Assembly: GCF_017348835.2 (NCBI RefSeq)
Contig: NZ_CP071375.1
DNA from: Escherichia coli
Lineage (GTDB): Bacteria > Pseudomonadota > Gammaproteobacteria > Enterobacterales > Enterobacteriaceae
Length of the DNA stretch: 64,000 nt
Reading direction: 5' to 3' (one strand)
Shown here: in pieces, positions 1-64,000 of the stretch
Position numbering within the stretch: position 1 is the first letter of the stretch
How the letters are laid out: each line of letters starts with the position of its first letter
Translations under genes and position numbers: made by a program
The notes under the pieces: generated by a model
The model's input: the letters and a program-made list of their open reading frames with translations, nothing else
What the model was told of the DNA's origin: nothing
Databases searched by the model: none

Positions 1-497
1 AAATCTGGACCATTCCCGCCACAAGGGAAACAATTGAGAAAGTCCGTTTCTCTGGCCGTGGCGCAAAAATGCGTACTCCACATATTGTGCCACTTTCCCG
101 ACAGGCTATTGCCATTCTGAAGCAGATACAGGATATCTCAGGTCATCTGGATCTGGTGTTCCCCGGTGATCATAATCTCTATAAGCCAATGAGTGAAAAC
201 ACCACCAACCGGGCACTGCGGTTAATGGGCTATAACACAAAAACCGATGTGTGTGGTCATGGCTTTCGGGCAATGGCCTGTAGCGCGCTGGTGGAATCCG
301 AACTCTGGTCACGGGATGCCGTGGAGCGGCAGATGAGCCATCAGGAGCGCAACAGTGTGCGGGCGGCATATATCCATCGTGCTGAACATCTTGATGCCCG
401 TAAAGCCATGATGCAGTGGTGGTCGGATTATCTGGACGTGAGCCGCGAGGGGTACGTTGCGCCTTATATTTATGCGCGGCGGCATAAGGCGGCCTGA
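1..497 (+). CDS. P4-type tyrosine integrase, C-terminal catalytic portion (partial; 5-prime end outside window)
   Basis: Reading frame is open from the window edge to the stop at 497. C-terminal motifs HGFRAMACS, RAAYIHRAEH and MMQWWSDYLD are typical of P4/CP4-57 IntA-family integrases. Confidence 0.8.
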   Translation, partial: IWTIPATRETIEKVRFSGRGAKMRTPHIVPLSRQAIAILKQIQDISGHLDLVFPGDHNLYKPMSENTTNRALRLMGYNTKTDVCGHGFRAMACSALVESELWSRDAVERQMSHQERNSVRAAYIHRAEHLDARKAMMQWWSDYLDVSREGYVAPYIYARRHKAA

Positions 498-528
498 GCC
501 AGTCATTGCGTAATTTTCTGATAATGGA

Positions 529-566
529 AAAGCAGATCCTGATTGAATTCGGATCTGCTTTTTACA
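529..566 (+). terminator. Intrinsic terminator downstream of the integrase fragment
   Basis: 10-bp stem aagcagatcc/ggatctgctt with 11-nt loop followed by a T-run. Confidence 0.5.
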
Positions 567-888
567 TTAGACAATCTGCACCAGAAACTGATTTACCGGT
601 ACGCCATAACTGCACCAGTTCAATGCCACCGTTTACCTGCGCCAGTCTGCCGTCGCCCATTTATATCAGGACTGCGCCAGATACCATCGGATAAACATCG
701 ATCTGCGCCAGCTTTAGCCTTTTAAGCCCTTTGGCCTTTTCCGGTCTGGCGCTGTTACCCTTAGCCGCCCTTTACCTTTATCTGGCCTTTTTCTGGCGCA
801 ATGATCAGAAAAATACCGTAATGCTGCACCAGAATCCTGTTAATAGGCTATACCGTTCGTAAGCACCGTTATTAAGGGGAAACCGTAC

Positions 889-914
889 AAAAAATTTCTA
901 CGTAGAAATTTTTT
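889..914. repeat. Perfect 26-bp palindrome aaaaaatttctacgtagaaatttttt
   Basis: Read directly from the sequence; shares the arm gtacaaaaaattt with the palindrome at 3391-3426 on the other side of the IS66 element. Confidence 0.6.
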
Positions 915-1062
915 CGGTGGATAACGATGAATAAAGGGTATTTTATAATATGACGACTATCAAAAATCGTTCGCTCAAACATAATTCATTGATTTATCGT
1001 AACGTTCCGGTGAACTCACATTGACGGCGCTGACCGGTTCTGCATTCCGCAGTTCGTCCCGG

Positions 1063-2601
1063 TCAGTTATTCAGGGGATTTTTCGCGAAGGGTAACAGTT
1101 CGTGCTGCCGCTCCTGCGGCCATACCGGCAGACGCTCCAGCACCTGTTTCAGCCAGCCATACGGCTCCATGCCGTTCAGCCGCGCTGTCTCCAGCAGGCT
1201 CATCACCGCTGCCGCACGATGCCCTGCCTGCAACGAGCCGGCAAACAGCCACGTATTCCGCCCCATCACCACCTGCCGGATCGCACGCTCACACCGGTTA
1301 TTGTCCAGTGGCAGCGCACCGTCATCCACGAACCGGCTCAGTTCCGTTTTGTGAGACAGTGCATATTTTATCGCCTTATGCAGCGCCGAACCCGGCGCGC
1401 ACCGCTGTTCCTGCGCCGTCAGCCACGACCACAGCGCATCCAGTTGCGGTTTCGCATACCGCTGTCGCCACTGCCGGCGCTTTTCCGGCGACCTGTGGCG
1501 GAGACTGTATAACCCGTGGATCATCTTCAGCGCCGTTCCGGCATGGGGATCGCGGTTCGCCTTATATAACGCTACGAAGCCGCGCCGCGCGTGCGCCCAA
1601 CAGCCTGCGTTGATGATACTGCCACCGTTTTTCAGCGAGTGATACGCCGCGTAGCCATCTGTCACCAGAGTCCCGCTCCAGCCCGACAGCCACGCTTCAG
1701 AATAACGCGCCGCCCGTCCGGGCTGACAGTCGAAGCAGACCACGCTGTCGCCCGTGGCTTCGCCGCTGGCATACGCCCACAGATAACCGTTCTGCACTTT
1801 CCCGCCTTTCTTCGTGTTCAGGATTTGCAGCGGCGTTTCATCCGCATGAAGCACCGGGCGGCTTAACAGTTCCGTGCGCAGCAGCTCCGCCAGCGGCATC
1901 AGCCAGACGCAGGCCGCGCCCACCCATCCGGCCAGCGTGCTCACCGGCAGCTCCACTCCGGCGCGGGCGAACACCTGCTGCTGGTGATACAGCGGCTGAC
2001 GGTCGCAGAACTTGCTGACCAGCACCTGCGCCACCAGGCCCGGCTCCGGGATGCCCTTCGGGATAATCCGTGCGGGCAGACGGCCTGAGACCACGCACTG
2101 GCAGCCGTCGCAGCCGTACTGCGGGCGGACATAACGCTTCACCACGAACTGCGCGGGGATGTAGTCCAGCCGCTCACTGATTTCATCACGGATATGGCGC
2201 AGCGGCTGGCCGCAGTCCGGACAGGCGCAGGCGTCAGGTCTGATAACCGTTTCTTCGCGTGGCAGGTGCGCCGGCAGCGGTTTGCGGGCAGGACGGGCTT
2301 TTTTCTCTTCCGGCTCCGGTAGCAGACGCGTAAGCTGCGTTTCAGCAGAAGCGATATCCGCGTCGGCATCTTCTTCGAACAGGGAACGCTGTAAGCCGCT
2401 GAAGGATTCGGCATGACGGCCAAAACGCTGCTGGCGGGCCAGCATCAGGGCTTCTTTCAGCAGATGTATCTGGTGATCTTTTTTGTGGCTTTCTTCCAGG
2501 AGGGATAACGCCAGCTTACGCAGCGTGTCGGGGTCGTTGGTGGAGAGAAGCGCGGTGATATCCATGCCGGGTATTATACGCTTTCCGGTACGGATATTCA
2601 T
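1063..2601 (-). CDS. IS66-family transposase TnpC
   Basis: 512-aa ORF with Cys-rich zinc-finger region (CPDCG...CDGCQ) and IS66 transposase core. Confidence 0.85.
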   Translation of the reverse strand: MNIRTGKRIIPGMDITALLSTNDPDTLRKLALSLLEESHKKDHQIHLLKEALMLARQQRFGRHAESFSGLQRSLFEEDADADIASAETQLTRLLPEPEEKKARPARKPLPAHLPREETVIRPDACACPDCGQPLRHIRDEISERLDYIPAQFVVKRYVRPQYGCDGCQCVVSGRLPARIIPKGIPEPGLVAQVLVSKFCDRQPLYHQQQVFARAGVELPVSTLAGWVGAACVWLMPLAELLRTELLSRPVLHADETPLQILNTKKGGKVQNGYLWAYASGEATGDSVVCFDCQPGRAARYSEAWLSGWSGTLVTDGYAAYHSLKNGGSIINAGCWAHARRGFVALYKANRDPHAGTALKMIHGLYSLRHRSPEKRRQWRQRYAKPQLDALWSWLTAQEQRCAPGSALHKAIKYALSHKTELSRFVDDGALPLDNNRCERAIRQVVMGRNTWLFAGSLQAGHRAAAVMSLLETARLNGMEPYGWLKQVLERLPVWPQERQHELLPFAKNPLNN

Positions 2602-2607
2602 TTAAAA

Positions 2608-2964
2608 TCATTGCATTAGTAACGTGCATGATGCCCATTTTGTCAGGTCATGACCGGACATTTTCTGCCAGTCGATGCCGGAGACGAGCCAGTCAAACTG
2701 TTCCGGGGTGAGTGACCATGTGCTGTCGCCGTCACGCGGCCAGGTGAAACGCCCCCGGTGCAGGCGGCGGGAGCAGAGCCAGACGCCATGTTTATCCCAC
2801 CGCAGCAGTTTGATGCGGGTGCGGTTTTTATTGGTGAAGAGGAAGGCGGCGCCGTTATGCCAGGGCATGCAGAGTGAGTTCTGCACATACATCGTGAGGA
2901 CATCAATACCGCAGCGCATATCGACGGGATGGCGGACGAGGAAGAGGCGCTCAGGCTTCAGCAT
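2608..2964 (-). CDS. IS66-family TnpB-like protein
   Basis: 118-aa ORF with the typical IS66 orfB signature (LFLVRHPVDMRCGIDVL...). Confidence 0.75.
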   Translation of the reverse strand: MLKPERLFLVRHPVDMRCGIDVLTMYVQNSLCMPWHNGAAFLFTNKNRTRIKLLRWDKHGVWLCSRRLHRGRFTWPRDGDSTWSLTPEQFDWLVSGIDWQKMSGHDLTKWASCTLLMQ

Positions 2965-3262
2965 GTTTCACCGCCCGGAGAACGTCAGGAAGTTGAGCGG
3001 GAAGGCAGTCAATACGACAACCGCCGGGAAGATGGAGGGTGATGACGCCACCGGCTGGCGCGGGTTCAGGTGATGGCTGAATACAGACGGGCAGCAGTAC
3101 GGGGTGCTCAGCAACAGAGACGCCGTCATCCGGCAGGCGAAGCCATTCGTGAAAAGCATGTGAAGGAAGGCCGTGGAGGCGACAATACTGAAGCCGGGTA
3201 AGGCCGCTGGCGCGCCAGTCACGGACATGCTGAATTTTTTGCGTGGTGGAGTGGGTGGTCAT
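2951..3262 (-). CDS. IS66-family accessory protein TnpA-like
   Basis: First small ORF of the IS66 module, overlapping the start of the next ORF. Confidence 0.65.
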   Translation of the reverse strand: MTTHSTTQKIQHVRDWRASGLTRLQYCRLHGLPSHAFHEWLRLPDDGVSVAEHPVLLPVCIQPSPEPAPAGGVITLHLPGGCRIDCLPAQLPDVLRAVKHAEA

Positions 3263-3390
3263 GTTTTTATCTCACGGAATAAACATGACCACGATGCTAC
3301 AGGGCTGAAAAAATTTGAAAATGTGAGTTCACCGGAACGTTACAATTTAATAGTTGATGATTATTGATTTTGTCAGTGTTGATAGGAAAG

Positions 3391-3426
3391 CGTACAAAAA
3401 ATTTTGCCCCCAAAATTTTTTGTACG
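3391..3426. repeat. Palindromic site-like repeat: 15-bp inverted arms cgtacaaaaaatttt / aaaattttttgtacg around 6-bp spacer gccccc
   Basis: Read directly; lies about 110 bp downstream of the recombinase gene, surrounded by iterated ttttgcccc and ccgatg(g)ataa motifs (3400-3515). Confidence 0.6.
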
Positions 3427-3535
3427 AAAACCGATGAATAACCCGGGATTAATAGGAAACCACCCCAAATTATTTGCCCCAAATAATTTTGCCCGAAAAC
3501 CGATGGATAACGCGATCTTTTCAAGGCAACGGCTA

Positions 3536-4420
3536 TCAGTCAGTATCCCTTCGCCCGTAAACCTGCGCCACATACCGCCCGCGCCCGTCGCCGTGGCCCA
3601 AATCCATCGACGTCATCGCCAGCGCTTCCTTCTCACAAAATCCCTGCGCCAGATAATGACGAATGGCATCCTGCGCCCATGCGTAGCGCAACGAGTGCGG
3701 GGAATATGCGCCCGTTAAGCCAAGACGTGACGCCTGACTGTGCCAGTATTTCATCGCGCTTTTCAGATCCGGCTTATCTATCAGTCTGCCGTGACGATCT
3801 TCTGCCACCGCCAGCGCATTATCCAGCGCGTTTCTGACAGCAACAGCATCAATAATAATTGTCTCACGGGGTCGCCCGCCTTTGGTGCCGAACACCACGG
3901 TTAAGCGAGTGTCACCAAGATCCAGCGCCTGCCGCCACGTTTTCAGCGATTGTGCGCTTTGTACCGCCTCCTGCGAACGTAATCCCATCAGCCTTGAGAG
4001 TTCCAGCGTTGCCGCCAGCCCCGGATCTTTTGCGCGGGCGGTTTCCAGCACATGGCGGTAATGCTCCGGCGTGATGGCCCGCTTCGTACCGTTACGGGAT
4101 GCGCCAGACAGGCCCAGCGAGCGGTTATTCAGTCGCTCACTCTGCGCCAGCCTGTCACGCCCGGCCTGTTTCAGAATGCAGCGCACCGCCGCCATCTCAT
4201 TTTGCAGGGAACGCTTCGTGATACCCTGCGCCAGTCGTTCACGAACATATCCCTCAATATACCGCGCCTTAAGCTGCTCCACCCGGCGGATCTGCACATT
4301 CTGTGCCAGAACCAGACGCTCACAAAACCGCTGCACCAGCTTAATACGGTCGTGAACGGTCTTATGGCTGCCGCCCGCCTGCTGTGCCAGTCGCTTCATT
4401 TCCTGCTCCAGAATCCCCAT
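3536..4420 (-). CDS. Short tyrosine site-specific recombinase (phage-integrase family, Xer-like size)
   Basis: 294 aa; catalytic-type residues in RLMGLRSQE (Arg), HSLRYAWAQ (H-x-x-R) and C-terminal GRGRYVAQVYG (Tyr). Confidence 0.7.
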   Translation of the reverse strand: MGILEQEMKRLAQQAGGSHKTVHDRIKLVQRFCERLVLAQNVQIRRVEQLKARYIEGYVRERLAQGITKRSLQNEMAAVRCILKQAGRDRLAQSERLNNRSLGLSGASRNGTKRAITPEHYRHVLETARAKDPGLAATLELSRLMGLRSQEAVQSAQSLKTWRQALDLGDTRLTVVFGTKGGRPRETIIIDAVAVRNALDNALAVAEDRHGRLIDKPDLKSAMKYWHSQASRLGLTGAYSPHSLRYAWAQDAIRHYLAQGFCEKEALAMTSMDLGHGDGRGRYVAQVYGRRDTD

Positions 4421-5046
4421 ACATTCCCCCTTTCATGATTGCCGCAAACTCATCCCCAAAAACTCAACACTGATACAGCGTTCCCCGGCGCACAGGCCGA
4501 TAGCCCCTGAGTTTTGTCGGGGCTGCGAACGATACCTGAGCGCCGGGGCGGCAGCCGTTGAGGTGTGGTGGGGCTTCGGTTGTGCTCTCAGAGCAGCCGC
4601 CCGCTTGCGCGGGTCATCCCCCGGATCGTCCAGATCCGCCTCGGTATCGGTTCATGTTCTCCTTATGGGTAAATGGCCTGAAAAGGCGGTGTCAGAATCC
4701 AGCCATGAGCTGGCGCAGTTGAGTTTTCTGGTGCAGGTCGAAAGGGCTTGCGTGCGTCACTTTCCCGCTTTGCGCGGTTAAAGTGACGCACGGATCTGGT
4801 GCAGCATCTGAGATTTATCGTCTGGTGCAGTTTTACGGTCACGCGGCAGCAAAGCCTGACGGCAATGCAGGCCGCAGCCCGTAAGGTAAAAGGCGCTGAG
4901 GGTGTCAGCAGATGCAGGTTAGCCGGGAGAATTCCGGCGCGGTGCAGATTCAGACCAGCAGGCTGGCGAAGTAAAAGGATGTATCGTATTAAAACTCTGG
5001 CCTCCGTCGCGATGTTCTGCGACCCGGTGTTTGCAGAGGTCTGCAC

Positions 5047-5195
5047 CGGTAAACGGATCGACCGTCCTGATAACAGGCGCTTCTTTCAGGTTGTGAAGCG
5101 TTGGGCGCTGTCTACGACAGCATAGAGCAAGGGGGAGACTACGCCTGTGCCGCTGGCGCGGAAAGGAGAAACTGTTTTTACCTGCAAAAGGATTT
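5047..5195. repeat. Imperfect direct repeat, copy A, flanking the toxin-antitoxin cassette
   Basis: Shares ccggtaaa...ccgtcctgata.caggcgcttctttcaggt...tgaagc and gaaactg.ttt..c.g..aaaggatt with 6016-6147. Confidence 0.5.
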
Positions 5196-5212
5196 TTTAA
5201 TCACTTGTTGTT

Positions 5213-5248
5213 ATAAAAAATGAGGGCGCTGTATGTGACAGCGCCCTC
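5213..5248 (-). terminator. Intrinsic terminator downstream of the toxin gene
   Basis: Stem gagggcgctgt/acagcgccctc; on the minus strand it is followed by a U-run. Confidence 0.55.
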
Positions 5249-5269
5249 GTTCAGGTTACATAAAAAATA

Positions 5270-5602
5270 TCAGCTCAGAATAGCTTCCAGTCGAGCCAGC
5301 ACCTCATTCACGACAGCATCGGGTATACGTTCCAGCCGCTTACCGCTCCGAGCTCCCATATCAATGGTTCTGGGCTGGTCGCAGCGAATAACGCCCGTTG
5401 TTTTTGTTCCCGCCCCGTCCAGTGAAACGGTAAAACCGGCTTCGCGGGCAAAGTTTCCGCCGCTGGTGACAGGGACAACAACAGGCAACCGGGTGAACGT
5501 GTTAAACGATGCCTTCGATACGATGAGTACCGGACGTTTTCCACTTTGTTCATGGCCAGTGGTGGGATCCAGTGAAACGAGCCAGATTTCTCCTCTGTCC
5601 AT
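5270..5602 (-). CDS. PemK/MazF-family endoribonuclease toxin (ChpB-like)
   Basis: 110 aa; GEIWLVSLDPTTGHEQSGKRPVLIVS and GGNFAREAGF resemble ChpB/MazF. Confidence 0.85.
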   Translation of the reverse strand: MDRGEIWLVSLDPTTGHEQSGKRPVLIVSKASFNTFTRLPVVVPVTSGGNFAREAGFTVSLDGAGTKTTGVIRCDQPRTIDMGARSGKRLERIPDAVVNEVLARLEAILS

Positions 5603-5860
5603 CTACAGGATCTCCTTGCCCACCGCAGGCGCATCAATCCATTCCCGACCCTCTTCGCTTATTTCAGCGTGCGGATCGCACTGCGCCAACAGTTCTTCGA
5701 GCGAATAGCGGGGACGTTTTTGAGGTTCAATAATCAGGCAGCCATCATCAATGGTCATGCCCACTTCGCTGTCCGTCGACAGCCCTAGCGTTTTCAGCAC
5801 GGCGGGGGGAACCGCCAGCATGACGGATCCGCCAACCTTTTTCAGGCGAGTGGTATACAT
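5603..5860 (-). CDS. MazE/ChpS-like antitoxin
   Basis: ATG at 5858-5860 with GAGGTG just upstream; 85 aa; RYSLEELLAQCD motif as in ChpS; stop abuts the toxin start. The longer ORF-track call (to 6013) is taken as an upstream extension. Confidence 0.8.
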   Translation of the reverse strand: MYTTRLKKVGGSVMLAVPPAVLKTLGLSTDSEVGMTIDDGCLIIEPQKRPRYSLEELLAQCDPHAEISEEGREWIDAPAVGKEIL

Positions 5861-6015
5861 AGAGCACCTCCAGATATTATATTTTAATATAACATCTACG
5901 GCAGACGATGCACAACTATTCATCAGGTTCATTGTGGTTTCCTTAGTGTAATAAAGCGTGAAGAAAGCCTTAATCCATCGGAAGACAGATCCGGCAGTTT
6001 TCAAAGGCGACATTG

Positions 6016-6147
6016 CCGGTAAAAGGGCAACCGTCCTGATACATCAGGCGCTTCTTTCAGGTCATGAAGCATTTCGTACAGGCGGGAGCTTAGTGCGTAA
6101 CAAAGAAGGCCGATAATAGGAAACTGCTTTTGCAGTTCAAAGGATTA
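6016..6147. repeat. Imperfect direct repeat, copy B, flanking the toxin-antitoxin cassette
   Basis: Homologous to 5047-5195; contains palindrome cctgatacatcagg. Confidence 0.5.
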
Positions 6148-6208
6148 TGACGGTTCGGATAAACAAAATGCGGCGCAGCTTCCGTATCCGGGCTGCGCCG
6201 CAGGAACA

Positions 6209-6415
6209 TCAGCGGTAGCGCGAAGGCCAGATTTGCTCAGGCTTGAAGCCTAACGCTTCGGCAATTAACCTTTCGCCTTTGGGCCAGCGGCGGGTAAGCG
6301 CATTAGCCAGCGTGGAGGACGCCAGACCTGCCTGACGCGAAAGCGCTGACAGCGAAGTGCCTCGTTTTTTCAGCCCGGCGATAATGTCGGCAGGATGCCA
6401 GTCCTGCAGCATCAT
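6209..6415 (-). CDS. Ner/Nlp(SfsB)-family small DNA-binding protein
   Basis: 68 aa; WHPADIIAGLKKRGTSLSALSR...STLANAL...WPKGE...WPSRY matches the Ner/Nlp family. Confidence 0.8.
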   Translation of the reverse strand: MMLQDWHPADIIAGLKKRGTSLSALSRQAGLASSTLANALTRRWPKGERLIAEALGFKPEQIWPSRYR

Positions 6416-6873
6416 GCAGCCACCTCGTCGATAAACTTCACGCCGTCGGCGGTGCGGAGCCAGCGCGGGGCTTTCATTTCGGCGGCAAAATACCAGACCA
6501 GTTCACATAATAAGCCTGTTATCGTCTGCTCCACTTTTGGCTGCATCCCCTGCCCGATAAGAAGTTGCGCCAGCGTCAGTGAGTAATCACAAAGTAATTC
6601 TGCGTCGGGGACAAATCGGGGCATATCGGCAGGTAGAGCATCAACGGTCAGGCTGTCAGTCAGATGAGACGGGATGGGGTCGTTCAGCGTGGGTTGCAGC
6701 AAAGTGAGACAGGCGGCAAGTCGCCCGCAAAGCGCCAGCCGCAGCACCGGATCTTCGCTTTCGATCAGGGTTTCGGCGACGTTTTCGCAGTGGTCTGCCA
6801 GTACGGTAAAATCTGTGGCAGCACTGAAGGGAACAGCAAGTAACGGGTGTGTCTGAGTGGGGATCGTAGCCAT
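6412..6873 (-). CDS. Hypothetical protein, 4-bp overlap with the Ner-like gene
   Basis: 153-aa ORF with high GC and no motif I recognise; the overlap suggests an operon with the Ner-like gene. Confidence 0.5.
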   Translation of the reverse strand: MATIPTQTHPLLAVPFSAATDFTVLADHCENVAETLIESEDPVLRLALCGRLAACLTLLQPTLNDPIPSHLTDSLTVDALPADMPRFVPDAELLCDYSLTLAQLLIGQGMQPKVEQTITGLLCELVWYFAAEMKAPRWLRTADGVKFIDEVAA

Positions 6874-7035
6874 AAAGGCAGCCTCCAGTATGTGGTTTGA
6901 AAACCACCACCAGAGGTTCCAATCTCATGGGTGGTGGACTGAACGAGGTTGGAACTACCGGCCATACTGGAACCGGCGCACCTTACGGTGCCCCCGCCCA
7001 GCCCACCATAATTTTGGTGTAGCTAAGCGCGCGAC

Positions 7036-7058
7036 ATAAAAAAAGACGCAGACGCGTC
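7036..7058 (-). terminator. Possible intrinsic terminator for the AT-rich two-gene operon
   Basis: Minus-strand hairpin gacgc-gtct-gcgtc followed by a 7-nt U-run, about 190 bp downstream of the 534-aa ORF. Confidence 0.4.
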
Positions 7059-7243
7059 ACGTGTCGCCAGTATGGTTATATTTCGGGGTTCCAATCCCGG
7101 CACCTGATTTTGCAGGTGCGGGTAAAAGATACCGCTTTCGGTTGAAAACGGCAAGGGGAAGTCGTGGAATAGAGATCGCAGATTGTTATAAATATACACA
7201 ATAGTTAATGTTAACAAAGACGGCACATATATTAACTTTACTC

Positions 7244-8848
7244 TCAATCTGCTGAATAGTTTATCGCATGTAATTCTCGGGTCATATAGTGGATACCCTC
7301 CTTCTTTTCTTTCATCCCCTCTTGCCTCACCATAAAAGCAAACGAAAAAATTGCTGAACGAGTTATCTGAAGTAAATGCTCAAAATGGTGAATAAAATCA
7401 CTTTCTTTGATAAAAAGAATATCTTCTATTAGTTGATAAGATTCGTAAATGTCCTCAGGTTTATCACTTTTATGTACAACTAAAAACTTATGCTCTAAAC
7501 CATTGCGCCATTCTTTATAGAAAGCCAACTCCCCACCCTTATCTTTATTCAGGTCGGTAGCAATACTGTACAGCGCCAGAAGCCCTGGTGATTTTACCTT
7601 TTCAAATAATTGTCTTCTGTTATCAACATCTAACTGCCAGAAATTCTGAAAATAGATATTCTTCTGAGATGTACCTTTTTTTGTTGTTGGGTAAAGATTA
7701 TAAAGTTCACATATGGCTACCGCAATTTTATCAAGAATACCAAAGCAAAGACGAAATGCCGTCCTGATTTTTTCAATTTCTATTCCTAAAACTTCGTCAT
7801 TATACAATTCCAGAAAATGGCTTTCGTACTTAATGTAATCCGTATTTTGTGGATGAAGATAATCAAAATAAAGATGGCGTGCGAGTGAAAACTCCGATTT
7901 AAGGCGATTTAATACCATCTCCATGGGAATGATAAAATCACCTGTTACACCGCCTCGCGAAGCAATCACAAGATCATCTGTAGCACTCCCTACACATGGG
8001 CAATACAGGCCATGTTCTGATAAAGTCAGATGATTTCTAAGACAAAACTGTCGATATGGGCTTAACGCTTCGAACTCTTGTTGTGTAAGTGCTTCATCGT
8101 GTTCGTCAGTTTCATCATCAACAGCATATTCTGCGATTTTCTCGTTAGTCTGCGCTATGCGTTCTAAATAGAACGATTCCCATTGTGGTGGGATATTTTT
8201 TGATACAGACGCTTTAATATATCCTGCTCTCACTTCTTTTAGTAACTTGATTGAAAATGAAGATGAAATAAGATTGAGGACCATAAGTGACATCGAACGG
8301 TTGACCCAAGCCTGTGGTATATCTAATCCCTTAAGATTGGTAAGATCATAATATCTCAATGACTCACTGAGCCGAAATTGACTTCTTAATGAATTAGCCA
8401 AATTAACAGATAGTTCAGCCTGAAATTCCTCCTGCTCCTCAGCAGATAGCTTAAAAGAACGCCAGTAGATATTTTTTAAGGAAACCAATTCTTCTATCGA
8501 TTTGAATGTATGGTCATTGGGGTTAGTAATGCTCACCAGATTAGATAGCGCATTACCATAGTTATAATAGTAAAGGCACTCTCCTAACACTGATATAAAT
8601 GCTTCTTTGTTATCTTCCATCAGGTTGCAACCAAGCTCTGACGCATTTTTATTATTTTGCATCTGCCCGATGTCAACAAGAGCACCCGCAATGTTCGCCA
8701 ATACTATAAAGTAGTTATCGTTCCTGATTGTTATTCTTTCCAGTTTGTTCAGGAACGCAACTGACTGTTGATAAGATTCGTCAAATCTTCCAATATCAAC
8801 CAGTTGGCTAATGAAATTACTTTCATCGACAAGTTCTTTTGTTATCAA
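7244..8848 (-). CDS. Large hypothetical protein with C-terminal HEPN-like motif (candidate RNase effector)
   Basis: 534 aa, strongly AT-rich coding sequence, TTG start 12 nt after the upstream gene's stop. C-terminal EWRNGLEH fits the HEPN R-x4-H motif. Confidence 0.6.
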   Translation of the reverse strand: MITKELVDESNFISQLVDIGRFDESYQQSVAFLNKLERITIRNDNYFIVLANIAGALVDIGQMQNNKNASELGCNLMEDNKEAFISVLGECLYYYNYGNALSNLVSITNPNDHTFKSIEELVSLKNIYWRSFKLSAEEQEEFQAELSVNLANSLRSQFRLSESLRYYDLTNLKGLDIPQAWVNRSMSLMVLNLISSSFSIKLLKEVRAGYIKASVSKNIPPQWESFYLERIAQTNEKIAEYAVDDETDEHDEALTQQEFEALSPYRQFCLRNHLTLSEHGLYCPCVGSATDDLVIASRGGVTGDFIIPMEMVLNRLKSEFSLARHLYFDYLHPQNTDYIKYESHFLELYNDEVLGIEIEKIRTAFRLCFGILDKIAVAICELYNLYPTTKKGTSQKNIYFQNFWQLDVDNRRQLFEKVKSPGLLALYSIATDLNKDKGGELAFYKEWRNGLEHKFLVVHKSDKPEDIYESYQLIEDILFIKESDFIHHFEHLLQITRSAIFSFAFMVRQEGMKEKKEGIHYMTRELHAINYSAD

Positions 8849-8860
8849 AATAAATTTTCC

Positions 8861-19762: not shown

Positions 19763-19863
19763 TAGTCTGGCGAAGATCATCCGATCTTCGCCTTACACTT
19801 TTGTTTCACATTCCTGTGACATACTATCGGATGTGCGGTAATTGTATGGAACAGGAGACACAC

Positions 19864-21318
19864 ATGAATAATAAGGGCTCCGGTCTGACCCCAGCTCAGG
19901 CACTGGATAAACTCGACGCGCTGTATGAGCAATCTGTAGTCGCTTTACGCAACGCCATTGGCAAATATATTACAAGTGGCGAATTACCTGATGAAAACGC
20001 CCGCAAACAAGGTCTTTTTGTCTATCCATCACTGACCGTAACCTGGGACGGTAGCACAACCAATCCCCCCAAAACGCGCGCATTTGGACGTTTTACTCAC
20101 GCAGGCAGCTACACCACCACGATTACTCGCCCTACTCTCTTTCGTTCGTATCTTAATGAACAACTTACGTTGCTGTATCAGGATTATGGTGCGCATATCT
20201 CTGTGCAACCCTCGCAGCATGAAATCCCTTATCCTTATGTCATCGATGGCTCTGAATTGACACTTGATCGCTCAATGAGCGCTGGGTTAACTCGCTACTT
20301 CCCGACAACAGAACTGGCGCAAATTGGCGATGAAACTGCAGACGGCATTTATCATCCAACTGAATTCTCCCCGCTATCGCATTTTGATGCGCGCCGCGTC
20401 GATTTTTCCCTCGCACGGTTGCGCCATTATACCGGTACGCCAGTTGAACATTTTCAGCCGTTCGTCTTGTTTACCAACTACACACGTTATGTGGATGAAT
20501 TCGTTCGTTGGGGATGCAGCCAGATCCTCGATCCTGATAGTCCCTACATTGCCCTTTCTTGTGCTGGCGGGAACTGGATCACCGCCGAAACCGAAGCGCC
20601 AGAAGAAGCCATTTCCGACCTTGCATGGAAAAAACATCAGATGCCAGCATGGCATTTAATTACCGCCGATGGTCAGGGTATTACTCTGGTGAATATTGGC
20701 GTGGGACCGTCAAATGCTAAAACCATCTGCGATCATCTGGCAGTGCTACGCCCGGATGTCTGGTTGATGATTGGTCACTGTGGCGGATTACGTGAAAGTC
20801 AGGCCATTGGCGATTATGTACTTGCACACGCTTATTTACGCGATGACCACGTTCTTGATGCGGTTCTGCCGCCCGATATTCCTATTCCGAGCATTGCTGA
20901 AGTGCAACGTGCGCTTTATGACGCCACCAAGCTGGTGAGCGGCAGGCCCGGTGAGGAAGTCAAACAGCGGCTGCGTACAGGTACTGTGGTAACCACAGAT
21001 GACAGGAACTGGGAATTACGTTACTCAGCTTCTGCACTTCGTTTTAACTTAAGCCGGGCCGTAGCAATTGATATGGAAAGTGCAACCATTGCCGCGCAAG
21101 GATATCGTTTCCGCGTGCCATACGGGACACTACTGTGTGTTTCAGATAAACCATTACATGGTGAGATTAAACTTCCCGGTCAGGCTAACCGTTTTTATGA
21201 AGGCGCTATTTCCGAACACCTACAAATTGGCATTCGGGCGATCGATTTGCTGCGCGCAGAAGGCGACCGACTGCATTCGCGTAAATTACGAACCTTTAAT
21301 GAGCCGCCGTTCCGATAA
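19864..21318 (+). CDS. amn: AMP nucleosidase
   Basis: 484 aa from ATG at 19864 (MNNKGSGLTPAQALDKL...); the ORF-track call from 19708 is an upstream extension. Confidence 0.9.
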   Translation: MNNKGSGLTPAQALDKLDALYEQSVVALRNAIGKYITSGELPDENARKQGLFVYPSLTVTWDGSTTNPPKTRAFGRFTHAGSYTTTITRPTLFRSYLNEQLTLLYQDYGAHISVQPSQHEIPYPYVIDGSELTLDRSMSAGLTRYFPTTELAQIGDETADGIYHPTEFSPLSHFDARRVDFSLARLRHYTGTPVEHFQPFVLFTNYTRYVDEFVRWGCSQILDPDSPYIALSCAGGNWITAETEAPEEAISDLAWKKHQMPAWHLITADGQGITLVNIGVGPSNAKTICDHLAVLRPDVWLMIGHCGGLRESQAIGDYVLAHAYLRDDHVLDAVLPPDIPIPSIAEVQRALYDATKLVSGRPGEEVKQRLRTGTVVTTDDRNWELRYSASALRFNLSRAVAIDMESATIAAQGYRFRVPYGTLLCVSDKPLHGEIKLPGQANRFYEGAISEHLQIGIRAIDLLRAEGDRLHSRKLRTFNEPPFR

Positions 21319-21660
21319 TAAGTTCTGAACCTTCTTCTCAGAAAAAGATGTGAAGAATTAAGTAAGACATCTGGCAAATAGTCCGCAATAAACGCGGGCT
21401 GTTTGCTTCCTTGGGCGGATACGAGTTTTATTATAACCTTAATGATTTTCACATATTAAAAGCAAGTATGCTTTCAAAACACAATTATAAAAAATTCCGC
21501 CAACAATATAAGTTTTTATAAAATTAAATATAAGATTATGACTTTAGAATATTTTTATTTCTAATAGACGAGATTTTTCCTGTTATGATATAATATGTCG
21601 AATTAACACATGTTAACGATTTACCAGTAATGTAAATAAATTTTCGAGGAGATCATTCCA

Positions 21661-22377
21661 GTGGGACGTAAATGGGCCAATATTGTTGCTAAAAAAACGG
21701 CTAAAGACGGTGCAACGTCTAAAATTTATGCAAAATTCGGTGTAGAAATCTATGCTGCTGCCAAACAAGGTGAACCCGATCCAGAATTAAACACATCTTT
21801 AAAATTCGTTATTGAACGTGCAAAGCAGGCACAAGTTCCAAAACACGTTATTGATAAAGCAATTGATAAAGCCAAAGGCGGCGGAGATGAAACGTTCGTG
21901 CAGGGACGTTATGAAGGCTTTGGTCCTAATGGCTCAATGATTATCGCCGAGACATTGACTTCAAATGTTAACCGTACGATTGCTAACGTTCGCACAATTT
22001 TCAATAAAAAAGGCGGCAATATCGGAGCGGCAGGTTCTGTCAGCTATATGTTTGACAATACGGGTGTGATTGTATTTAAAGGATCAGACCCTGACCATAT
22101 TTTTGAAATTTTACTTGAAGCTGAAGTTGATGTTCGTGATGTGACTGAAGAAGAAGGTAACATTGTTATTTATACTGAACCTACTGACCTTCATAAAGGA
22201 ATCGCGGCTCTAAAAGCAGCTGGAATCACTGAGTTCTCAACAACAGAATTAGAAATGATTGCTCAATCAGAAGTTGAGCTTTCCCCAGAAGATTTAGAAA
22301 TCTTTGAAGGGCTTGTTGATGCCCTTGAAGATGACGACGATGTACAAAAAGTTTATCATAACGTCGCAAATCTCTAA
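21661..22377 (+). CDS. yeeN: YebC/PmpR-family transcriptional regulator
   Basis: 238 aa, GTG start; YebC-family sequence. Confidence 0.85.
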
Positions 22378-22387
22378 TTATATGTTA

Positions 22388-22421
22388 AAGAAATCTGTCT
22401 TTATGGCAGATTTCTTTAATC
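22388..22421 (+). terminator. Intrinsic terminator after yeeN
   Basis: Stem aaagaaatctg/cagatttcttt followed by a T-rich tract. Confidence 0.5.
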
Positions 22422-22831
22422 TCATATAATCCTTATAAAAAATATAATGTTTAACTCGTCATATTGCTTATAAAAATCCCCGTTCCCAGAGAAATAATAT
22501 TTATTAAAATGGCAGGTCTTCTTTTTCTGATTACCGAAGACAAAGTGGCAATTACGTATAGTTTCCCGATAAAGACGCGACAGCTACATCCCGCATAAGG
22601 CATTTTTCTCTTTATCTTTGTACGGTACTTCATGGAACAGAATTTTTGACCTTGTGAATCGTGATGTCTGTTGGGGAGGGGCAATTTGCTCACTGAAGCG
22701 TGAGACTCGATTAAGCGCACGAAACACAGAAATCAAAAAACCCGGTCACTTTTTTACAAAGTGACCGGGTAAAAATAATTTTTATTTTTTAACTGCCTTG
22801 AGACTCATAGAGATGTCTCAAAACTAAAATT

Positions 22832-22907
22832 TGGCTCCTCTGACTGGACTCGAACCAGTGACATACGGATTAACAGTCCGCCGTTCTACCGACTGAACTA
22901 CAGAGGA
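22832..22907 (-). tRNA. asnW: tRNA-Asn (GUU)
   Basis: Reverse complement reads TCCTCTGTAGTTCAGTCGGTAGAACGGCGGACTGTTAATCCGTATGTCACTGGTTCGAGTCCAGTCAGAGGAGCCA. Confidence 0.95.
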
Positions 22908-24294
22908 ATCGTGAGAACGAGGCGAATATTAGCGATGCCCACCCACAATGTCAAAGCCTGTTTTTTAAATTTGAAATCGTTTGCTGAAATAATCTGCATT
23001 TTGTCGTTTATTCCGACACAACTGGCTTTTTTTCACACTTTTGCGGCTCGGATCGAGGGTATTTCCATAGCCAACGTCCAGTAACCATTCGCCAGTAAAA
23101 CAGCACGGCCCGCACAGCCCAGTCGGCAAACATTCCCATCCAGACACCAACCACACCCCAGCCAAGCATGATTCCCAGCACATAACCGACTACAACCCGA
23201 CAACCCCACATGCTCAACATCGAAACCCACATGGCGTAACGGGCATCACGAGCACCTTTAAATCCAGCGGGTAGCACCCATGAGGCGGACCAAATAGGCA
23301 TAAATAAAGCATTTAGCCAAATCAGAATCACAACGACATGTTTAACCTGTGGATCCTGGGTGTAAAACGATGCCATAAGCCCGGCAAAGGGAGCCGTTAG
23401 CCAGGCGATGGCCGTTAATCCAAGAGTGGACAGCCAGAACACATGCCGCAACTGAATCTCTGCTTGCGCTATCTGCCCTACCCCCAACCTTCGGCCTGTA
23501 ATGATCGTAGAAGCAGAGCCGAGCGCACTTCCGGGTAAGTTGATAAGAGCCGCAATTGAAAACGCGATAAAATTTCCGGCAATAACACTGGTCCCCATCC
23601 CGGCAACGAACATTTGGGTTAATAACCGACCACTGGTAAATAACACTGATTCGACACTCGCTGGAATACCAATCCCCATGACTTCCCAGATAATGCTAAA
23701 ATTCAGCGGTTTAAAATAGCTCTTTAACGAAATCCTTAGCGCAGGATTAAAACCAATCGCCAGCACCCACAAAATTGCAACTGCGCCAATATAACGAGAA
23801 ATGGTTAAACCCAACCCAGCCCCGACAAATCCCAGTCCCGGCCAGGAGAAAAGGCCGTAAATCAATATGCCGCTAATAATAATATTAAGAATATTCAGGC
23901 TACCGTTAATCAGTAGCGGTATTTTCGTATTCCCTGCACCACGAAGTGCCCCGCTACCAATCAAAGTGATGGCAGCTGCTGGATAACTGAGTACCGTCAG
24001 CTCCAGATAAGTCAACGCCAGTGCTTTAACTTCTGTCGTGGCATCACCCGCAACGAAATCAATAATTTGTTCGCCAAAATGATGAATAAGCGTTGCCAAC
24101 AGTACGGCAAACAAAGTCATGATCACCAATGACTGCCGCGTCGCCACCCTCGCTCGTCGTCGATCCCGCTTACCGAGACTAAATGCCACAACGACAGTAG
24201 TACCAAGATCGATAGCAGCAAAAAAAGCCATAATGACCATATTGAAGCTGTCTGAACCGCCCCGGGTTTCCTGGAGAGTGTTTTATCTGTGAAC

Positions 24295-25182
24295 TCAGGC
24301 TGCCAGATCATTATTTCCGATGGAAGCATAATAAGCTTTTTCTGCTTCTGCCGGAGGAATATGGCCCAGCCTTTCCAGCAATCGTCGATTGTTATACCAG
24401 TCCACCCACGTTAGTGTGGCCAGTTCCACTTCTGTCCGGTTTTTCCAGCTCTTACGGTGTATTACCTCCGCTTTGTAAAGACCATTGATGCTCTCAGCCA
24501 TCGCGTTGTCATACGAGTCGCCAGTACTCCCTGTTGATGCCAGTAATCCGGCTTCCTTAAGCCGCTGCGTGTAGGCCAGCGATACATACTGAGAACCTTT
24601 ATCACTGTGATGGATTGTGCCGGACGGCCGACGGGCCCACAACGCCTGCTCCAGTGCATCCAGCACGAATGTTGTTTCCATGGATGATGAGACCTGCCAT
24701 CCCACGATGTATCCGGCGAACACATCAATGATGAACGCCACATAAACGAAGCCCTGCCATGTGCTTACCCAGGTAAAATCAGCCACCCACAACTGGTCTG
24801 GACGTTCTGCCACGAACTGACGGTTTACGCGGTCGCATGCGGCAACGGCTTTCCGGCTGACGGTAGTGCGGACCTTTTTACCCCGGAGAACACCGGCAAG
24901 TCCCATAACTGCCATGAGACGTGCCACAGTGCATCTGGCCACTCTGATACCTTCCCGTAACAACTGACGCCAGACTTTACGCACACCGTATACCTGGTGA
25001 TTTTCATCGTATACGCGCTGTATCTCTTTCTTCAGCCAGTCATCGTGCTGCGCACGGGCACTGCGTTTATCCGGATGATGTCGCTGTTGCTGACAATGGT
25101 AATACGTTGACGGGGCAATATGCAGTTCGCTGCATACCGGTCCGACCCCGTACTGCTCACGCAGCTTATCCAGCAGTGGCAT
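24295..25182 (-). CDS. IS3-family transposase OrfB
   Basis: 295 aa, near-identical to 12141-13028. Confidence 0.85.
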   Translation of the reverse strand: MPLLDKLREQYGVGPVCSELHIAPSTYYHCQQQRHHPDKRSARAQHDDWLKKEIQRVYDENHQVYGVRKVWRQLLREGIRVARCTVARLMAVMGLAGVLRGKKVRTTVSRKAVAACDRVNRQFVAERPDQLWVADFTWVSTWQGFVYVAFIIDVFAGYIVGWQVSSSMETTFVLDALEQALWARRPSGTIHHSDKGSQYVSLAYTQRLKEAGLLASTGSTGDSYDNAMAESINGLYKAEVIHRKSWKNRTEVELATLTWVDWYNNRRLLERLGHIPPAEAEKAYYASIGNNDLAA

Positions 25183-25508
25183 TATTTTTTCCAGAGGCGG
25201 TCGAACTCCGCCTTCGCAAAATAAGCGGAAGCCTGGCGAAGGATATCGTTACTGCGGCGCAGTTCACGATTTTCACGTTCCAGCTCTTTCAGACGCTGAC
25301 GTTCAGCGGTGGTGAGTCCACCATCACCACTCCCGGTATCCCGCTCATGCTGGCGAACCCAGACACGCAGAGTCTCCGGCGTACAGCCAATCTTTGGGGC
25401 AATGGAACAAATTGCCGCCCACTGTGAGTCATATTCATCCTGACTTTCCAGAACCATACGAATCGCCCGCTGACGGACTTCGGGGGAAAAACGAGTATTT
25501 TTAGTCAT
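25182..25508 (-). CDS. IS3-family transposase OrfA
   Basis: 108 aa, identical to 11815-12141 product. Confidence 0.85.
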
Positions 25509-25968
25509 CCTGTTTACCTCTTTCTCAGGGAGTTTAGTCTCCAGGATTTCCGGGGCGGTTCAGTCCGCCAATCCCACGCCGGCCATCGCATCTTTTCCCA
25601 GCCAACTGACCAGAAAAGTGCTCAGGACACCCATCAGCAGGACACAGGCATTCTCCATGTAGATAGGAACAGCAAGCGGGGTTATCTCGCGCCAGAACAA
25701 CACTTTGTAACTCTTGCGTTTGGCGTGCCAGCGAGTGCCGTGAACAACCTGGCGTAAAGCAGAGGAGATATTCAAAGCCGACCTTAATTGCAGAAAGTGA
25801 AACCACATTTCAAATGATGAGGGAGAATCAGCAAAGCTGCAAAGATTTTCGCCAACAAATTGTCTGCAAATGCAACAAACTGTTGATAGAAACGGCAAAC
25901 AGTTGGGAAATTTAAAAATCGGGTTTGACAAAAGATTTTTCGCCGTTAAGATGTGCCTCAACAGCGAT

Positions 25969-26044
25969 TCCTCTGTAGTTCAGTCGGTAGAACGGCGGAC
26001 TGTTAATCCGTATGTCACTGGTTCGAGTCCAGTCAGAGGAGCCA
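25969..26044 (+). tRNA. asnU: tRNA-Asn (GUU)
   Basis: 76-nt sequence identical to the other Asn tRNA copies; ends in CCA. Confidence 0.95.
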
Positions 26045-26053
26045 AATTTCTGA

Positions 26054-26080
26054 AAAGCCCGCTTTTATAGCGGGCTTTTG
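26054..26080. terminator. Hairpin terminator between asnU and the 3-prime end of cbl
   Basis: Stem agcccgc/gcgggct with T-run. Confidence 0.55.
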
Positions 26081-27031
26081 CTATATCTGATAATCAATTT
26101 CCTCTTCACTGTTTTCCATCACCTGCCGCTTGATATCCTCAACTGACAGTCCTGCATTACAAAGTTCCAGAAAGCGCCAGACATAGTTACGCTGAAGTTG
26201 TCCTCGCTTCAGTCCCAACCAGACAGTATTAGCATCGAAAAGATGCCGCGTATCCAGACGGATTAAATTCTCTTCCTCTTGTTCGCCGCTGGATTGTTCG
26301 GCAACTAATCCGATCCCAAGCCCAAGAGCAACATAGGTTTTAATGACATCAGAATCCTGCGCACTTAATACAATATCTGCCAGCAAACCTTTGCGGGCAA
26401 ATGCGTCATCAATGCGTGAGCGCCCCGTAATACCCTGTCGGTAAGTGATTAACGGCCACTTCGCTATTGATTCCAGCGTCAATGGTGTAATTTGCGTCAA
26501 CGGATGATCGAGTGGAACAAGCAAACTATGGTGCCAACGAAACCACGGGAAGGCGACGAGCTGCGGGTCATTACTCAAACGCTCGCTGGCGATACCAATA
26601 TCAGCTTCGCCATTTTGCAACAACGTCGCAATTTCCTGTGGCGTCCCCTGGATTAGCTCGAGCCGAACCTCCGGGAAAAGTTCGCGAAAAGCTTTAATGA
26701 CCCCTGGCAAGCTATAACGCGCCTGAGTATGCGTCGTTGCAATAGTGAGAACGCCAGACGTATCGTTGGTAAACAGGTCTGCAAGCCGACGAACATTACT
26801 GGCTTCATTCAGAATACGTTCTGCAATGACCAGTAATGCTTTGCCCGGTTCAGTCATGCCCAGCAGTCGCTTACCTCGTCGAACAAATATTTCGATGCCA
26901 AGTTCATCCTCCAGTTCCCGAATATGACGGCTGACGCCTGACTGTGAGGTAAAAAGCATATTCGCAACCTCTGTCAGGTTGTAATCCTGACGTGCAGCTT
27001 CGCGGATTATCTTTAGTTGTTGGAAATTCAC
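26081..27031 (-). CDS. cbl: LysR-family regulator of sulfonate-sulfur utilisation
   Basis: 316-aa LysR-type protein in the conserved cbl-nac arrangement. Confidence 0.85.
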   Translation of the reverse strand: MNFQQLKIIREAARQDYNLTEVANMLFTSQSGVSRHIRELEDELGIEIFVRRGKRLLGMTEPGKALLVIAERILNEASNVRRLADLFTNDTSGVLTIATTHTQARYSLPGVIKAFRELFPEVRLELIQGTPQEIATLLQNGEADIGIASERLSNDPQLVAFPWFRWHHSLLVPLDHPLTQITPLTLESIAKWPLITYRQGITGRSRIDDAFARKGLLADIVLSAQDSDVIKTYVALGLGIGLVAEQSSGEQEEENLIRLDTRHLFDANTVWLGLKRGQLQRNYVWRFLELCNAGLSVEDIKRQVMENSEEEIDYQI

Positions 27032-27132
27032 GGTAAACTCCGGGCAGTTCAGATATCCCGTTATTGTTAAAGTCTAACGCCCGGCATAACAAATAATAAA
27101 AACCCGCATCTTATTCCATCCCGATATAACGC

Positions 27133-28050
27133 TTAGCTCACCAATTGCCACTGCCTTTTTTCCATCACTGGAGAACTAATCACTGACATTAACAACTCTT
27201 TCACTGCCTGTGCCTGTGGCGATAAGTTCGCTCTGGCGGGTAAATTTAATGACAAAGAGAGACTCATGGAAGGCGTGGTAATACGTGACATCCACCCATT
27301 TACTGCGCCACATAACGAACGCGCGGCCGATTCGGGTAATACAGCAACGCCCATGCCGCTGGCAATCGCTGCGGTAAGCGTGGCAATAGACTCAATTTCA
27401 CCAATGACTTTTGCCGTGAGCCGCCGTAGGGAAAAAGCCTCATCAACACGAAGTCTAACAGCACTGTAATCACTGGGGAGAAAGAGGTTCATTTGCGCAA
27501 TAGCATTAACATCAACGCTTTGCCCCGGACAATCTTGAGTTCCTACCAGGAAAAGATCTTCTTTCAGCAAAGCCTGACTGGATACCCCAGCAACAGGAGA
27601 ATGCTCATAAATCACCGCCATATCGAGTTGATGATTTATCAGTTTTTCGTTAAGTACTGCACCGCTATTTTCATGAAGATAGATAACGACCTCCGGGAAT
27701 TCAGCGCGAACCGCCTGTAATAAGGGCATGGTGATGGATGACGCAGCGGTTCCTGGCGCAAAGCCAATCGAGACTTGCCCCGATAATGCCTGACCAACGT
27801 TATGCACCGCCAGTTGGGCCTGCTCACACTGACGTAAAATGGCCCGCGCATGGGTATAGAGAATTTTTCCGGCGTCTGTTGGCGTAACGCCCCGTTTTGT
27901 GCGAATCAAAAGTTGTTGATTTAACTCACCTTCCAGTGTGGCAACCTGCTGGCTGAGCGCTGGTTGTGCGATATGCAATACTTCAGCAGCCTGGGTCAGG
28001 CTACCAATATCTACAATTTTTACGAAGTATTTCAGGCGTCTGAAGTTCAT
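27133..28050 (-). CDS. nac: Nitrogen assimilation control LysR-family regulator
   Basis: Begins MNFRRLKYFVKIVDIGSLTQAAE at the internal ATG (305 aa). Confidence 0.85.
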   Translation of the reverse strand: MNFRRLKYFVKIVDIGSLTQAAEVLHIAQPALSQQVATLEGELNQQLLIRTKRGVTPTDAGKILYTHARAILRQCEQAQLAVHNVGQALSGQVSIGFAPGTAASSITMPLLQAVRAEFPEVVIYLHENSGAVLNEKLINHQLDMAVIYEHSPVAGVSSQALLKEDLFLVGTQDCPGQSVDVNAIAQMNLFLPSDYSAVRLRVDEAFSLRRLTAKVIGEIESIATLTAAIASGMGVAVLPESAARSLCGAVNGWMSRITTPSMSLSLSLNLPARANLSPQAQAVKELLMSVISSPVMEKRQWQLVS

Positions 28051-28375
28051 GTTGCCTCCGGTTTTTAAGAATCGGCCCAAGTGCCGCCATTACTTACAAC
28101 CAGATTGCAAGATGCTTGCCAGTTTTATTGTGGCGTTGATGTACAAGCTAACCAACTGTCAAATAAGAGATTATGATAGATTCGTCATTGGTTCTTTTTA
28201 TCAGCAGTCGCGTTCCCCTGCCCCATAAAAGGAGAGTATGCACCACGATGGTTCATAACCAAAAAGATTGAAAGCTCACCACTTTGTTGAAATTGACAGC
28301 AAACAAACAAAAAAATGCATTTCACCCTTTGACATCACCATGCACTGCCATTAATATGCGCCCCGTTCACACGAT

Positions 28376-28451
28376 TCCTCTGTAGTTCAGTCGGTAGAAC
28401 GGCGGACTGTTAATCCGTATGTCACTGGTTCGAGTCCAGTCAGAGGAGCCA
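28376..28451 (+). tRNA. asnV: tRNA-Asn (GUU)
   Basis: Third identical 76-nt Asn tRNA copy, with a downstream hairpin terminator. Confidence 0.95.
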
Positions 28452-28456
28452 AATTC

Positions 28457-28486
28457 AAAAAAGCCTGCTTTCTAGCAGGCTTTTTG
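28457..28486 (+). terminator. asnV terminator
   Basis: Stem gcctgc/gcaggc with T-run. Confidence 0.55.
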
Positions 28487-28509
28487 CTTTCTAATTACCA
28501 ACTCTTTGG

Positions 28510-29070
28510 TCATTCCAGATCAGCGTGTCGGGTAAACATTGTGGCACTGCTTTCACCCAGTTCCGACATCAACTGCAGAACAATTGCATCATAAGTAATA
28601 AAGCAGAGTTGCTCAAAAGCTGAGCCCATTGGTTGTGCGAAAGCGCCTGCAACACGATTGTTATCGTCTTTCACACTTCCTGGTAGTACCAACACAGATT
28701 GAGCTAATTTACCGATCGTCGAATCTGCTTTCATAGTTACCAGAGCTACGTTTACTCCGCTATCAACTGCTTTTTGTGCCAGACTTTTCAAACTGGTAGT
28801 TTCACCACTGCCTGACCCAATAATTAATAGATCTCCAGGTTGGGTATGCGGGGATGATATTTCTCCCACAACGCTTACTGAAAAACCTAAATGCAGCAAG
28901 CGATTAGCAAAAGCGCGAATAGCAATGCCACTGCGACCAGCTCCCTGCAAAAAAATATGCCGGGCATTTCTGATTTGCGAAATAAACTGTGCAGCCTGAG
29001 CATCGTCAATCTTCAGCGCATTACTCTCTAATTCATGCAGAATATTAATAGTATTTTCCTGAACACTCAT
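28510..29070 (-). CDS. SIS-domain sugar-phosphate isomerase (6-phospho-3-hexuloisomerase-like)
   Basis: 186 aa with SIS features (FLQGAGRSG...LLIIGSGSGET). Confidence 0.65.
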   Translation of the reverse strand: MSVQENTINILHELESNALKIDDAQAAQFISQIRNARHIFLQGAGRSGIAIRAFANRLLHLGFSVSVVGEISSPHTQPGDLLIIGSGSGETTSLKSLAQKAVDSGVNVALVTMKADSTIGKLAQSVLVLPGSVKDDNNRVAGAFAQPMGSAFEQLCFITYDAIVLQLMSELGESSATMFTRHADLE

Positions 29071-29084
29071 TTTTCTCTCCCTTT

Positions 29085-29837
29085 TTAAGCAATAGTCCGG
29101 CCACCATCCATTAAAATGGTTTGTCCCTGAATATAAGAGTTATCTTTATCTGCCAAAAATATTGCCAGGTTAGCCACATCATCGATAGTCCCCAGACGAC
29201 GGACGGGTATTTTTTCCAGGACAGCGTCTAAATCGGCTTGTGTTGGATAGTTGACCCGCATCATCTCTCCGGTGTCTATTAAGCGAGGAGCGATCGCATT
29301 AACATTGACGCCTTTTGGTCCTAACTCTTTTGCCAGCCCACGAATCAATCCTTCGCCTCCCGCTTTACTGGCAGGATAACTCACACCGCCCCCAGTCCCC
29401 GAAAGCGCTGATCCCGATGAGATATAAACAATAGATCCCTTATTTGTCAGGAAATCATCATAAAACGCCTTAACGGTATTAAACAAACCCGATAAGTTAA
29501 TTGCGATAGTCTTATTCCATTCCTCAAAAGAAATATTGTTAACTTTATTGGCAAATGCCACACCGGCATTTAATATCAACACATCAATGCGACCAAAGGT
29601 AGCAAATACCTTTTCCCGAACATCCACTAATGCCTGTGGATCGGAGACATCTGTTTTAACAAACAGCGATTTAACATCGCCAAAAGTTAACTCTGCTGCA
29701 GTGGCCTTGCCGTTCTCTTCGTTATAGTCAACAATAACAGTATGTGCACCACGATCAGCAAATTGTTTAGCTATCCCTTTGCCAATACCGTGAGCACCTC
29801 CGGTAACTAAAACCACTTTACCTGCAAAATTACTCAT
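29085..29837 (-). CDS. Short-chain dehydrogenase/reductase (SDR) family oxidoreductase
   Basis: 250 aa; N-terminal VTGGAHGIGKGIA dinucleotide-binding motif. Confidence 0.75.
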   Translation of the reverse strand: MSNFAGKVVLVTGGAHGIGKGIAKQFADRGAHTVIVDYNEENGKATAAELTFGDVKSLFVKTDVSDPQALVDVREKVFATFGRIDVLILNAGVAFANKVNNISFEEWNKTIAINLSGLFNTVKAFYDDFLTNKGSIVYISSGSALSGTGGGVSYPASKAGGEGLIRGLAKELGPKGVNVNAIAPRLIDTGEMMRVNYPTQADLDAVLEKIPVRRLGTIDDVANLAIFLADKDNSYIQGQTILMDGGRTIA

Positions 29838-29934
29838 TACTTTTCTCCATTAAAGATATTTTTTAGCTGAGGTTTTCCTCCCGATATGAAATCGAAAACC
29901 TCACTTAACTGGATGTGAAATTTTTAGATTGTGA

Positions 29935-30579
29935 TCACTGAACAGCGATTTTTAATGCCTGATAACTTTCACGAGGCTGTTTGTTAAATAAGGCACCACC
30001 AACAACAATAAGGTCAGCCCCTGCTTCTTTAACTTGTTTTACATTATCAAGATTAACGCCACCATCCACTTCAATTTGAATATCTCTGCCAGATATCATT
30101 TTTTTGGTATTACGGATTTTCTCCAGACTTTTATGAATAAATGTCTGGCCTGGTTGCCCTGGGTTAATTGTCATTAACAATATATAATCAATATCATCCA
30201 ATAAATATTCGATTACAGATTCAGGTGTCCCAGGATTAAGCACAACACCTGCTTTGCGACCCGCCTTTTTGATTTTTTGAATAATATAATGTACATGTGG
30301 CGTCGATTCATAATGTACAGAAATCATCTCCGCCCCGGTATTGATTACATCATCAATATGTCGCTCAGGATTTGCCAGCATCATGTGCACGTCAAAGATC
30401 ATCGAACTGGCTTTTTTCATTGCTGCTATTTGATTTGGGCCAAAGGCAATATTACTGACATAAGTGCCATCCATTAAATCAACGTGCAATATTTCGGTTT
30501 GTTCCTCTTCCAGAAAATGAATTTCATCTTTCAGGCGTAAAATATCCGCGCCAAATATAGAAGGTAATATTTTTGCCAT
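29935..30579 (-). CDS. Ribulose-phosphate 3-epimerase-family protein (SgcE/AlsE-like)
   Basis: 214 aa with Rpe-family features. Confidence 0.7.
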   Translation of the reverse strand: MAKILPSIFGADILRLKDEIHFLEEEQTEILHVDLMDGTYVSNIAFGPNQIAAMKKASSMIFDVHMMLANPERHIDDVINTGAEMISVHYESTPHVHYIIQKIKKAGRKAGVVLNPGTPESVIEYLLDDIDYILLMTINPGQPGQTFIHKSLEKIRNTKKMISGRDIQIEVDGGVNLDNVKQVKEAGADLIVVGGALFNKQPRESYQALKIAVQ

Positions 30580-30601
30580 GTTAAAACTCCAGAATATTAA
30601 A

Positions 30602-31855
30602 TCAATGTAATACGGTACTCAACCAATAGGTTAAAATTTCCCACGGGCCGGTTAATACAAAATCAGTACCTTGTCCTTGCAAGCCTACACCGGCTCCAGC
30701 TAAAAATGGCGTTGCCCCTGGTGCGACATAACCGCCTAAATACATCACTACAACGCAGAATAACAAGGTCGAGATAATCGAACGAATCACGTTACCGTTG
30801 CTCGCCATTACGGTCATGGTGGTCATATAAATAATTGACATCAATACGCCAATTGGGAAGATCTTAATATCAGGCAATACCAGAGCACATAGCATGGTTA
30901 AAGGAATGGTAATTACTGTCACGGTGACCGTCGCCTGATCCCCCAACGCTAGTGCACAATCCATACCGATGTTTAATTCAGCATCTTTACCCATCTGTTT
31001 TTGCATGATTTCTTTGGCACTTTTCCCTATTGGGTTAAGACCTTCCATCAGCACACCGACCACTTTAGGTAACAATACCATTACGCCAGCAACCCCCATC
31101 GCCATGGGAACAATTGTGGTAATTGCCTGTTTCGTTAAAACTCCGAGTAATGCGCCAACGATAACACCGATAATTGCAGGTTCACCAAAGACACCCAGGC
31201 GTTTTTGCACACTGTTTAAGTCAACATCTAACTTATTTAACCCTGGGATGTAATCAATGATTTTATTTACTACCCAGGCGAACGGTAGAGTCCAGCCGAT
31301 ATGAATCATCGTGGTACAGGTTGTTCCCTCGAGTCCATAATATTTTTGCCATCTGGGCGCAATCAAATCGCCAATAAACAGAGCCGCAATACTCAAAGCC
31401 ACCGCGACAGAGAAGCCGATGATAAAACTGTCGAACACAAAATATGCCAGAGCGCCCGGAACTAAAAAATGCATATAGTTCCAGATATCAACATTTAACG
31501 TTTTGGTTAATTTCAGGCGCACCAGTATCAGGTTAAGTACGATGCCAACTGGTATCACTAATGCGGCAAAAGGTGCTACCCATGCAGCAGCACCGACTGC
31601 TGGCCAACCAATATCTGCAACCGTAAAACCACTACCTACTTTTGAGTAAAACTCAATAGCTGGCTGTAATGAACTATTTAATAAACCAACAACCAAACCT
31701 AAACCAATAAAACCAATACCGACTGTGATGCCCGACTTGATCGCGGCACCGGGTTTCATTCTGAACACCAGACCTAAAATAAATATCACCAGCGGCAGTA
31801 TTGCAGTTGCCCCCATTCCGGTGATTGTTTCCATTAAATTTTTCAACATTTCCAT
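30602..31855 (-). CDS. PTS EIIC component, galactitol (GatC/SgcC) family
   Basis: 417-aa polytopic membrane protein with GatC-family sequence. Confidence 0.8.
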   Translation of the reverse strand: MEMLKNLMETITGMGATAILPLVIFILGLVFRMKPGAAIKSGITVGIGFIGLGLVVGLLNSSLQPAIEFYSKVGSGFTVADIGWPAVGAAAWVAPFAALVIPVGIVLNLILVRLKLTKTLNVDIWNYMHFLVPGALAYFVFDSFIIGFSVAVALSIAALFIGDLIAPRWQKYYGLEGTTCTTMIHIGWTLPFAWVVNKIIDYIPGLNKLDVDLNSVQKRLGVFGEPAIIGVIVGALLGVLTKQAITTIVPMAMGVAGVMVLLPKVVGVLMEGLNPIGKSAKEIMQKQMGKDAELNIGMDCALALGDQATVTVTVITIPLTMLCALVLPDIKIFPIGVLMSIIYMTTMTVMASNGNVIRSIISTLLFCVVVMYLGGYVAPGATPFLAGAGVGLQGQGTDFVLTGPWEILTYWLSTVLH

Positions 31856-31875
31856 TTTTATTATTCCTGTCAGGT

Positions 31876-32169
31876 TTAGCTATTTGCTAATTCAGTTAAT
31901 AACTCTCCTAATTTCTTACGTAATGCTCCTTCATTAATACCCGTTACAAAACCTGCAACACTCATATGTGGTTTCCCAATATCACCTTTATAGTTATTAG
32001 TTGTGAGTACAATATCTGCATGAGCCATCTCAGAAGAAAGTTCAGCCATACTGCATTTGTTGATTTTAAATGCCGTAATACCATATTCAGCACATACTGA
32101 CTTCACTTCATCAGCAGCAAGCGTAGATGTAGCGACACCGCTACCACAAGCAACAAGAATATTAATCAT
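31876..32169 (-). CDS. PTS EIIB component
   Basis: 97 aa with N-terminal ILVACGSGVATS cysteine-loop motif. Confidence 0.75.
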   Translation of the reverse strand: MINILVACGSGVATSTLAADEVKSVCAEYGITAFKINKCSMAELSSEMAHADIVLTTNNYKGDIGKPHMSVAGFVTGINEGALRKKLGELLTELANS

Positions 32170-32187
32170 AATAAACTCCAGTTTTTA

Positions 32188-32682
32188 CTATTGGATTATT
32201 TTGGACACAAAAAGTGCTTTTGCATCATCGACGGGAAGTGTCAGTAAGCTTTGGTAAAATTCTTCATTTTGGAGATGGTTAAATAATGACTTTAACAATC
32301 GAAGCTGGTCAGCAGGATCCGTAACAATAAGATTAACGACGAGTCTGACCCACAATATTCCATCTTCATCAGCCCTGTTCACAGGTATTGCGTCTGGCAG
32401 ACGGATGATATAAATAGCCGGTTGATTCGCATGTTCACTATCACAGTGTGGTATAGCGATAGAATAACCTTCCAGTTCTATTCCTGTCGGATATTCCGCT
32501 TCGCGTTTACGCATAGCATTGAGCCAGCTCTCTTTCACCGTATTCGTTTCACGATGCGTGTTATAAATATGTTCAAGCACGGCATCGTAGTTCTGTAGTC
32601 CCGCACCATCGGCAACACTGATCGATATCATATCCTTCCCCCTCACCCCACAATGCTCACATGAGCATTGAACAATCTTCAT
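32188..32682 (-). CDS. PTS EIIA component (type 2 family); start uncertain
   Basis: Contains AIPHCDSEH active-site-His region; a shorter product from an internal Met near 32634 is plausible. Confidence 0.65.
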   Translation of the reverse strand: MKIVQCSCEHCGVRGKDMISISVADGAGLQNYDAVLEHIYNTHRETNTVKESWLNAMRKREAEYPTGIELEGYSIAIPHCDSEHANQPAIYIIRLPDAIPVNRADEDGILWVRLVVNLIVTDPADQLRLLKSLFNHLQNEEFYQSLLTLPVDDAKALFVSKIIQ

Positions 32683-32967
32683 ATGAGCAGTTATAGCACA
32701 ACGATCCTGTGGATGAATGACGAGATCTGAGAAATTAAATCCAGATCACAAAAGCACATAATGGCGACAGTATTTATGCTCATATGAGCAAATCATGATT
32801 CAAAAAATGATTTCTTCGAAAAAAATGAGGTAAAACTGGCAATATGCAGAGGATGCACTCAATAGAGGACGCTAAGCAAGCATCGCCATGGATGCTCACT
32901 TGATAATTAGGAAATGATTACATTTGGCAAAGCTGATTCGAAGGGAGAAGGCGTGTCGTAGTGAGTT

Positions 32968-33723
32968 CTAACAGGTTATTACTGACGTGTATTTTGCGAC
33001 TTCGGCAATCCCCTCTTTGTCGGCATGATCGTTGGTTATAAGGGCGGTGATCTCCGACCAGTCGCAGATCTTAAACAAACTGCTGCGCTCAAACTTGGTG
33101 TAATCGCCGAGGATATATTTTTTGTCTGAGTGCGAAATTATCGTGCGATCCAAAAACGCATCAGAAGAAGAAGGCGTCGATGGACCAGTCATGTTACTAA
33201 AGCCGTCGGTTCCAATAAAACAGAGATCAACATGTATATCGTTGATCATAGATACCGCCCACCCCCCAAACACTGAGGAACTCTTTCTACGCAGTTCGCC
33301 GCCAAAGAGAAAAACCTGGTTGTCAGATTCAATCAACACACTGGCAACGGGGAGCGAATCTGTGAAGATTTTAAACCCAGATTTCATACATAACAGGTTA
33401 GCCAGCTCAAAAGTGGTACTGCCCGTACCGATAATCATCGAACTATTAGGTGGAATGAAATCAAGCGCTTTGCGAGCAATCGCCTTCTTATAAGAGTTAT
33501 TTTCTTTTTCCCTGACCTGAAAGGGATGCTCTATGGCCCTTTGCTTTAAAGTCGCCCCACCATGGCTTTTGATCAGCAGCCCTTTTTGTTCAAGATGGGT
33601 CAAATCTTTCCTGATGGTTTCATACGTTACTTCATACTTTCGTGCAAGATCACTGACATAGACCGTACCTGCCGACATTAAGTCTTCAAGTATTAACTTT
33701 CGCCTTTCATCAACCAGATACAT
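32968..33723 (-). CDS. DeoR-family transcriptional regulator
   Basis: 251 aa; N-terminal HTH (RRKLILEDLMSAGTVYVSDLARKYEVTYETIRKDL) and C-terminal sugar-phosphate sensor region. Confidence 0.8.
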   Translation of the reverse strand: MYLVDERRKLILEDLMSAGTVYVSDLARKYEVTYETIRKDLTHLEQKGLLIKSHGGATLKQRAIEHPFQVREKENNSYKKAIARKALDFIPPNSSMIIGTGSTTFELANLLCMKSGFKIFTDSLPVASVLIESDNQVFLFGGELRRKSSSVFGGWAVSMINDIHVDLCFIGTDGFSNMTGPSTPSSSDAFLDRTIISHSDKKYILGDYTKFERSSLFKICDWSEITALITNDHADKEGIAEVAKYTSVITC

Positions 33724-34071
33724 CCTTCCTCCTGAAAACTATTACCCATCTTAGAAAACGCCAAGCATAGCACAGATGATGCAAACAAAAACAAACACTA
33801 ACAGTGGAAAGTACAAATAAACCCAATAAAGACAATAGTTCAAAAACCATATATCCGATTGATAATAAATGAGTTTTTATTATTCATTACAACGCCACTG
33901 TACAATCCCAATTTGTCCCAATTGGCTTAATTTATTAATTATTTGTTTTTGTTGGTTTTTAATATCATAAAAATCAATTAGTTATAAATTTTGTGATTCA
34001 GATCTCAATTGACAACCAATATTTACCAATAGCATACTTGGCTTTAGTTACTTAACGACAGGCAAAATGAA

Positions 34072-34608
34072 ATGAAAACAAAGATTGCTATCGCAAGCGA
34101 TGATGTAGGTTTTGCACGTAAAGAGGAGATAAAAAAATACCTCATAGAAGAGAAAAACATGGAGATCGTGTACGATCCCGTCACATGTAAGGAACAAGGT
34201 GTCAATAACTTCGCGCGTCTGGCCGACGAAATGGCAGGCATTATTCAACGCGATGAGTGCCGTCTGGGAATTTACATTTGTGGGACTGGCATTGGCTTTA
34301 CTTGTCAGATCAACAAACACTGGGGCATAAGAGCCGTTGCGGTTACTAACCCCTACTCCGCAAAGCGGGCGCGACTCAGCAATAACGCACAAGTTATTGG
34401 ACTGGGTTGCCGGGTCAACGATCTCGAATACAGCAAAATGATTGTCGATGCATGGTTGGATAACCCATTCGACTTCACCACCGCCAGAGAAAATTCTAAA
34501 AAGAACTTGCTAGAAGCTGAACGTAACGATAATGCATTGCTGGTTAAGCCCGCTGATGTACGCTGGAATATGGGTTTCCGACCAGATGATGAAAAATCTG
34601 AGGGTTAA
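34072..34608 (+). CDS. RpiB/LacA/LacB-family sugar-phosphate isomerase
   Basis: 178 aa with RpiB-family features. Confidence 0.7.
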   Translation: MKTKIAIASDDVGFARKEEIKKYLIEEKNMEIVYDPVTCKEQGVNNFARLADEMAGIIQRDECRLGIYICGTGIGFTCQINKHWGIRAVAVTNPYSAKRARLSNNAQVIGLGCRVNDLEYSKMIVDAWLDNPFDFTTARENSKKNLLEAERNDNALLVKPADVRWNMGFRPDDEKSEG

Positions 34609-34611
34609 TGT

Positions 34612-35982
34612 ATGGAACTGATCACGCAATTTATAAACGATCTGGGAAATTTTATATTTATCCCGGTCATCTTCCTGGTACTGATGAAGATACTTGGCCG
34701 TCCTCTTTCAGAATGTATCTCGTCTGCCATCAAAGTCGGCATTGGTTTCATTGCGTTAACCATGACCATCAAACTGATGCTGGAAAAAATGCAACCGGCA
34801 GTCACCGGATTAGCAGAAGCAACAGGTTCCTCGCTCAGTGCCATCGATGTTGGTGGCGCAGCGACTGCAGTTATGGGATTTGGCTCCAGCATGGGCGCTA
34901 TCATTATTCCCCTCTGTGTTGCGGTAAATATTGCAATGCTGGTCGCCCGCCTGACTGACTGTGTTAACGTTGATGTTTTCAACCTTCATCAAAATGCGTC
35001 AATGGGGGCAATTGTTGGCGTCTATTCTGGCAGCTTCCTGTATGGCGCATTGACCGCCGCGCTATTCCATGTCTGGGCGCTGATCGCTGCCGATCTTGGT
35101 GCTAAAAATAACGAAAAATTCTTTAACCTGCCAAAAGGTGTTGCGATCTCTCACCCGGTTGCCAATACCTACTTACTTTTCGCTTATCCATTCAACTGGA
35201 TTTATGATCGCATCCCAGGCTTCCGTAATCTGAATGTGACCGCCGAAACTATTCAAAAACGGTTTGGCATTCTCGGCGATCCAACTATGGTTGGTTTTAT
35301 TATTGGTATTTTATTGGGCTTTTGTGGTTATGGCTGGAAATCCCCATACCACACCATAATCGCCAGCCTACAGTTAGGGATGTATCTGGCTGCGGTCATG
35401 CTTCTGTTGCCACGTATGACCTCTATCATGATGGAAGGGCTTGTTCCGCTTTCTAACGTAGCACGCAAAAAACTGGTCAAACGTTTCCCGGATCGTCAAA
35501 TCACTGTTGGCATGGACACTGCCCTGATTGTGGGTCATCCGTCAGTTATCGCCCCTGCATTATTACTGATTCCGGTAATTGTGATCCTCGCCGTAATCTT
35601 GCCTGGCAACCGCGTTATGCCACTGGGTGACCTCTCTCAGTTTGTGTTTTTCATTGCCTGCATGGTACCTGTTTTCAATGGCAACATTATTCGCACCTGG
35701 GTGACCTCGATCATATTGTTTGGTGGTGGTCTGTATATTGCGTCGTGGATGGCACCGGCTACCAACGAAGTCTTCCAGAAATTTGGTACAAACCCGGATG
35801 CCAGCGTGATGTACTCTTCGCTTAACCCGTCAGCGAATCCATTTACTGGTCTGTTTGCCGCCCTGAGCCATGTTGGAATCATTGGCTATGTGATGGCAGG
35901 TATCCTTTTGTTATCTATCGGATACTTAATTAAACAAAAATCACGTCGCCAGATTGAAACGGATTTGGAAAAAGCGCTTTAA
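34612..35982 (+). CDS. PTS EIIC component, galactitol family (second copy)
   Basis: 456-aa membrane protein, paralogous to the EIIC at 30602-31855. Confidence 0.8.
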   Translation: MELITQFINDLGNFIFIPVIFLVLMKILGRPLSECISSAIKVGIGFIALTMTIKLMLEKMQPAVTGLAEATGSSLSAIDVGGAATAVMGFGSSMGAIIIPLCVAVNIAMLVARLTDCVNVDVFNLHQNASMGAIVGVYSGSFLYGALTAALFHVWALIAADLGAKNNEKFFNLPKGVAISHPVANTYLLFAYPFNWIYDRIPGFRNLNVTAETIQKRFGILGDPTMVGFIIGILLGFCGYGWKSPYHTIIASLQLGMYLAAVMLLLPRMTSIMMEGLVPLSNVARKKLVKRFPDRQITVGMDTALIVGHPSVIAPALLLIPVIVILAVILPGNRVMPLGDLSQFVFFIACMVPVFNGNIIRTWVTSIILFGGGLYIASWMAPATNEVFQKFGTNPDASVMYSSLNPSANPFTGLFAALSHVGIIGYVMAGILLLSIGYLIKQKSRRQIETDLEKAL

Positions 35983-36005
35983 ATCTTTTACAGAGGAATA
36001 ATCAA

Positions 36006-36290
36006 ATGAAAAAAATATTAGTAGTTTGCGGAAACGGAATTGCCTCATCTTCCATCATGGTCTCTGTACTGCAGGACTTCCTGAAAGAAGAGAAAATTGA
36101 AGCGCAAGTCGATAAATCTTCGTTAATGGCATGCACCAGCGATACCTTCAACAGCTATGACCTGGTAGTTTCATCAACCAAACTCGATAACCCGGCCATT
36201 ACTACTCGTGTCATCGTTGGCGCTGGATTACTGACTGGTCTGGGCGAAGATGAGATTTTCGCTGCAGTTAAAGAAGAGATGTTGAAATAA
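36006..36290 (+). CDS. PTS EIIB component (second set)
   Basis: 94 aa with VVCGNGIASS motif. Confidence 0.75.
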   Translation: MKKILVVCGNGIASSSIMVSVLQDFLKEEKIEAQVDKSSLMACTSDTFNSYDLVVSSTKLDNPAITTRVIVGAGLLTGLGEDEIFAAVKEEMLK

Positions 36291-36300
36291 CAGGTGTGCA

Positions 36301-36759
36301 ATGAAATTTGAAATTCTGGTGAATGATGTTGATAACAGCATCAGTGACTATCAAACGGCGATCACCTTTGCTGGTACGCAATTATTGGAAAAAGGCTACA
36401 TCACTGCAGAATACATTGACGCCTGCCTGGAACGTGAAAAAAACTATCCGACAGGGCTAATGATGGCAAACGGTCAGGGTATCGCCATTCCCCATGCCGA
36501 TTACACGCTGGTAAATGTAAACAGTATCAGTATTGTTCGTTTCGCCAATGATGTCACTTTCGGGCAAATGGAAGATGCTGATTTAACAGTTGATTGTAGC
36601 ATTATGTTTAACCTGGCATTTGCCACCAGTGATCAACATATGTCGATATTGCGTCGTTTATTCACACTGTTTCAGGATAACGCCTTTGTTGAGACTTGCC
36701 GCAATTTACCTGCAACGCGCGTGGCTAAATATGTAGAGGATACGCTCGCAGCATCCTGA
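36301..36759 (+). CDS. PTS EIIA component (second set)
   Basis: 152 aa with GIAIPHAD active-site-His region. Confidence 0.7.
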   Translation: MKFEILVNDVDNSISDYQTAITFAGTQLLEKGYITAEYIDACLEREKNYPTGLMMANGQGIAIPHADYTLVNVNSISIVRFANDVTFGQMEDADLTVDCSIMFNLAFATSDQHMSILRRLFTLFQDNAFVETCRNLPATRVAKYVEDTLAAS

Positions 36760-36810
36760 AATTAAAAGGGCAGAATCAGCGGTACTGCCCTTTCTTCACT
36801 GATACGGCTA

Positions 36811-37788
36811 TTAATCCAGAAGTTTAATGGCCGTATCAAAATCAGTAATTAAGACATTCAAAAGTCCGGATTTCAGCGAAGCAAGGATGCCTTCATATTT
36901 TTCTTCTCCTCCAGCGACACCAATCACTTTTTTGGCTTTTTGTAGTTGATCCATCGAAATGCCAAATCCCAGACGTTCAATAGGACTATGAAGAATCTTC
37001 CCTTCCCTGTTGACCAACGAGATACACACATCCGCAGCGATATCTTGTTGAAACAAAGCTTCGCACCAGGTATCCGGAAATATTTTACACAAGCTTGAAG
37101 AACCAGATTTCCAGTCACCTATCCCGGTGATAACCACATCCAACTGTGAGTAATATTGCTGTGTATCTAATACCGCAGGATCACCTGCCAGTCTGGCAGC
37201 AAGCTCTTCGTCATCGACCCACATCGGCACGTACATTGGGTGCGCTTTTCCCTGCGAAATGGCTGCGATCTTATGAATAAGATCTATTGGCCCTTGACTG
37301 AACTCAATCCCCGGATGTACGCCAGATAACTGCACAACGTCTAAAGGAGGCAACTTGCTCAACTTACTGACCGTGCTTGATAATACACGCCCCCAGGCGA
37401 TCCCCACTTTCATACCTTCATGAAGAGATTGCATAAGATATTCAGCGGTGACTTCACCCAATTTGTGATTGAGTTCTTCTTGCGTCGTCCAGGATTCTGC
37501 AACTGAAAGAACAATTGCATCTTCCAGATGAAATTTTTTCCGTAGATTATTAGCGATTTCTTCATCCATCGCTTGCTGCTTAGGGAAGATAAACCTCACG
37601 TAATCCTGTTCGATCGCCTCATCGATCAATCTGGCAACTTTAAAGCGGGAAACGCCAAGCTCCTCTGCAATCTCAATCTTGGTTTTCATATCCGCAAAAT
37701 AACGTCTGACCACGAGCGAGTATATGTAGCGAGGATCGTAACCCTGCCAGCGGCTGTTTTTTTTCTGTTTCGTCATTCTCTTTTCCAT
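36811..37788 (-). CDS. SorC/DeoR-type sugar-binding transcriptional regulator
   Basis: 325 aa with N-terminal HTH and C-terminal sugar-binding domain typical of SorC-family regulators. Confidence 0.7.
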   Translation of the reverse strand: MEKRMTKQKKNSRWQGYDPRYIYSLVVRRYFADMKTKIEIAEELGVSRFKVARLIDEAIEQDYVRFIFPKQQAMDEEIANNLRKKFHLEDAIVLSVAESWTTQEELNHKLGEVTAEYLMQSLHEGMKVGIAWGRVLSSTVSKLSKLPPLDVVQLSGVHPGIEFSQGPIDLIHKIAAISQGKAHPMYVPMWVDDEELAARLAGDPAVLDTQQYYSQLDVVITGIGDWKSGSSSLCKIFPDTWCEALFQQDIAADVCISLVNREGKILHSPIERLGFGISMDQLQKAKKVIGVAGGEEKYEGILASLKSGLLNVLITDFDTAIKLLD

Positions 37789-37949
37789 TGATCATGTCAT
37801 CAGCAAACATGTATAAATCAGAAGAGTATAACGATTATGCTCATAAGAGATGCGCATATGAGAAGAAAATTATCATTTGTATGATTCGAAACAACCTGTT
37901 CTGGATGACGGAATGCTTACACAGACCGACAAACCAGACGTTTTGAATG

Positions 37950-38876
37950 TCAAAATCCGTTACGGTTGATATTCACAGGCATTCCCGATCGACGTTGCAA
38001 CGCAGCATTTGCGCGATTTACATCAACTTCTTGCCCGTTGATAAACGCCCGCAAAGATGGGGTTACAGGCAATGGCACTTTTCGGTCAGACTCATATTCT
38101 GCACGATTGCGCGACAGCGGCTCATGAACTTCCAGCCAGTTCGAGCCATCTGGTTCAGTGGTGTATTTTACTGGCTGGTCGATAATTTGCACACGCGTCC
38201 CAACAGGAACATTATCAAACAGATATTTGATATCGTCATTGCGCAGACGAATACAGCCCTGACTTACCCGAAGTCCAATACCAAAATTGGCATTGGTACC
38301 GTGGATGGCATACAACCTGCCAATATAAATCGCGTACAGCCCCATGGGATTATCGGGCCCCGCAGGAACAAATGCGGGCAAACTCTCCCCTCGTTTCGCA
38401 TATTCGCGCCGAGTGTTCGGCGTTGGCGTCCAGGTTGGAGCTTCTTGTTTACGTTCAACGGTAGTCACCCAGTTACGCGGGGTTTCTCGCCCAGCCTGGC
38501 CGATACCAATAGGAAAGACTTCCACAGTATTACTGTCTGGTGGGTAGTAATAAAGACGCATCTCAGCGACGTTAACCACAATCCCTTTACGAACAGTGGC
38601 GGGCAAAATCAGTTGCTGCGGAATGGTGAGTTGCGAGCCAGACTTCGGCAAGAAAACATCAGCGCCCGGGTTCGCTTCCAGCATGTTACTTAACCCTTGC
38701 CCGTATTGTGCGGCAAAAGTCTCCAGCGGCTGGGTATTGTGATCAGGAACAGTTACAGTAAACGACTGCCCCACTAAACGGCTACCCTCTGGAGGTAATG
38801 GATAAGTTACCGCCAGGCTAGTATGGCTGGCAAAAAGCAGAGCAAATGAGCAAAGAATATTTACACGACGCATCAT
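37950..38876 (-). CDS. ldtA: L,D-transpeptidase
   Basis: ErfK/YbiS/YcfS/YnhG-family sequence with signal peptide. Confidence 0.85.
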
Positions 38877-38937
38877 GTCCCTTTCCTAAGTCGCGAAAGC
38901 TATCCGTTAAGTATAGCTTTTATCAGACTTTTCGTTT

Positions 38938-40017
38938 TTAACTGTTCAAATCAGAAGTCGTATTCCCCGGTAGAACAATATTACTGGCAGCAAGTTCGCC
39001 CATATTGTTATATATCGCACAGGCAGCTTCGATGATGGGCATCGCCAGAGCTGCGCCACTCCCCTCACCTAAACGCATCTCCATATTGAGATAAGGCTCC
39101 AGCCCCAAATGCGACAGCGCTATACGCGCCCCTTTTTCTGCCGACAGGTGAGAAGGAATGAGATACGGTTTGATTGCAGGAGACATCTGGCAGGCTGCGA
39201 GCGCAGCAGCATAAGAAAGAAATCCATCCAGCAACACGGGTAAACCGCAGGAAGCAGCGCCTAACATCACGCCAGCCATTCCGACCAAATCAAATCCACC
39301 CACTTTTGCCAGGACATCAACGCCATCCTGAGGATTTGGTTGATTCAACGTAATCGCCCGGCGCACAACATCAATTTTATTAGCCAGTTTATCTGTCGGC
39401 AGGTTTGCGCCAATCCCAACCACTTCTTCAGGATCCCGGCCAGTGATTGTGCTGACGATTGCCGCTGCCGGTGTCGTGTTTGCCATCCCCAGTTCACCTA
39501 CACCAAACAGCGTGACACCGTTTTTTGCCAGCTCCCGCGTATAACATATGACGTCGAAAAGCAACTTTTCAGCCTGACGGCGACTCATTGCCGGAGCTGA
39601 AGCAATATTGCCGCTACCTCGTGCGACACGCATGTTGATAAGCCCGGGGATAGGCTCAGCAGTATCAATACCAACATCAATTACGTGGACGTTAGCGCCC
39701 GCTTGTGCTGCCAGCACACACACGCCGGTTGTTCCGCGGGTCATATTTTCAGCCTGAATGGCTGTCACTTCTTTTGGGGAAATAGCGACCCCTTCCTCCC
39801 AGACGCCGTGATCGGCACACATAACCAGTACCGCTTTTTTGCCCACATGCGGTATGCCATTCAACCCCGGCATTCCTGCCAGTTGTATGGCAAGCGCCTC
39901 CAGCCTTCCAAGGCTACCAACAGGTTTGAGTAACCCGTCAATATGCCGTTGTGCACGCGACATAGCGGCAGGATCGATAGCAGGGATCGTATTCAGTAAA
40001 TCGGCAAGTGTTTGCAT
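38938..40017 (-). CDS. cobT: Nicotinate-nucleotide--dimethylbenzimidazole phosphoribosyltransferase
   Basis: 359-aa CobT in the cobUST arrangement. Confidence 0.9.
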
Positions 40018-40028
40018 GTCACGTCTCT

Positions 40029-40772
40029 TTATAGCAGTGCCAGCAGGAAGACCAGTTCACCAAGCTCTATAGCTGCTCCCAGCGTATCGCCGGTTTGCCC
40101 GCCCAGCGTACGTTTGAGAAGCTGACCGAGGATGAAAATCGCCACCATCGTCACCACCATAGCAGCCACACCATGCATACCCGGCAATAATACGGCAGCA
40201 AAAATAGCGGCTAAGCCGAGTGTGACGCAAGTTTGTCGCCCATCAATTTTGCCAATGAACACATTGCCAAGTCCTTCTTCCCGGGCATAACGATGACGAT
40301 ACATCAATAATGCGGCAGTCCCGCGGCTGACCGCACATGCTGCCGCCAGCGATGCAAGGATCGGTTCGCCACGCAGAGCCAACTCGCTTAACACCAGAAT
40401 CTTTGCCAGTACAACAAAAATCAATGCCAGACCGCCGTGGGTGCCTAAACGGCTATCACGCATGATTTCCAACATGCGATCGCGGCTACGTGCAGAAAAT
40501 ACGCCATCACAGGTATCGGCGAGGCCGTCCAGGTGGAATCCCCCGGTCATCAGCGCCAGCGCCAGCACGCTAAACAGTGCCGCCAGTGGTACACCAAACC
40601 ATGCCTGCAACGCCATGAAGACCAGCCCGCTAATCGCGCCAAGCAATAAACCAATTAAAGGAAAAGTAATAATACCGCGAGAATAATGCTCGAAATCCAG
40701 TCCCTGGGACCAGCGACGCGGTACAGGCAGACGCGTAATAAATGAGAGCATCGCCCAAAATAATTTACTCAT
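40029..40772 (-). CDS. cobS: Cobalamin 5-prime-phosphate synthase
   Basis: Membrane protein; start placed at [11 protein letters not shown], overlapping the cobU stop. Confidence 0.85.
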
Positions 40773-41314
40773 TTGATTTTTACTCCAATACCCGAAACCA
40801 CCAGCCATACTTCATTTGCCGCAGCGGCCAGCTGCTGATTTACCCGCCCGGCAATATCACGAAAATGTCGTGCCAGACGACTCTCCGGCACAATCCCCAT
40901 TCCCACTTCGTTAGTCACTAATACAACCTTTGCGGGGCAACGTTGGCAGGCAGCAATCAACGACTGAATCTCAGCATTAATCGCCTGTTCCATCGCCTGA
41001 TAATCCCATTCATCAGGGTCTTTATCGCCGCCATAATCAAACAACAGATTAGTCACCATTGTGGTAACGCATTCCAGCAACACAGCTTCATGCGGGTTAA
41101 TGTCTGCATGAATTAATTCATCAAGATGTTGCCAACGCTCCACCGTGCGCCAGTGCGCCGGACGGCCTTGCCGATGATGTTCTATCCGTGCAGCCATCTC
41201 ATCATCAAGGATTTGCGAGGTGGCGATATACAGAACCTGTGAAGAGTCCCCAATAAGCGCCTCTGCGTGGCGACTCTTCCCGCTCCGTGCGCCCCCCGTC
41301 ACCAAAATCATCAT
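40769..41314 (-). CDS. cobU: Adenosylcobinamide kinase / adenosylcobinamide-phosphate guanylyltransferase
   Basis: 181 aa with P-loop GGARSGKS. Confidence 0.9.
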
Positions 41315-41447
41315 ACCTACTCCTGATTCAATTGTATGATGGTATTCATTGAACAGAACAATGGATCCCCCACCGTTGCTGACCGCAAAACATTTACACG
41401 ATTAATACTGCGCGTAATATAATTAAAAATCCAGCATTCTCAATCCA

Positions 41448-41807
41448 TTACGAAAGAAGATGGCATTGCGGAATAGCCCGACTTCCTCGTGTTAACGTAT
41501 GACAAAATGCGTCATTGACAGCGGTTTCTCTGGAATGACAGATTTCATTCAGATAATGGATTAATGCTACAGTCCCACCAGCCGGACCAGTCAGCAAACG
41601 GGCATTGTGTTCTGCAATCAAAATTACCGTCGTTCCCTCAGAATGAGCGAGCCATTCTGGTACGGATATCTCGCTTTCAGCTGCTATCAATAGCTGCACT
41701 GAATAATCGCTATACGCATCTGATAATGATTGCACAGACCCACCGTTAAGAGGCTGGAAATCTTGCTGCCAGTCCTCACGGATAAAACCGCAGCCTCTAC
41801 AGTGCAC
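41448..41807 (-). pseudogene. Gene remnant upstream of cobU (possibly the 3-prime end of a cobyric-acid-synthase-like gene)
   Basis: 119-aa ORF immediately upstream of cobU on the same strand with no convincing start context; assignment is by position only. Confidence 0.3.
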
Positions 41808-41809
41808 TG

Positions 41810-42082
41810 TTGGTCAGTGCCTGCGAAGCGGACATTATCGCGCTGGTGCTTAATGCGGACGCACCGTGGTCACCTTTTTCGCCAGGCTTTACCTCGTCAA
41901 TGAATCGCCCGGTCATTGGAGTAGTAACCAAAGCAGATTTAGCCAACATGGAACAAATATCTTTGGTGAAATGTTGGTTACGGGAAGCTGGAGCGCACAA
42001 CGTGTTAGTAACCAGTGCGGTTAATAACAATAGAGTTGCAGAACTTTTTGCCTTGCTGCATATAGAAGAAGTCTGTCGCTAA
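41810..42082 (+). pseudogene. yoeF: EutP/PduV-like fragment (yoeF-type remnant)
   Basis: 90-aa fragment resembling the C-terminus of small EutP/PduV GTPases, at the cobU-yeeX junction. Confidence 0.4.
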
Positions 42083-42182
42083 TTTCGACAGGTCCTCAGA
42101 TGGGAATGATGACGGTGATACACAGAAAAGAATCAATGAGCAATGAGGGTTGCCAAGCAACCCTCATTGAATAAAACAGGAA

Positions 42183-42512
42183 TTACTTCGCTTCGCCGTT
42201 TTTCATTTCGCCCATAGCTTTCAGCTTTTTGGAGATATCACGGCGTTCTTTGGAGAGCTCGGCATTTTTGATGATGTAATCGTCAACACGATCTTCATAG
42301 TCACCTTTCATGCTAGCGATGATGCCCTGGATTGCTTCAACGCTCATCCCCGGCTTGATGTAATCACTCAGGTTGTCCAGCAGCAGGACGCGCTTCTGGT
42401 TGTCACGGATCTTTTTCTCAACGTCCTGAATTTCACGTTGCAGTTTGTTCTTACGACGGAACAGGCGAACAAATTCCAGTACGTCCTGGAATGAAGGCTT
42501 GGTAGTTTCCAT
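42183..42512 (-). CDS. yeeX: DUF496-family protein
   Basis: Product from the internal Met ([14 protein letters not shown]...), about 109 aa. Confidence 0.85.
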
Positions 42513-42683
42513 TTTTATACCCCTGATAATGTGAGAGTCGGATTCGTTTAAGCAACCGCTATTCGTTAGGGCCAACATTACTCATAGCTGCCGCAGATGA
42601 CAATGCTTTTATCCCTTTTCACTATCATACCCTTTATCCTTGCTGAATCGAAGCAGCAGCAAGATGATTCTGAAGTTCAGGAA

Positions 42684-43742
42684 TTATTTGCGCAAGGCCC
42701 GGCAAATCAGATTCGATAGCAACTCAAGCTGATGTGCCGTTTCCATGTTCAGCCACACATAACCATAGATTGGTGTTTCCACAACCTTCAGGTCATGGTG
42801 GTTATTGAGCAACTGACGCAGCTCTTCCACAGCATCGTTCAATTTTTCCGTATTAGCAAAAACCGGCTGAGGATTACCTTCGTACAGAGCATGAACAAGG
42901 CTCAGCAGTATTTGCTGCATCATGTGCTGGGTATCACGAAGTTTTTGCGCGTTCAATAACACGAAATGGCTGGGGCGCGTGGCCCAGTATGCATTGATTT
43001 GCAACTCCAGCATACAAACCAGATTGCGGTTAATGGTCTGGATACCTTCATATATCGATTTTGGAATACGGGTTTCTTTGCTGGCGGGCGCAATCAGCCC
43101 ACGCATTTTTACGGCATCGGTCAAGAGTTTTTGTAGATGGCTTTCCAGACGTGGGCGTTCGAGTAAGTTCGGTGAGAATGCAGATTGATAGACCCGATTA
43201 TACTCGGTCAGACTTTTCGCCAGTTGAATACGCCAGTGGATGAACGCCCGTTGTGGCCAGATACCGGTAAACAACATTGCCAGTAAAGAGCCGAGGATCA
43301 CATCGCCGCTTCGCCATAACGCCGTATCAATTTCACCTGTCGGGGACCCCACAACAATTGCCAGCGTCACCCCAATCAATAAACCTTGATACGGTTTCTT
43401 GCCCAGCGCCAGCCAACCGCAAAGGAACATGGCCGCCGCGCACCAGACTAACATCAGCGGTAACGAGATTAACTCCAGTTGCAGAGCGATAAGACCTAAA
43501 ATCGAACCCAACACCGTACCGCCAATACGCTCAAAGGCGCGAGGGACAACGTTACCCCAGAACGAGATTGGCCCCATAATCACCACCATGGTGACCAGCG
43601 GCCAGGTGCTTTCCGGGATAGTAAACAGGCGGATAATGAGAAAAGTGAGCAGGAATGCCAGCGCGACCCGAGTACCATGCACAATGCGGTAATGGCGGTA
43701 TACCCGGATTTCAAACGGGCTTAATGACTTATCGGCACGCAC
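42684..43742 (-). CDS. yeeA: Inner-membrane protein, FUSC/aromatic acid exporter-like
   Basis: 352-aa membrane protein in the conserved position. Confidence 0.85.
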   Translation of the reverse strand: MRADKSLSPFEIRVYRHYRIVHGTRVALAFLLTFLIIRLFTIPESTWPLVTMVVIMGPISFWGNVVPRAFERIGGTVLGSILGLIALQLELISLPLMLVWCAAAMFLCGWLALGKKPYQGLLIGVTLAIVVGSPTGEIDTALWRSGDVILGSLLAMLFTGIWPQRAFIHWRIQLAKSLTEYNRVYQSAFSPNLLERPRLESHLQKLLTDAVKMRGLIAPASKETRIPKSIYEGIQTINRNLVCMLELQINAYWATRPSHFVLLNAQKLRDTQHMMQQILLSLVHALYEGNPQPVFANTEKLNDAVEELRQLLNNHHDLKVVETPIYGYVWLNMETAHQLELLSNLICRALRK

Positions 43743-43939
43743 GCAGAAACTCCGTAATGAAGATTAAAAGCGCTCATAACTCATCTGTCGGCCAGAAGGC
43801 GCGCCTCTGAATTATCCGACGGACAAACCGGGAACAGTGTAATTTCCCGGCAGGAGCGAAAAAATTGAAAGGCGCATCTTACTCTTTTCGCTTTCAAAAA
43901 AAGAGTGGTCATCGCGTTAACACACCGCCCTGAGATGAA

Positions 43940-44413
43940 TTAGTGATGTTTTGGCTGCACCGCAACATACATTTCGATATCCCAGTACCCATCTTCCGCG
44001 CCATTGTTCAAATAAACCTCGAAGCAGGGCTTTGGTAACATTTCATAAGCACTGTCCTGCAAGAGGCTATTAAAGAACTGATACCAGGGTTTAGCAAAAT
44101 CATCACCGACTACACGAGCTACCGCCACCGCATACTGACCACCTGAAATTTCTGTCAGAATGACGCCCTCACTGTTTTCGGGAAGCGTAAAGTAACCCGG
44201 CACCGTCACGACGGTGTCGCAGCGTAATTTTTCGGCGGGTGTTTCATCTGGATTGTCGTAATAGACAGCAACCCACTCCTTCGGCACAATATTTTTACTA
44301 TCTACCCACATCATCAACTGCTCAAAACCTTTCTTTACCGTCTGTTCCCAGGGGCCAACGAGATGGAAACCTGCAACGGTACGTTTATCTTCCTGCTTAA
44401 TCTCGTAGTTCAT
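43940..44413 (-). CDS. sbmC: DNA gyrase inhibitor
   Basis: 157 aa, GyrI-like sequence. Confidence 0.9.
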
Positions 44414-44531
44414 GACGCCTCCATTAATACTGTTTTTATATACAGTATAGTTGCAATATTAAAACCACAAGGAATGAGTGTTGATTATGCGAGCAGACTC
44501 GCACTCCTGCCAGTCTGCTGCAAAAGAAAGG

Positions 44532-45704
44532 TCAGGCCTTATGGTGGAAATAATCACTCAGGCGAGAAAACATGCTGCCTTCCCCGACAGATTCCAGGGT
44601 AACCAGAGGCCAGTGCGCCACCTGTTTATCACGGTCGTAAAGTTCAATTTCCCCTACCCGCTGATGGGCGCTAATTGGCGCGGTGAGCTCTTTACCATCA
44701 AGGGTATATTTGGCTTTGATATGTGGAATTTCGGCTTTCGGTAGTACCATCCAGAACTCTTGTTCTGTTCCCAGGGCGATATTTTCTTTATCGCCATACC
44801 AGATGCGTTCCGTACCGACCTTTTTCCCACGGTGCAAAATTTGCACCGTAGTAAAGTTTTGTTGCCCCCAACGCAGTAATTTTCTTGCCTCTTCCTCACG
44901 ACCTTTTGCGCTGTCAGCCCCCATTACCACTGCAATGAGACGACGCTGCCCATCTACAGCCGAAGCAATGAGATTAAACCCGGCACCAGAAGTATGACCC
45001 GTTTTCAGGCCGTCAATATTCATGGTTTTATCCCACAATAACCCGTTACGGTTTTGCTGGGTGATACCGTTCCAGGTGAGGCTTTTCTCACTGTACATAT
45101 GATAAAACTCGGGCTCGCCGTGGATGATAGCGCGAGAAAGCACAGCTAAATCATAAGCCGAGCTATGCTGGCCAGGTGCATCCAGACCATGCACTGTTTC
45201 AAAATGCGTATCCTTGAGATGCAGCTTCTCGGCATAGTTGTTCATCATTTCAACAAACTGCCGTTGCCCACCGGCAATATAGTCAGCCAGAGCAACACAA
45301 GCGTCATTTCCGGAATCAACAATTAAACCACGGCTTAAATCACGTACCGATACGCGATCGCCCTCTTTCAAAAACATCAGTGAAGAACCGACAAACACCG
45401 GATTATCTTTCGCCCACGCATCGCGCCCCACGGTGACAATATCGTCTGGCGTAATGCGATGACTATCGATAGCGCGATCCACGACATAACCCGTCATCAG
45501 CTTTGTCAGGCTGGCGGGATTGCGCTGTTGATGCTCATTACCCGCGGTGAGGATCTGTCCGGTGGTGTAATCCATCAGTACCCAGGACCCGGCATGAATC
45601 TCTGGAGGCTGAGGTGAAAAAGGAATGTTTTCCGCCGCAAAACCAGACGATAAGTTAAAAACGAACAAAGAAGCAGCAATAATAAGACGGCGTTTCAACA
45701 GCAA
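44532..45704 (-). CDS. dacD: D-alanyl-D-alanine carboxypeptidase (PBP6b)
   Basis: 390-aa ORF with signal peptide and SxxK-type PBP5/6 sequence. Confidence 0.9.
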   Translation of the reverse strand: MLLKRRLIIAASLFVFNLSSGFAAENIPFSPQPPEIHAGSWVLMDYTTGQILTAGNEHQQRNPASLTKLMTGYVVDRAIDSHRITPDDIVTVGRDAWAKDNPVFVGSSLMFLKEGDRVSVRDLSRGLIVDSGNDACVALADYIAGGQRQFVEMMNNYAEKLHLKDTHFETVHGLDAPGQHSSAYDLAVLSRAIIHGEPEFYHMYSEKSLTWNGITQQNRNGLLWDKTMNIDGLKTGHTSGAGFNLIASAVDGQRRLIAVVMGADSAKGREEEARKLLRWGQQNFTTVQILHRGKKVGTERIWYGDKENIALGTEQEFWMVLPKAEIPHIKAKYTLDGKELTAPISAHQRVGEIELYDRDKQVAHWPLVTLESVGEGSMFSRLSDYFHHKA

Positions 45705-45906
45705 ACCCTCAGGAGTTTCAAATAGCTGTTCTTTTTACGGAAATACTTATGAACTGGCTGGAATAAAGTGCAAGAAAATGTGACCACCCTCTCATTTTTA
45801 TCTGACATGATCTGTTGCCACTCGCTGTCAAATTGTCGCGCTAAAGCTGATTAGCACGGTGATATTTGATACTCTGGCAGACAGCAGAAATAACGGATTT
45901 AATCTA

Positions 45907-47334
45907 ATGATGAATGACGGTAAGCAACAATCTACCTTTTTGTTTCACGATTACGAAACCTTTGGCACGCACCCCGCGTTAGATCGCCCTGCACAGTTCG
46001 CAGCCATTCGCACCGATAGCGAATTCAATGTCATCGGCGAACCCGAAGTCTTTTACTGCAAGCCCGCAGATGACTATTTACCCCAGCCCGGAGCAGTATT
46101 AATTACCGGTATTACCCCGCAGGAAGCACGGGCGAAAGGAGAAAACGAAGCCGCGTTTGCCGCCCGTATTCACTCGCTTTTTACCGTACCGAAGACCTGT
46201 ATTCTGGGCTACAACAATGTGCGTTTCGACGACGAAGTCACACGCAACGTTTTTTATCGTAATTTCTACGATCCTTACGCCTGGAGCTGGCAGCATGATA
46301 ACTCGCGCTGGGATTTACTGGATGTTATGCGTGCCTGTTATGCCCTGCGCCCGGAAGGAATAAACTGGCCTGAAAATAATGACGGTCTACCGAGCTTTCG
46401 CCTTGAGCATTTAACCAAAGCGAATGGAATTGAACATAGCAACGCCCACGATGCGATGGCTGATGTGTACGCCACTATTGCGATGGCGAAACTGGTAAAA
46501 ACGCGTCAGCCACGTCTGTTTGAATATCTCTTTACCCATCGTAATAAACACAAACTGATGGCGTTGATTGATGTTCCGCAGATGAAACCCCTGGTTCACG
46601 TTTCCGGAATGTTTGGGGCATGGCGCGGCAATACCAGCTGGGTGGCACCGCTGGCGTGGCATCCTGAAAATCGCAATGCCGTAATTATGGTGGATTTGGC
46701 AGGAGACATTTCGCCATTACTGGAACTGGATAGCGACACATTGCGCGAGCGTTTATATACCGCAAAAACCGATCTTGGCGATAACGCCGCCGTTCCGGTT
46801 AAGCTGGTGCATATCAATAAATGTCCGGTGCTGGCCCAGGCGAATACGCTACGCCCGGAAGATGCCGACCGACTGGGAATTAATCGTCAGCATTGCCTCG
46901 ATAACCTGAAAATTCTGCGTGAAAATCCGCAAGTGCGCGAAAAAGTGGTGGCGATATTCGCGGAAGCCGAACCGTTTACGCCTTCAGATAACGTGGATGC
47001 ACAGCTTTATAACGGCTTTTTCAGTGACGCCGATCGTGCAGCAATGAAAATTGTGCTGGAAACCGAGCCGCGTAATTTACCGGCACTGGATATCACTTTT
47101 GTTGATAAACGGATTGAAAAGCTGTTGTTCAATTATCGGGCACGCAACTTCCCAGGGACGCTGGATTATGCCGAGCAGCAACGTTGGCTGGAGCACCGCC
47201 GCCAGGTATTCACACCCGAGTTTTTACAAGGCTATGCAGAAGAGATTCAGATGCTGGCGCAGCAGTATGCCGACGATAAAGAAAAAGTGGCGCTGTTAAA
47301 AGCGCTTTGGCAGTACGCGGAAGAGATCGTCTAG
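45907..47334 (+). CDS. sbcB: Exodeoxyribonuclease I
   Basis: 475 aa from ATG at 45907 (MMNDGKQQSTFLFHDYETFG...). Confidence 0.9.
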   Translation: MMNDGKQQSTFLFHDYETFGTHPALDRPAQFAAIRTDSEFNVIGEPEVFYCKPADDYLPQPGAVLITGITPQEARAKGENEAAFAARIHSLFTVPKTCILGYNNVRFDDEVTRNVFYRNFYDPYAWSWQHDNSRWDLLDVMRACYALRPEGINWPENNDGLPSFRLEHLTKANGIEHSNAHDAMADVYATIAMAKLVKTRQPRLFEYLFTHRNKHKLMALIDVPQMKPLVHVSGMFGAWRGNTSWVAPLAWHPENRNAVIMVDLAGDISPLLELDSDTLRERLYTAKTDLGDNAAVPVKLVHINKCPVLAQANTLRPEDADRLGINRQHCLDNLKILRENPQVREKVVAIFAEAEPFTPSDNVDAQLYNGFFSDADRAAMKIVLETEPRNLPALDITFVDKRIEKLLFNYRARNFPGTLDYAEQQRWLEHRRQVFTPEFLQGYAEEIQMLAQQYADDKEKVALLKALWQYAEEIV

Positions 47335-47376
47335 TTTGAAGCCTCCGCCGCTGATACGGCGGAGGACAATGTTGGG

Positions 47377-47604
47377 TCAGGCTTTTTGAACGGTGATGCT
47401 CCACGCAGCATCGCCAATCTGCTGATAATCGGTGATGGCATGTCCTTCTTCTGCCGCCCACTGTGGGATTGCTTCTGTTGCCTGGGTGCAATCAAACTCA
47501 ATTACCAACTCATCGCCGCTGGCCATTTCTGCCAGTGCTGCCTTTGCTTCTATGAGTGGAAACGGACAGACCTGCGTCACCACATCCAGCTTTTTAATCG
47601 CCAT
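47377..47604 (-). CDS. yeeD: TusA-like sulfurtransferase
   Basis: 75 aa with the TusA-type Cys motif (TQVCPFP). Confidence 0.85.
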   Translation of the reverse strand: MAIKKLDVVTQVCPFPLIEAKAALAEMASGDELVIEFDCTQATEAIPQWAAEEGHAITDYQQIGDAAWSITVQKA

Positions 47605-47617
47605 CTTTACACCTTAC

Positions 47618-48676
47618 TTAATTTGCCGCAGCAGTTGCCAGTCGCGCCTTACGCTGCGGTCGAACATACACAAGCCAGGACGCAGTCCAGACTCCGAGAA
47701 TCATAAATACAAGGCCAATCCAGCCCTGCCAGGTCATCATTGCAGTCATAACTAGTCCATTACCGATAGAGCAACCACCTGCAATACTGGCACCGAAGCC
47801 CATCAGTACACCACCTAACCCGCTACGTAATGTTGTTTGTGCATCAGCTGCGCGAACGCGGAACTCACGGCTCGCTTTGGCTGCAATAAATGACCCCACG
47901 AAGATCCCTAACACCAGAAAAACGCCCCAGTTAATGTATTTCACGTCACCCGCGACCAGAAATTGCAGAATATTGGCCGTTGGGGAAGTGATTCCTAACC
48001 CAAACATGCGTCCGGTTGCTTCACTCAGTGGCCAGGCTAAAAGCGCAATCAAACCGATGAGTACAGCAGTGACAAAGGGATGCCAGCGTTTTTCAAACAG
48101 AATATGAGCGATCCCGGTTCGGCGCGGCGGTAAGGTCGCGACTTTGAGTTTTGGCTTCTTCAACTCTTTCATCACCACCCAGAGCGTTATCACCAGCAAA
48201 ACGGCAACCAACGGCCACACAGACAAATTAAAAGTCTCAGCAATAGAGTTATGTTCAGTACTGTAGTGCTGCAAGGTTTGATTTAAACCACTGGCATGTG
48301 GAGAACGCATCACCGCACTCATCACCATATAAGTGAAAAGCGCGATCCAACTGCCGATCAATCCCTCACCCGCGCGATACCAGGTCCCGGTGGCACATCC
48401 ACCCGCCAGAACAATTCCCAGCCCGAAGATATACCCACCTATAACAGTACCAAGCCACGGGAACGCCCCGGCTTCGTAAGTCAGTAGGCCCGCCTGAATT
48501 AACGCAAAAACCCCCACGCTTTGTACCGAAATTGCAATCAGCAAGGCGTAAAACATGCGATTATTTTTCGCGATATACATATCGCGAAAACCACCTGTCA
48601 GGCAAAAACGCCCACGCTGCATGACAAATCCCAGCAGAGCACCACAAATTAGCCCGCTTAATATCATTGAAAACAT
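47618..48676 (-). CDS. yeeE: Putative thiosulfate/sulfur-compound transporter
   Basis: 352-aa polytopic membrane protein upstream of yeeD. Confidence 0.85.
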   Translation of the reverse strand: MFSMILSGLICGALLGFVMQRGRFCLTGGFRDMYIAKNNRMFYALLIAISVQSVGVFALIQAGLLTYEAGAFPWLGTVIGGYIFGLGIVLAGGCATGTWYRAGEGLIGSWIALFTYMVMSAVMRSPHASGLNQTLQHYSTEHNSIAETFNLSVWPLVAVLLVITLWVVMKELKKPKLKVATLPPRRTGIAHILFEKRWHPFVTAVLIGLIALLAWPLSEATGRMFGLGITSPTANILQFLVAGDVKYINWGVFLVLGIFVGSFIAAKASREFRVRAADAQTTLRSGLGGVLMGFGASIAGGCSIGNGLVMTAMMTWQGWIGLVFMILGVWTASWLVYVRPQRKARLATAAAN

Positions 48677-48854
48677 AAATTAATTAACCAGATGAATGTT
48701 AATAGGGAAATTATTCATGACTGGTGGAATGCAGACCAATAACCAAATTCTCTAAATTAGAACAAATGGTTATTAATGAGGATTTCGATAAAAAAGAATA
48801 AAAAAACCGGAGCCAAATATTCATTCGACTCCGGTTTATTATTAGAAAAGATGA

Positions 48855-50219
48855 TTATGCAACGTCTTCGTACTGCGGAACCGGGTTACGGAAGCTCTTG
48901 GTGACGCAAGCCAGGTAAATCAGGCCGATAGCCGCCCAGATCAGACCCAGAACCATTGAGCTTTCTTCCAGGTTAACCCACAGCGCACCAACGGTCAGCG
49001 CACCACACATCGGCAGGAACAGATACTGGAAGTGATCTTTCAGCGTCTTATTACGCTTCTCACGGATCCAGAACTGCGAGATGACCGACAGGTTAACGAA
49101 GGTGAACGCCACCAACGCACCAAAGTTAATCAGCGCCGTAGCCATTACCAGGTCGAAGTTGATTGCCAGCAAGGCAATCGCGCCAACCAGGATGATGTTC
49201 ATTGCCGGAGTACGCCATTTCGGGTGTACATAACCGAAGAAGCTTTTCGGGAATACGCCGTCACGACCCATTACGTACATCAGACGCGCTACGCCTGCGT
49301 GCGCCGCCATACCGGACGCCAGTACGGTAATGGTGGAGAAGATCAGCGCGCCAACCTGGAACGCTTTACCCGCAACATACAGCATGATTTCAGGCTGTGA
49401 CGCATCCGGATCTTTAAAGCGAGAGATATCCGGGAAGTACAGCTGCAGGAAGTAAGTTGCAAAGATGAAGATCATGCCGCCAATCAGCGCGGTCAGGAAA
49501 ATCGCACGCGGGATCACGCGCTCTGCATCTTTGGTTTCTTCCGACAGATTGCTGATGCCGTCAAAGCCGGTAAAGGAGAAGCACAGGATTGTCGCCCCGG
49601 TAATCATCGGGATAACATGCGCATCGCCAGACCAGAACGGACGAGTGCTCGCCAGCGTACCAGCGCCTTCACCTTCAAATACGCCATAAACAACCATGCC
49701 CAGAATCACCGCGATCAGCACTACCTGCAACACGACGATTACAGTGTTGAAGTTCGCTACGGATTTCAGACTACGCAGGTTAAAGGCGGTCATAAAGGCC
49801 ACCAGCGCCACCACAAACATCCACGATGGGATGGAAGGCACCAGAGCTTCAAAATAGATTTTCGCCAGCAGAATGTTGATCATCGGCGCGAACAGATAGT
49901 CGAGCAGAGAAGACCAACCCACCATAAAGCCGACAGTCGGGCTAATGGATTTCTGGGCGTAAGTATATGCAGAGCCAGCAGAAGGATAGCGGCGAACCAG
50001 CTTCCCGTAGCTAAGAGCCGTAAACAGGATCGCAATCAATGCGAACGCATAGGCTGTCGGCACATGACCATCCGTGAGGCCTGAAACGATACCAAAAGTA
50101 TCAAACAGCGTCATCGGCTGCATATAGGCAAGACCCATCATTACAACCGGAACTAACGTAAGCGTTTTACGCAATTCCACGCGAGAGGTGTTTGGAGTAA
50201 CGTTATGCGACATGGTCAT
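48855..50219 (-). CDS. plaP: Putrescine importer (APC family)
   Basis: 454-aa amino-acid/polyamine permease in the yeeF position. Confidence 0.85.
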
Positions 50220-50479
50220 TCTCCTTTACGGTGATAACCGTCGCGTAAGCAAAAAATTGCCCCATTTTTTTGGATTCCTCAGCGACAACAACTGTCGATT
50301 TTTAGTAAATATCTATCCGGTACGAAGCCCGGCCTCTTGGTATGAATGATTGGTTTGAAGCAAAAAATAACCGACGCTGATGAAACGTCGGTTTTTAGTC
50401 ATTTTTTGACAGCGGCGCATTGTGCCTAAATGGGGGGGAAATGACAAGAGAATGAGAGGCTTGTCATAATAATTTTTCT

Positions 50480-51409
50480 TTAAATGGCTGATTTTCCGTC
50501 ATCAGATTTTGCATAAACACCGGCGATCGCACTATTTGCTAAAATTTCATCCCGCCACCAGCCGCTGGCAAGCCCTGCGGTCTGTTCATTCCAGCCAATC
50601 CAGACGGGTTCAAAGAGAGTTTGGGCGACCACTTTCTTCTCGATTAACGCGCCACTATCGAGAAAACGTTGCGCCAGATAACGGGGTAAATAGCCGCAGC
50701 CGAGGCCGCTAATTTGCAGCTCCAGCTTGGTTTTAAAATCGAAAACGGTAATGGCTTCTTGTTCGTCGAGAAGTTGTGAGGCCGTAGAAGCGCCGGCCTG
50801 CGCAGTGTCCCCCACCACAATCGCCCGATATCGTTTAATGATACGACGGTTTAACGGTTCTTCTTCCTGGGCTAACGGATGATGAGGCGCGACCGCAAAG
50901 ACTTGTTCCAGATCGCCCAACCGCGAGAAACCAAACTCACTGGAAGATGGTGGCTCATGCATCGCGCCAACAATAATATCCGCTCGCCCCTGAGTCAGGG
51001 CATCCCAGGAACCACCGAGTACGCCATTGATAAACTTCAGGCGCGTCACGCTATGATGTTGATAAAAAGCTTCAATCAGTGGCGCAAGCAGAGAAAAAGG
51101 AAACGTGTCGTCCACGCCAATCACCAGCTCGTTTTCCCAGCCTTCATGCAGTTTGATCGCCTGCTTTTCCAGTTCTCGCACGGTATGCAGAACTTCCCGC
51201 CCCTTCTCTAATAACATTTTTCCGGTACGGGTGAATTTAGCGCGGTGACCGCTACGATCAAGCAATTGAATATTAAGGTCGCTTTCCAGCTTGTGAACGG
51301 TGTAACTCAGAGCGAACGGCGTCTTGTAGAGTTTGGCCGACGCCGCCGCAAAACTGCCTTCTTTTTCTAAGGCATCGAGGATCATCAACACATCCAGCAG
51401 TGGTTTCAT
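50480..51409 (-). CDS. yeeY: LysR-family transcriptional regulator
   Basis: Start placed at MKPLLDVLMILDALEKEG; LysR HTH and substrate-binding domain. Confidence 0.8.
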   Translation of the reverse strand: MKPLLDVLMILDALEKEGSFAAASAKLYKTPFALSYTVHKLESDLNIQLLDRSGHRAKFTRTGKMLLEKGREVLHTVRELEKQAIKLHEGWENELVIGVDDTFPFSLLAPLIEAFYQHHSVTRLKFINGVLGGSWDALTQGRADIIVGAMHEPPSSSEFGFSRLGDLEQVFAVAPHHPLAQEEEPLNRRIIKRYRAIVVGDTAQAGASTASQLLDEQEAITVFDFKTKLELQISGLGCGYLPRYLAQRFLDSGALIEKKVVAQTLFEPVWIGWNEQTAGLASGWWRDEILANSAIAGVYAKSDDGKSAI

Positions 51410-51454
51410 ACACGCCCCCTTGCAGTGCATGCGGCGTCCTGCTGGCGTGATCGT

Positions 51455-52279
51455 TTACTCCAGCGGCATTACCAGCGGATCGGGATACTGGTATTCAAAC
51501 CCCAGTTCATTACAAATCCGACTGCCATCAATAATCTTACCTTTGCCGCTGTCCAGACTATTTCTGAACTGCGGAGGTTCCAGCCCCAGTAAACGGGCCA
51601 TCTGCGGATAGAAAACATTACGCGCAGGGTGAGCTGGCGCACATATATTATAGATGTGTCCGCCTTTAGGTGCCTGTAACAACAGAGTGATAGCGCCAAT
51701 AACATCTTCTAAATGGACTAAATTAACACCATGTTCACCATCAGGCGCGGTTTTTCCGGCAAAGAAGCGTCCGGGATGACGTCCCGGTCCGACCAGGCCC
51801 GCAAGACGCAGAATATCGACCGAAGTACCGGGTAAATTGTGCAGCCAGTCTTCAAGTTCTTCTAATACTCGTCCACTGTTGGTTACCGGATTACGCGGGG
51901 TAGTTTCTTTCACCGTGCCTTGCGCGTCGCCATAGACAGATGTTGAGCTGGTGAAAATAATGCGGGGAATACGATGGGCCAGCGCGCTATCTACTAACTC
52001 TTGTACCGCTTGTAAATAGAACTCATCGCCGGGGCCGCTACGACGGGCCGGAAGCGTAATGACCAGCGCATCGGCATCCATCAGGGCATCCAGATCGTCA
52101 GAATCGCAAACTAACTCAGGCTCCATGCGAAGCAGATAGCTATCAATGCCACTCATTCGGGCCGCTTCGACACCATCTTGTGTGGTTTTACTCCCGGTGA
52201 CTTGCCAGCCTCGCGCTGAAAGTGACATCGCCAGCGGCATGCCTAACCACCCTAACCCGACAATTGCGACCTTTTTCAT
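51455..52279 (-). CDS. yeeZ: NAD-dependent epimerase/dehydratase-family protein
   Basis: 274 aa with Rossmann motif (VAIVGLGWLG). Confidence 0.85.
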   Translation of the reverse strand: MKKVAIVGLGWLGMPLAMSLSARGWQVTGSKTTQDGVEAARMSGIDSYLLRMEPELVCDSDDLDALMDADALVITLPARRSGPGDEFYLQAVQELVDSALAHRIPRIIFTSSTSVYGDAQGTVKETTPRNPVTNSGRVLEELEDWLHNLPGTSVDILRLAGLVGPGRHPGRFFAGKTAPDGEHGVNLVHLEDVIGAITLLLQAPKGGHIYNICAPAHPARNVFYPQMARLLGLEPPQFRNSLDSGKGKIIDGSRICNELGFEYQYPDPLVMPLE

Positions 52280-52383
52280 CCGTTATCTCCTGATACACCT
52301 TAGATCTATAAGGCTACGCTAGCGTATCAAAACTGACAATTCATTCTATGAATGAAATCGAAACTGTTAGCAAATATACAATT

Positions 52384-52412
52384 GCCTGATGCGCTCCGCT
52401 TATCAGCCCTAC
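52384..52412. repeat. REP-like palindromic element
   Basis: gcctgatgcgctccgcttatcagccctac resembles E. coli REP units. Confidence 0.5.
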
Positions 52413-52637
52413 AAAAACATCAATATATTGAATTTAGGCAACATTTGTAGACCAGATAAGGCATTCACGCCGCATCCGGCAGGAACAAAGCCCACTTTAG
52501 TTACAGAACACAATGTTCTTGAGGGTTTTAAAGACATATTTTCACGATTACTTTTCTAACGTAGTCACTCCAGGCCCCCACCTTTCCCCGCTCATTCATT
52601 AAACAAATCCATTGCCATAAAATATATAAAAAAGCCC

Positions 52638-52667
52638 TTGCTTTCTAACGTGAAAGTGGTTTAGGTT
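52638..52667 (+). promoter_or_regulatory. Probable his operon promoter
   Basis: TTGCTT and TAGGTT hexamers at about 17-18 bp spacing upstream of hisL. Confidence 0.5.
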
Positions 52668-52705
52668 AAAAGACATCAGTTAAATAAACATTCACAGAGA
52701 CGTTT

Positions 52706-52756
52706 ATGACACGCGTTCAATTTAAACACCACCATCATCACCATCATCCTGACTAG
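52706..52756 (+). CDS. hisL: his operon leader peptide
   Basis: MTRVQFKHHHHHHHPD with seven consecutive His codons. Confidence 0.95.
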   Translation: MTRVQFKHHHHHHHPD

Positions 52757-52820
52757 TCTTTCAGGCGATGTGTGCTGGAAGACATTCAGATCTTCCAGTG
52801 GTGCATGAACGCATGAGAAA

Positions 52821-52854
52821 GCCCCCGGAAGATCACCTTCCGGGGGCTTTTTTA
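52821..52854 (+). terminator. his attenuator terminator
   Basis: GC-rich hairpin gcccccggaag...cttccgggggc followed by a T-run. Confidence 0.9.
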
Positions 52855-52901
52855 TTGCGCGGTTGATAACGGTTCAGACAGGTTTAAAGAGGAATAAGAA
52901 A

Positions 52902-64000: not shown

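What the first reader, a model, noticed from the sequence alone, without database searches (positions are those of the whole stretch)
880..3430. Palindromic site-like repeats beside a short tyrosine recombinase, split by the IS66 insertion
A perfect palindrome with 15-bp arms around a 6-bp spacer (3391-3426) lies about 110 bp downstream of the 294-aa recombinase gene. A related perfect 26-bp palindrome (889-914) sharing the arm gtacaaaaaattt lies just beyond the other end of the IS66 element. Iterated ttttgcccc and ccgatg(g)ataa motifs surround both. Arms-plus-spacer geometry is what Xer/Cre/Flp-type recombinases use, so these could be cognate recombination sites or a former att or invertible-switch region that IS66 has interrupted.
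Basis: partly seen in the sequence, partly recalled or inferred. Interest (0 to 1): 0.55.

Follow-up and report, generated by a model that had tools for sequence, protein, structure and literature searches.

The report
Hairpin repeats beside a relaxase-like recombinase
The palindromes are real copies of a conserved 58-base DNA hairpin repeat in the control region of a small mobilizable island at tRNA-Asn, but they are very unlikely to be crossover sites for the neighbouring recombinase-like gene.

Summary
The window has three copies, not two, of one 58-nt module: A 875-932, B 3382-3439 and C 3452-3508. Each is a 5' box (ATAGGAAA), a palindromic stem and a 3' box (GAAAACCGATKAAT). An IS66-family element (999-3343) sits in the AT-rich spacer between A and B.

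Across 28 module copies, 13 of 16 stem pairs covary. Modules A and B are 93-98% identical between islands whose genes differ by dS 0.33-0.6. All copies share one polarity.

They do not look like Cre/Xer/Flp sites. Stems and loops (0-6 nt) differ between copies in one island. Copy number runs from 0 to 5. They are missing from several loci with an intact gene and from all distant homologues. No inversion was seen, and the island's att lies at tRNA-Asn.

The 294-aa gene is a complete two-domain tyrosine-recombinase fold (Pfam PF12835 + PF12834) under purifying selection. It is preceded by the orphan Rfam motifs EFASI and STAXI, by iterons, and by a GC-rich inverted repeat found with homologues in every clade. 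That repeat is the better cognate-site candidate.

Best reading: the modules are accessory structured-DNA hairpins in the cis-acting region of an MpsA/MOB_M-like mobilizable island. Their biochemical role is inferred, not shown.

The parts
1..497 (+). 3' end of the island's P4-like tyrosine integrase gene (int), next to tRNA-Asn in complete genomes
   Evidence: NCBIfam PRK09692 domain match. Full-length int follows tRNA-Asn in L001, L002 and L053.
528..562 (.). Hairpin terminator after int (AAAAGCAGATCC...GGATCTGCTTTT)
   Evidence: Inverted repeat I9, 17-nt arms, 1 nt apart. Conserved in related loci.
576..832 (+). Left iteron block. Six CTGCRCCAG copies at 576, 610, 637, 672, 703 and 824. Two inverted near-copies at 749-757 and 792-800. 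A highly conserved GCCYTTT / T-tract block at 712-823.
   Evidence: 14 of the window's 18 exact matches lie in 576-4830, against 1.17 expected in the whole window. Iterons are conserved downstream of the gene in all loci of the >=80% clade. The block is 77-94% identical across loci.
875..932 (+). Hairpin module A (perfect 26-bp palindrome 889-914; the 3' box contains GGTGGATAA, an 8/9 DnaA-box match on the minus strand)
   Evidence: Model R1 57.5 bits. 93-98% identical across islands. DNA fold -10.6 kcal/mol, z -3.9.
933..998 (.). Left part of the AT-rich spacer between modules A and B (27% G+C)
   Evidence: Contiguous with 3344-3381 in L002 except for a 13-bp deletion. G+C.
999..3343 (-). IS66-family insertion sequence (tnpA 2951-3262, tnpB 2608-2964, tnpC 1063-2601). 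A secondary insertion, not part of the system.
   Evidence: NCBIfam IS66 TnpA/TnpB/transposase matches. Perfect 24-bp terminal inverted repeats, single copy in the window. Absent from L001-L009 and other loci; no target duplication.
3344..3381 (.). Right part of the AT-rich spacer (24% G+C)
3382..3439 (+). Hairpin module B (16-nt perfect arms 3391-3406 / 3411-3426, 4-nt loop)
   Evidence: Model R1 81.6 bits. 93-98% identical across islands, with a compensatory G:C to A:T change in L001 and L004. DNA fold -16.7 kcal/mol, z -7.5.
3452..3508 (+). Hairpin module C (arms 3467-3476 / 3480-3489, 3-nt loop)
   Evidence: Model R1 67.2 bits. The stem is extended by compensatory changes in L007, L021 and L024.
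3536..4420 (-). 294-aa two-domain tyrosine-recombinase-fold protein (Pfam Phage_int_SAM_2 + Integrase_1), a candidate MpsA/MOB_M-like relaxase
   Evidence: Pfam 1.4e-35 and 5.3e-63. R148 K180 H242 R245 H276 Y288 are invariant. AlphaFold pLDDT 86.9, matching XerA/XerH/lambda Int/Tn1549 Int/Cre over full length. dN/dS 0.08-0.17.
4526..4655 (-). EFASI RNA motif (Rfam RF02957), 106 nt upstream of the gene's start codon
   Evidence: 118.7 bits against a gathering score of 51.2, E 5e-25, full length. Present upstream of homologues in all clades.
4710..4830 (-). Right iteron block. Four CTGCRCCAG copies (4710, 4728, 4796, 4822), inverted relative to the left block. They bracket the conserved inverted repeat GTGCGTCACTTT-N16-AAAGTGACGCAC (4752-4791).
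   Evidence: GCGTCACTT-N12-26-AAGTGACGC occurs exactly once, 330-490 bp upstream of the gene, in 46 loci of all clades including the plasmid locus L055, which carries ICE-type conjugation genes.
4983..5122 (-). STAXI-like element (Rfam RF01728), below threshold here
   Evidence: 37.3 bits against a gathering score of 40.5. 42 bits in L005. 65-135 bits on both sides of the gene in the distant clade.

Best explanation
The palindromes are three copies (A, B, C) of a 58-nt structured-DNA module. Each module is a 5' box (ATTRATAGGAAA), a 12-18-bp stem kept by compensatory change, a 0-6-nt centre, and a 3' box (GAAAACCGATKAATA).

The modules belong to the large non-coding int-mob region of a family of small integrative mobilizable islands at tRNA-Asn in Enterobacterales. 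The conserved island backbone runs in this order: int, iterons with a T-tract block, modules, the PF12835 gene, EFASI, iterons with a GC-rich inverted repeat, STAXI, optional pemIK, a ner-like HTH gene, hyp153, and C4/isrK.

The 294-aa protein is a complete tyrosine-recombinase fold of the Pfam family that others use as the signature of the SGI1 relaxase MpsA. It most likely acts as the island's DNA-processing (nicking/transfer) enzyme on the region upstream of its own gene.

The modules are accessory. They most likely work at the DNA level as extruded or single-stranded hairpins, read by shape plus the two flanking boxes, in a fixed strand polarity. Their role would be to help process the excised or transferred island DNA, for example by loading or priming on single-stranded DNA or by shaping the nucleoprotein complex at the neighbouring iteron block. 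They are not crossover sites.

Shown: the module family, its covariation, its purifying selection, its fixed polarity and its clade-limited distribution. Also shown: the fold and catalytic residues of the protein, the EFASI/STAXI/iteron/inverted-repeat architecture, and the secondary nature of the IS66 insertion. Inferred: relaxase activity, DNA-level rather than RNA-level action, and any role in transfer or replication.
For: Structure is kept while sequence varies. 13 of 16 stem pairs change on both sides. 91.5% of cells pair, against 76.4% in shuffles (0/500 reach the observed value) and 38-52% when partners are slid.

Sequence is selected. A and B are 93-98% identical between islands whose genes differ by dS 0.33-0.6, and they are the best conserved parts of the intergenic region.

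The unit length is constant at 57-58 nt and the boxes are conserved. Every strong hit has the same polarity.

No strand bias of the kind expected for RNA is seen: 15 G.T against 16 A.C cells, and the inner 12 pairs are 97% Watson-Crick.

The modules are specific to this island. In E. coli they occur in 39 of 5426 complete genomes, one place per genome except one genome with two. They have no phage or plasmid relatives and no Rfam family.

On the protein: Pfam PF12835 + PF12834, and PF12835 is used as the MpsA-like 'INT_DTR_like' signature (PMC10484663). The catalytic hexad is invariant and the fold is a two-domain tyrosine recombinase.

A 47% identical homologue on plasmid L055 lies about 5-9 kb from ICE-type conjugation genes (TIGR03756-family and TraG N-terminal proteins).

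The islands, and the 8-kb plasmid L056, carry a separate integrase or recombinase as well.

The upstream order STAXI, inverted repeat, EFASI, gene mirrors the SGI1 order oriT, sgm-sRNA, mpsA (PMC9299015; PMC6414798).

MOB_M relaxases are reported to be common beside integrases in chromosomal islands, with oriT upstream (bioRxiv 10.64898/2026.01.13.699239).
Against: No experiment or transcript data bear on the modules. Against TcpM only the HxxR region aligns (E 2e-4), and TcpM hits PF00589 rather than PF12835. Published TR-like relaxases are said to lack the core-binding domain (PMC8152469), whereas this protein has one.

The modules lie downstream of the gene, not where oriT is expected. They are dispensable in several lineages. 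Fixed polarity could simply reflect descent by tandem duplication. On the gene-sense strand each hairpin is followed by TTTCC, and module B was flagged as terminator-like, so an RNA role is not excluded. The window's copy of C folds weakly.
Confidence: 0.4

Rival explanations
1. One reading: the palindromes are cognate crossover sites (arms plus spacer) of the adjacent tyrosine recombinase. On this view they are a resolution, inversion or secondary attachment system that IS66 has split.
For: The neighbour is a complete, catalytically intact two-domain tyrosine recombinase fold. The palindromes are conserved and lie within 30-700 bp of its 3' end in one clade. Their two outer boxes are imperfect inverted repeats of each other.
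Against: Arm sequences differ between copies and covary. The centre varies from 0 to 6 nt and is not shared by A, B and C. There are 0-5 copies, and they are absent next to intact orthologues in L014, L017, L018, L019, L023 and next to all 48-54% identical homologues. Gene orientation is invariant. A different inverted repeat and the iterons track the gene in every clade.
Confidence: 0.06
2. RNA-level elements: tandem terminator-like or stabilising 3'-UTR hairpins for the mob transcript on the minus strand. They would also shield the convergent int gene from antisense read-through.
For: Module C starts 28 nt after the stop codon. On the gene-sense strand every hairpin is followed by TTTCCTAT. 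Module B was flagged by the terminator scan. No other terminator follows the gene before the int terminator. Polarity is uniform. Stems vary in sequence while pairing is kept.
Against: There is no excess of G.U-compatible cells on the transcribed strand (16 against 15), and inner pairs are 97% Watson-Crick. Stems are AT-rich and the T run is only 3 nt. Both flanking boxes and the 58-nt geometry are conserved, which a terminator does not need. A and B are conserved in sequence, loops included. There is no Rfam match.
Confidence: 0.2
3. Double-stranded protein-binding sites: palindromic operators or architectural sites of an origin-like region made of iterons, phased T-tracts, a DnaA-box-like sequence and AT-rich DNA. 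They would be bound by an island, helper or host protein.
For: A and B are 93-98% conserved in sequence. They flank an iteron block with a conserved T-tract block. Module A carries an 8/9 DnaA-box match, and the A-B spacer is 24-27% G+C. The left-type modules have their outer boxes swapped and inverted, which gives box symmetry around the iteron block.
Against: Whole stems are replaced by unrelated sequence with pairing kept, in L008, L049, L007 and L024. That pattern selects for intrastrand pairing, not for one operator sequence. The roughly 13-kb island encodes no Rep gene. The DnaA-like box is not conserved in B and C of other loci.
Confidence: 0.2
4. Functionless palindromic repeats that spread by local duplication and template switching in AT-rich spacer DNA.
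For: Copy number is variable. Precise palindrome deletions are seen in L010 and L022. Loop inversions (CCC against GGG) occur between orthologous copies. Several lineages have lost the modules altogether.
Against: Conservation is far above synonymous-site identity. The boxes are conserved while the linkers between modules are only 50-83% identical. The modules are retained across genera from Escherichia to Tatumella and Brenneria relatives.
Confidence: 0.1

Closest known systems
SGI1 mobilization module (oriT, sgm-sRNA, mpsA, mpsB) and the wider MOB_M / tyrosine-recombinase-like relaxases (MpsA, MobK, TcpM)
   Same: A tyrosine-recombinase-fold protein with an intact catalytic set sits on a small integrative element that has its own separate integrase. 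It carries the Pfam family (PF12835) used as the MpsA-like signature. Upstream of the gene lie a GC-rich inverted repeat and then a structured RNA-like motif.
   Different: This protein has a fused N-terminal core-binding-like domain (PF12834). MpsA relies on a separate MpsB, and MobK and TcpM are reported to lack such a domain. No AT-rich hairpin modules or 9-bp iterons are described for SGI1, pIGRK or pCW3. No direct sequence comparison with MpsA or MobK was possible, and similarity to TcpM is marginal.
Rfam EFASI (RF02957) and STAXI (RF01728) motifs
   Same: The locus shows the published association of STAXI, then EFASI, then an 'integrase' gene, all on one strand, with C4 antisense RNA nearby. 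Like the modules, STAXI is a tandemly repeated structured unit that its discoverers thought might act as single-stranded DNA. In the distant clade a STAXI copy sits just downstream of the gene, where this clade has the modules and the left iteron block.
   Different: The modules have no detectable similarity to STAXI or to any Rfam family. They are AT-rich simple hairpins rather than GC-rich pseudoknot units with UUCG loops. Their polarity is opposite to the gene, whereas STAXI and EFASI are called on the gene's strand.
Structure-recognised hairpin sites (integron attC; oriT inverted repeat plus nick region; plasmid or phage single-strand initiation signals)
   Same: Boxes are conserved at the base, the stem is variable but always paired, polarity is fixed, and a tyrosine-recombinase-fold enzyme or DNA-transfer module is nearby.
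   Different: There are no RYYYAAC/GTTRRRY boxes, no cassettes between modules and no IntI-type integrase. The outer boxes keep a mismatch rather than pairing cleanly. No nick site or priming activity is known, and no sequence similarity to plasmid DNA was found.
loxP / FRT / dif-type core recombination sites
   Same: Inverted arms around a short centre, next to a tyrosine recombinase-like gene.
   Different: Arms are not constant, the centre is 0-6 nt and varies, copies do not share a spacer, and the modules are not obligatory partners of the gene.

Membership tests
Cre/Flp/Xer-type core recombination site | Two inverted recombinase-binding arms of essentially fixed sequence | tested here: not met
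   13 of 16 stem positions change on both sides across 28 copies. Whole arms are replaced in L008, L049, L007 and L024.
Cre/Flp/Xer-type core recombination site | Fixed 6-8-bp central spacer shared by partner sites | tested here: not met
   The unpaired centre is 0-6 nt. In the window, A has none (CTAC|GTAG pairs), B has CCCC and C has CCC.
Cre/Flp/Xer-type core recombination site | Site accompanies the recombinase gene wherever the gene occurs | tested here: not met
   Model R1 finds no module in L014, L017, L018, L019/L050 or L023, nor in any locus of the 48-54% clade or plasmids L055 and L056.
Invertible DNA switch | Both orientations of the segment between inverted sites are found among related genomes | tested here: not met
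   The gene is convergent with int and co-oriented with the ner-like and hyp153 genes in every locus that holds them.
MOB_M / tyrosine-recombinase-like relaxase (MpsA, MobK, TcpM) | Tyrosine-recombinase catalytic domain with R-K-H-R-H/W-Y | tested here: met
   R148, K180, H242, R245, H276 and Y288 are invariant in an alignment that includes TcpM. The fold matches XerA, XerH, lambda Int and Cre.
MOB_M / tyrosine-recombinase-like relaxase (MpsA, MobK, TcpM) | Matches the profile used for the family (PF12835 in PMC10484663; CONJscan MOB_M HMM, cut-off 84, in the 2026 preprint) | tested here: inconclusive
   PF12835 matches at 5.3e-63 and is the published MpsA-like signature. TcpM hits PF00589, not PF12835.
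MOB_M / tyrosine-recombinase-like relaxase (MpsA, MobK, TcpM) | No core-binding domain in the relaxase itself (as stated for MobK, TcpM and MpsA) | tested here: not met
   The N-terminal 92 residues match Phage_int_SAM_2 at 1.4e-35. The model aligns over about 300 columns with two-domain recombinases. The literature statement is in PMC8152469.
MOB_M / tyrosine-recombinase-like relaxase (MpsA, MobK, TcpM) | Cognate oriT with inverted repeats next to the gene; needed for conjugative transfer | not testable with these tools
   A conserved inverted repeat (4752-4791) and iterons lie upstream in all clades. A homologue lies about 5-9 kb from ICE-type conjugation genes.
Rfam EFASI (RF02957) | Score at or above the curated gathering threshold | tested here: met
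   118.7 bits against 51.2, over model positions 1-133.
Rfam STAXI (RF01728) | Score at or above the curated gathering threshold | tested here: not met
   37.3 bits against 40.5 in the window. The orthologous site in L005 reaches 42.0, and distant-clade copies reach 65-135.
Integron attC site | Conserved R''/R' boxes (RYYYAAC / GTTRRRY), gene cassettes between sites, IntI-type integrase | tested here: not met
   The boxes are ATTRATAGG and CCGATKAAT. Modules are 69-70 bp apart with no ORF between them. The protein is PF12835, and no integron integrase was found.
Intrinsic (Rho-independent) terminator | GC-rich stem followed directly by a run of U | tested here: inconclusive
   Module B on the minus strand passes a loose scan (16 pairs, 4 G-C, tail CTTTCCTATC). 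The stems are AT-rich and the run is 3 T.
Iteron-type replication origin | Direct iterons, AT-rich region, DnaA box, and an adjacent Rep gene | tested here: inconclusive
   Iterons, a 24-27% G+C spacer and an 8/9 DnaA-box match are present. No Rep gene is present in the roughly 13-kb island.
IS66 family insertion sequence | tnpA-tnpB-tnpC genes, terminal inverted repeats starting GTAA, 8-bp target duplication | tested here: not met
   The genes and 24-bp terminal repeats are present. The flanks GATTTATC and AATTTAAT are not a duplication, and 13 bp of the target are missing. It is an IS66-family element with an atypical junction.

The most novel reading that the evidence does not exclude
The modules are folded-DNA substrates, analogous to integron attC sites, for the PF12835 tyrosine-recombinase-fold enzyme. 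On this reading the enzyme reads a hairpin's shape plus two flanking boxes on one strand and cleaves or joins single-stranded DNA there. The modules would then be secondary initiation, termination or strand-joining sites for island transfer. The orphan EFASI/STAXI motifs and the upstream inverted repeat would be the primary origin of the same machine.
Probability: 0.1. Interest if true: 0.75.

Novelty: new variant of a known kind. Interest (0 to 1): 0.45.

Why it matters
The gene family is very common. It is labelled only 'integrase domain-containing' or 'DNA-binding protein', and some clusters are seen on about 1000 contigs. It is the 'integrase' that defines the orphan Rfam motifs EFASI and STAXI, whose function has been open since 2010 and 2017.

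This locus lays out a compact and testable cis-architecture around it: a universal GC-rich inverted repeat, 9-bp iterons on both sides of the gene, a T-tract block, and a previously uncatalogued family of covarying hairpin modules.

If the protein is an MpsA-like relaxase, two things follow. These small tRNA-Asn islands, which carry defence-type cargo here, would be mobilizable elements whose transfer origin can now be mapped. The modules would be a new accessory element of such origins.

For annotation, the result warns against reading every palindrome beside a tyrosine-recombinase-like gene as its crossover site.

Tried and rejected
None of the 80 loci contains a module. It served only as a specificity control.

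2. A literature search for 'STAXI' alone returned psychology papers.

3. pIGRK (AY543071) is not in the plasmid collection. MpsA (AAK02039.1) could not be reached, so there was no direct comparison with two of the three characterised relaxases.

4. Cluster look-ups gave no functional names and none of the preprint's seed accessions. The preprint's supplements are not held.

5. PDB sequence search gave no hit. NCBIfam gave only a weak XerC match.

6. I considered a small Lys/Gly-rich ORF across the GCCYTTT block. I rejected it because the window has no start codon and the indels between clades are not multiples of three (read).

7. I considered the iterons as arm-type sites of the P4-like integrase. 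I rejected this because they lie about 1.5 kb from the tRNA-Asn core.

8. I considered the modules as dispersed MITE- or REP-like repeats. I rejected this because they occur at one place in all but one of the E. coli genomes that have them, and always in this island.

9. I considered mimicry of a plasmid oriT or a phage packaging site. No similarity was found.

10. Pairing of the outer boxes as a second helix is not supported. The central mismatch persists (A.G or C.T) with little compensation.

11. Promoter searching in the A-B spacer gave nothing above shuffled expectation.

Full report
**What is at the coordinates**

The window begins inside a P4-like tyrosine integrase gene that ends at 497. 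In complete E. coli genomes the same island sits directly after a tRNA-Asn gene.

A non-coding stretch follows on the plus strand. It is interrupted by an IS66-family element at 999-3343. That element has tnpA, tnpB and tnpC and perfect 24-bp terminal repeats, and it is the only copy in the window. A 294-aa gene follows on the minus strand at 3536-4420.

One has 16-nt perfect arms at 3391-3406 and 3411-3426 around 4 nt. The other is a 26-bp perfect palindrome at 889-914.

The repeat finder also shows that they belong to a three-member direct-repeat family: 878-938, 3385-3445 and 3454-3514.

**Pre-insertion state**

Strain CFIAFB20190157 (L002) carries the same island at 95-99% identity without the IS. 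Removing 999-3343 from the window restores its sequence except for 13 missing bases. There is no 8-bp target duplication.

The IS therefore landed in the AT-rich spacer between module A and module B. It did not cut a palindrome. LF82 has an independent IS200 insertion next to the int terminator.

**The module family**

I collected related loci through the 294-aa protein: 50 genomes of different species and 40 E. coli genomes. The palindromes turned out to be the centres of a unit of constant length, 57-58 nt.

The unit is ATAGGAAA, two variable bases, a stem of 10-18 pairs, a centre of 0-6 bases, then GAAAACCGATKAAT.

On an alignment of 28 distinct copies, 13 of the 16 stem pairs show changes on both sides. 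91.5% of cells pair, against 76.4% in shuffles, and none of 500 shuffles reaches the observed value. Pairing falls to 38-52% when partners are slid by 1-3 columns.

Some copies have entirely different stems between the same boxes. Examples are CCTGATGATATTTGA/TCAAATATCATCAGG in L008 and L049, and ACCCAAAATTATTTG/CAAATAATTTTGGGT in L007.

A covariance model built from the alignment gives these results:
- It finds exactly three copies in the 64-kb window.
- It finds one to five copies in most loci whose protein is at least 80% identical.
- It finds none next to the 48-54% identical homologues, none on the two plasmids examined, and none in 877 kb of unrelated DNA.
- All strong hits have the same polarity, antisense to the 294-aa gene.

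In E. coli the modules occur in 39 of 5426 complete genomes. All but one of these has a single place, and it is always in this island. They have no relatives in the phage or plasmid collections beyond the same island on one large Salmonella replicon. They match no Rfam family.

**Selection**

The gene is under purifying selection, with dN/dS of 0.08-0.17. Its synonymous divergence from other islands is 0.33-0.85.

Against that background, conservation across the intergenic region is as follows:

| Segment | Identity to the window |
|---|---|
| Module A | 93-98% |
| Module B | 93-98% |
| Module C | 79-91% |
| A-B spacer | 79-88% |
| Linker between B and C | 50-83% |

The modules are therefore maintained, in sequence as well as in structure.

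They are nevertheless dispensable over evolutionary time:
- L014, L017, L018, L019/L050 and L023 keep an intact gene and iterons but have no module.
- L010 and L022 carry remnants from which the palindrome has been cleanly removed.

**DNA or RNA**

Non-Watson-Crick cells show no strand bias. There are 15 G.T and 16 A.C cells, and the latter would be G.U on the other strand. The inner twelve pairs are 97% Watson-Crick. Loops are C-rich in some copies and G-rich in orthologous ones.

This symmetry fits a DNA palindrome better than an RNA hairpin, though it does not exclude RNA. On the gene-sense strand each hairpin is followed by TTTCC, and module B passes a loose terminator scan.

Modules on the integrase side of the iteron block ('left-type') have their outer boxes swapped and inverted relative to B-type modules. 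The two boxes are X = ATTGATAGG and Y' = ATTAATCGG. The A-tract linkers keep the same strand in both types. I report this as an unexplained regularity.

**Why they are not crossover sites**

A Cre/Flp/Xer-type site needs constant arms and a fixed, shared 6-8-bp spacer. Here the arms vary and covary, and the centre is 0-6 nt. The three copies in one island have different centres.

Copy number and position vary. The orientation of the gene relative to int and to the ner-like and hyp153 genes is the same in every locus. The island's att is at tRNA-Asn, about 1.5 kb away.

**What does track the gene**

Three other non-coding features travel with the gene.

1. A 9-bp iteron, CTGCRCCAG. It occurs six times at 576-832 and four times, inverted, at 4710-4830. 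Fourteen of the window's 18 matches lie within 576-4830, against 1.17 expected for the whole window. Both sets are conserved in the whole >=80% clade, including Brenneria and Lonsdalea.

2. An inverted repeat, GTGCGTCACTTT-N16-AAAGTGACGCAC, at 4752-4791 between the upstream iteron pairs. The pattern GCGTCACTT-N12-26-AAGTGACGC occurs exactly once, 330-490 bp upstream of the gene, in 46 loci of every clade. That includes a plasmid carrying ICE-type conjugation genes.

3. The Rfam motifs. EFASI is at 4526-4655 (118.7 bits). A sub-threshold STAXI is at 4983-5122.

In the distant clade the order is STAXI, inverted repeat, EFASI, gene, STAXI. The two STAXI copies are roughly 190-bp direct repeats of about 87% identity. 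In the window's clade the modules and the left iteron block occupy the position of the downstream STAXI.

EFASI is defined in Rfam as 'Frequently Around STAXI and Integrases', with function unknown. STAXI was suggested to act possibly as single-stranded DNA.

**The protein**

It matches Pfam Phage_int_SAM_2 (residues 1-92) and Integrase_1/PF12835 (residues 103-251). R148, K180, H242, R245, H276 and Y288 are invariant in an alignment that reaches a Burkholderiales plasmid homologue and TcpM.

The AlphaFold model (pLDDT 86.9) aligns over its full length with XerA, XerH, lambda Int, Tn1549 Int and Cre.

Several lines point to a role as a relaxase:
- PF12835 is the profile one group uses as the signature of the atypical SGI1 relaxase MpsA.
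- A 2026 preprint reports that such MOB_M relaxases are the commonest relaxases in chromosomes. It finds 96% of them next to an integrase, with oriT upstream.
- An 8-kb plasmid encodes a homologue as well as an ordinary tyrosine recombinase.
- In SGI1 the order is oriT, an essential small RNA, then mpsA. That parallels inverted repeat, EFASI, gene here.

Several points count against simple membership:
- The characterised relaxases are said to lack a core-binding domain, and this protein has one.
- TcpM matches only around HxxR and belongs to PF00589.
- I could not obtain MpsA or MobK for a direct comparison.

**Conclusion**

The mechanistic interpretation as recombination sites, former att or invertible switch is not supported.

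The best-supported account is that the palindromes are accessory, structure-selected DNA hairpin modules. They lie within the cis-acting region of a small mobilizable island at tRNA-Asn whose 'recombinase' is a relaxase-like enzyme. The likely primary site of that enzyme is the conserved repeat, iteron and EFASI region upstream of the gene.

What the modules do biochemically remains inferred. Candidates are loading or priming on single-stranded DNA, a cruciform acting as an architectural element, or an RNA 3' end. The experiments listed under next steps would decide between them.

Noticed in passing
window 4526-4655 (-) and 4983-5122 (-): A full-length EFASI RNA motif (118.7 bits) lies 106 nt upstream of the 294-aa gene. 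A STAXI-like element (37.3 bits, just under threshold) lies further upstream. In distant homologues, STAXI flanks the gene on both sides as direct repeats of about 190 bp.
   Followed up: partly
window 4752-4791; 46 related loci: The GC-rich inverted repeat GCGTCACTT-N12-26-AAGTGACGC occurs exactly once, 330-490 bp upstream of every homologue examined (48-100% protein identity). This includes a plasmid that carries ICE-type conjugation genes. It is the best candidate for the enzyme's cognate site or oriT core.
   Followed up: partly
window 576-832 (+) and 4710-4830 (-); also 3644, 4142, 4226, 4331 inside the gene: The 9-bp iteron CTGCRCCAG has ten non-coding copies in two inverted sets bracketing the gene. 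Four more copies lie inside the gene, all in one orientation, where they encode Leu-Ala-Gln. In part of the clade the innermost downstream and outermost upstream copies extend to a 19-bp inverted repeat (815-833 / 4821-4839). In Brenneria-group loci an iteron sits in the loop of the int terminator.
   Followed up: partly
window 712-823: A GCCYTTT / GGCCTTTT-rich block has T-tracts at 713, 720, 730, 737, 771, 777 and 788. It is conserved even in Brenneria and Lonsdalea, and it may be intrinsically curved DNA. The minus strand reads as a Lys/Gly-rich peptide, but without a start codon.
   Followed up: partly
window 6927-7132 (-): C4 antisense RNA (83 bits), isrK (73 bits) and the c4 a1/b1 target motif lie upstream of the hyp153 / ner-like HTH operon (6209-6873). 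This is a P1-type immunity cassette inside the island backbone, and it is conserved across the related loci.
   Followed up: no
window 5270-5860 (-): A PemK/MazF toxin with an AbrB/MazE-type antitoxin lies between the STAXI-like element and the ner-like gene. It is present in only some related islands.
   Followed up: no
window 999-3343 and flanks: The IS66-family element has no 8-bp target duplication, and 13 bp of target are missing relative to L002. Strains PE164 and F2_81 match the queried stretch that starts at the IS right junction (3344-4700) at 100% identity, and PE164 is annotated with the IS itself.
   Followed up: yes
window 7244-about 11700 (-): The island cargo is an LA2681-family HEPN protein (534 aa) followed by a protein of about 946 aa, which looks defence-like. 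An IS3 element and a truncated Ig-like-domain gene come next. In strain PE164 the island is only about 13 kb and has no conjugation or replication genes.
   Followed up: no
L010 and L022 (related loci): These loci carry module remnants in which the palindrome has been removed between the repeated GTAC(A)n arms, leaving the two flanking boxes fused. This shows that the palindromes are deletion-prone.
   Followed up: partly
L012, L013, L019, L050 and L016 (Affinibrenneria salicis): One genome holds five copies of the gene. Four lie within 40 kb as two inverted pairs about 6.6 kb apart, each with its own integrase, which suggests tandem accretion of small islands.
   Followed up: no
related loci, int side of the iteron block (e.g. 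L005 5595-5652, L007 5595-5651): 'Left-type' modules have their outer boxes (ATTGATAGG / ATTAATCGG) swapped and inverted relative to B-type modules, while the A-tract linkers keep the same strand. The boxes are thus symmetric around the iteron block. The window's own island lacks these left modules.
   Followed up: partly

Follow-up and report, generated by a model that had tools for sequence, protein, structure and literature searches.

Why should a chromosomal toxin-antitoxin operon of Escherichia coli be bracketed by two related direct repeats, and what are those repeats? The question arose from an initial annotation of the window (the whole 64-kb stretch of DNA analysed here, which is part of the chromosome and lies within a tRNA-Asn island), in which the operon was described as ChpS/ChpB-like and its flanking repeats were read as signs of cassette-like acquisition, as remnants of recombination sites, or as duplicated regulatory elements. 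Our results make it likely that the two repeats, referred to below as copy A and copy B, are paralogous structured non-coding elements of the STAXI class, residing in an accessory module that is conserved among tRNA-Asn islands of enterobacteria.

The repeats and their surroundings

The repeats are genuine and flank the operon as annotated. Their core spans 5046-5102 in copy A and 6016-6073 in copy B; over its 57-59 nt the two share 83-85% identity and are offset by indels of 1 and 2 nt. A second block of 27 nt, 74% identical, is found at 5168-5194 and 6120-6146, respectively. The local alignment of the two copies scores 67, against 17.4 +/- 2.3 for 2000 dinucleotide shuffles, none of which exceeded 32, so the similarity is well above background, and the runner-up segment in the whole window scores only 28. 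No third copy of the core was found in the window by a pattern search allowing up to 3 mismatches, and profile and covariance-model searches of the same 64 kb returned A and B and nothing further. Covariance-model alignment carried the homology past the annotated repeats, so that copy A reaches 4994 and copy B 5961, and the added part is a second pseudoknot unit of which the structure, not the sequence, is conserved. Outside the window, the element is present in 39 of 5426 E. coli genomes, at three places per genome at most and always on the chromosome, and all the fetched loci we examined had the same island context. It is therefore rare and constant in its surroundings, rather than scattered over many unrelated intergenic regions. 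A generic repeat of the REP/ERIC kind was also considered, and rejected on the two copies per 64 kb, the rarity and the single context.

The bracketed genes form a type II pair of the MazEF superfamily. The antitoxin gene comes first (pemI, kis-like; 5603-5860, minus strand; 85 aa; Pfam MazE_antitoxin PF04014, E 2e-6; labelled AbrB/MazE/SpoVT family protein in RefSeq) and abuts at 5602/5603 the toxin gene (pemK, kid-like; 5270-5602, minus strand; 110 aa; PemK_toxin PF02452, E 4e-29). The solved structure nearest to PemK is Kid of plasmid R1 (PDB 1m1f, E 7e-54, full length), so the annotated family stands; the toxin is closest to Kid/PemK, and ChpB is a chromosomal relative in the same family. 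The operon ends in an intrinsic terminator (5222-5248, minus strand), an 11-bp stem followed by a T run, and copy A starts about 24 nt past it. In front of pemI, an AT-rich inverted repeat, TTATATT-TT-AATATAA, can be read at 5877-5892, 17-32 bp upstream of the start codon and overlapping the likely -10 region; the sequence there, GAUGUUAUAUUAAAAUAUAAU, does not vary among the pemIK loci examined. In the Kis/Kid type, the antitoxin neutralises an endoribonuclease toxin, and a palindrome at the promoter mediates autoregulation. Taking parD of plasmid R1 as the analogue, we regard the AT-rich repeat as a better operator candidate than the palindrome cctgatacatcagg of copy B (6035-6048), and PemIK itself as probably an ordinary Kis/Kid-type addiction or stress module that would be autoregulated at the AT-rich site.

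All the neighbouring features lie on the minus strand as well. Upstream, a C4 antisense RNA (6927-7013), isrK (7039-7119) and a c4 a1/b1 target (7080-7132), scoring 83.2, 72.6 and 48 bits in Rfam and all over the gathering score, together head (6927-7132) a backbone operon at 6209-6873, which encodes a 153-aa protein of no known family (6412-6873) and an HTH_35/Ner-like repressor (6209-6415), and which is found upstream of the element in most related loci. A GC-rich hairpin with a T-rich tract at 6171-6202, recognised by sequence reading and in alignment A2, is the likely terminator of this operon, and copy B begins just past it. On the other side, beyond copy A, lie an EFASI RNA motif (4526-4655; Rfam RF02957, 118.7 bits), separated by 328 nt from the upstream Rfam STAXI match, and, 105 nt further, a tyrosine-recombinase-like gene (3536-4420; Integrase_1 PF12835, E 5e-63; Phage_int_SAM_2 PF12834, E 8e-36), the "XerDC integrase" partner of STAXI and EFASI, whose linkage to the element recurs, across about 20 genera, in the majority of related loci examined. 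PADLOC and PHROGs scans gave nothing for the 153-aa protein, the HEPN protein and the 954-aa protein. When complementarity was evaluated with RNAduplex, that between the C4 RNA and the STAXI copies was no better than in shuffles, and that between EFASI and copy A was marginal, 9 of 200 shuffles being equally good.

Class, fold and strand of the two copies

Rfam STAXI (RF01728) matches copy A at 4983-5122 on the minus strand with 37.3 bits (E 6e-6), below the gathering score of 40.5, and copy B has no match at E<=10, so that neither copy reaches the family threshold; A-type copies in four sister loci score between 28.5 and 39.8 bits. Our covariance model R1, built from 17 B-type copies only, nonetheless recovers copy A over its full length (4994-5107, minus strand; 53.6 bits, E 1e-9) in addition to copy B (148 bits), and has no other match in the window. 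Both copies contain two H-type pseudoknots in tandem, as befits the class. STAXI RNAs (Weinberg et al. 2010, PMC2864571) occur in Enterobacterales close to genes whose products act on DNA, such as integrase, Ssb, topoisomerase or anti-restriction genes, and the Integrase_1-domain gene is the neighbour of this kind here. In the published layout, EFASI follows within a few hundred bp, ahead of the integrase gene, and a c4 antisense RNA may be close by; copy A has EFASI downstream and c4 nearby, and copy B is followed by pemIK instead. Copy B is a divergent STAXI-like paralogue missed by Rfam. For a different strain of E. coli, RT-qPCR has shown that STAXI and EFASI are transcribed (PMC12370729).

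Copy A occupies 4994-5198 on the minus strand, on the evidence of the Rfam and R1 matches and the structure, and consists of an upstream conserved block (5168-5198), a 5' hairpin, P0 (5107-5121; stems 5116-5121 and 5107-5112), pseudoknot unit 1 (5059-5099; stem A 5095-5099/5079-5083, outer stem 5089-5093/5059-5063, inner hairpin 5074-5077/5066-5069) and pseudoknot unit 2 (5001-5049; stem A' 5044-5049/5024-5029, inner hairpin 5019-5023/5006-5010, outer stem 5035-5039/5001-5005). Copy B, which belongs to a divergent subtype, occupies 5961-6147 on the same strand, on the evidence of model R1, covariation and homology to A, and has an upstream block (6120-6146), unit 1 (6028-6070; stem A 6066-6070/6050-6054, outer stem 6060-6064/6028-6032, inner hairpin 6044-6048/6035-6039) and unit 2 (5967-6019; stem A' 6014-6019/5991-5996, inner hairpin 5984-5990/5973-5979, outer stem 6004-6008/5967-5971). 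The annotated palindrome is thus the inner hairpin of its first pseudoknot. P0 is missing from copy B, where alignment A2 has a 17-nt gap; in Brenneria and Affinibrenneria, the B-like copies do have it. A consensus scan places a predicted sigma-70-like promoter (TTGAAC, 16-nt spacer, TATTAT; 6113-6140, minus strand) before copy B; B-type copies in other genera retain these hexamers, whereas A-type and relE-type copies lack them, have no recognisable -10 element and may be transcribed by read-through. Copies were assigned to types by classifying their stems by hand, as single-linkage clustering of the segments merged all of them.

Support for the fold comes from covariation among 50 distinct copies from about 20 enterobacterial genera. 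In the covariance-model alignment (A5), used in place of a MAFFT alignment of all types (A3) in which unit 2 was misregistered, the 32 pairs of six helices are 95.7% paired, compared to 86.3% in shuffles and 21-44% when the partners are slid. Compensatory changes occur at 14 base pairs, not counting as informative the invariance of unit 1 stem A and its loop, which were fixed by the search pattern. The covariation score is 0.313 against 0.156 in shuffles, and 0 of 500 shuffles reach it, a significance that is overstated to the extent that the copies are related by descent. Two of the pseudoknot helices lie outside the model and are 97.6% and 94.2% paired all the same. As for the strand, the alignment holds 126 G-U cells against 29 A-C cells, a count favoured, for the four modelled helices, by the use of a sense-strand model that also favours the modelled structure; in the unmodelled outer helix of unit 1 the ratio is 41 to 3. 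Minimum-free-energy z-scores of copy A distinguish the strands weakly (sense -2.9, antisense -1.8). Based on the excess of G-U over A-C, the gene-sense strand is probably the one that folds, most likely as RNA.

A small protein encoded in the repeats, as suggested by an open reading frame of the window (5958-6116, plus strand) and by a RefSeq hypothetical protein in strain LF82, was rejected because the core contains indels of 1 and 2 nt and because open reading frames containing pemI range from 109 to 143 aa between loci. Recognising copy B as a STAXI-type element accounts for these conserved "hypothetical protein" calls in RefSeq.

The variable slot and the explanations it has to satisfy

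Across about 20 genera, and within the same backbone, the position following STAXI is found in three states, namely empty with one copy of the element, occupied by pemIK with two, and occupied by relE/HTH with one; whenever both flanks of a pemIK locus were readable, two copies were present. Strain LR-46, whose slot is empty, matches the window over 4400-5198 and 6213-7155, and strain N47, which carries relE, over 4400-4899 and 6213-7300. The pemIK indel is 5199-6212, with edges (5198/5199 and 6212/6213) outside the repeat core, and the relE replacement is 4900-6212, with copy A wholly removed. The empty site holds a complete copy of the element and not a half site. Mosaic copies exist as well: in one from Affinibrenneria, unit 1 is of B type and unit 2 of relE type, and one in Mixta, in an empty locus, joins a B-like 5' half to another unit 2, with junctions close to the conserved UUUACCGG linker. 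Solo pemIK fragments found elsewhere carry stubs of the neighbouring HTH gene and hence moved as arbitrary fragments. In one Trabulsiella locus (L077), copy B is not followed by pemIK, and the open reading frames there are noise-like. A scan of viral contigs gave a single true element (L083), in the same type of island with relE/HTH, and hence no link to phages; non-enterobacterial matches of the 21-nt pattern in genome contigs were short chance matches.

Taken together with the positions of A and B right after terminators, these observations point to an arrangement in which each transcription unit starts with one STAXI-type element. The module reads, in order, c4/isrK, the 153-aa protein and the Ner-like HTH gene, then STAXI, the variable slot, and finally EFASI with the Integrase_1 recombinase. 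Copy B, past the upstream terminator, has its own predicted promoter and precedes pemIK, and copy A, past the pemK terminator, precedes EFASI and the recombinase gene; for A-type and relE-type copies, a place at the head of a transcript is putative. Our best guess is that the element works as RNA, in the form of a 5' leader or of a separate small RNA, and would affect the expression or stability of its unit. The two-copy arrangement would represent an old duplication or mosaic kept across genera, and not a recent insertion, and exchange within the conserved core may have shuffled upstream and downstream halves, and with them the cargo, among island variants. Of the readings first offered, duplicated regulatory elements comes nearest to the evidence, and cassette insertion scars are not supported.

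Could the copies instead be recombination sites of the adjacent Integrase_1 recombinase, perhaps as folded DNA like attC, with pemIK and relE/HTH as the cassettes exchanged? The constant linkage to a tyrosine-recombinase gene, the three occupancy states of one slot and the mosaic junctions near the linker would all agree with it, and a single-stranded DNA role for STAXI was raised by Weinberg et al. 2010 (PMC2864571). However, neither indel has its edges within the repeats, the relE state has one copy instead of two, the 5' half of copy B is not of the empty-locus type, contrary to a crossover within the element, the solo pemIK fragments include pieces of the HTH gene, and the G-U bias suits RNA. 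We thus consider this explanation unlikely. Quite unlikely, too, is the broader proposal that STAXI-type elements are boundary or recognition signals of an Integrase_1 cassette platform that swaps toxin-antitoxin modules in an integron-like manner at a pseudoknot-forming site, although, if true, it would give the orphan trio of STAXI, EFASI and integrase a function.

We consider it very unlikely that the element serves as a Frpo/ssi-like promoter or priming site in single-stranded DNA, active on the strand that a mobile element transfers. Promoters of the Frpo type require folding of the template strand, and the wobble pairs here favour the gene-sense strand; moreover, the element consists of tandem pseudoknots and not of one long promoter hairpin, and no conjugation or transfer genes are annotated in the island stretch examined, so that a template-strand fold in a transferred leading region does not describe it. 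What speaks for such a site is that STAXI elements elsewhere are found near ssb and anti-restriction genes (Weinberg et al. 2010, PMC2864571), a cargo resembling that of leading regions.

Insertion of a mobile toxin-antitoxin cassette, the leading idea of the initial annotation, would make the repeats its scars, as a duplicated target or as the ends of a transposon; this is largely refuted and highly improbable. An operon bracketed by direct repeats and the existence of an empty-site allele would fit, but the repeats measure 150-200 nt, differ by 15-25% in the core and are alike only in structure elsewhere, each is full-length and under structural selection, the arrangement is common to many genera, and the cassette has no transposase or terminal inverted repeats. 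The indel edges outside the repeats, the complete copy at the empty site and the presence of single elements in islands without any toxin-antitoxin pair all argue against scars. An equally poor case can be made for duplicated operator DNA, with the CCTGAT-AC-ATCAGG palindrome bound by PemI or PemI-PemK, since this perfect 14-bp palindrome does lie upstream of pemI but at 175 bp from its start codon, varies in arms and loop (CCTG-TTAT-CAGG, CCTGA-CCTG-TCAGG, GCCTG-ATTT-CAGGC) with pairing kept, occurs in loci without pemIK, and has a competitor in the invariant AT-rich inverted repeat at the promoter.

Comparison with known systems

The placement of A and B in the STAXI class, which has been an orphan motif since 2010, adds to it a second subtype that lies beyond Rfam and that, over about 20 genera, shows tight coupling to pemIK. 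It further adds covariation support for the pseudoknots in both subtypes, a wobble bias in favour of the gene-sense strand, and so of RNA over template-strand DNA, and a polymorphic slot right after the element in which toxin-antitoxin cargo resides. Copy A can be aligned along the full STAXI model and shares with the class the tandem pseudoknots, the occurrence in Enterobacterales, the integrase-type gene, c4, and an EFASI a few hundred bp downstream; it differs in scoring 37.3 bits where 40.5 are required and in having two units in place of the usual three. Copy B departs further, with no 5' hairpin, a diverged unit 2, its own predicted promoter and coupling to pemIK across genera, and is invisible to Rfam. 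EFASI (RF02957) is in its expected place between copy A and the integrase-domain gene, as a separate element outside the repeats, and none follows copy B.

Integron attC sites offer a likeness, in that they too are structured repeats of variable sequence adjacent to a tyrosine recombinase, and toxin-antitoxin genes likewise feature among the cargo of the variable slot. The recombinase here, however, is of another family and co-oriented, one cargo (relE) comes with a single copy, no conserved crossover site was found, and the edges at 5198/5199 and 6212/6213 (pemIK) and at 4899/4900 (relE) lie outside the repeat cores, whereas integron cassettes have boundaries at a conserved core site within the repeats and one repeat each. 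In ToxI-type RNAs, too, pseudoknot-forming units stand in tandem ahead of an endoribonuclease toxin whose fold is Kid/MazF-like; in the present case, units 1 and 2 are unlike in sequence, the antitoxin PemI is a protein, and the element occurs without a toxin gene as well. A type III system was accordingly rejected, as there are no near-identical repeats and pemI encodes a protein antitoxin. The operon itself is closest to parD (kis/kid), which is the pem of plasmids R1 and R100 and has chpB and mazEF as chromosomal relatives; it has the same gene order, abutting frames, a Kid-like toxin and an AT-rich inverted repeat, and differs from its plasmid counterparts in being chromosomal, in a tRNA-Asn island, with a STAXI-type element upstream.

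The repeats around pemIK and their structure

The toxin-antitoxin pair had been described in the initial annotation as bracketed by imperfect direct repeats, and these repeats are real. Copy A and copy B, both on the minus strand, share a core of 57-59 nt (5046-5102 versus 6016-6073; 83-85% identity, indels of 1 and 2 nt) and a second block of 27 nt (5168-5194 versus 6120-6146; 74% identity). Their local alignment score of 67 compares with 17.4 +/- 2.3 (maximum 32) in 2000 dinucleotide shuffles and with 28 for the highest-scoring unrelated segment in the 64 kb window, so that background similarity does not account for them.

Rfam placed a STAXI match over the core of copy A (4983-5122, minus strand; 37.3 bits against a gathering score of 40.5, E 6e-6), and the A-type copies of four sister loci score 28-40 bits with the same model. 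Copy B has no Rfam match, because the 5' hairpin of the model is missing from it (a 17-nt gap in the alignment) and the sequence of its unit 2 has diverged. A covariance model built on 17 B-type copies only, in fact, recovers copy A at full length (4994-5107, 53.6 bits, E 1e-9), and finds no third match in the 64 kb window beyond these two copies. According to Weinberg et al. 2010 (PMC2864571), STAXI comprises two or three repeats of a pseudoknot; each copy here consists, on the minus strand, of two units of like architecture, namely stem A, an outer stem with its 5' half inside the stem A loop, and an inner hairpin. The palindrome noted earlier in copy B (6035-6048) makes up the unit 1 inner hairpin (CCUGA-UGUA-UCAGG), its position being occupied by CCUG-UUAU-CAGG in copy A and by CCUGA-CCUG-UCAGG or GCCUG-AUUU-CAGGC in other loci.

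In a covariance-model alignment of 51 copies (50 distinct), 95.7% of the cells of the two-pseudoknot structure (32 pairs) are paired, versus 86.3% when shuffled and 21-44% with partners slid, 14 pairs show changes on both sides (174 cells), and the covariation score is 0.313 versus 0.156, with 0/500 shuffles reaching 0.313; these shuffle controls overstate significance because the sequences are related. Unit 1 stem A was preset by the search pattern and the alignment is biased towards the four modelled helices; pairing in the two pseudoknot helices omitted from the model is 97.6% and 94.2%. That the element belongs to the STAXI class we regard as very likely.

Island setting and the variable slot

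The window sequence is identical to the E. coli PE164 and F2_81 chromosomes and, over this stretch, 92.6% identical to LF82. The region lies within an island at a tRNA-Asn gene, where a P4-type integrase and an IS66 are followed by an Integrase_1-domain gene (3536-4420), pemK, pemI, an HTH_35/Ner-like gene (6209-6415) and the genes of a 153-aa protein (6412-6873), an LA2681-type HEPN protein and a 954-aa protein. Rfam places EFASI at 4526-4655 (minus strand, 118.7 bits). Copy A begins directly after the pemK terminator (5222-5248) and copy B directly after that of the HTH operon (6171-6202). A candidate promoter, TTGAAC-16-TATTAT (6140-6113), is conserved in B-type copies and absent from A-type and relE-type copies.

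The search with copy B found it in 39/5426 complete E. coli genomes, at up to three places each and always on the chromosome, and in 145 plasmids, nearly all of them pESI-type Salmonella megaplasmids. True elements, recognised by a 21-nt core pattern, occur in about 20 genera of Enterobacterales, the remaining matches being due to chance, and 2.9 million viral contigs held one, in the same island type. Most related loci share a backbone made of the 153-aa gene, the HTH_35 gene, a STAXI-type element, a variable slot, EFASI and the Integrase_1 gene. When the slot is empty there is one copy (strain LR-46 aligns to window 4400-5198 and 6213-7155), as there is when it holds relE/HTH (strain N47, 4400-4899 and 6213-7300). 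When it holds pemIK, a B-type copy precedes and an A-type copy follows, an arrangement found around homologous pairs in several genera: besides the window and LF82, in Klebsiella indica, Citrobacter youngae, Salmonella arizonae, Pantoea, Tatumella and Entomohabitans. In Brenneria alni (L072, 2556-3709) and Affinibrenneria (L060/L061), pemIK is flanked on one side by a B-like copy that retains the 5' hairpin and on the other by a third STAXI subtype, with unit 2 stems CGGCAA/CUGCCG and GCCCC/GGGGU, which may be intermediate between the A and B types.

Other features of the island deserve mention. A P1 immI-like RNA set (6927-7132, minus strand; Rfam C4 antisense RNA 6927-7013, isrK 7039-7119 and c4 a1/b1 target 7080-7132) heads the 153-aa/Ner-like HTH operon with no phage structural genes nearby, and is also kept in the sister islands L003-L006. 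The HEPN protein (534 aa) and the 954-aa protein, the latter without Pfam or PADLOC match (7244-11725, minus strand), may be an uncharacterised defence pair; their slot carries other cargo in LF82 and LR-46. Two inverted IS3-family copies about 13 kb apart, with identical ALIL frameshift pseudoknot matches (12096-12212, plus; 25111-25227, minus), enclose a truncated Ig-like adhesin gene, shiA, amn and one tRNA, and could mark a composite element or an inversion mediated by these copies. Three tRNA genes of equal score (22835-22907, minus; 25969-26041 and 28376-28448, plus) are presumably of the asn family and alternative island integration sites, an assignment based on the tRNA-Asn genes annotated in this chromosomal neighbourhood in PE164 and LF82.

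Strand preference, possible function and alternatives

G-U cells outnumber A-C cells by 126 to 29, and by 41 to 3 if only the unmodelled outer helix of unit 1 is counted; this makes the gene-sense (minus) strand the probable folded strand, which minimum-free-energy z-scores also favour, weakly. In a different E. coli strain, RT-qPCR picked up transcripts of both STAXI and EFASI (PMC12370729). RefSeq annotates a "hypothetical protein" opposite copy B in LF82 (L003, 9557-9748, plus) and in a sister island (L006, 3063-3254, plus), with a window counterpart at 5958-6116 (plus); indels and covariation argue against this protein reading and point to an ORF miscalled on a structured non-coding element. 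The most likely function, though in our view only about as probable as not, is that of a structured RNA heading each unit, as a 5' leader or small RNA, which would affect expression or stability.

Alternatively, the copies could be a recombination site for the Integrase_1 protein. Mosaics do indicate exchange within the conserved core, as in Affinibrenneria (B-type unit 1 with relE-type unit 2), C. youngae (copy A with a B-like unit 1) and an empty Mixta locus (B-like 5' half); these are compatible with homologous exchange between paralogues, for which a dedicated recombinase is not required, and we consider such a site improbable. The hairpin of a single-stranded-DNA promoter would form on the template strand, whereas the G-U bias favours the gene-sense strand and fits RNA; we regard such a promoter as very improbable.

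Hardly credible is the proposal that the repeats are the ends, or scar, of a cassette insertion, as the indel edges fall outside the repeat cores and the empty site holds a whole element. Fragments with pemIK found elsewhere (pESI plasmids, Citrobacter, Enterobacter, Pantoea, Edaphovirga) have 30-100-nt stubs of the HTH gene attached, and so moved as arbitrary pieces. On the pESI-type megaplasmid of Salmonella Infantis (L001), 6001-7569 is 82% identical to window 4642-6240 and includes both STAXI-type copies and a 3' stub of the island HTH gene, as is common to the 145 plasmids; this plasmid addiction module thus seems to have its origin in an island of this kind.

Equally hard to credit is the palindrome as a PemI operator, since 175 bp separate it from the pemI start codon, its sequence varies while its pairing is kept, and it occurs also in loci without pemIK. 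The likelier candidate operator, if parD of plasmid R1 is taken as the model, is the inverted repeat TTATATT-TT-AATATAA (5877-5892), which is found 17-32 bp from that codon and is identical across all pemIK loci examined. The operon itself is ordinary: pemI (5603-5860) and pemK (5270-5602), both on the minus strand, carry Pfam MazE_antitoxin and PemK_toxin domains. Earlier called ChpS/ChpB-like, the pair does belong to the same family as chromosomal chpB; the nearest solved structure to its toxin, however, is Kid of plasmid R1 (1m1f, E 7e-54), which identifies it as Kis/Kid, that is, PemI/PemK.

Previous work had established STAXI and EFASI and linked both to integrases. Integrase, ssb, topoisomerase or anti-restriction genes, and at times c4 RNAs, were described as STAXI neighbours (Weinberg et al. 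2010, PMC2864571). EFASI owes its name to its place between STAXI, which lies a few hundred bp upstream of it, and integrase genes further downstream; the window has exactly this order. New are a B-type subtype invisible to Rfam, its fixed coupling to pemIK, and a toxin-antitoxin slot downstream of STAXI.

What the first reader, a model, noticed from the sequence alone, without database searches (positions are those of the whole stretch)
6209..7035. Ner/Nlp-like regulator in an overlapping operon with an unrecognised 153-aa protein, next to the candidate operon
The Ner-like gene overlaps the end of a GC-rich 153-aa ORF by 4 bp, implying co-expression. The pair sits between the TA module and the AT-rich operon and has different base composition from both. 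Ner-family proteins are small phage-type repressors, so this may be a regulatory module controlling neighbouring cargo. The upstream leader (6880-7030) contains a ccaccacc/ggtggtgg stem and two ggttccaatc motifs 170 bp apart.
Basis: partly seen in the sequence, partly recalled or inferred. Interest (0 to 1): 0.35.

Follow-up and report, generated by a model that had tools for sequence, protein, structure and literature searches.

The report
Antisense-RNA-gated two-gene operon in island
The Ner-like gene and the unknown 153-aa gene are real and co-expressed, and they sit behind a phage P4/P1-type antisense-RNA switch in the conserved backbone of a mobile E. coli defence island, so they do not look like a dedicated regulator of the neighbouring genes.

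Summary
A 153-aa ORF (6412-6873, minus strand) overlaps a 68-aa Ner-family gene (6209-6415) by ATGA, and both leader motifs exist.

The motifs are explained by known RNA families. Reading 5'->3', the leader holds a conserved promoter, an isrK/c4-a1b1 element (7039-7132) with its own terminator, and a C4/CI-type antisense RNA (6927-7013). The "ggttccaatc" repeats are the b1 and b2 targets of C4. The ccaccacc/ggtggtgg stem presents b2. A second target, a2, overlaps the orf153 Shine-Dalgarno.

Across 34 related leaders, both intermolecular helices covary (95-100% paired, 12 of 16 pairs with double changes). This is the P1 c4-icd-ant / P4 CI-kil-epsilon / Gifsy-1 isrK-orf45-anrP design with a different payload.

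orf153 is a genuine, conserved, acidic helical protein with no known family or fold match. Its function remains unknown.

The roughly 1-kb cassette (6213-7192) is backbone of an asn-tRNA island. Variable toxin-antitoxin and defence slots flank it on either side.

Verdict: a new variant of a known kind, of moderate interest.

The parts
7126..7154 (-). Promoter-like element: -35 TTGCCG (7149-7154), 17-nt spacer, -10 TATCTT (7126-7131). The inferred start site is near 7119.
   Evidence: CTTGCCG-N17-GGTATCTTT is conserved in nearly all related loci. It was not found by the strict consensus scan. The start site is inferred, not measured.
7039..7132 (-). isrK-like leader sRNA, equivalent to the a1/b1 target element. 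b1 UUGGAAC lies at 7088-7094 in a hairpin loop and a1 CAUACUGGC lies at 7066-7074.
   Evidence: Rfam isrK 72.6 bits (GA 50) and c4-a1b1 48 bits (GA 46.7). b1 is an exact complement of b' in 34/34 loci, and a1 matches with at most 2 mismatches in 33/34.
7038..7058 (-). Intrinsic terminator ending the short isrK-like RNA. Read-through would give the long transcript.
   Evidence: Terminator scan: GACGCGTCTGCGTC followed by T7; fold. This matches the Gifsy-1 IsrK short and long isoforms (PMC4825925).
6927..7013 (-). C4/CI-type antisense RNA. a' UCCAGUAUG (6963-6971) is the loop of hairpin 2, and b' GUUCCAA (6949-6955) is the single-stranded segment.
   Evidence: Rfam C4 83.2 bits (GA 45). MFE -48.2 kcal/mol, z -5.55. 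Internal helices are 99-100% paired with compensatory changes.
6904..6937 (-). CCACCACC/GGUGGUGG hairpin displaying b2 (UUGGAAC, 6916-6922) in its loop. Its 5' arm is also the 3' arm of the C4 closing stem.
   Evidence: The hairpin is 96% paired with 2 covarying pairs. b'-b2 is 100% paired, with 5 of 7 pairs changed on both sides.
6882..6892 (-). a2 target (CAUACUGGA, 6884-6892) overlapping the Shine-Dalgarno GGAGG (6882-6886) of orf153.
   Evidence: a'-a2 is 95% paired, with 7 of 9 pairs changed on both sides; 0 of 500 shuffles reach the observed values. GGAGGCTGCC-N3-ATGGCTAC is invariant in P4, SfV, phiP27 and an Stx2a phage.
6412..6873 (-). orf153: a conserved, acidic (pI 4.3), helical protein of unknown function, and the first ORF after C4.
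   Evidence: 444 homologues; 183 clusters at 50% identity; third-codon-position excess 5236:3932:10400; AF2 pLDDT 88, pTM 0.80. No Pfam, NCBIfam, PHROGs, PADLOC, PDB or BFVD match.
6209..6415 (-). Ner-family HTH gene, translationally coupled to orf153 through an ATGA overlap.
   Evidence: HTH_35 at 113 bits; phrog_769 transcriptional repressor; Mu Ner 1neq E 9e-27 and EnrR 7f9h E 9e-23; conserved junction GAGGTGGCGGCATGATG.
6161..6201 (-). Intrinsic terminator closing the operon: a 10-bp GC stem at 6170-6201, then AUUUUGUUU.
   Evidence: Fold -28.1 kcal/mol, z -5.51. Homology with the MS20657 island begins only at 6213.

Best explanation
Window 6161-7154 (minus strand) is one transcription unit, built like the immunity regions of phages P1 (c4-icd-ant) and P4 (CI-kil-epsilon) and the Gifsy-1 isrK-orf45-anrP locus.

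A conserved promoter drives a leader. Part of the transcripts stop at an intrinsic terminator and give an isrK-like RNA that carries decoy sites b1 and a1. Read-through yields the C4 antisense RNA, which by homology is probably excised by RNase P.

Shown by covariation: the a' loop and b' segment of C4 pair with b2, presented in the loop of the CCACCACC/GGUGGUGG hairpin, and with a2, which covers the Shine-Dalgarno of orf153.

Inferred: C4 thereby blocks orf153 translation. Through the ATGA overlap it also blocks translation of the Ner-like gene. The operon would then be silent in an established host and expressed only when C4 is absent or titrated, for example on entry into a naive cell or by an excess of a1/b1 RNA.

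Also inferred: the Ner-like protein is a small DNA-binding regulator acting on the island's own backbone, by autoregulation or on the recombination module, and not on the cargo. orf153 is a protein-binding effector occupying the icd/kil slot, and its biochemical role is unknown.
For: - Rfam hits above gathering score for C4, isrK and c4-a1b1; the same models hit P4's CI RNA and its leader.
- In 34 leaders from Enterobacterales, the a'-a2 and b'-b2 helices are 95% and 100% paired, with 7 of 9 and 5 of 7 pairs changed on both sides. There are at least 6 b-specificities. 0 of 500 shuffles reach the observed values, and slid controls fall to 29-43% paired.
- b1 and a1 covary in the same way.
- The cassette is found at -255..-55 from orf153 in at least 40 of 51 loci.
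- The promoter is conserved, and terminators are present.
- The ATGA coupling is conserved, and the same design is seen in P4, phiP27 and Stx phages.
- orf153 and ner are under coding constraint.
- Cassette boundaries at 6213 and 7192 coincide with breaks in homology between islands.
- ner co-occurs with the downstream Integrase_1 gene: 17/8/2/19, Fisher p = 7e-5.
- The cargo is hypervariable.
Against: - There are no expression or processing data. The start site, RNase P cleavage and the direction of regulation are all inferred from homologues.
- In Gifsy-1 the isrK RNA activates rather than represses (PMC4825925), so the net logic may be more complex.
- An alternative hairpin that sequesters the Shine-Dalgarno in cis is energetically favoured. 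It shows no covariation above shuffles.
- The payload is not an antirepressor as in all studied relatives.
- The function of orf153 is unknown, and the fold searches were uninformative.
- The Ner-Integrase_1 association is not corrected for phylogeny.
- An AF2 model of an orf153-linker-Ner fusion gave no evidence of a complex (pTM 0.52).
Confidence: 0.75

Rival explanations
1. The Ner-like protein, with orf153, regulates the adjacent AT-rich cargo operon, for example by counter-silencing H-NS as the island-encoded Ner homologue EnrR does.
For: The cargo is 36-37% GC, a typical H-NS target. EnrR (PDB 7f9h, E 9e-23 to this protein) binds AT-rich palindromes, antagonises H-NS and binds upstream of an OLD-family nuclease gene (PMC9023278). 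An AT-rich stretch lies just upstream of the promoter, at about 7165-7215.
Against: The cassette occurs with unrelated cargo in either orientation, and also without any cargo. 23 of 51 loci have orf153 and C4 but no ner. The 68-aa protein lacks the N-terminal extension that EnrR needs for H-NS competition; it aligns to EnrR residues 16-81. Its synthesis is predicted to be repressed by C4, unlike the abundant EnrR.
Confidence: 0.15
2. orf153 is an antirepressor-like or helper-manipulating factor, the functional analogue of P1 Ant, P4 epsilon or Gifsy AnrP. The island would then be a satellite-like element that senses or exploits a phage.
For: Every characterised C4/CI cassette gates an antirepressor or derepression gene. 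A 37%-identical homologue lies in a P4-like satellite early operon, next to a Derepression-family gene and a primase. The protein is acidic and helical, which is compatible with protein binding. The b-specificity is identical to that of phage phiP27.
Against: There is no sequence or fold similarity to Ant, epsilon, Kil, P4 ORF151 or the phiP27 first ORF. In known systems the antirepressor is the second, coupled ORF, not the first. The island has no sid, delta, psu, alpha or epsilon.
Confidence: 0.2
3. The pair is a toxin-antitoxin-like or abortive-infection module. orf153 would be toxic like P1 Icd or P4 Kil, and Ner would be its neutraliser or autoregulator.
For: The first ORFs of P1 and P4 cassettes are toxic (established knowledge for Icd and Kil). 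The partners are acidic and basic (pI 4.3 and 10.9). The gene overlap is tight.
Against: orf153 occurs without ner in 23 of 51 loci. There is no PADLOC or TA-family hit. The AF2 fusion gave no confident complex. Separate TA modules already sit next door.
Confidence: 0.1
4. The region is a decaying relic of a P4-like or lambdoid immunity region with no current function.
For: The island lacks satellite core genes. IS elements disrupt the neighbourhood, and in LF82 an IS disrupts isrK itself. Lone remnants exist.
Against: The ORFs are intact with a third-position excess. Compensatory changes are maintained in three sets of RNA pairings. The promoter and the ATGA junction are conserved across genera.
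Confidence: 0.05

Closest known systems
Phage P4 immunity region (PLE leader with seqA - CI RNA - seqC - kil/eta - epsilon)
   Same: The same Rfam families appear in the same order: isrK-like leader, then C4/CI. The GGAGGCTGCC-N3-ATGGCTAC initiation region is identical, and the first ORF begins MAT. The second ORF overlaps the first. A P4-type integrase lies at the tRNA (51-64% identity).
   Different: The payload is orf153 plus a Ner-like HTH in place of kil plus epsilon plus the primase. There is no sid, delta, psu, alpha or AlpA. The operon points toward the integrase. The a/b specificity differs.
Phage P1/P7 immI (c4 - icd - ant)
   Same: An antisense RNA with a' and b' segments, a1/b1 targets upstream, and a2/b2 targets over the RBS of the first ORF, which is translationally coupled to the second ORF (mechanism from established knowledge; structure tested).
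   Different: There is no Ant-type antirepressor. The element is chromosomal and carries defence cargo.
Gifsy-1 isrK-orf45-anrP (PMC4825925)
   Same: A short terminated isrK RNA plus a read-through mRNA; an AUGA-coupled ORF pair; complementarity between isrK and the downstream region.
   Different: There the downstream gene is an antirepressor, and IsrK was shown to activate translation in trans. Here the region downstream of isrK is scored as a C4 RNA, and the payload differs.
Mu Ner / E. coli Nlp (SfsB) / Edwardsiella EnrR
   Same: HTH_35 fold family; 1neq E 9e-27 and 7f9h E 9e-23.
   Different: It is not an SfsB orthologue: 105.9 bits against a cut-off of 150. There is no Mu context. It lacks the EnrR N-terminal extension.
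ROD21-like (EARL) asn-tRNA islands
   Same: Integration at asn tRNA genes with a P4-type integrase (PMC6035254).
   Different: EARL islands use an AlpA/Vis-type RDF, SEN1998. No AlpA-like gene was found here. This backbone instead carries an Integrase_1 gene, EFASI RNA, a TA slot and the C4 cassette.

Membership tests
C4/CI antisense-RNA immunity cassette (P1 immI / P4 type) | C4-family RNA with the conserved three-helix structure | tested here: met
   RF01695 at 83.2 bits against GA 45. Helices are 99-100% paired with compensatory changes.
C4/CI antisense-RNA immunity cassette (P1 immI / P4 type) | a'/b' segments complementary to downstream a2/b2 covering the RBS of the first ORF | tested here: met
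   Complementarity of 9 and 7 nt. a2 overlaps GGAGG. 12 of 16 pairs covary, and 0 of 500 shuffles reach the observed values.
C4/CI antisense-RNA immunity cassette (P1 immI / P4 type) | Upstream a1/b1 copy of the targets in the same transcript | tested here: met
   RF03163 at 48 bits against GA 46.7. b1 matches in 34/34 loci and a1 in 33/34.
C4/CI antisense-RNA immunity cassette (P1 immI / P4 type) | Processing of the RNA from the leader by RNase P, and repression of downstream expression | not testable with these tools
   Needs Northern blots, an rnpA(ts) strain and reporter fusions.
C4/CI antisense-RNA immunity cassette (P1 immI / P4 type) | Payload is an antirepressor or derepression protein (Ant, AnrP, epsilon) | tested here: not met
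   No PF25738, Ant or KilA-type hits. orf153 has no family and ORF2 is HTH_35.
Ner/Nlp family (Pfam HTH_35) | HTH_35 domain above the gathering score | tested here: met
   113 bits against 25; 1neq E 9e-27.
SfsB (Nlp) equivalog | NCBIfam NF007670 score of at least 150 | tested here: not met
   105.9 bits.
EnrR-type xenogeneic nucleoid-associated protein | N-terminal extension (about 15 aa) required for minor-groove contacts and H-NS competition | tested here: not met
   The 68-aa protein aligns to EnrR residues 16-81 of 90; the requirement is described in PMC9023278.
P4-like satellite | Core set psu, delta, sid, alpha, epsilon and alpA together with the integrase | tested here: not met
   tblastn with P4 proteins finds only Int in the window and in the 51 related loci.
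Pfam PF10554 'Ash' protein | A genuine protein domain upstream of or fused to orf153 | tested here: not met
   PF10554 matches only N-terminal extensions that translate the C4 RNA. In the window that frame has stops. In P4 it maps onto the CI RNA.

The most novel reading that the evidence does not exclude
The C4-gated orf153-ner operon may be an entry or infection sensor for the island. When C4 is absent (arrival in a naive cell) or titrated by a1/b1 RNA from a phage of matching specificity (for example the phiP27 b-type), Ner and orf153 would be made. They would then switch on the H-NS-silenced, AT-rich defence cargo and/or island excision. That would make a defence island inducible through RNA specificity matching.
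Probability: 0.1. Interest if true: 0.7.

Novelty: new variant of a known kind. Interest (0 to 1): 0.4.

Why it matters
C4/CI-type RNA switches are understood in P1 and P4, where they gate antirepressors. Here the same switch gates a different, uncharacterised payload, and it diversifies into many specificities. It sits at the edge of a hypervariable defence-gene slot in a widespread family of asn-tRNA islands. Working out what orf153 and the Ner-like protein do could show how such islands establish, excise or respond to phages. The analysis also shows that the Pfam 'Ash' family, used as a P4-satellite marker, is a translation of the RNA gene. That affects genome annotation and satellite detection.

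Tried and rejected
- Family scans of orf153 against Pfam, NCBIfam, PHROGs and PADLOC found nothing.
- A profile search of PDB sequences gave only a chance hit at E 0.06.
- Foldseek of the AF2 model against PDB and BFVD returned only generic four-helix bundles, with E > 0.01. The afdb50 library was unavailable.
- hhalign of the orf153 profile against P4 ORF151, the old P4 cI ORF, P4 Kil and the phiP27 first ORF showed no similarity.
- An AF2 model of an orf153-(GGGGS)6-Ner fusion, built on 16 paired sequences, gave pTM 0.52 and no confident docking. I treat this as inconclusive.
- The cis hairpin that sequesters the Shine-Dalgarno is plausible on energy grounds but is not supported by covariation.
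- A megablast search of plasmids found no match.
- I found no Ner operator. A TGCGA(T/G)C motif upstream of the promoter occurs with and without ner.
- A literature search for EruA/HyoA found nothing.
- Identity with ROD21/EARL islands is rejected, because their RDF is AlpA-type.

Full report
**Observation.** On the minus strand, a 153-aa ORF (6412-6873) and a 68-aa ORF (6209-6415) overlap by ATGA. The small protein belongs to the Ner family. It matches Pfam HTH_35 at 113 bits against a cut-off of 25, PHROG 769 'transcriptional repressor', Mu Ner 1neq at E 9e-27 and EnrR 7f9h at E 9e-23. It falls below the SfsB equivalog cut-off, at 105.9 against 150 bits. GGTTCCAATC occurs twice in the window, at 6915-6924 and 7087-7096, where 0.13 occurrences are expected. 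The CCACCACC/GGTGGTGG arms lie at 6930-6937 and 6904-6911. The pair is 57% GC and the upstream genes are 36-37%. The TA module (55%) and the Integrase_1 gene (59%) are similar to the pair, so the pair shares its composition with the island backbone.

**Where the window comes from.** The window is 100% identical to the chromosomes of E. coli PE164 and F2_81. It covers an island inserted at tRNA-Asn next to mtfA. The order is: P4-type integrase, IS66, an Integrase_1-domain gene, MazEF, ner, orf153, a LA2681-HEPN gene, and a NACHT gene cut by IS3.

**What the leader is.** An Rfam scan places three families above gathering score on the minus strand just upstream of orf153:
- C4 antisense RNA at 6927-7013 (83.2 bits, GA 45).
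- isrK at 7039-7119 (72.6 bits, GA 50).
- c4-a1b1 at 7080-7132 (48 bits, GA 46.7).

The same models hit P4's CI RNA (8420-8507) and the leader upstream of it.

Read 5'->3', the unit has the following parts:
- A conserved promoter, TTGCCG-N17-TATCTT, at 7154-7126.
- An isrK-like RNA with b1 (UUGGAAC, 7094-7088) in a hairpin loop and a1 (CAUACUGGC, 7074-7066).
- An intrinsic terminator at 7058-7038.
- C4, with a' (UCCAGUAUG, 6971-6963) in the loop of its second hairpin and b' (GUUCCAA, 6955-6949) single-stranded. The fold is -48.2 kcal/mol, z -5.55.
- A CCACCACC/GGUGGUGG hairpin displaying b2 (6922-6916).
- a2 (CAUACUGGA, 6892-6884), overlapping the Shine-Dalgarno GGAGG (6886-6882).
- The orf153 ATG at 6873.
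- After ner, a strong terminator at 6201-6161 (-28.1 kcal/mol, z -5.5).

**Test by comparison.** A scan of one genome per species found 51 loci encoding orf153 relatives across Enterobacterales. C4 lies at -140..-55 in at least 40 of them, and the isrK/a1b1 element lies at -255..-165 in nearly all.

In an alignment of 34 leaders, pair counts are as follows:
- C4's own helices are 99-100% paired.
- The intermolecular b'-b2 helix is 100% paired, with 5 of 7 pairs changed on both sides. At least six specificity types are seen (GUUCC/GGAAC, AGGCU/AGCCU, AGGUC/GACCU, AGACC/GGUCU, AUGCU/AGCAU, AUGCC/GGCAU).
- The a'-a2 helix is 95% paired, with 7 of 9 pairs changed on both sides.
- 0 of 500 shuffles reach the observed values. 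Sliding the partner by 1-3 columns drops pairing to 29-43%.

b1 is an exact complement of b' in 34 of 34 loci, and a1 matches within 2 mismatches in 33 of 34. The CCACCACC/GGUGGUGG hairpin is 96% paired with two covarying pairs. An alternative hairpin that sequesters the SD in cis is the MFE of the post-C4 leader, but its covariation is not above shuffles.

This is direct comparative evidence that C4 pairs with the orf153 translation-initiation region and with the decoy upstream. That is the anatomy of P1 immI and P4 immunity.

**The design is modular.** The leader is 70-75% identical over about 210-240 nt in 222 phage records, including Stx phages, phiP27, SfV and APSE. Aligned with P4, SfV, phiP27 and an Stx2a phage, GGAGGCTGCC-N3-ATGGCTAC is invariant, and every first ORF starts MAT. 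The second ORF overlaps the first in P4 (GTG of epsilon over the kil stop) and in phiP27 and the Stx2a phage (ATGA). In Gifsy-1 the isrK RNA is a terminated isoform of the operon mRNA, orf45 and anrP are AUGA-coupled, and IsrK activates in trans (PMC4825925). What changes from element to element is the payload. The body of orf153 shows no similarity to P4 Kil, P4 ORF151 or the phiP27 first ORF.

**The proteins.** orf153 is a real gene:
- 444 homologues in the word-indexed search and 183 clusters at 50% identity.
- A third-codon-position excess of 5236:3932:10400.
- A confident AF2 model: pLDDT 88, pTM 0.80, four long helices plus a C-terminal beta-hairpin.
- It is acidic: pI 4.3, with a family median near 4.6.

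It matches no Pfam, NCBIfam, PHROG, PADLOC or PDB family. Structure searches return only generic helical bundles. A 37%-identical relative sits in a P4-like satellite early operon, between small ORFs and a Derepression-family gene plus primase. Other relatives are lone a1b1-C4-orf153 remnants between core genes.

ner follows orf153 in 28 of 51 loci, usually with the ATGA junction. In the remaining loci, variable genes follow: HsdM, a D12 methylase, RhuM, HipA, an integrase, or core genes. Presence of ner is associated with the Integrase_1 gene downstream: 17/8/2/19, Fisher p = 7e-5, not corrected for phylogeny. An AF2 model of a linker fusion of the two proteins gave no confident assembly (pTM 0.52).

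**Relation to the neighbours.** Megablast against 5,426 E. coli genomes finds the cassette in 43, all chromosomal, at different asn-tRNA genes. Homology between islands breaks at about 7192, 38 nt upstream of the -35, and at 6213, the ner stop.
- Upstream, the cargo differs. It is HEPN plus a full-length 1354-aa NACHT plus an AAA ATPase in MS20657, and two large proteins plus a Gabija-like nuclease/helicase in LF82 and related strains.
- Downstream, the TA slot differs: MazEF or RelE/HTH.

Across 47 loci, the 81 ORFs nearest the promoter carry 95 Pfam families. None occurs in more than 3 ORFs, and many are defence families, including AbiE, type I RM, Lamassu, DruM, SIR2, Schlafen and DUF4917. 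The roughly 1-kb cassette is therefore a constant backbone element flanked by two variable slots, not a regulator tied to this particular operon.

A generic effect on AT-rich cargo remains possible by analogy with EnrR, an island-encoded Ner homologue that antagonises H-NS (PMC9023278). However, the 68-aa protein lacks the EnrR N-terminal extension and is predicted to be kept off by C4.

**What the island is not.**
- It is not a P4-like satellite. Only Int is detectable; there is no sid, delta, psu, alpha, epsilon or AlpA.
- It is not a ROD21/EARL island, because the RDF of those islands is AlpA-type.

**Mechanism I commit to.** This is a P1/P4-type antisense-RNA gate on a two-gene operon. C4 masks the orf153 RBS (shown by covariation). 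ner depends on orf153 translation (inferred from the conserved ATGA). The isrK-like RNA carries competing target sites (shown); whether it acts as a sponge or an activator is unknown. Expression is expected on arrival in a C4-free cell or when C4 is titrated. Ner most likely regulates the cassette or the recombination backbone. orf153 is an effector of unknown activity in the icd/kil position.

My confidence is high in the RNA-gate part and low in the protein roles.

**Verdict.** The payload and the genomic setting are new. I rate it a new variant of a known kind, with interest about 0.4.

Noticed in passing
window 6874-7013; L002 15689-15985; L003 (P4) 8330-8521: Pfam PF10554 'Phage_ASH' and the RefSeq name 'ash family protein' correspond to a translation across the C4/CI RNA gene. 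The match falls on N-terminal extensions of orf153 homologues that read through C4, and on P4's obsolete cI ORF over the CI RNA. True epsilon is PF25738. PF10554 was used as the epsilon marker for P4-like satellites (PMC8628076), and a 2026 preprint reports many 'Ash pseudogenes'.
   Followed up: yes
window 4526-4655 (-): There is an EFASI RNA motif here (118.7 bits, GA 51.2), about 105 nt upstream of the Integrase_1-domain gene (3536-4420) on the same strand. It may be a leader or single-strand element for that recombinase.
   Followed up: no
window 4983-5122 (-): A STAXI-like match sits just below threshold (37.3 bits, GA 40.5) between the EFASI motif and mazF. STAXI motifs have been reported near integrases, antirestriction genes and c4 RNAs (PMC2864571).
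   Followed up: no
window 8861-11725 (-) and 11815 onward: The NACHT gene matches NCBIfam EruA only from profile position 399 onward and abuts an IS3 element, so its N-terminal ~400 aa are missing. An intact 1354-aa version with the same HEPN partner and an extra AAA ATPase is present in strain MS20657 (L065). The defence operon in this window is therefore probably inactive.
   Followed up: partly
L065 10825-11485 vs window 5270-5860: The slot between ner and the Integrase_1 gene holds different toxin-antitoxin pairs in different islands (MazEF here, RelE/ParE plus HTH in MS20657). This is a second variable slot.
   Followed up: partly
L066 (E. coli LF82) 13000-14146: In LF82 and about 20 related genomes, homology to the cassette ends at window position 7096, inside the b1 loop, where an ISEc1 element is inserted. 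This removes the promoter and the 5' part of the isrK-like RNA.
   Followed up: partly
L067 2447-3106, L068 2273-3106, L069 2141-2977: In phiP27, an Stx2a phage and SfV, the isrK-C4 cassette lies inside ORFs annotated as 'transcriptional regulator', 'phage regulatory protein' or 'Rha'. The likely real first ORFs start after the cassette at GGAGGCTGCC-N3-ATG (120, 120 and 77 aa).
   Followed up: partly
window ~7168-7185; related loci at about -320..-300 from orf153: A conserved TGCGA(T/G)C-containing motif (AATCTGCGATCT in the window) lies about 15-30 nt upstream of the -35. It is present in loci both with and without ner, and its binding partner is unknown.
   Followed up: no
L055 7065-7780: Minimal stand-alone a1b1-C4-orf153 units, with no integrase, ner or cargo, sit between core metabolic genes in some genomes. 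The RNA and orf153 persist together as a unit.
   Followed up: partly
window 12096-12212 (+) and 25111-25227 (-): Two inverted IS3 copies (ALIL pseudoknot hits with identical scores) bracket about 13 kb and interrupt the NACHT/yeeJ junction and yeeO. This suggests IS-mediated rearrangement of the asn-tRNA region.
   Followed up: no

Follow-up and report, generated by a model that had tools for sequence, protein, structure and literature searches.

Results

A complete insertion sequence splits yeeO between two tRNA-Asn genes

We analyzed a window of 64,000 nucleotides of Escherichia coli DNA (contig NZ_CP071375.1 of assembly GCF_017348835.2) in which the MATE transporter gene yeeO is present in two pieces. 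The gene order around it matches the annotation of K-12 MG1655, in which asnW (minus strand) is followed by yeeO (minus), asnU (plus), cbl, nac and asnV. Between the two pieces of yeeO lies an insertion sequence, here called copy 2, and an inverted relative, copy 1, lies at lower coordinates in the window. The features of the yeeO locus are as follows.

22832..22907, minus strand: tRNA-Asn(GTT), asnW by position (ARAGORN; Rfam tRNA, 72.6 bits; K-12 gene order)
23008..24252, minus strand: yeeO 3' part, running from the second copy of codon 82 through codon 495 to the stop codon (ORF list)
24250..24252, no strand: target-site duplication GTC, IRR-side copy (read directly)
24253..25562, minus strand: complete IS629 of 1,310 bp, copy 2 (end motifs)
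24253..24277, plus strand: IRR, terminal inverted repeat TGAACCGCCCCGGGTTTCCTGGAGA, identical to IRL at 22 of 25 positions
24295..25182, minus strand: orfB, 295 aa from ATG, with HTH_21 and rve domains (ORF list; protein-collection match; Pfam)
25111..25227, minus strand: ALIL pseudoknot, a frameshift-stimulating RNA of IS3-family elements (Rfam RF01497)
25182..25508, minus strand: orfA, 108 aa, with an HTH_Tnp_1 domain (ORF list; exact protein-collection match; Pfam)
25185..25191, minus strand: putative A-rich slippery site (G AAA AAA, then TAA) from the orfA to the orfB frame (context CTCTGGAAAAAATAATGCC and the 404-aa fusion)
25538..25562, minus strand: IRL, terminal inverted repeat TGAACCGCCCCGGAAATCCTGGAGA, whose first three bases, TGA, are the stop codon of the 82-aa YeeO fragment
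25563..25565, no strand: target-site duplication GTC, IRL-side copy (codon Asp82, GAC on the minus strand; read directly)
25563..25808, minus strand: yeeO 5' part, codons 1-82 (ORF list and empty-site reconstruction)
25969..26044, plus strand: tRNA-Asn(GTT), asnU by position (ARAGORN; Rfam; K-12 gene order)
28376..28451, plus strand: third tRNA-Asn (ARAGORN)

The first-pass annotation had described an IS629-like element at 24253-25562 that splits yeeO between asnW and asnU and has GTC on both sides. The end-motif search returned exactly this interval, the tRNA genes and the K-12 gene order bore out the location, and GTC could be read directly at 24250-24252 and 25563-25565. RefSeq already annotates the locus as two yeeO pseudogene pieces with an "IS3 family transposase" between them; in strain PE164, which has the same insertion, the 3' part is labeled "YeeO, missing N-terminus" and the 5' part "FMN/FAD transporter, missing C-terminus", both as pseudogenes.

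The split gene extends from its stop codon at 23008 to its ATG (MWFHF...) at 25808. The insertion point follows codon Asp82, whose minus-strand GAC corresponds to plus-strand GTC. In the reading direction of yeeO the element opens with an in-frame TGA, so that the N-terminal product stops at residue 82 with zero added residues; the open reading frame listed at 25560-25961 accordingly terminates at the IS terminus. The first MatE domain of YeeO begins at residue 48 (Pfam), and the insertion cuts inside it.

Structure and identity of the element

Both ends of the element are found twice in the window. The IRR-side 28-mer matches at 24253 (plus) and at 13043-13070 (minus), and the IRL-side 35-mer at 25528-25562 (minus) and 11761 (plus); shuffled sequences gave an expectation of 0 matches in each case. 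The element runs for 1,310 bp from TGAACCGCCCCGG to CCGGGGCGGTTCA, with 5'-TG and CA-3' termini and imperfect terminal repeats, as in IS629.

The coding capacity is that of a two-frame IS3-family transposase. orfB lies in the -1 frame and overlaps orfA at TGGAAAAAATAATG / CTCTGGAAAAAATAATG, and fusion of the two frames gives an OrfAB of 404 aa (orfB, 295-296 aa). The A-rich site and the RNA structure downstream of it (RF01497; 120.3 bits, gathering score 50, E = 6e-32) predict a frameshift, and PGAP marks orfB of PE164 "programmed frameshift". The exact point of slippage probably falls within the A-rich site at 25185..25191. Pfam detects rve (92 bits), HTH_21 and HTH_Tnp_1, and motif comparison, rather than structure, assigns D244, D303 and E339 (OrfAB numbering) as the catalytic DDE residues, with the DD(35)E spacing of 35 residues between the second D and E.

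Insertion sequences are usually treated as isoforms at about 95% DNA identity or more. At the DNA level, copy 2 shares 99.5% identity with the annotated IS629 of phage BP-4795 and 98.3% with copies in Stx2a phages. Its OrfB differs at no residue from "IS629 transposase OrfB [E. coli O157:H7 str. Sakai]", and its orfA product, too, exactly matches a catalogued protein. Because OrfB is identical to that of Sakai and the DNA is 99.5% identical to the BP-4795 element, copy 2 is, as judged from its sequence, IS629 itself and not merely IS629-like, as it had first been called. IS1203 and IS3411 are treated as isoforms of IS629 (PMC3271280).

Removal of the element and one GTC restores an intact yeeO

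To model the empty site we deleted 24253-25562 together with one GTC, leaving a product of 1,988 bp with flanks. Comparison with an uninterrupted yeeO had been proposed by the first-pass annotation as a check on its reading. The uninterrupted locus of strain MB06231 is colinear with the modeled product, aligns with it end to end at 99.4% identity, and has a single GTC at the insertion point (...GAAGCTGTCCGCCAAT...). The in silico excision brings the 3' part back in frame with the 5' part. The rebuilt gene is open for 495 codons from MWFHF, and its product contains MatE in two stretches (188 bits) and exactly matches a catalogued "toxic metabolite efflux MATE transporter YeeO" that is present on 33 contigs. 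These MatE domains, the identity after removal of the element, and the site between asnW and asnU identify the split gene as yeeO.

IS629 generates duplications of 3-4 bp, which in O157:H7 genomes accompanied 21 of the 47 sites, and its targets have no clear consensus (PMC3271280). The GTC found on both sides of copy 2 and once in the uninterrupted allele is a duplication of this kind. Because excision gives back the exact empty site and a YeeO identical to a known full-length protein, the data support the view that copy 2 arose by simple transposition with a 3-bp duplication. Nothing in the sequence speaks against this account.

The insertion marks a small pig-associated lineage

We searched complete E. 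coli genomes for the split gene. Of 5,426 genomes, 5,425 match the query region and two have the yeeO::IS629 insertion, PE164 and F2_81; the remaining 5,424 are without it. PE164, from a pig in China, has the arrangement seen in the window and differs from it at 4 bases over 35.3 kb, three of them inside copy 2. The match to F2_81, from a pig in Australia, extends only as far as the IRL end of the element. At least one draft genome, GCA_020732225.1, also has the insertion, on an 11,404-bp contig that breaks off after 108 nt of the IS, and its junction is identical (IRR followed by GAC AGC TTC AAT ATG). Annotations of four contigs, 10-20 kb long, include a 410-aa protein encoded by the yeeO 3' part. 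The yeeO/IRR junction was not found in a scan of JGI metagenome contigs. As a separate observation, the segment between the two IS629 copies assembles in drafts as a contig of its own, 11,404 bp long.

PE164 is an O108:H9 hybrid aEPEC/ExPEC strain from a piglet, and the paper describing it mentions neither IS629 nor yeeO (PMC12233904). A literature search found no paper on yeeO together with IS629, and a search on strain F2_81 returned unrelated papers only.

Since the insertion is common to PE164, F2_81 and GCA_020732225.1, it predates the split of these strains; on the genomes compared, it is a marker of one small pig-associated lineage. The event had initially been described as a simple and recent transposition. 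The empty site and the rebuilt YeeO uphold "simple"; "recent" holds on the scale of the species only, as the insertion is specific to a lineage and not to a strain.

Copy 1 lies beside a deletion

The two copies had been reported as inverted, about 11 kb apart and different by at least one residue in OrfB, and all three points proved accurate. The features at and around copy 1 are as follows.

7244..8848, minus strand: HEPN_LA2681 gene, adjoining the NACHT gene remnant
8861..11701, minus strand: NACHT gene remnant, 946 codons
11761..13070, plus strand: IS629 copy 1, inverted relative to copy 2, without target duplication (flanks ...AAGGAT and CTGCATC...)
13071..24252, no strand: segment between the inverted copies, with yeeJ 3' part, yeeL-like GT9 gene, shiA, amn, yeeN, asnW and yeeO 3' part (PE164 annotation)

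The copies are separated by 11,182 bp and differ at one base, IS position 576, where copy 1 has A and copy 2 has G. OrfB accordingly has Ser66 in copy 1 and Gly66 in copy 2, corresponding to OrfAB residue 175 inside HTH_21. The Gly form is the common one; the Ser66 form was not found in the protein collection and is a private Gly-to-Ser change.

Copy 1 cannot be read as a simple insertion: it has no duplication, and its flanks derive from two different places, a NACHT gene and yeeJ. The left flank falls within a gene whose counterpart in strain N39 encodes a NACHT-domain protein of 1,354 aa. Neither the truncated NACHT protein nor the HEPN protein was matched by PADLOC. On the right, copy 1 is flanked by yeeJ. 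In F2_81, yeeJ contains an IS629 in the opposite orientation with a GTT duplication (...CTGTT, the IS, then GTTACTGCATC...), and the yeeJ junction of the window lies exactly 4 bp beyond the IRL of this element. Both the window and PE164 are without 6,979 bp that are present in F2_81, located beside copy 1 and reaching into yeeJ. We considered whether the missing 5' part of yeeJ had moved elsewhere in PE164; PE164 is not among the high-identity matches for the missing DNA, and the loss is therefore a deletion.

Two further readings of these junctions were considered and rejected. The GAT of the left flank could be a duplication made by an ancestor of copy 1, as F2_81 has GAT after a 26-nt IRR remnant. 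The match is probably due to chance, because the empty site predicted by this reading was found in no genome and in the intact island of strain N39 the two copy 1 flanks are separated by about 2.5 kb of additional DNA. Nor is there a hot spot for IS629 in yeeJ common to different lineages: the yeeJ IS629 elements of other lineages lie at other sites, with GTC and GAC duplications, and no junction is shared.

That the two yeeJ junctions fall within one base of each other is too close an agreement to be accidental. Our best guess is that a further IS629 inserted beside the resident end and that IS-IS recombination followed; the 26-nt IRR remnant in F2_81 may be a second scar of the same kind. 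It is possible, if somewhat doubtful, that IS629 in the pig lineage inserts preferentially at or beside the ends of resident IS629 elements and that the nested pairs then collapse by recombination into deletions. Two scars would fit such end-adjacent insertion, namely the 4-bp offset at yeeJ and, in F2_81, a full IS629 directly followed by the second 26-nt IRR. The idea predicts an intermediate with a plus-oriented IS629 beside the yeeJ copy and a junction reading ...GGTTCAGTTACTG followed by TGAACC.... If it is true, the inverted pair around the 11-kb segment would be part of an actively rearranging IS cluster and not two unrelated insertions.

The yeeO copy took part in an inversion in F2_81

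In F2_81 the two parts of yeeO are found at separate junctions. At one, the yeeO 3' part and GTC are followed by IRR-IS-IRL and then by the NACHT island, whose sequence there, ...ATCCTTGG, is the reverse complement of the copy 1 left flank in the window. At the other, the yeeO 5' part and GAC are followed by IRL-IS-IRR and then by OLD/yeeJ; here the IRR faces the second IRR of 26 nt, a piece of an OLD-family (TOPRIM) gene and the yeeJ 5' part. Relative to the backbone, the DNA extending from this OLD fragment through the yeeO 3' part runs in the opposite direction, an inversion of about 18 kb. As reciprocal products, the two junctions trace back to a crossover between the yeeO copy and the copy 1 homologue; the inverted IS629 pair is therefore a genuine substrate for recombination in nature.

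By comparison, the intact GTC/GTC pair in the window shows that no net recombination with copy 1 has taken place. The word "net" matters here, as any even number of inversions between the copies would give the same structure. Recombination between the IS copies might thus have turned the 11-kb segment around and, at a later time, back again, restoring GTC/GTC, so that the present arrangement would be secondary. Recombination of this sort does occur in the lineage, as F2_81 illustrates, and the three clustered differences between copy 2 of the window and that of PE164 hint at exchange between IS copies. However, such a history needs two extra events that have left no trace, and the single difference between the window's copies, at position 576, gives no sign of a mosaic. 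We consider this history very improbable. An undisturbed simple insertion remains our preferred reading of the yeeO copy in the window.

Two nearly identical, inverted IS629 elements that bracket a segment could also be the ends of a composite transposon that arrived, together with the enclosed 11.2 kb, as a unit. However, the presence of GAT on one outer side and GTC on the other means that no duplication surrounds the pair; the supposed cargo is not foreign, standing in the native K-12 order yeeJ-yeeL-shiA-amn-yeeN-asnW-yeeO; and excision of copy 2 alone lets the halves of yeeO rejoin perfectly. On the basis of the flanks and of the native synteny we reject this origin, to which we assign a negligible probability. 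Equally negligible is misassembly, with a repeat placed in the wrong gap: IS copies are a common source of such errors and each genome of the pig lineage has about 25-30 IS629-matching places, but two independently finished genomes and a draft contig ending inside the IS have identical junctions, and both junctions in the window have the expected 3-bp duplication.

Discussion

We are highly confident that a complete IS629 landed in codon 82 of yeeO once, in the ancestor of the lineage, and that it is present as a simple insertion in the window and has served as an inversion partner in F2_81. A complete and apparently functional IS629 of the IS3 family inserted into codon 82 and duplicated GTC. 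The route would be the copy-out and paste-in pathway known for the family, through a circular intermediate and with the DDE transposase OrfAB, which would be made by -1 ribosomal frameshifting at the A-run with the ALIL pseudoknot as stimulator. Left behind are an 82-residue N-terminal stub that ends at the terminal TGA of the IS itself, and a promoterless yeeO 3' part without the first transmembrane helix. A single insertion event was then inherited from the ancestor of the small pig-associated lineage that includes the O108:H9 strain PE164. The window has kept the simple insertion, which together with the inverted IS629 11.2 kb away forms a substrate for homologous recombination; in F2_81 that recombination occurred, inverting the region between the homologous copies. 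Copy 2 itself is presumably still active.

K-12 YeeO is described as an exporter of FMN and FAD (McAnulty and Wood 2014, as cited in PMC6092379). Because what is left is a stub and a 3' part that has neither a promoter nor the first transmembrane helix, the insertion probably inactivates YeeO, an exporter of FMN/FAD and toxic metabolites. Polar damage is unlikely, since yeeO is a solitary gene with a tRNA gene on either side and asnW has a separate promoter-like site (22954-22926), a consensus match only, in a promoter and terminator scan in which sites were no more numerous than in shuffled sequence. In stx2::IS629, transcription can run through the element (PMC7430833), and because of this read-through the yeeO 3' part may be transcribed as well.

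The element and the mechanism are known and the kind of event is one that is already annotated; beyond strain typing, it has little importance. The yeeO::IS629 junction provides a clean marker of the small pig-associated E. coli lineage that includes PE164, and strains with it are predicted to lack the flavin and toxic-metabolite exporter YeeO. Two things go beyond what the first-pass annotation had reported, the inversion that arose naturally in F2_81 and the scar of a deletion beside copy 1, and the comparison of three genomes offers a natural example of one IS copy as a simple insertion, as an inversion partner (F2_81) and as the neighbor of an IS-bordered deletion. For draft assemblies of the pig lineage, gene order around IS629 pairs cannot be assumed.

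Copy 2 shares with the IS629 of Shigella sonnei and O157:H7 Sakai the length of 1,310 bp, the TG...CA termini, orfA and orfB with a -1 frameshift, the ALIL pseudoknot, the DD(35)E transposase and the 3-bp duplication (PMC3271280); it differs from known IS629 only in its insertion site, yeeO codon 82, and in its host lineage, pig strains of the O108:H9 type. Like gne::IS629 in O-rough O157:H7 (PMC3271280) and stx2::IS629 in O157:H7 FRIK1275 (PMC7430833), it is a simple insertion that inactivates, here by prediction, one gene and marks a lineage. Unlike those cases, the target is a non-essential exporter with no known virulence link and no reported phenotype. Finally, the reciprocal junctions of an inverted IS629 crossover in F2_81 and the IS-adjacent deletion in the window and PE164 resemble the chromosomal inversions and deletions known to arise between IS copies, with the differences that the scale is small and that the yeeO copy in the window is not itself rearranged.

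IS629 copy 1 and its junction with yeeJ

IS629 copy 1 (window 11761-13070 and its flanks; comparison locus L002, 4958-6271) lacks a target duplication. We compared the right flank with F2_81, the Australian pig sister strain in which the segment is inverted. The IRR of copy 1 meets yeeJ at a point exactly 4 bp outside the IRL of an IS629 that F2_81 has in yeeJ; that element is in the opposite orientation to copy 1 and is flanked by a GTT duplication. Furthermore, 6,979 bp present in F2_81 are missing from both the window and PE164, the pig strain from China. A complete IS629 in F2_81 is directly followed by a second 26-nt IRR (CTCTCCAGGAAAACCGGGGCGGTTCA; L003 29291-29316), beyond which come GAT and a 188-aa fragment of an OLD/TOPRIM gene. 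The double IRR has the appearance of a scar left where one IS transposed into the terminus of an earlier one.

Independent insertions of IS629 in yeeJ are found in other E. coli lineages:
L005 1665-2974, strain 2014C-3011, duplication GTC
L006 1504-2813, O103:H2 strain 129, duplication GAC

GTC or its complement was present in three of the four IS629 duplications observed, a very small sample; a weak target preference of IS629 for this trinucleotide is possible.

Differences within IS629 copy 2

Of the four differences that separate the window from PE164 across 35.3 kb, three cluster within IS629 copy 2:
24412 (window), IS position 1151
24435 (window), IS position 1128
24436 (window), IS position 1127

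This clustering reflects either gene conversion between the IS copies or a polishing error in one of the assemblies.

The truncated NACHT gene and its island

Copy 1 cuts short a NACHT-domain gene, leaving 946 of 1,354 codons relative to strain N39:
7244-11701 (window), minus strand, HEPN_LA2681 gene and adjoining truncated NACHT-domain gene

The island that holds these genes also has MazEF, IS66, and integrase genes. The pair looks like a disabled defence-type system of the STAND/HEPN kind; no PADLOC model fits either the NACHT or the HEPN protein. In N39, an isolate from human CSF (L008), cbl and nac directly follow the same integrase/HEPN/NACHT/OLD island, and this stretch lacks yeeJ through yeeO. 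Island attachment or recombination may use the four identical tRNA-Asn genes as alternative sites.

Neighbouring genes compared with K-12

Two further features were noted (L001, the locus set beside the PE164 annotation):
17079-18131 (window; L001 10280-11332), minus strand, yeeL-like glycosyltransferase family 9 gene
approximately 28510-37800 (window; L001 21711-30977), insert of ~9 kb between asnV and ldtA

The insert, which K-12 lacks, contains two PTS systems, rpe, hxlB, an SDR oxidoreductase, and two regulators. It is apparently a sugar-utilisation islet adjoining a tRNA-Asn gene. The yeeL-like gene is intact according to the PE164 annotation; by contrast, the yeeL of K-12 MG1655 is a pseudogene.

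What the first reader, a model, noticed from the sequence alone, without database searches (positions are those of the whole stretch)
28452..37940. About 9.4 kb metabolic island between tRNA-Asn (asnV) and ldtA with two galactitol-family PTS systems
Starting right after asnV there are two complete EIIA/EIIB/EIIC sets of the galactitol family, each with its own regulator (DeoR-type and SorC-type), plus an SIS-domain isomerase, an SDR dehydrogenase, an Rpe-family epimerase and an RpiB/LacAB-family isomerase. Composition is AT-richer than core genes. The arrangement resembles sgc-type pentose/pentitol-like PTS clusters, so the enzyme set suggests uptake and conversion of a pentitol, ketose or rare sugar whose identity is not evident. 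No integrase is present.
Basis: partly seen in the sequence, partly recalled or inferred. Interest (0 to 1): 0.55.

Follow-up and report, generated by a model that had tools for sequence, protein, structure and literature searches.

The report
Twin PTS sugar-alcohol utilisation gene cluster
A 9.4-kb block of twelve intact genes found in about 4% of E. coli encodes two uptake systems and four enzymes for an unidentified sugar alcohol and a related sugar. It is an old, slowly eroding part of the chromosome, not a recently inserted mobile island.

Summary
Between asnV and ldtA lie 12 intact genes: hxlB-like SIS isomerase, SDR, rpe, EIIC/B/A, DeoR, then RpiB-like isomerase, EIIC/B/A, then SorC. 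GC is 42.6% against 48.9% for the rest of the window.

The cluster is complete in 225 of 5,426 complete E. coli genomes and partial in 56 more. It is not a tRNA-integrated island. It has no integrase and no asnV repeat, and it starts 51 bp past the tRNA. Its divergence between phylogroups matches the flanking core genes, with dN/dS of 0–0.16.

The island-linked ldtA 3' end is the ancestral form, shared with E. fergusonii, so the common K-12-type "empty" junction is a derived allele. Partial copies abut IS1 or IS3.

Comparison with 40+ loci shows two modules. The first is a polyol module (PTS, dehydrogenase, 3-epimerase, SIS isomerase) under the SorC regulator, which has a conserved operator, TGCTCATATGAGCA. 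The second is a sugar module (RpiB-like, PTS, normally its own SIS gene, lost in E. coli) under DeoR, nested between SorC and its operon.

The substrate cannot be named; candidates are C4, C5 or C6 polyols. This is an uncharacterised variant of a known kind and of moderate interest.

The parts
28458..28485 (.). Symmetric hairpin with an A-run and a T-run. It is the asnV terminator and the likely terminator of the converging hxlB operon. It is backbone sequence, also present at empty sites.
28503..37949 (.). The whole accessory cluster: 9,447 bp, 42.6% GC.
28510..29070 (-). hxlB-like SIS isomerase (186 aa), last gene of operon 1.
   Evidence: TIGR03127, 209.8 bits above cut-off 160; B. subtilis YckF 1m3s, E 9e-44
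29085..29837 (-). Classical SDR dehydrogenase (250 aa). It has TGxxxGIG, Asp37 (my inference: NAD+ preference), and Ser-Tyr-x3-Lys. Inferred to be a polyol-phosphate dehydrogenase.
   Evidence: replaced by a GatD-like MDR enzyme in related loci
29935..30579 (-). Ribulose-phosphate 3-epimerase family protein (214 aa).
   Evidence: TIGR01163, 235 bits above 212.6; S. pyogenes Rpe 2fli 3e-56; AlsE 3ct7 3e-35
30602..31855 (-). EIIC of PTS 1 (Gat family, 417 aa).
31876..32169 (-). EIIB of PTS 1 (97 aa).
32188..32631 (-). EIIA of PTS 1 (147 aa; RefSeq start, matching the start in other genera). The AIPHC His motif is present. It evolves fast.
32654..32790 (-). Operon-1 control region. It holds three copies of the palindrome TGCTCATATGAGCA (32654-32667, 32676-32689, 32777-32790), a CRP-like half site inside 32732-32753, and a conserved TGCTATAA -10 next to 32690.
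32968..33723 (-). DeoR/GlpR-family regulator (251 aa), assigned to operon 2.
33784..34038 (.). Divergent deoR/rpiB control region. It holds an inverted pair of AACAAAAACAAA (33784-33795 on +, 33942-33953 on -), a CRP-like site TGTGA-N6-TCTCA (33992-34007), and a promoter TTGACA-18-CATACT (34009-34038).
34072..34608 (+). RpiB/LacAB-family sugar-phosphate isomerase (178 aa; the catalytic Cys in the CGTGIG motif is kept).
34612..35982 (+). EIIC of PTS 2 (Gat family, 456 aa; 29% identical to EIIC 1).
36006..36290 (+). EIIB of PTS 2 (94 aa).
36301..36759 (+). EIIA of PTS 2 (152 aa). The SIS gene that follows it in other organisms is absent here; only 51 bp separate it from the sorC stop.
36811..37776 (-). 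SorC-family sugar-binding regulator (321 aa), assigned to operon 1.
37838..37864 (-). Two abutting degenerate copies of the same palindrome upstream of sorC, suggesting autoregulation.
37950..37974 (-). Last 7 codons plus stop of ldtA (..NINRNGF*). This is the ancestral-type 3' end, always linked to the cluster, and is replaced by 37 unrelated bp at K-12-type sites.

Best explanation
The cluster is a functional catabolic locus built from two linked galactitol-family PTS modules.

Module 1 (EIIA-EIIB-EIIC-rpe-SDR-hxlB, minus strand) imports and phosphorylates a small polyol. It oxidises the polyol phosphate with NAD+ to a ketose phosphate. A 3-epimerase and a SIS (HxlB-type) isomerase then convert that into a pentose-phosphate or glycolytic intermediate.

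Module 2 (rpiB-like-EIIC-EIIB-EIIA, plus strand) imports a related free sugar. An RpiB-type isomerase acts on its phosphate. In other bacteria the module ends with its own SIS isomerase. That gene is missing in E. coli, so module 2 probably depends on hxlB of module 1.

Module 1 is repressed by the SorC-type regulator through the palindrome TGCTCATATGAGCA, which also lies in front of sorC. Module 2 is controlled by the divergent DeoR-type regulator. Both promoters carry CRP-like sites. The DeoR/module-2 unit lies nested between sorC and the operon sorC controls.

The block came originally from low-G+C Gram-positive bacteria and has moved among Enterobacterales. In E. coli it is an old presence/absence polymorphism at asnV-ldtA, kept under purifying selection where present and lost through deletion.

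Shown here: gene content, family assignments, conserved synteny, conserved motifs, distribution, and divergence.
Inferred: every enzymatic step, the regulator-operator pairing, and the dependence of module 2 on hxlB.
Not resolved: the substrates.

My ranking of substrates is:
- Hexitol/hexose of the allitol / D-allose / D-allulose kind, or another hexitol via a 3-hexulose 6-phosphate: about 0.3.
- Tetritol/erythrulose: about 0.2.
- Pentitol: about 0.2.
- Something else: about 0.3.
For: Gene content and family assignments.

Selection:
- dN/dS is 0-0.16 for 11 of 12 genes between PE164 and LF82.
- dS is 0.02-0.13, against 0.076-0.13 for ldtA, cobT and cobS.
- Island identity tracks flank identity in five strains.

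Module 1 is conserved as a unit in 30+ loci from Enterobacterales and Firmicutes.
- The SDR is interchangeable with a GatD-like Zn dehydrogenase, which points to a polyol-phosphate dehydrogenase step.
- hxlB is interchangeable with hxlA. In E. pallens hxlA sits between EIIB and EIIC.
- rpe is present in every complete locus.

Regulators:
- SorC lies directly upstream of and co-directional with module 1 in six single-module genera.
- The palindrome sits at -43, -166 and -285 from the EIIA start in 11 of 12 Enterobacterales loci. 25 of 28 matches in 235 kb fall in those regions.
- In the window 5 of 6 matches lie in front of operon 1 or sorC.
- DeoR lies divergently beside module 2 wherever module 2 occurs alone: S. 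suis, Atopobium, Companilactobacillus, E. faecalis.
- An inverted AACAAAAACAAA pair, a CRP-like site and a promoter are conserved there.

Module 2 elsewhere ends in a SIS gene. E. coli and Salmonella lack it.

Origin:
- 66-76% nucleotide and up to 92% amino-acid identity to Enterococcus.
- Cluster G+C is below host flanks in E. coli, Citrobacter and Pseudocitrobacter.
- Flanking genes differ in each genus.
Against: No experiment or paper links these genes to a substrate; ten literature searches found nothing.

No single known pathway uses a dehydrogenase, an Rpe-type epimerase and an HxlB-type isomerase in series, so at least one assigned activity must differ from its family's textbook reaction.

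The regulator-operator pairing rests on co-occurrence only.

EIIA 1 shows five nonsynonymous and no synonymous differences between two strains, which could mean relaxed constraint.

Loss of the module-2 SIS gene could mean that module 2 is crippled rather than complemented.

IS-mediated erosion in 56 genomes shows the locus is dispensable in many settings.
Confidence: 0.7

Rival explanations
1. It is a classical tRNA-targeted genomic island that recently integrated at asnV and later lost its integrase.
For: It lies next to a tRNA gene that is a known integration hot spot. G+C is low and distribution is patchy. In Salmonella the same 12 genes lie beside a tyrosine integrase.
Against: - The left junction is 51 bp past the tRNA, beyond its terminator.
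- There is no repeat of the asnV 3' end.
- In LF82, A23, PEC1003 and Z1323HEC0477 the integrase-bearing elements are separate. In LF82 the attR-like repeat of the asnV end precedes hxlB.
- Copies differ by up to 3%, in step with cobTSU and cbl-nac.
- The ldtA 3' end linked to the cluster is the ancestral one, shared with E. fergusonii.
Confidence: 0.05
2. Pentitol system. Ribitol or D-arabitol is taken up and oxidised to ribulose 5-phosphate. Rpe and RpiB then feed it into the pentose phosphate pathway, as in the PTS pentitol operons of Listeria and Lacticaseibacillus (known to me from the literature, not tested here).
For: The epimerase scores as a true Rpe, above the equivalog cut-off, and is nearer to S. 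pyogenes Rpe than to AlsE. The RpiB-family isomerase is nearest to E. coli RpiB. A polyol-phosphate dehydrogenase is inferred.
Against: - It gives no role to the SIS isomerase, which is among the most constant parts of module 1 and a usual part of module 2, or to the hxlA alternative.
- Aldopentoses are poor PTS substrates, so module 2 is left unexplained (general knowledge).
Confidence: 0.2
3. Hexitol/hexose system. One version is allitol (module 1) and D-allose (module 2) meeting at D-allulose 6-phosphate and going to fructose 6-phosphate. The other is a hexitol phosphate oxidised to a 3-hexulose 6-phosphate that HxlB turns into fructose 6-phosphate.
For: - In K-12, D-allose goes through RpiB and the Rpe-family enzyme AlsE to fructose 6-phosphate (PMC12216980). 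This cluster has both enzyme families plus a dehydrogenase.
- HxlB and HxlA both act on 3-hexulose 6-phosphate and replace each other in related loci.
- A HAD phosphatase resembling hexitol phosphatase HxpB follows hxlB in Enterococcus.
Against: - The epimerase is closer to Rpe than to AlsE.
- In the allulose version hxlB is redundant.
- In the 3-hexulose version the dehydrogenase would need an unusual C3 regiochemistry and RpiB has no role.
Confidence: 0.3
4. The cluster is a decaying, cryptic remnant with no present function in E. coli.
For: It is absent from 95% of genomes. IS1/IS3-truncated copies occur in 56 genomes, and LF4-1 has an internal stop in EIIC 2. The module-2 SIS gene is lost, and EIIA 1 shows only nonsynonymous changes.
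Against: All 12 ORFs are intact in the window and in all five other full-length copies inspected. Several proteins are identical across strains despite 1.5-2.5% nucleotide divergence, for example EIIC 2 with 32 synonymous and 0 nonsynonymous differences.
Confidence: 0.08

Closest known systems
gat operon of E. coli (gatYZABCD-R; galactitol PTS, TC 4.A.5)
   Same: Both have separate EIIA, EIIB and EIIC of the same family, a polyol-phosphate dehydrogenase step and a DeoR-type repressor. GatD-like enzymes actually replace the SDR in related loci.
   Different: - The EIICs are only 33-34% identical to GatC and score below the GatC cut-off.
- The dehydrogenase here is an SDR.
- There is no tagatose-bisphosphate aldolase (GatYZ). 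An epimerase and a SIS isomerase are present instead.
sgc operon of E. coli K-12 (sgcREAQCBX; substrate unknown)
   Same: Both have a Gat-family PTS with an Rpe-family epimerase and a DeoR-type regulator, and both lack a known substrate.
   Different: Identity is 31-36% to SgcC, 31% to SgcE and 26% to SgcR. There is no SgcQ or SgcX. SDR, SIS and RpiB-type enzymes and a SorC regulator are added.
PTS pentitol operons of Gram-positive bacteria (Listeria D-arabitol/xylitol operons, Lacticaseibacillus casei ribitol region; recalled from the literature, not retrieved here)
   Same: Both have a PTS, a polyol-phosphate dehydrogenase, rpe and rpiB. The Gram-positive relatives of this cluster also have PRD/MtlR-type activators.
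   Different: Those operons also carry transketolase, transaldolase or phosphoketolase and use Zn-dependent dehydrogenases. To my knowledge none is described with an obligatory HxlB/HxlA-type gene.
D-allose (als) pathway of E. coli K-12
   Same: RpiB-type isomerase followed by an Rpe-family 3-epimerase to fructose 6-phosphate (PMC12216980).
   Different: The als system uses ABC uptake plus a kinase, not a PTS. It has no dehydrogenase and no SIS isomerase. The epimerase here is nearer to Rpe than to AlsE.
Ribulose-monophosphate enzymes HxlA/HxlB, and the tetritol route (erythrulose-1-P epimerase EryC, isomerases LerI and DerI)
   Same: HxlB-family membership by score and the HxlA alternative in related loci. 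The tetritol route likewise uses dehydrogenase, then epimerase, then a carbonyl-shifting isomerase, then an RpiB-family isomerase, with erythrulose-1-P lyase as an alternative exit (PMC10733421).
   Different: No formaldehyde-fixing partner is present in E. coli. The epimerase and carbonyl-shifting isomerase of the tetritol route belong to other protein families. PTS uptake of tetritols is not known.

Membership tests
Galactitol (Gat) family PTS, TC 4.A.5 | EIIC with the EIIC-GAT domain | tested here: met
   TIGR00827 at E 2e-94 and 1e-104; PF03611 on relatives
Galactitol (Gat) family PTS, TC 4.A.5 | Separate soluble EIIA (PTS_EIIA_2 type) and EIIB (PTS_IIB type) for each EIIC | tested here: met
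   Pfam on orthologues
gat operon (galactitol utilisation) | Orthology to GatC above the curated cut-off | tested here: not met
   317 and 351 bits against cut-off 542; 33-34% identity to K-12 GatC
gat operon (galactitol utilisation) | GatD Zn dehydrogenase and GatYZ tagatose-bisphosphate aldolase | tested here: not met
   No such genes in 28503-37949
sgc operon | Orthologues of SgcC and SgcE, and presence of SgcQ and SgcX | tested here: not met
   31-36% and 31% identity; no SgcQ or SgcX homologue
tRNA-integrated genomic island | Integrase gene next to the tRNA | tested here: not met
tRNA-integrated genomic island | Direct repeat of the tRNA 3' end at the distal border | tested here: not met
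   the junction lies 51 bp past the tRNA
tRNA-integrated genomic island | Atypical composition and patchy distribution | tested here: met
   42.6% against 48.9% GC; 225 of 5,426 genomes
6-phospho-3-hexuloisomerase (HxlB/PHI) | Sequence score above the equivalog cut-off | tested here: met
   TIGR03127, 209.8 bits against 160; YckF 1m3s E 9e-44
6-phospho-3-hexuloisomerase (HxlB/PHI) | Adjacent 3-hexulose-6-phosphate synthase (HxlA), as in formaldehyde fixation | tested here: not met
   No HxlA in the window cluster. HxlA replaces HxlB, rather than accompanying it, in L030, L031 and L033.
6-phospho-3-hexuloisomerase (HxlB/PHI) | Catalysis of 3-hexulose 6-phosphate to fructose 6-phosphate | not testable with these tools
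   Needs an enzyme assay
Ribulose-phosphate 3-epimerase (Rpe) | Sequence score above the equivalog cut-off | tested here: met
   TIGR01163, 235.3 bits against 212.6; AlsE model 178.5 against 271; SgcE-type model 116.6 against 376
SorC-family regulators | Sugar-binding domain with N-terminal HTH, and a cognate operator at the regulated promoter | tested here: inconclusive
   Family match. A conserved palindrome co-occurs with sorC. Binding was not tested.
DeoR/GlpR-family regulators | HTH_DeoR plus DeoRC domains, next to the regulated sugar operon | tested here: met

The most novel reading that the evidence does not exclude
The locus and its many relatives encode an undescribed PTS-dependent route in which enzymes of the ribulose-monophosphate/pentose-phosphate set (Rpe, HxlB or HxlA, RpiB) are used catabolically on a 3-ulose phosphate.

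The most striking version is a tetritol/erythrulose pathway:
- Polyol phosphate goes to erythrulose phosphate (SDR).
- An epimerisation follows (Rpe-like).
- Erythrulose 1-phosphate goes to erythrulose 4-phosphate (HxlB-like, the four-carbon counterpart of its textbook reaction).
- Erythrulose 4-phosphate goes to erythrose 4-phosphate (RpiB-like).
- HxlA-type loci instead cleave erythrulose 1-phosphate to DHAP and formaldehyde.

This is the only scheme I found that gives every conserved gene of both modules a role in series.
Probability: 0.2. Interest if true: 0.65.

Novelty: new variant of a known kind. Interest (0 to 1): 0.4.

Why it matters
Accessory sugar and polyol systems decide which E. 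coli lineages can occupy a nutrient niche in the gut. Polyols and rare sugars are now common food additives.

This cluster is intact in clinically relevant lineages (LF82, ST1193-type and avian strains). It also occurs in Salmonella, Klebsiella oxytoca, Citrobacter, Enterococcus faecalis and Streptococcus suis. Every database gives it only generic names.

Three things would make it useful:
- Naming the substrate would fill a gap in metabolic models of these organisms.
- It would assign a catabolic role to HxlB/HxlA-type enzymes outside formaldehyde fixation.
- The locus is a clean example of how a tRNA-adjacent 'island' can be an old resident whose common 'empty site' is the derived state.

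Tried and rejected
1. A repeat of the asnV 3' end at the far border: none.

2. Source of the 37 bp that replace the island at K-12-type sites: not found in the window or in any fetched locus.

3. Literature: ten full-text searches found no study of this cluster (asnV/PTS, hexuloisomerase/PTS, asnV/erfK/island, pentitol, erythritol, lmo0508, hxlB/phylogroup, 3-hexulose/PTS, tetritol, Providencia/erythritol). The two E. coli papers that mention hxlB refer to a different hxlB-ptsG-rpiR locus or to a KEGG term.

4. Solved structures: the SDR has only generic FabG-like relatives, so no substrate clue.

5. Source names for eight proteins: all generic.

6. Rfam: only the tRNA.

7. The paper on AlsE/Rpe specificity determinants could not be read, so C5 against C6 specificity of the epimerase was not tested.

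8. Erythritol phenotype check. P. rettgeri is the erythritol-positive Providencia (PMC10796120), but the scan found the cluster in P. vermicola and not in the P. rettgeri representative. I lowered, but did not discard, the tetritol idea.

9. E. fergusonii context: ldtA there has other neighbours, so it gives the ancestral ldtA end but not the ancestral asnV-ldtA arrangement.

10. Two diverged ldtA alleles in metagenome contigs turned out to be E. coli-like on the asnV side. They do not date the polymorphism.

Full report
**What is there**

The window is E. coli chromosome, 100% identical to strain PE164. The gene order is yeeO-asnU-cbl-nac-asnV-[cluster]-ldtA-cobTSU. asnV lies at 28376-28451.

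Twelve intact genes follow.
- On the minus strand: an hxlB-like SIS isomerase, an SDR, rpe, EIIC, EIIB, EIIA and a DeoR-type regulator.
- On the plus strand: an RpiB/LacAB-type isomerase, EIIC, EIIB and EIIA.
- On the minus strand again: a SorC-type regulator.

The two EIICs are 29% identical to each other. They are 31-36% identical to K-12 SgcC and GatC. They therefore belong to the galactitol family but are orthologues of neither characterised nor named K-12 system.

G+C is 42.6% against 48.9% for the rest of the window. Rfam finds only the tRNA.

**Borders, and why this is not a tRNA island**

I compared the window with a genome that lacks the cluster.
- The left junction is 28502|28503. 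That is 51 bp after the tRNA and beyond its terminator hairpin.
- The right junction is 37974|37975, inside ldtA.
- The cluster-bearing allele encodes an LdtA that ends ..PVNINRNGF. The empty allele has 37 unrelated bp and ends ..PVQISSGSRQMF.

There is no integrase and no repeat of the asnV 3' end anywhere near the far border.

In LF82 a different element lies between asnV and hxlB. It carries an OLD-type nuclease and a UvrD helicase and is closed by a repeat of the asnV 3' end plus the terminator. Strains A23, PEC1003 and Z1323HEC0477 also carry integrase remnants beside a tRNA-Asn that are separate from the sugar genes. The element that uses the tRNA as an attachment site is therefore something else.

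**History in E. coli**

The cluster alone matches 281 of 5,426 complete genomes, and 225 of them over at least 80% of its length. It is always chromosomal, at 96.9-100% identity.

Between PE164 and the B2 strain LF82 the island genes are 97.4-98.8% identical. The flanking genes give cobT 97.4%, cobUS 98.0% and ldtA 96.5%. The same parallel holds for four more strains.

Synonymous divergence is 0.02-0.13 in the island and 0.076-0.13 in ldtA, cobT and cobS. dN/dS is 0-0.16 for eleven of the twelve genes. EIIC 2 has 32 synonymous and no nonsynonymous differences.

This is the signature of a long-resident, selected locus, not a recent arrival.

LdtA of E. fergusonii ends ..PVNINRTAF. Klebsiella, Citrobacter and Kluyvera proteins end PVNIN.. 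or PVNIS... The 3' end linked to the cluster is therefore ancestral, and the K-12-type end is derived. The common 'empty' site cannot be the pre-insertion state. It is best read as a derived allele, probably a deletion scar, that removed the cluster and clipped ldtA.

I could not find the source of its 37 bp.

The 56 partial copies are all anchored at the ldtA side. In the four I inspected they abut IS1 or IS3, which points to IS-mediated erosion from the asnV side.

**Relatives elsewhere**

A scan of one genome per species with EIIC 1 returned 36 loci. Look-ups from EIIC 2 added six more.

Module 1 (EIIA-EIIB-EIIC-rpe-dehydrogenase-SIS) recurs in:
- Pseudocitrobacter, Brenneria, Erwinia, Pantoea, Izhakiella, Citrobacter, K. 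oxytoca, Enterobacter, Entomohabitans and Providencia (EIIC 89-94% identical);
- Enterococcus, Streptococcus cuniculi and Breznakia (69-76%);
- bee-gut Lactobacillus, Paenibacillus and Bacillus relatives (about 60%).

The flanks differ in every genus. In Salmonella the same twelve genes lie beside an integrase.

Nucleotide identity is 76-81% to Citrobacter and 66-76% to Enterococcus. In three Enterobacterales the cluster is poorer in G+C than its flanks, while in Enterococcus it matches them. This fits an origin in low-G+C Gram-positives followed by spread and partial amelioration.

**Functional constraints from gene replacement**

- The SDR is replaced by a GatD-like Zn dehydrogenase in nine loci, while the rest of the operon stays. 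This is non-orthologous displacement at what is best read as a polyol-phosphate dehydrogenase step.
- The SDR has the classical cofactor and catalytic motifs, and an Asp at the end of the second strand that I read as NAD+ preference.
- rpe is present in every complete locus.
- The SIS gene is present in 29 loci. In three (two Propionispira species and Enterococcus pallens) it is replaced by a bona fide HxlA-type gene (275.6 bits, cut-off 200). In E. pallens that gene sits between EIIB and EIIC.

HxlA and HxlB share one substrate class, a 3-ulose phosphate, so such an intermediate is probably part of the route.

**Module 2 and a missing gene**

Module 2 occurs on its own in Streptococcus suis, Atopobium and Companilactobacillus. 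Its form there is deoR, then divergently rpiB-EIIC-EIIB-EIIA-SIS. In its native form it therefore has two isomerases.

E. faecalis has three Gat-family modules in tandem, each ending in its own SIS gene. Citrobacter, K. oxytoca and E. raffinosus keep the module-2 SIS gene. E. coli, Salmonella, Enterobacter wuhouensis, Entomohabitans and Providencia have lost it.

In E. coli only 51 bp separate EIIA 2 from the sorC stop. I infer that module 2 in E. coli relies on hxlB of module 1. That would explain why the two modules travel together.

**Regulation**

In six genera that have only module 1, sorC lies directly upstream and co-directional. In the two-module form the deoR/module-2 unit is inserted between sorC and its operon.

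An alignment of the 300-370 bp upstream of EIIA 1 from eleven Enterobacterales shows three conserved features:
- a 14-bp perfect palindrome, TGCTCATATGAGCA, in three or four copies;
- a conserved TGTGATC;
- a conserved TGCTATAA.

Across twelve loci, 25 of 28 matches (up to two mismatches, 235 kb searched) fall in these regions, at -43, -166 and -285 from the start codon. In the window the palindrome lies at 32654, 32676 and 32777, and in two degenerate abutting copies at 37838 and 37851 in front of sorC. There is one other weak match in 64 kb and none in the deoR-rpiB spacer.

The deoR-rpiB spacer has its own conserved set:
- an inverted pair of AACAAAAACAAA at 33784 and 33942;
- TGTGA-N6-TCTCA at 33992-34007;
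- TTGACA-18-CATACT at 34009-34038.

I therefore assign SorC to operon 1, with autoregulation, and DeoR to operon 2, with catabolite control of both. This rests on co-occurrence, not on binding data.

**What is the substrate?**

No source names it, and ten literature searches found no study.

- A pentitol fits the Rpe and RpiB scores. It leaves the nearly universal SIS gene and the HxlA alternative without a role.
- The allitol / D-allose / D-allulose series fits RpiB plus an Rpe-family epimerase, as in the K-12 als pathway (PMC12216980). It makes hxlB redundant.
- A hexitol oxidised to a 3-hexulose 6-phosphate fits HxlB and HxlA. It needs an unusual dehydrogenase regiochemistry.
- A tetritol/erythrulose route gives every gene a serial role. 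The known tetritol pathway uses a dehydrogenase, an epimerase, a carbonyl-shifting isomerase and an RpiB-family isomerase, with an erythrulose-1-phosphate lyase as an alternative exit (PMC10733421). However, the erythritol-positive Providencia is P. rettgeri (PMC10796120), and the scan found the cluster in P. vermicola.

I rank these at about 0.2 (pentitol), 0.3 (hexitol/hexose, both versions together) and 0.2 (tetritol), with 0.3 for something else. Only experiments can settle it.

**Verdict**

The additions are:
- The locus is an old, selected presence/absence polymorphism, and the majority 'empty' allele is the derived one.
- It is built of two modules, one nested inside the regulatory unit of the other.
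- The regulators can be assigned through conserved operators.
- Module 2 has lost an enzyme that module 1 still supplies.
- The HxlB/HxlA alternation points to a 3-ulose phosphate intermediate.

It is an uncharacterised variant of a familiar kind of system: worth a growth screen, but not a surprise in kind.

Noticed in passing
window 1-16498: The left end of the window is a separate integrase-associated island. It holds a tyrosine integrase (1-497, cut), IS66 (1063-3262), an integrase-domain protein (3536-4420), a MazEF-type toxin-antitoxin pair (5270-5860), an LA2681-family HEPN protein (7244-8848) next to a 946-aa hypothetical protein (8861-11701), and an IS3 (11815-13028). The IS3 truncates the Ig-like adhesin pseudogene yeeJ (13070-16498). 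The HEPN/large-protein pair could be a defence system.
   Followed up: no
window 23008-25808: yeeO, between asnW and asnU, is split by an IS3 insertion (24295-25508). RefSeq annotates the two halves as pseudogene fragments.
   Followed up: no
window 32188-32631: EIIA of PTS 1 evolves unusually fast. It has five nonsynonymous and no synonymous differences against LF82. It is 57-67% identical to other genera, while the adjacent EIIB and EIIC are 80-94% identical. It was not detected in Providencia vermicola (L010). The active-site His motif is kept.
   Followed up: partly
L003 (E. coli LF82) 1981-5779: LF82 carries an ATP-dependent (OLD-type) nuclease and a UvrD-helicase gene, a Gabija-like pair, in an element between asnV and hxlB. 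The element is closed by a repeat of the asnV 3' end and terminator.
   Followed up: partly
L055 (Enterococcus faecalis) 495-17365: Three galactitol-family PTS modules lie in tandem, each ending with its own SIS (HxlB-like) gene. The first also has a YjbQ-family gene and an Rpe-family gene. This suggests a set of transporters for related forms of one sugar family.
   Followed up: partly
L059 (Salmonella enterica) 3818-15357: The same twelve genes in the same order lie next to an ArsR-type HTH gene and a tyrosine integrase, between fimbrial/Ail-Lom genes and lysS-prfB-recJ. In Salmonella the block therefore looks like cargo of an integrative island.
   Followed up: no
L046 and L047 (metagenome contigs): These contigs carry an ldtA allele only 89.5% identical to the window, with an ABC-F ATPase gene upstream instead of cobT. 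The adjoining asnV-nac-cbl stretch is 97.7% identical. The ldtA 5' side is therefore itself a replacement or recombination point.
   Followed up: partly
window 41786-42082: A truncated EutP/PduV-family gene lies next to cobU. It is a remnant of the pdu/cob region that is complete (pocR, pduF) in LF82 and other strains.
   Followed up: no
PMC12928451, GR 29 of strain BEN2908 (not in the window): B2/ExPEC strains carry a different hxlB-like (SIS_PHI) gene next to a glucose-family PTS IIBC gene and an RpiR regulator. HxlB-type genes attached to PTS operons without HxlA are thus a recurring, unexplained theme in E. coli.
   Followed up: no

Follow-up and report, generated by a model that had tools for sequence, protein, structure and literature searches.

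A short cobU-yeeX interval in Escherichia coli as a probable scar of pdu operon deletion, distinct from a precise empty CP4-44 site

Main finding

The 868 bp that separate cobU from yeeX (tmaR) at positions 41315-42182 of the window, by which we mean the whole 64,000-nucleotide stretch of Escherichia coli DNA analysed here, are best read as the non-functional scar of a 17,254-bp deletion that removed a propanediol-utilisation (pdu) operon. We put the probability of this reading at roughly 0.9. The gene remnants that lie in the interval, previously interpreted as what is left beside a missing cryptic prophage, correspond instead to the two ends of that deletion in a pdu-positive arrangement. 

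Both the presence or absence of CP4-44 at cobU-yeeX and the gain and loss of pdu in E. coli are already published, and the feature is in that respect ordinary. Three elements are new: a deletion junction resolved to the base; the identification of K-12 yoeF and of the “cobalamin biosynthesis protein” fragment as relics of pduV and cbiG and not prophage genes; and a census of 5,426 complete E. coli genomes that contains no precise empty site for the island. As wider background, loss and reacquisition of cob/pdu were reportedly described by Lawrence and Roth in 1996, and E. coli is said to keep only cobUST of the cob operon.

The interval and its boundary genes

The two boundary genes, cobU and yeeX/tmaR, have the same orientation as in K-12 (Table 1). 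The original prediction had placed about 870 bp between them, with two fragmentary ORFs inside, one of them EutP/PduV-like; the gap measures 868 bp from the ORF limits, the two ORFs are there, and a C-terminal Pfam match to the PduV-EutP family bears out the assignment of the right-hand one. Gene calls for the interval were taken from the PGAP record of the E. coli PE164 chromosome (NZ_CP114128.1; pig, China), which is 100% identical to the window over the stretches tested. In PGAP the 90-aa ORF is a pseudogene that lacks the N-terminus, the 119-aa ORF is a “hypothetical protein,” and no pdu genes are annotated at the interval in PE164.

Close relatives of this particular sequence are few, with identity of at least 99% over window positions 41100-42400 in just 2 of the 5,426 genomes. 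On the cobU side (window 40769-41619), identity to K-12 is about 94%; variation of this order is unusual in E. coli core DNA and agrees with a position in the hypervariable O-antigen/his zone. Among pduV alleles synonymous divergence reaches 0.16, a level characteristic of the hypervariable DNA that borders the O-antigen locus.

Table 1. Features in and next to the cobU-yeeX interval (window coordinates)
Feature	Position	Strand	Basis and remarks
cobU	40769..41314	-	left boundary, first gene of cobUST; ORF, Pfam CobU E 2.2e-64, PGAP in PE164
sigma-70 promoter-like TTGAGA-16-TATATT upstream of cobU	41416..41443	-	consensus scan, 10/12 matches; conserved with K-12
cbiG' (CbiG-N-terminal-like pseudogene), 5'-truncated, 111 codons + stop	41448..41783	-	colinear with the 145-aa ORF of D4, 19A14 and ETEC4070
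119-aa chimeric ORF, probably made by deletion	41448..41807	-	ORF list; junction inside the ORF
280-bp segment missing from K-12-type (island-bearing) genomes	41620..41899	.	alignments with K-12
AAAAC at the probable deletion junction, present in both parental sequences	41784..41788	.	blastn block overlap with D4; base-by-base comparison
pduV' remnant, last 98 codons + stop of a 147-codon EutP/PduV gene	41786..42082	+	colinear with D4 pduV from codon 49
90-aa ORF within pduV'	41810..42082	+	Pfam PduV-EutP (PF10662), positions 59-142 of 143, E 4.1e-23
hairpin with a 13-bp stem, shortly after the yeeX/tmaR stop	42141..42169	-	RNA fold -22.4 kcal/mol, z -3.77
yeeX (tmaR)	42183..42512	-	right boundary; Pfam DUF496 E 3.2e-45; PGAP tmaR, WP_000450409.1

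The pdu-positive arrangement and the deletion junction

In E. coli D4, 19A14 and ETEC4070, the stretch from cobU to tmaR holds a 145-aa ORF annotated as “cobalamin biosynthesis protein,” then a cobalamin riboswitch, followed by pocR, pduF and pduA-pduU; an EutP/PduV gene of 147 codons closes the series, its end 100 bp away from tmaR. The riboswitch was verified in D4 (RF00174, 107.8 bits), whereas an Rfam scan of window 41315-42182 returned no family and hence no cobalamin riboswitch. In pdu-positive E. coli, RF00174 lies about 220 bp upstream of the 145-aa CbiG-N-terminal-like ORF that directly precedes cobUST (D4 locus L003, 20349-21179, with loci L007 and L008 alike); this compact layout of riboswitch, cbiG' and cobUST is what deletion of the cbi genes has left.

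When the window is compared with D4 by blastn, two blocks account for the whole interval and its flanks. The left block joins window 40769-41788 to L003 19670-20689 at 97.7% identity, and the right block joins window 41784-42600 to L003 37939-38755 at 97.4% identity; in D4 the two are 17.25 kb apart, and in the window they overlap by the pentamer AAAAC. Compared base by base, each of the three pdu-positive genomes has AAAAC at the two parental sites. The window is, in other words, the pdu-positive arrangement minus 17,254 bp. Missing from it are codons 1-32 of cbiG', then the riboswitch, pocR, pduF and pduA-U, and codons 1-48 of pduV, a part that includes the P-loop and the DTPG motif. 

Alignment places the same junction in four of four divergent scar genomes, which differ by 2-3% across the interval; a junction common to all of them speaks for a single deletion, with the flanks recombining afterwards. 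Just to the left of AAAAC, four bases (window 41780-41783, GGAT) match neither D4 parent exactly, and their equivalents among scar genomes read CAAT, CGAT, AGAT or GGAT, with CAAT nearest to the parental CAAC; because these junction-side bases vary, the exact crossover point is slightly uncertain.

A simple course of events can be envisioned. The progenitor would have carried cobT-cobS-cobU, a decayed cbiG' remnant, the cobalamin riboswitch, pocR, pduF, and pduA-pduV, with yeeX 100 bp beyond. Illegitimate recombination between two AAAAC pentamers, one in codon 32-33 of cbiG' and the other in codon 48-49 of pduV, would then, in the lineage from which the present allele came, have removed 17,254 bp in a single event and fused the two truncated genes, cbiG' and pduV', tail to tail on opposite strands. 

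The direction of change, from a pdu-positive progenitor by deletion, is read from sequence comparison. Insertion of a pdu segment into a scar-like site would give the same pattern, but deletion is strongly favoured because the two truncated genes become complete only when pdu is present. Scar alleles differ at up to 14% of synonymous sites in pduV', and divergence of this extent calls for subsequent recombination of the flanking DNA or, with lower probability, for recurrent deletion.

The K-12 island as an alternative allele

The same two genes enclose 13.27 kb in K-12 MG1655, against 868 bp in the window. The K-12 stretch contains IS5, fragments of yoeA (TonB-dependent receptor) split by IS2, a yeeP (GTPase) fragment, agn43/flu, yeeR, yeeS, yeeT, cbeA, cbtA, yeeW, a DUF957 fragment, yoeD (a truncated transposase fragment), and yoeF. 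The MG1655 annotation agrees exactly with the map on which the original prediction relied, with CP4-44, including flu and the cbtA/cbeA pair, between cobU and yeeX. The predicted absence of CP4-44 from this strain's interval also stood up to searches with the island itself: the 12.7-kb K-12 island has no blastn match in the whole 64-kb window, and the sole tblastn match among ten island products is yoeF, which hits the pduV' remnant. 

What did not survive is the further claim of an empty-site configuration, at least in the strict sense. Pairwise alignment shows that homology to K-12 ends at window position 41619 and restarts at 41900; in K-12 the island stands in place of the intervening 280 bp, which the window retains. 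A precise join of the K-12 flanks was sought with a 50-bp synthetic query (41595-41619 joined to 41900-41924, such that neither half can seed alone) and was found in 0 of the 5,426 complete E. coli genomes.

The most durable of the competing readings, although in our judgement a very unlikely one, is that the interval is nonetheless a true CP4-44 / GI-cobU attachment site, either never occupied or precisely excised, such that K-12 equals the window sequence plus an island. It draws on the position of the K-12 island between the same two genes, on the lack of island DNA in the window, and on the publication of “cobU-yeeX” as the CP4-44 insertion site by Archer et al. (2011), with K-12 and B as carriers and W and Crooks without it (PMC3032704). 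Against it stand the 280 bp missing from K-12, which make the difference a replacement and not a simple insertion, the lack of any genome in which the flanks are precisely joined, and the nature of the island's edges. At its left edge the island has an internal piece of an IS4-family transposase (MG1655 locus L002, 20512-20606; L009 20033-20221), the truncated transposase fragment yoeD lies about 70 bp inside the right edge (L002 33000-33199), and neither an integrase nor a tRNA gene is annotated beside either edge. 

CP4-44 / GI-cobU is a separate alternative allele of the locus, one that replaces a slightly larger segment than the scar (41620-41899). The same left junction borders a much larger island in E. 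coli M-17, and an island is found at cobU in CFT073 as well (PMC3155842). Island junctions that are shared by 72-77% of the 5,426 genomes, together with flanks that are nowhere among them precisely rejoined, suggest one ancient replacement, as opposed to site-specific integration of a prophage. 

A broader proposition can be built on these patterns, which we hold tentatively and at slightly less than even odds: that cobU-yeeX is an old multi-allelic polymorphism (pdu, CP4-44/GI-cobU, and at least two deletion scars), and that CP4-44 never integrated here in a site-specific manner but is a one-off replacement allele that spread by homologous recombination of its flanks in the hyper-recombining region beside the O-antigen locus.

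Distribution of the alleles

Among the 5,426 complete genomes, K-12-type island junctions occur in 3909 (left) to 4171 (right), or 72-77%, and the pdu operon in about 643 (about 12%). The window-type scar accounts for 201 genomes (3.7%) and a shorter scar for 139 (2.6%), and the remaining genomes, about 5%, were assigned to none of these four alleles. Junctions were counted with 50-bp queries of which neither half seeds alone, and the scar was counted through the 280-bp diagnostic segment 41620-41899. This segment is contiguous in 201 of the genomes, and in about 646 its two parts lie far from each other, the latter figure agreeing with the pduC-positive count of 642-643. Longer junction queries (120-160 bp) are confounded, as the search joins pieces up to about 560 bp apart; a 120-bp query undercounted the scar (137 vs 201), probably owing to dense polymorphism around the junction. 

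The census also answers a possible objection, that the remnants might be intact genes in most strains: 642 of the 5,426 genomes carry pduC, and most genomes have a pduV fragment that is shorter than the one in the window (yoeF, 60 codons).

The shorter scar (460 bp), as seen in strain ij001, lacks window positions 41498-41905 and has a 2-bp overlap at its junction. It may have arisen from the longer scar by a further deletion, since at least one genome with the window-type scar, UMB200201_11, has flanks identical to those of ij001 over the 120-bp junction query. In ij001 the neighbouring yeeA is interrupted by IS621, an IS110-family element (L004 3675-5891).

The high frequency of the island lends some appeal to the idea that the scar arose when an island-bearing ancestor lost a K-12-type island and had its flanking sequence restored: island genomes being the majority (72-77%), most recombination donors and recipients carry the island. 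We regard this as marginally less probable even than a true empty attachment site. Deletion cannot regenerate 280 bp, so that import from a scar or pdu-positive donor would be needed; such import by homologous recombination moves a scar but does not create one; and the pdu-positive sequence already explains the scar junction base for base. Deletion from a pdu-positive progenitor remains the preferred account.

Coding status of the two remnants

The right-hand remnant, pduV', matches NCBIfam TIGR02528 over positions 57-140 of 142 and begins after the residues DTPGEYLE of the D4 protein. A complete EutP/PduV G domain would have an N-terminal P-loop and a DxxG motif; pduV' has neither the P-loop nor the DTPG motif, and an in-frame TAA (41783-41785) lies directly upstream of its frame. 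Because pduV' lacks these nucleotide-binding motifs, both ORFs are regarded as pseudogene remnants. Pairwise pN/pS in pduV' is 0.03-0.6, a range drawn from few substitutions and of low power, with synonymous divergence up to 0.16; the low values are largely polymorphism inherited from functional pduV alleles.

In the left-hand 119-aa ORF, the last 111 codons are cbiG', and the GTG start lies within antisense pduV sequence. In GF43 the start differs, and the annotated ORF has 111 aa. Pfam scans matched neither the 119-aa ORF nor its intact 145-aa homologue in D4. Against NCBIfam NF004463 (cobalt-precorrin 5A hydrolase, CbiG), the D4 ORF matches over positions 1-123 with E 2.3e-19, and the cbiG' fragment of the window matches with E 0.0055; as the NF004463 match is far below the full-length cut-off, the 145-aa ORF is itself a remnant. 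The same CbiG-N-terminal match rules out the 3' end of cbiP, which the Salmonella gene order would lead one to expect here, as the identity of the left remnant. Pairwise pN/pS in cbiG' is 0.26-1.9 overall and 0.57-1.45 in pairs that include the window (again few substitutions and low power), and values near 1 even among pdu-positive strains indicate relaxed constraint.

Least probable of all is that both ORFs are functional small genes under selection, one a truncated PduV-like GTPase domain and the other a CbiG-N-like protein, for although both frames are open in four divergent scar genomes, PGAP annotates the 119-aa ORF as a protein, and pN/pS in pduV' is low, the missing motifs and upstream stop of pduV', the inherited nature of most of its apparent constraint, the pN/pS near 1 in cbiG', the antisense N-terminus and shifting start of the 119-aa ORF, and the still shorter fragments carried by 77% of genomes all speak against it.

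Signals kept in the interval and predicted consequences

Two candidate regulatory signals have outlasted the decay of the genes around them. The promoter-like element upstream of cobU, within the 300 bp nearest to that gene, agrees in hexamers and spacing with the constitutive sigma-70 cobUST promoter that Shimada et al. (2014; PMC3946193) list for K-12. Judged by this conserved element, cobUST would probably be expressed in this strain without riboswitch control. At the other end of the interval, the hairpin downstream of yeeX is likely the yeeX terminator: none of 200 shuffles was as stable, and the structure is kept in K-12 and in all alleles compared. A simple terminator scan did not call it, because its T-run is interrupted.

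With the pdu operon and its riboswitch deleted, a PE164-like strain (pig) should be unable to use 1,2-propanediol via Pdu, and its cobUST genes, having no B12 riboswitch upstream, should be uncoupled from that control.

Other variable features of the window

Several further differences were observed across the window and are recorded here in their own right. Between ldtA and tRNA-Asn, about 9 kb (window 28510-37776) encode two PTS systems, sugar-phosphate isomerases/epimerase, an SDR oxidoreductase and HxlB, together with DeoR-type and SorC-type regulators; tRNA-Asn is just about 55 bp from ldtA in K-12, and the segment is on that account regarded as a strain-variable sugar-utilisation islet. 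At window 23008-25808 the MATE efflux transporter gene yeeO is split by an IS3-family element, with an ALIL frameshifting pseudoknot at 25111-25227; another copy of this IS, at about 11815-13028, has an ALIL of its own at 12096-12212. 

The first part of the window (1-16500) holds an island, abutted by a yeeJ-like Ig-like adhesin gene truncated by IS3. The island includes integrases and an IS66 element, a MazE/MazF-type toxin-antitoxin pair (about 5270-5860), and a 946-aa hypothetical protein next to an LA2681-family HEPN protein (about 7244-11701) that together form a possible defence pair; Rfam matches to C4 antisense RNA, isrK and EFASI RNAs at 4526-7132 point to a P4/satellite-like element. 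The yeeZ-hisL gap is about 430 bp (window 51900-52330) and has no annotated gene. In K-12 this gap presumably houses the yefM-yoeB toxin-antitoxin pair, which the present strain appears to lack.

Significance and comparison with known systems

The main value of these results lies in correct annotation. Fragments beside cobU that are labelled yoeF-like or “cobalamin biosynthesis protein” are cbi/pdu relics, and strains free of the island are not to be taken as carrying its attB. The allele census could also serve as a typing marker, at a locus linked to host adaptation (pdu, canine ST372) and to Ag43 biofilm formation.

Three known systems invite comparison. The cob/pdu region of Salmonella is homologous to the pdu locus of E. 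coli. Within E. coli, the segment pocR-pduF-pduA..V between cobU and yeeX is variably present among lineages, e.g., canine ST372 (PMC9997745). Both flanks of the window interval are colinear with this E. coli locus, and the remnants are its cbiG' and pduV ends; the difference is that the window lacks 17,254 bp, and with them all functional pdu genes, pocR, pduF and the B12 riboswitch.

With the CP4-44 / GI-cobU polymorphism, the window shares the locus and the flanking genes, and it is island-free as reported for W and Crooks. It differs in keeping 280 bp that island genomes lack and is for that reason not a precise empty site.

The closest single counterpart is K-12 yoeF, a 60-codon EutP/PduV pseudogene adjoining yeeX. 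Both are 3' remnants of pduV, placed and oriented alike, with 88% identity over 59 aa. The difference is one of length, since yoeF retains 60 codons and the window 98: the K-12 island junction is at 41900, and the breakpoint in the window falls 112-116 bp upstream of it, at 41784-88.

What the first reader, a model, noticed from the sequence alone, without database searches (positions are those of the whole stretch)
52280..52705. yefM-yoeB toxin-antitoxin genes missing between yeeZ and hisL; a REP-like element occupies the interval
The yeeZ-hisL intergenic region is only about 420 bp and contains no ORF of 80-90 aa on either strand, but does contain a REP-like palindrome (52384-52412). As I recall, the yefM-yoeB pair sits here in K-12, so its absence is a strain-level presence/absence polymorphism.
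Basis: partly seen in the sequence, partly recalled or inferred. Interest (0 to 1): 0.3.

Follow-up and report, generated by a model that had tools for sequence, protein, structure and literature searches.

The report
Toxin-antitoxin genes absent; repeat element instead
This E. coli strain carries the less common version of the DNA between yeeZ and the histidine operon, in which K-12's yefM-yoeB toxin-antitoxin genes are replaced by a short non-coding repeat (a BIME-1 element); this is an ordinary strain-to-strain difference already published for O157:H7.

Summary
The yeeZ-hisL spacer is 427 bp (52280-52706) and has no ORF above 56 aa and no trace of yefM or yoeB. K-12 does carry yoeB-yefM at this exact spot.

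It is not a simple deletion. A 213-bp segment (52357-52569) replaces K-12's ~655-bp cassette, and the two segments share no detectable similarity. The core of the 213 bp is a complete BIME-1 (RIP/RIB-type) repeat:
- a 34-bp L linker with an IHF-like site;

Among 5,426 complete E. coli genomes, 1,196 (22%) carry this allele and 4,218 (78%) carry the toxin-antitoxin (TA) allele. The two are essentially mutually exclusive. The window is identical to strain PE164, which has no yefM-yoeB-like DNA anywhere else.

Other enterobacterial genera have a 155-188-bp spacer with neither insert. E. albertii and three other non-coli Escherichia lineages have the BIME allele, and E. whittamii has the TA allele. 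The TA-free allele is therefore old and probably ancestral in the genus, not a recent loss.

Iguchi et al. 2011 already reported the lack of yoeB/yefM in O157:H7 Sakai and REPs in this spacer. Interest is low.

The parts
51455..52279 (-). yeeZ (SDR-family epimerase/oxidoreductase), left boundary gene
   Evidence: 274-aa ORF. Annotated yeeZ in the identical PE164 record and in K-12.
52280..52356 (.). Left flank shared by both alleles and by other genera: yeeZ 5' region with a promoter-like TTGTCA-N17-TAGCCT on the minus strand and the dyad ATTCATTCTATGAAT (52339-52353)
   Evidence: Identical to K-12 up to 52356. Alignable to Salmonella, Citrobacter, Enterobacter and Klebsiella. The promoter and operator reading is inference from the sequence.
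52357..52569 (.). Allele-specific 213-bp segment that takes the place of K-12's ~655-bp yoeB-yefM cassette
   Evidence: Alignment to K-12. No similarity to the K-12-specific segment. Present at 80% coverage or more in 1,196 of 5,426 genomes.
52383..52412 (+). y-type REP (palindromic unit) of the BIME-1
   Evidence: Head TGCCTGATGCG matches exactly and tail CTTATCAGCCCTAC has 1 mismatch. Forms an imperfect hairpin of -4.3 kcal/mol. Two mismatches to the y consensus as I recall it.
52413..52446 (.). 34-bp L-type linker, tail-to-tail between the CTAC and GTAG ends of the two REPs. Contains the palindrome TCAATATATTGA (52420-52431) with two overlapping 12/13 matches to the IHF consensus WATCAANNNNTTR.
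   Evidence: Same linker core (CAATAnATTGAATT...TTTGTAG) as in the torZ-cmoB BIME-1.
52447..52481 (-). z-type REP of the BIME-1, inverted relative to the y REP
   Evidence: Head TGCCGGATGCG matches exactly and tail CTTATCTGGTCTAC has 2 mismatches. Hairpin of -4.9 kcal/mol. E. albertii and L007 carry near-canonical versions at the same place.
52570..52623 (.). Right flank shared by the TA and BIME alleles of Escherichia but absent from other genera
   Evidence: It shows that both alleles descend from one Escherichia-specific ancestral insertion state.
52624..52706 (+). his operon promoter region (A-rich upstream tract, TTGCTT ... TAGGTT) and hisL 5' UTR, intact
   Evidence: Near-identical in K-12 and conserved across genera. 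The promoter identity rests on established knowledge of hisp1.
52707..52757 (+). hisL leader peptide (MTRVQFKHHHHHHHPD), right boundary gene
52732..52855 (+). His operon leader/attenuator RNA
   Evidence: Rfam RF00514, 131.6 bits against a gathering score of 49.

Best explanation
The window carries the yefM-yoeB-free allele of the divergent yeeZ / his-operon promoter spacer. K-12 and 78% of E. coli have a ~655-bp cassette here (yoeB, yefM and the yefM promoter/operator, transcribed toward yeeZ). This strain has an unrelated, non-coding 213-bp segment instead. The core of that segment is one BIME-1 (RIP/RIB-class) repeat: a y REP, a 34-bp L linker with an IHF-like site, and an inverted z REP.

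Shown:
- The two alleles share the 77-bp left flank and the right flank.
- They are mutually exclusive across 5,426 genomes.
- The strain (identical to PE164) has no yefM-yoeB-like DNA elsewhere, so it simply lacks the YoeB mRNA interferase and its antitoxin.
- The his promoter, hisL and the attenuator are untouched.

Inferred:
- The BIME allele is the older state in the genus Escherichia. The TA cassette replaced the 213-bp core before the E. whittamii / E. coli split.
- Strains now exchange the two alleles by homologous recombination through the conserved flanks, in a region next to the O-antigen recombination hotspot.
- The BIME itself probably does no more than bind IHF and form hairpins. 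It may act as a neutral or mildly structural spacer between the two divergent promoters.
- yeeZ keeps its own conserved promoter but loses any read-through from the yefM promoter.
For: Gene identities. Breakpoints and lack of homology between the allele cores. Survey: the spacer matches 5,416 of 5,426 genomes. The 213-bp core is in 1,196 genomes. The K-12 core is in 4,218 genomes, with at most 2 places per genome and none on plasmids. Since 1,196 + 4,218 = 5,414, the two alleles are essentially exclusive and exhaustive. The window is 100.0% identical to PE164 over 24 kb. In a blastn search with a tagged query, PE164 and F2_81 matched only the tag and not yefM-yoeB. BIME-1 anatomy. The same architecture sits at torZ-cmoB at 82% identity. 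There are 40 or more places per genome, and 5,425 genomes have a copy covering 80% or more of the element. The family definition comes from Ton-Hoang et al. 2012, PMC3333891. Polarity: 75 non-Escherichia loci have 155-188-bp spacers with neither insert. E. albertii, Escherichia sp. E1V33, sp. MOD1-EC7003 and the divergent 'E. coli' E69 have the BIME allele, and E. whittamii has the TA allele. The BIME core diverges in step with its flanks: window against E. albertii is 89.7% in the core, 91.8% in yeeZ and 86.3% in yeeY. The same O-antigen tag is found with either allele. Prior report for O157:H7 Sakai: Iguchi et al. 2011, PMC3158064.
Against: Polarity rests on five non-coli Escherichia species representatives. 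E. fergusonii, E. marmotae and E. ruysiae type genomes were not among the returned loci, so parsimony is weak. The TA allele is also old: K-12 against E. whittamii is 96.6% in the core and 93.2% in yeeZ. No junction signature (target duplication or REP remnant in the TA allele) reveals how the replacement happened. IHF binding is inferred only from two 12/13 consensus matches, and about 0.8 such matches are expected by chance in 427 bp. Both REPs are slightly degenerate with weak hairpins. One genome, HH97, has a hybrid-looking allele that would argue for loss by decay if it is natural.
Confidence: 0.85

Rival explanations
1. Secondary loss. An ancestral yefM-yoeB cassette at this site decayed and was deleted, and a BIME-1 colonised the scar. 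On this reading the window's 213 bp is a degraded TA site, and 52484-52569 would be a relic of the yefM promoter region.
For: Strain HH97 has a 649-bp spacer that aligns significantly both to K-12 yoeB/yefM (z = 15, about 73-77% identity) and to the window's allele-specific segment (z = 41 on the left, z = 14 on the right). Decay of chromosomal TA loci is documented for ccdO157 (Mine et al. 2009, listed in PMC7167474).
Against: Directly, the K-12 and window cores show no similarity (z about 1). HH97 is unique among 5,426 genomes, and two of its diagnostic 25-26-mers are absent from the metagenome collection. Its length (649) is almost exactly the mean of the two alleles (647). Against K-12 it shows almost only deletions (two 1-nt insertions). 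Its substitutions are spread evenly over codon positions (19/19/16). Only 6 of 224 bases match neither parent where both align. It contains two overlapping traces of the window's linker and z REP. This pattern fits a chimeric consensus of two alleles better than a natural intermediate. The BIME allele is present in E. albertii with divergence matching its flanks.
Confidence: 0.1
2. Recent strain-specific deletion or an assembly collapse in this particular genome.
For: None beyond the shorter spacer.
Against: The same 427-bp spacer occurs at 80% coverage or more in about 1,190 other complete genomes, including O157:H7, and in four other Escherichia species-level lineages. The replacing 213 bp is not a subset of the K-12 sequence.
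Confidence: 0.01
3. Both alleles are independent insertions into a naive short spacer like that of Salmonella or Citrobacter. Neither would be derived from the other.
For: Other genera have a 155-188-bp spacer lacking both inserts, and both inserts begin at the same left breakpoint.
Against: The two Escherichia alleles share about 54 bp (52570-52623) that other genera lack. Two independent insertions would not both bring this sequence. No Escherichia genome with the naive short spacer was seen: 5,416 of 5,426 E. coli genomes carry one allele or the other.
Confidence: 0.04

Closest known systems
yeeZ-hisL region of E. coli O157:H7 Sakai as described by Iguchi et al. 2011 (PLoS One 6:e23250, PMC3158064)
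   Same: That paper states that Sakai lacks the two small genes corresponding to K-12 yoeB and yefM between yeeZ and hisL, and that REP sequences lie in the yeeZ-hisL spacer. O157:H7 genomes carry the same 213-bp core at 96.7% identity.
   Different: The window comes from a different lineage (PE164-like, pig isolate), and its allele is 3.3% diverged from the O157:H7 one. The species-wide frequency, the BIME-1 classification and the comparison with other genera were worked out here and are not taken from that paper.
BIME-1 / RIP / RIB elements of E. coli (Bachellier, Gilson, Hofnung; Boccard & Prentki 1993; Oppenheim et al. 1993; summarised in Ton-Hoang et al. 2012, PMC3333891)
   Same: One y REP and one z REP in inverse orientation, tail-to-tail, separated by a long (34-bp) conserved L linker carrying an IHF-like site. 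It is a single copy, not a tandem array. It is 82% identical to the torZ-cmoB copy.
   Different: It lies between two divergent promoters, not at the 3' end of a transcription unit where most REPs sit (established knowledge). Both REPs carry stem-weakening substitutions (GGCC to GCCC, CCGGCC to CTGGTC). IHF binding was not tested.
Chromosomal TA presence/absence polymorphisms in E. coli, e.g. ccdO157 in the folA-apaH spacer (Mine et al. 2009) and the uneven distribution of type II TA systems among phylogroups (Fiedoruk et al. 2015; Ramisetty & Santhosh 2016), all cited in PMC7167474
   Same: A small type II TA cassette (promoter/operator plus two ORFs, no terminator) sits in a core-genome intergenic spacer in some strains. 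In other strains a short unrelated sequence occupies the same spot.
   Different: Here the alternative allele is a recognisable repeat element, and it appears to predate the TA allele in the genus. No decayed TA copies were found among 5,426 genomes apart from the doubtful HH97 record.

Membership tests
BIME-1 (RIP/RIB) repeat | Two REPs (palindromic units with a conserved GTAG/CTAC end) in inverse orientation | tested here: met
   REPs at 52383-52412 (+) and 52447-52481 (-). CTAC and GTAG flank the linker. Both fold as imperfect hairpins.
BIME-1 (RIP/RIB) repeat | Composed of one y and one z1 REP (definition in PMC3333891) | tested here: inconclusive
   One REP has the y head (GCCTGATGCG) and the short y body. 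The other has the z head (GCCGGATGCGGCG...). They show 2 and 3 mismatches to the y and z1 consensus sequences as I recall them. The z1 versus z2 assignment rests on memory, and no reference consensus was available in the tools.
BIME-1 (RIP/RIB) repeat | Long, conserved L linker between the REPs, frequently with an IHF site | tested here: met
   The linker is 34 bp. Its core CAATAtATTGAATT...TTTGTAG is shared with the 35-bp torZ-cmoB linker. It has two overlapping 12/13 matches to WATCAANNNNTTR. Actual IHF binding is not testable with these tools.
BIME-1 (RIP/RIB) repeat | Occurs as a single element, not a tandem array, and belongs to a multi-copy family in the genome | tested here: met
   There is a single y-L-z unit in the spacer.
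yefM-yoeB type II toxin-antitoxin locus | Two adjacent small ORFs encoding a YefM/Phd antitoxin (83 aa) and a YoeB toxin (84 aa) | tested here: not met
   No ORF above 56 aa lies in the spacer. tblastn with both K-12 proteins against the window gave a best E of 1.3. The identical PE164 chromosome has no match to the K-12 cassette by blastn, and no plasmid in the collection has one either.
yefM-yoeB type II toxin-antitoxin locus | yefM operator (TGTACA-N6-TGTACA palindromes) upstream of the pair | tested here: not met
   The K-12 operator sequence TTGTACAGTTCATTGTACAATG is absent from the window. The K-12 core against window 52483-52569 gives z = 1.1.
His operon leader / attenuator (Rfam RF00514) | Leader peptide with a run of His codons followed by the attenuator structure | tested here: met
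   hisL encodes 7 consecutive His. RF00514 scores 131.6 bits over the full-length model.

The most novel reading that the evidence does not exclude
The yeeZ-hisL spacer may be a two-allele polymorphism older than E. coli itself. On this reading the BIME-1 allele is ancestral to the genus, and the yefM-yoeB cassette replaced exactly its 213-bp core before the E. whittamii / E. coli split. Both alleles have since persisted, now at about 4:1. The bias toward the TA allele could arise because replacement is asymmetric. A recombinant that swaps the TA allele for the BIME allele loses the labile YefM antitoxin and is poisoned by the remaining YoeB, whereas the reverse swap is harmless. The cassette would then behave as a slow recombinational drive in a recombination hotspot.
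Probability: 0.25. Interest if true: 0.4.

Novelty: already known. Interest (0 to 1): 0.12.

Why it matters
In practice it matters little. It tells an annotator that this strain lacks the YoeB/YefM module, one of the ten K-12 mRNase TA systems used in persistence studies. It also shows that the his promoter and attenuator are intact, and that the palindromes in the spacer are an ordinary BIME-1, not a novel element. The locus is a clean, well-sampled example of a chromosomal TA cassette and a repeat element as alternative alleles of one core-genome spacer (22% against 78% of 5,426 genomes). That makes it a convenient place to test whether chromosomal TA systems resist allelic replacement.

Tried and rejected
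1. HH97 as an evolutionary intermediate. One genome (NZ_CP116409.1) has a 649-bp spacer resembling both alleles. I first read it as evidence that the window's 52484-52569 is a yefM-promoter relic. I rejected it as evidence for these reasons:
- It is unique among 5,426 genomes.
- Two of its diagnostic k-mers are absent from metagenome contigs.
- Its length is the mean of the two alleles.
- It shows almost only deletions against K-12 (two 1-nt insertions).
- Its substitutions carry no codon-position bias.
- Almost every base matches one or the other parent.
- It contains duplicated traces of the BIME's right half.
The most likely reading is a chimeric consensus of two alleles.

2. A fixed-gap REP pattern found nothing because the y REP has a shorter loop. 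I replaced it with half-site searches.

3. I fetched five more megablast hits hoping for other BIME-1 loci to build a consensus. All were the same torZ-cmoB locus, so no family consensus was built.

4. The K-12 RefSeq table shown by the tool lists no REP or RIP repeat features, so annotation could not confirm the class.

Phylogroup statements from those papers could not be checked.

6. The promoter/terminator scan reported only weak promoter-like hits inside the BIME and no terminator. I gave these no weight.

Full report
**What is at the coordinates**

The window holds yeeZ on the minus strand (51455-52279) and hisL on the plus strand (52707-52757). Next come the His leader/attenuator (Rfam RF00514, 131.6 bits, 52732-52855) and hisG. 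The spacer is therefore 52280-52706, 427 bp, and it is a divergent promoter region. No ORF inside it exceeds 56 aa. tblastn with K-12 YefM and YoeB against the whole window found nothing (best E = 1.3). A word-7 blastn with the K-12 cassette found only chance matches.

**The recollection about K-12**

NC_000913.3 annotates yeeZ (b2016), yoeB (b4539), yefM (b2017) and hisL (b2018) in that order. The yeeZ-hisL interval there is 867 bp.

**Nature of the difference**

Aligning the two intervals shows identical sequence for the 77 bp next to yeeZ (to 52356). From about 52570 onward to hisL the two sequences are near-identical. Between these flanks the window has 213 bp (52357-52569) and K-12 has about 655 bp: yoeB, yefM, the yefM operator/promoter and about 130 bp more. 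The two cores are unrelated. Local alignment scores sit at shuffle level (z about 1). This is a replacement of one segment by another, not a clean deletion.

**What the 213 bp contains**

A second, z-type REP lies inverted at 52447-52481. The two are joined tail-to-tail (CTAC ... GTAG) by a 34-bp linker.

- The linker carries the palindrome TCAATATATTGA and two overlapping 12/13 matches to the IHF consensus WATCAANNNNTTR.
- Each REP folds as an imperfect hairpin.
- This is the anatomy given for BIME-1 in Ton-Hoang et al. 2012 (PMC3333891): y plus z1 REPs, single copy, long conserved L linker that often holds an IHF site.
- The torZ-cmoB spacer holds an element of the same build, 82% identical, with the same linker core.
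- These are the only complete REPs in the 64-kb window.
- The z1 versus z2 call rests on my memory of the consensus sequences and is marked inconclusive.

**Survey across E. coli**

| Query | Genomes matched (of 5,426) |
|---|---|
| Whole spacer | 5,416 |
| 213-bp core, 80% coverage or more | 1,196 (22%) |
| K-12 core | 4,218 (78%) |

The K-12 core is found at most twice per genome and never on a plasmid. The two counts sum to 5,414, so the alleles are essentially exclusive and exhaustive. Rare variants include a TA allele with IS421 inserted between yefM and hisL. O157:H7 genomes carry the BIME allele at 96.7% identity to the window.

**This genome**

Window 40001-64000 is 100.0% identical over all 24 kb to strain PE164 (pig, Nanjing) and nearly so to F2_81. 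The next best genome is at 97.8%. I built a query joining the K-12 yoeB-yefM coding region to a 614-bp tag from PE164's O-antigen cluster. In blastn mode it matched PE164 and F2_81 at one place only, the tag. Other strains with the same tag matched at two places, and no plasmid in the collection matched. The strain therefore has no K-12-like yefM-yoeB anywhere. The same result shows that the spacer allele is uncoupled from the O-antigen cluster 11 kb away. That fits the recombination hotspot around rfb (established knowledge).

**Other genera and species**

A scan of species-representative genomes with YeeZ returned 80 loci.

- In 75 non-Escherichia loci (Salmonella, Citrobacter, Enterobacter, Klebsiella, Kluyvera and others) the yeeZ-hisL spacer is 155-188 bp. 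It aligns to the window's left flank plus the his promoter, with neither insert.
- Within Escherichia, E. albertii, sp. E1V33, sp. MOD1-EC7003 and the divergent 'E. coli' E69 have the BIME allele (424-426 bp).
- E. whittamii has the TA allele (866 bp).
- Both Escherichia alleles share about 54 bp (52570-52623) that other genera lack. They therefore derive from one Escherichia-specific ancestral state and not from two independent insertions.
- The BIME core diverges in step with its flanks. Window against E. albertii gives 89.7% in the core, 91.8% in yeeZ and 86.3% in yeeY.
- The TA core does the same. K-12 against E. whittamii gives 96.6% in the core and 93.2% in yeeZ.

Both alleles are therefore old and mostly vertically inherited. 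By parsimony the BIME allele is the older one, because E. albertii is basal (established knowledge of the genus phylogeny). The sampling is thin, however: E. fergusonii, E. marmotae and E. ruysiae were not returned. I put about 0.65 on this polarity.

**A misleading lead**

Strain HH97 has a 649-bp spacer with no annotated gene.

- It aligns significantly to K-12 yoeB/yefM and also to the window's allele-specific segment on both sides of the BIME. Taken at face value it would make the BIME allele a decayed TA site.
- It is unique among 5,426 genomes, and two of its diagnostic k-mers are absent from the metagenome collection.
- Its length is within 2 bp of the mean of the two alleles.
- Relative to K-12 it has almost only deletions (two 1-nt insertions).
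- Its differences from K-12 yefM are spread evenly over codon positions (19/19/16).
- Where both alleles align, only 6 of 224 bases match neither.
- It contains two overlapping traces of the BIME's right half.

I read it as a chimeric consensus of two alleles, from a mixed culture or a polishing artefact, and I do not use it as evidence. This remains unproven without the reads.

**How it works**

- Shown: the strain lacks the YoeB ribosome-dependent mRNA interferase and its YefM antitoxin.
- Shown: the his promoter, leader peptide and attenuator are intact.
- Shown: the conserved 77 bp next to yeeZ is retained. It holds a promoter-like TTGTCA-N17-TAGCCT and a T-N11-A dyad, both conserved across genera.
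- Inferred: yeeZ is expressed from its own promoter, without the read-through from the yefM promoter suggested for K-12 ('likely cotranscribed', PMC5120126).
- Inferred: the BIME-1 binds IHF and acts at most as a structural spacer between the divergent promoters.
- Inferred: alleles move between strains by homologous recombination in the flanks.

**Comparison with the literature**

Iguchi et al. [quoted passage not shown] They also report REP sequences in the yeeZ-hisL spacer and note that indels there involve REPs. Reviews note that no K-12 TA system is conserved across phylogroups (PMC7167474).

The finding is therefore already known in kind and at this locus.

**Verdict**

Novelty is 'already known' and interest is low (0.12). 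The most novel reading not excluded is a trans-specific polymorphism whose bias toward the TA allele comes from toxin-mediated resistance to allelic replacement (probability about 0.25, interest about 0.4).

Noticed in passing
L084:2276-2924 (E. coli HH97, NZ_CP116409.1): A 649-bp yeeZ-hisL spacer that is a fine-scale blend of the TA and BIME alleles. Its length is close to the mean of the two, it shows almost only deletions against K-12, and it is unique among 5,426 genomes. It is probably a chimeric assembly consensus. If natural, it would be an intermediate between the alleles.
   Followed up: yes
L085:1830-2942 (E. coli CUPF12, NZ_CP182159.1): An IS421 (IS4-like) element is inserted between yefM and hisL in a TA-type allele, pushing the TA cassette about 1.3 kb away from the his promoter.
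   Followed up: no
L090:1-364 (E. coli MS6192, NZ_CP054940.1): An IS621 (IS110 family) element sits inside the torZ-cmoB BIME-1, leaving only the z-REP half next to cmoB. This is an example of a REP-targeting insertion sequence.
   Followed up: no
window 52339-52353 and 52318-52346 (minus strand): The dyad ATTCATTCTATGAAT (T-N11-A type) lies next to a TTGTCA-N17-TAGCCT promoter-like site reading into yeeZ. Both are conserved in Salmonella, Citrobacter and Enterobacter. This may be an operator for the adjacent LysR-type regulator YeeY.
   Followed up: no
L001 about 3846-3866 (K-12, right junction of the TA cassette): A perfect palindrome CTAAGAGGAC-A-GTCCTCTTAG straddles the right junction. Only its right arm lies in sequence shared with the BIME allele. 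It might be a trace of how the cassette was integrated.
   Followed up: partly
window 40001-64000; L002:23814-24427: This 24-kb sbcB-his-gnd stretch is 100% identical to only two genomes, PE164 and F2_81 (both from pigs). The next best genome is at 97.8%, so this is a rare haplotype. The adjacent O-antigen genes (WbuC-family and GT4) are 100% identical in strains that carry the other spacer allele, showing recombination between the his operon and the O-antigen cluster.
   Followed up: partly
L003 (CP089930.1, 'E. coli' E69): This record is labelled E. coli, but its yeeZ and yeeY are only about 94% identical to the window and K-12, which are 98-99% identical to each other. It is probably a cryptic-clade Escherichia and not E. 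coli sensu stricto.
   Followed up: no
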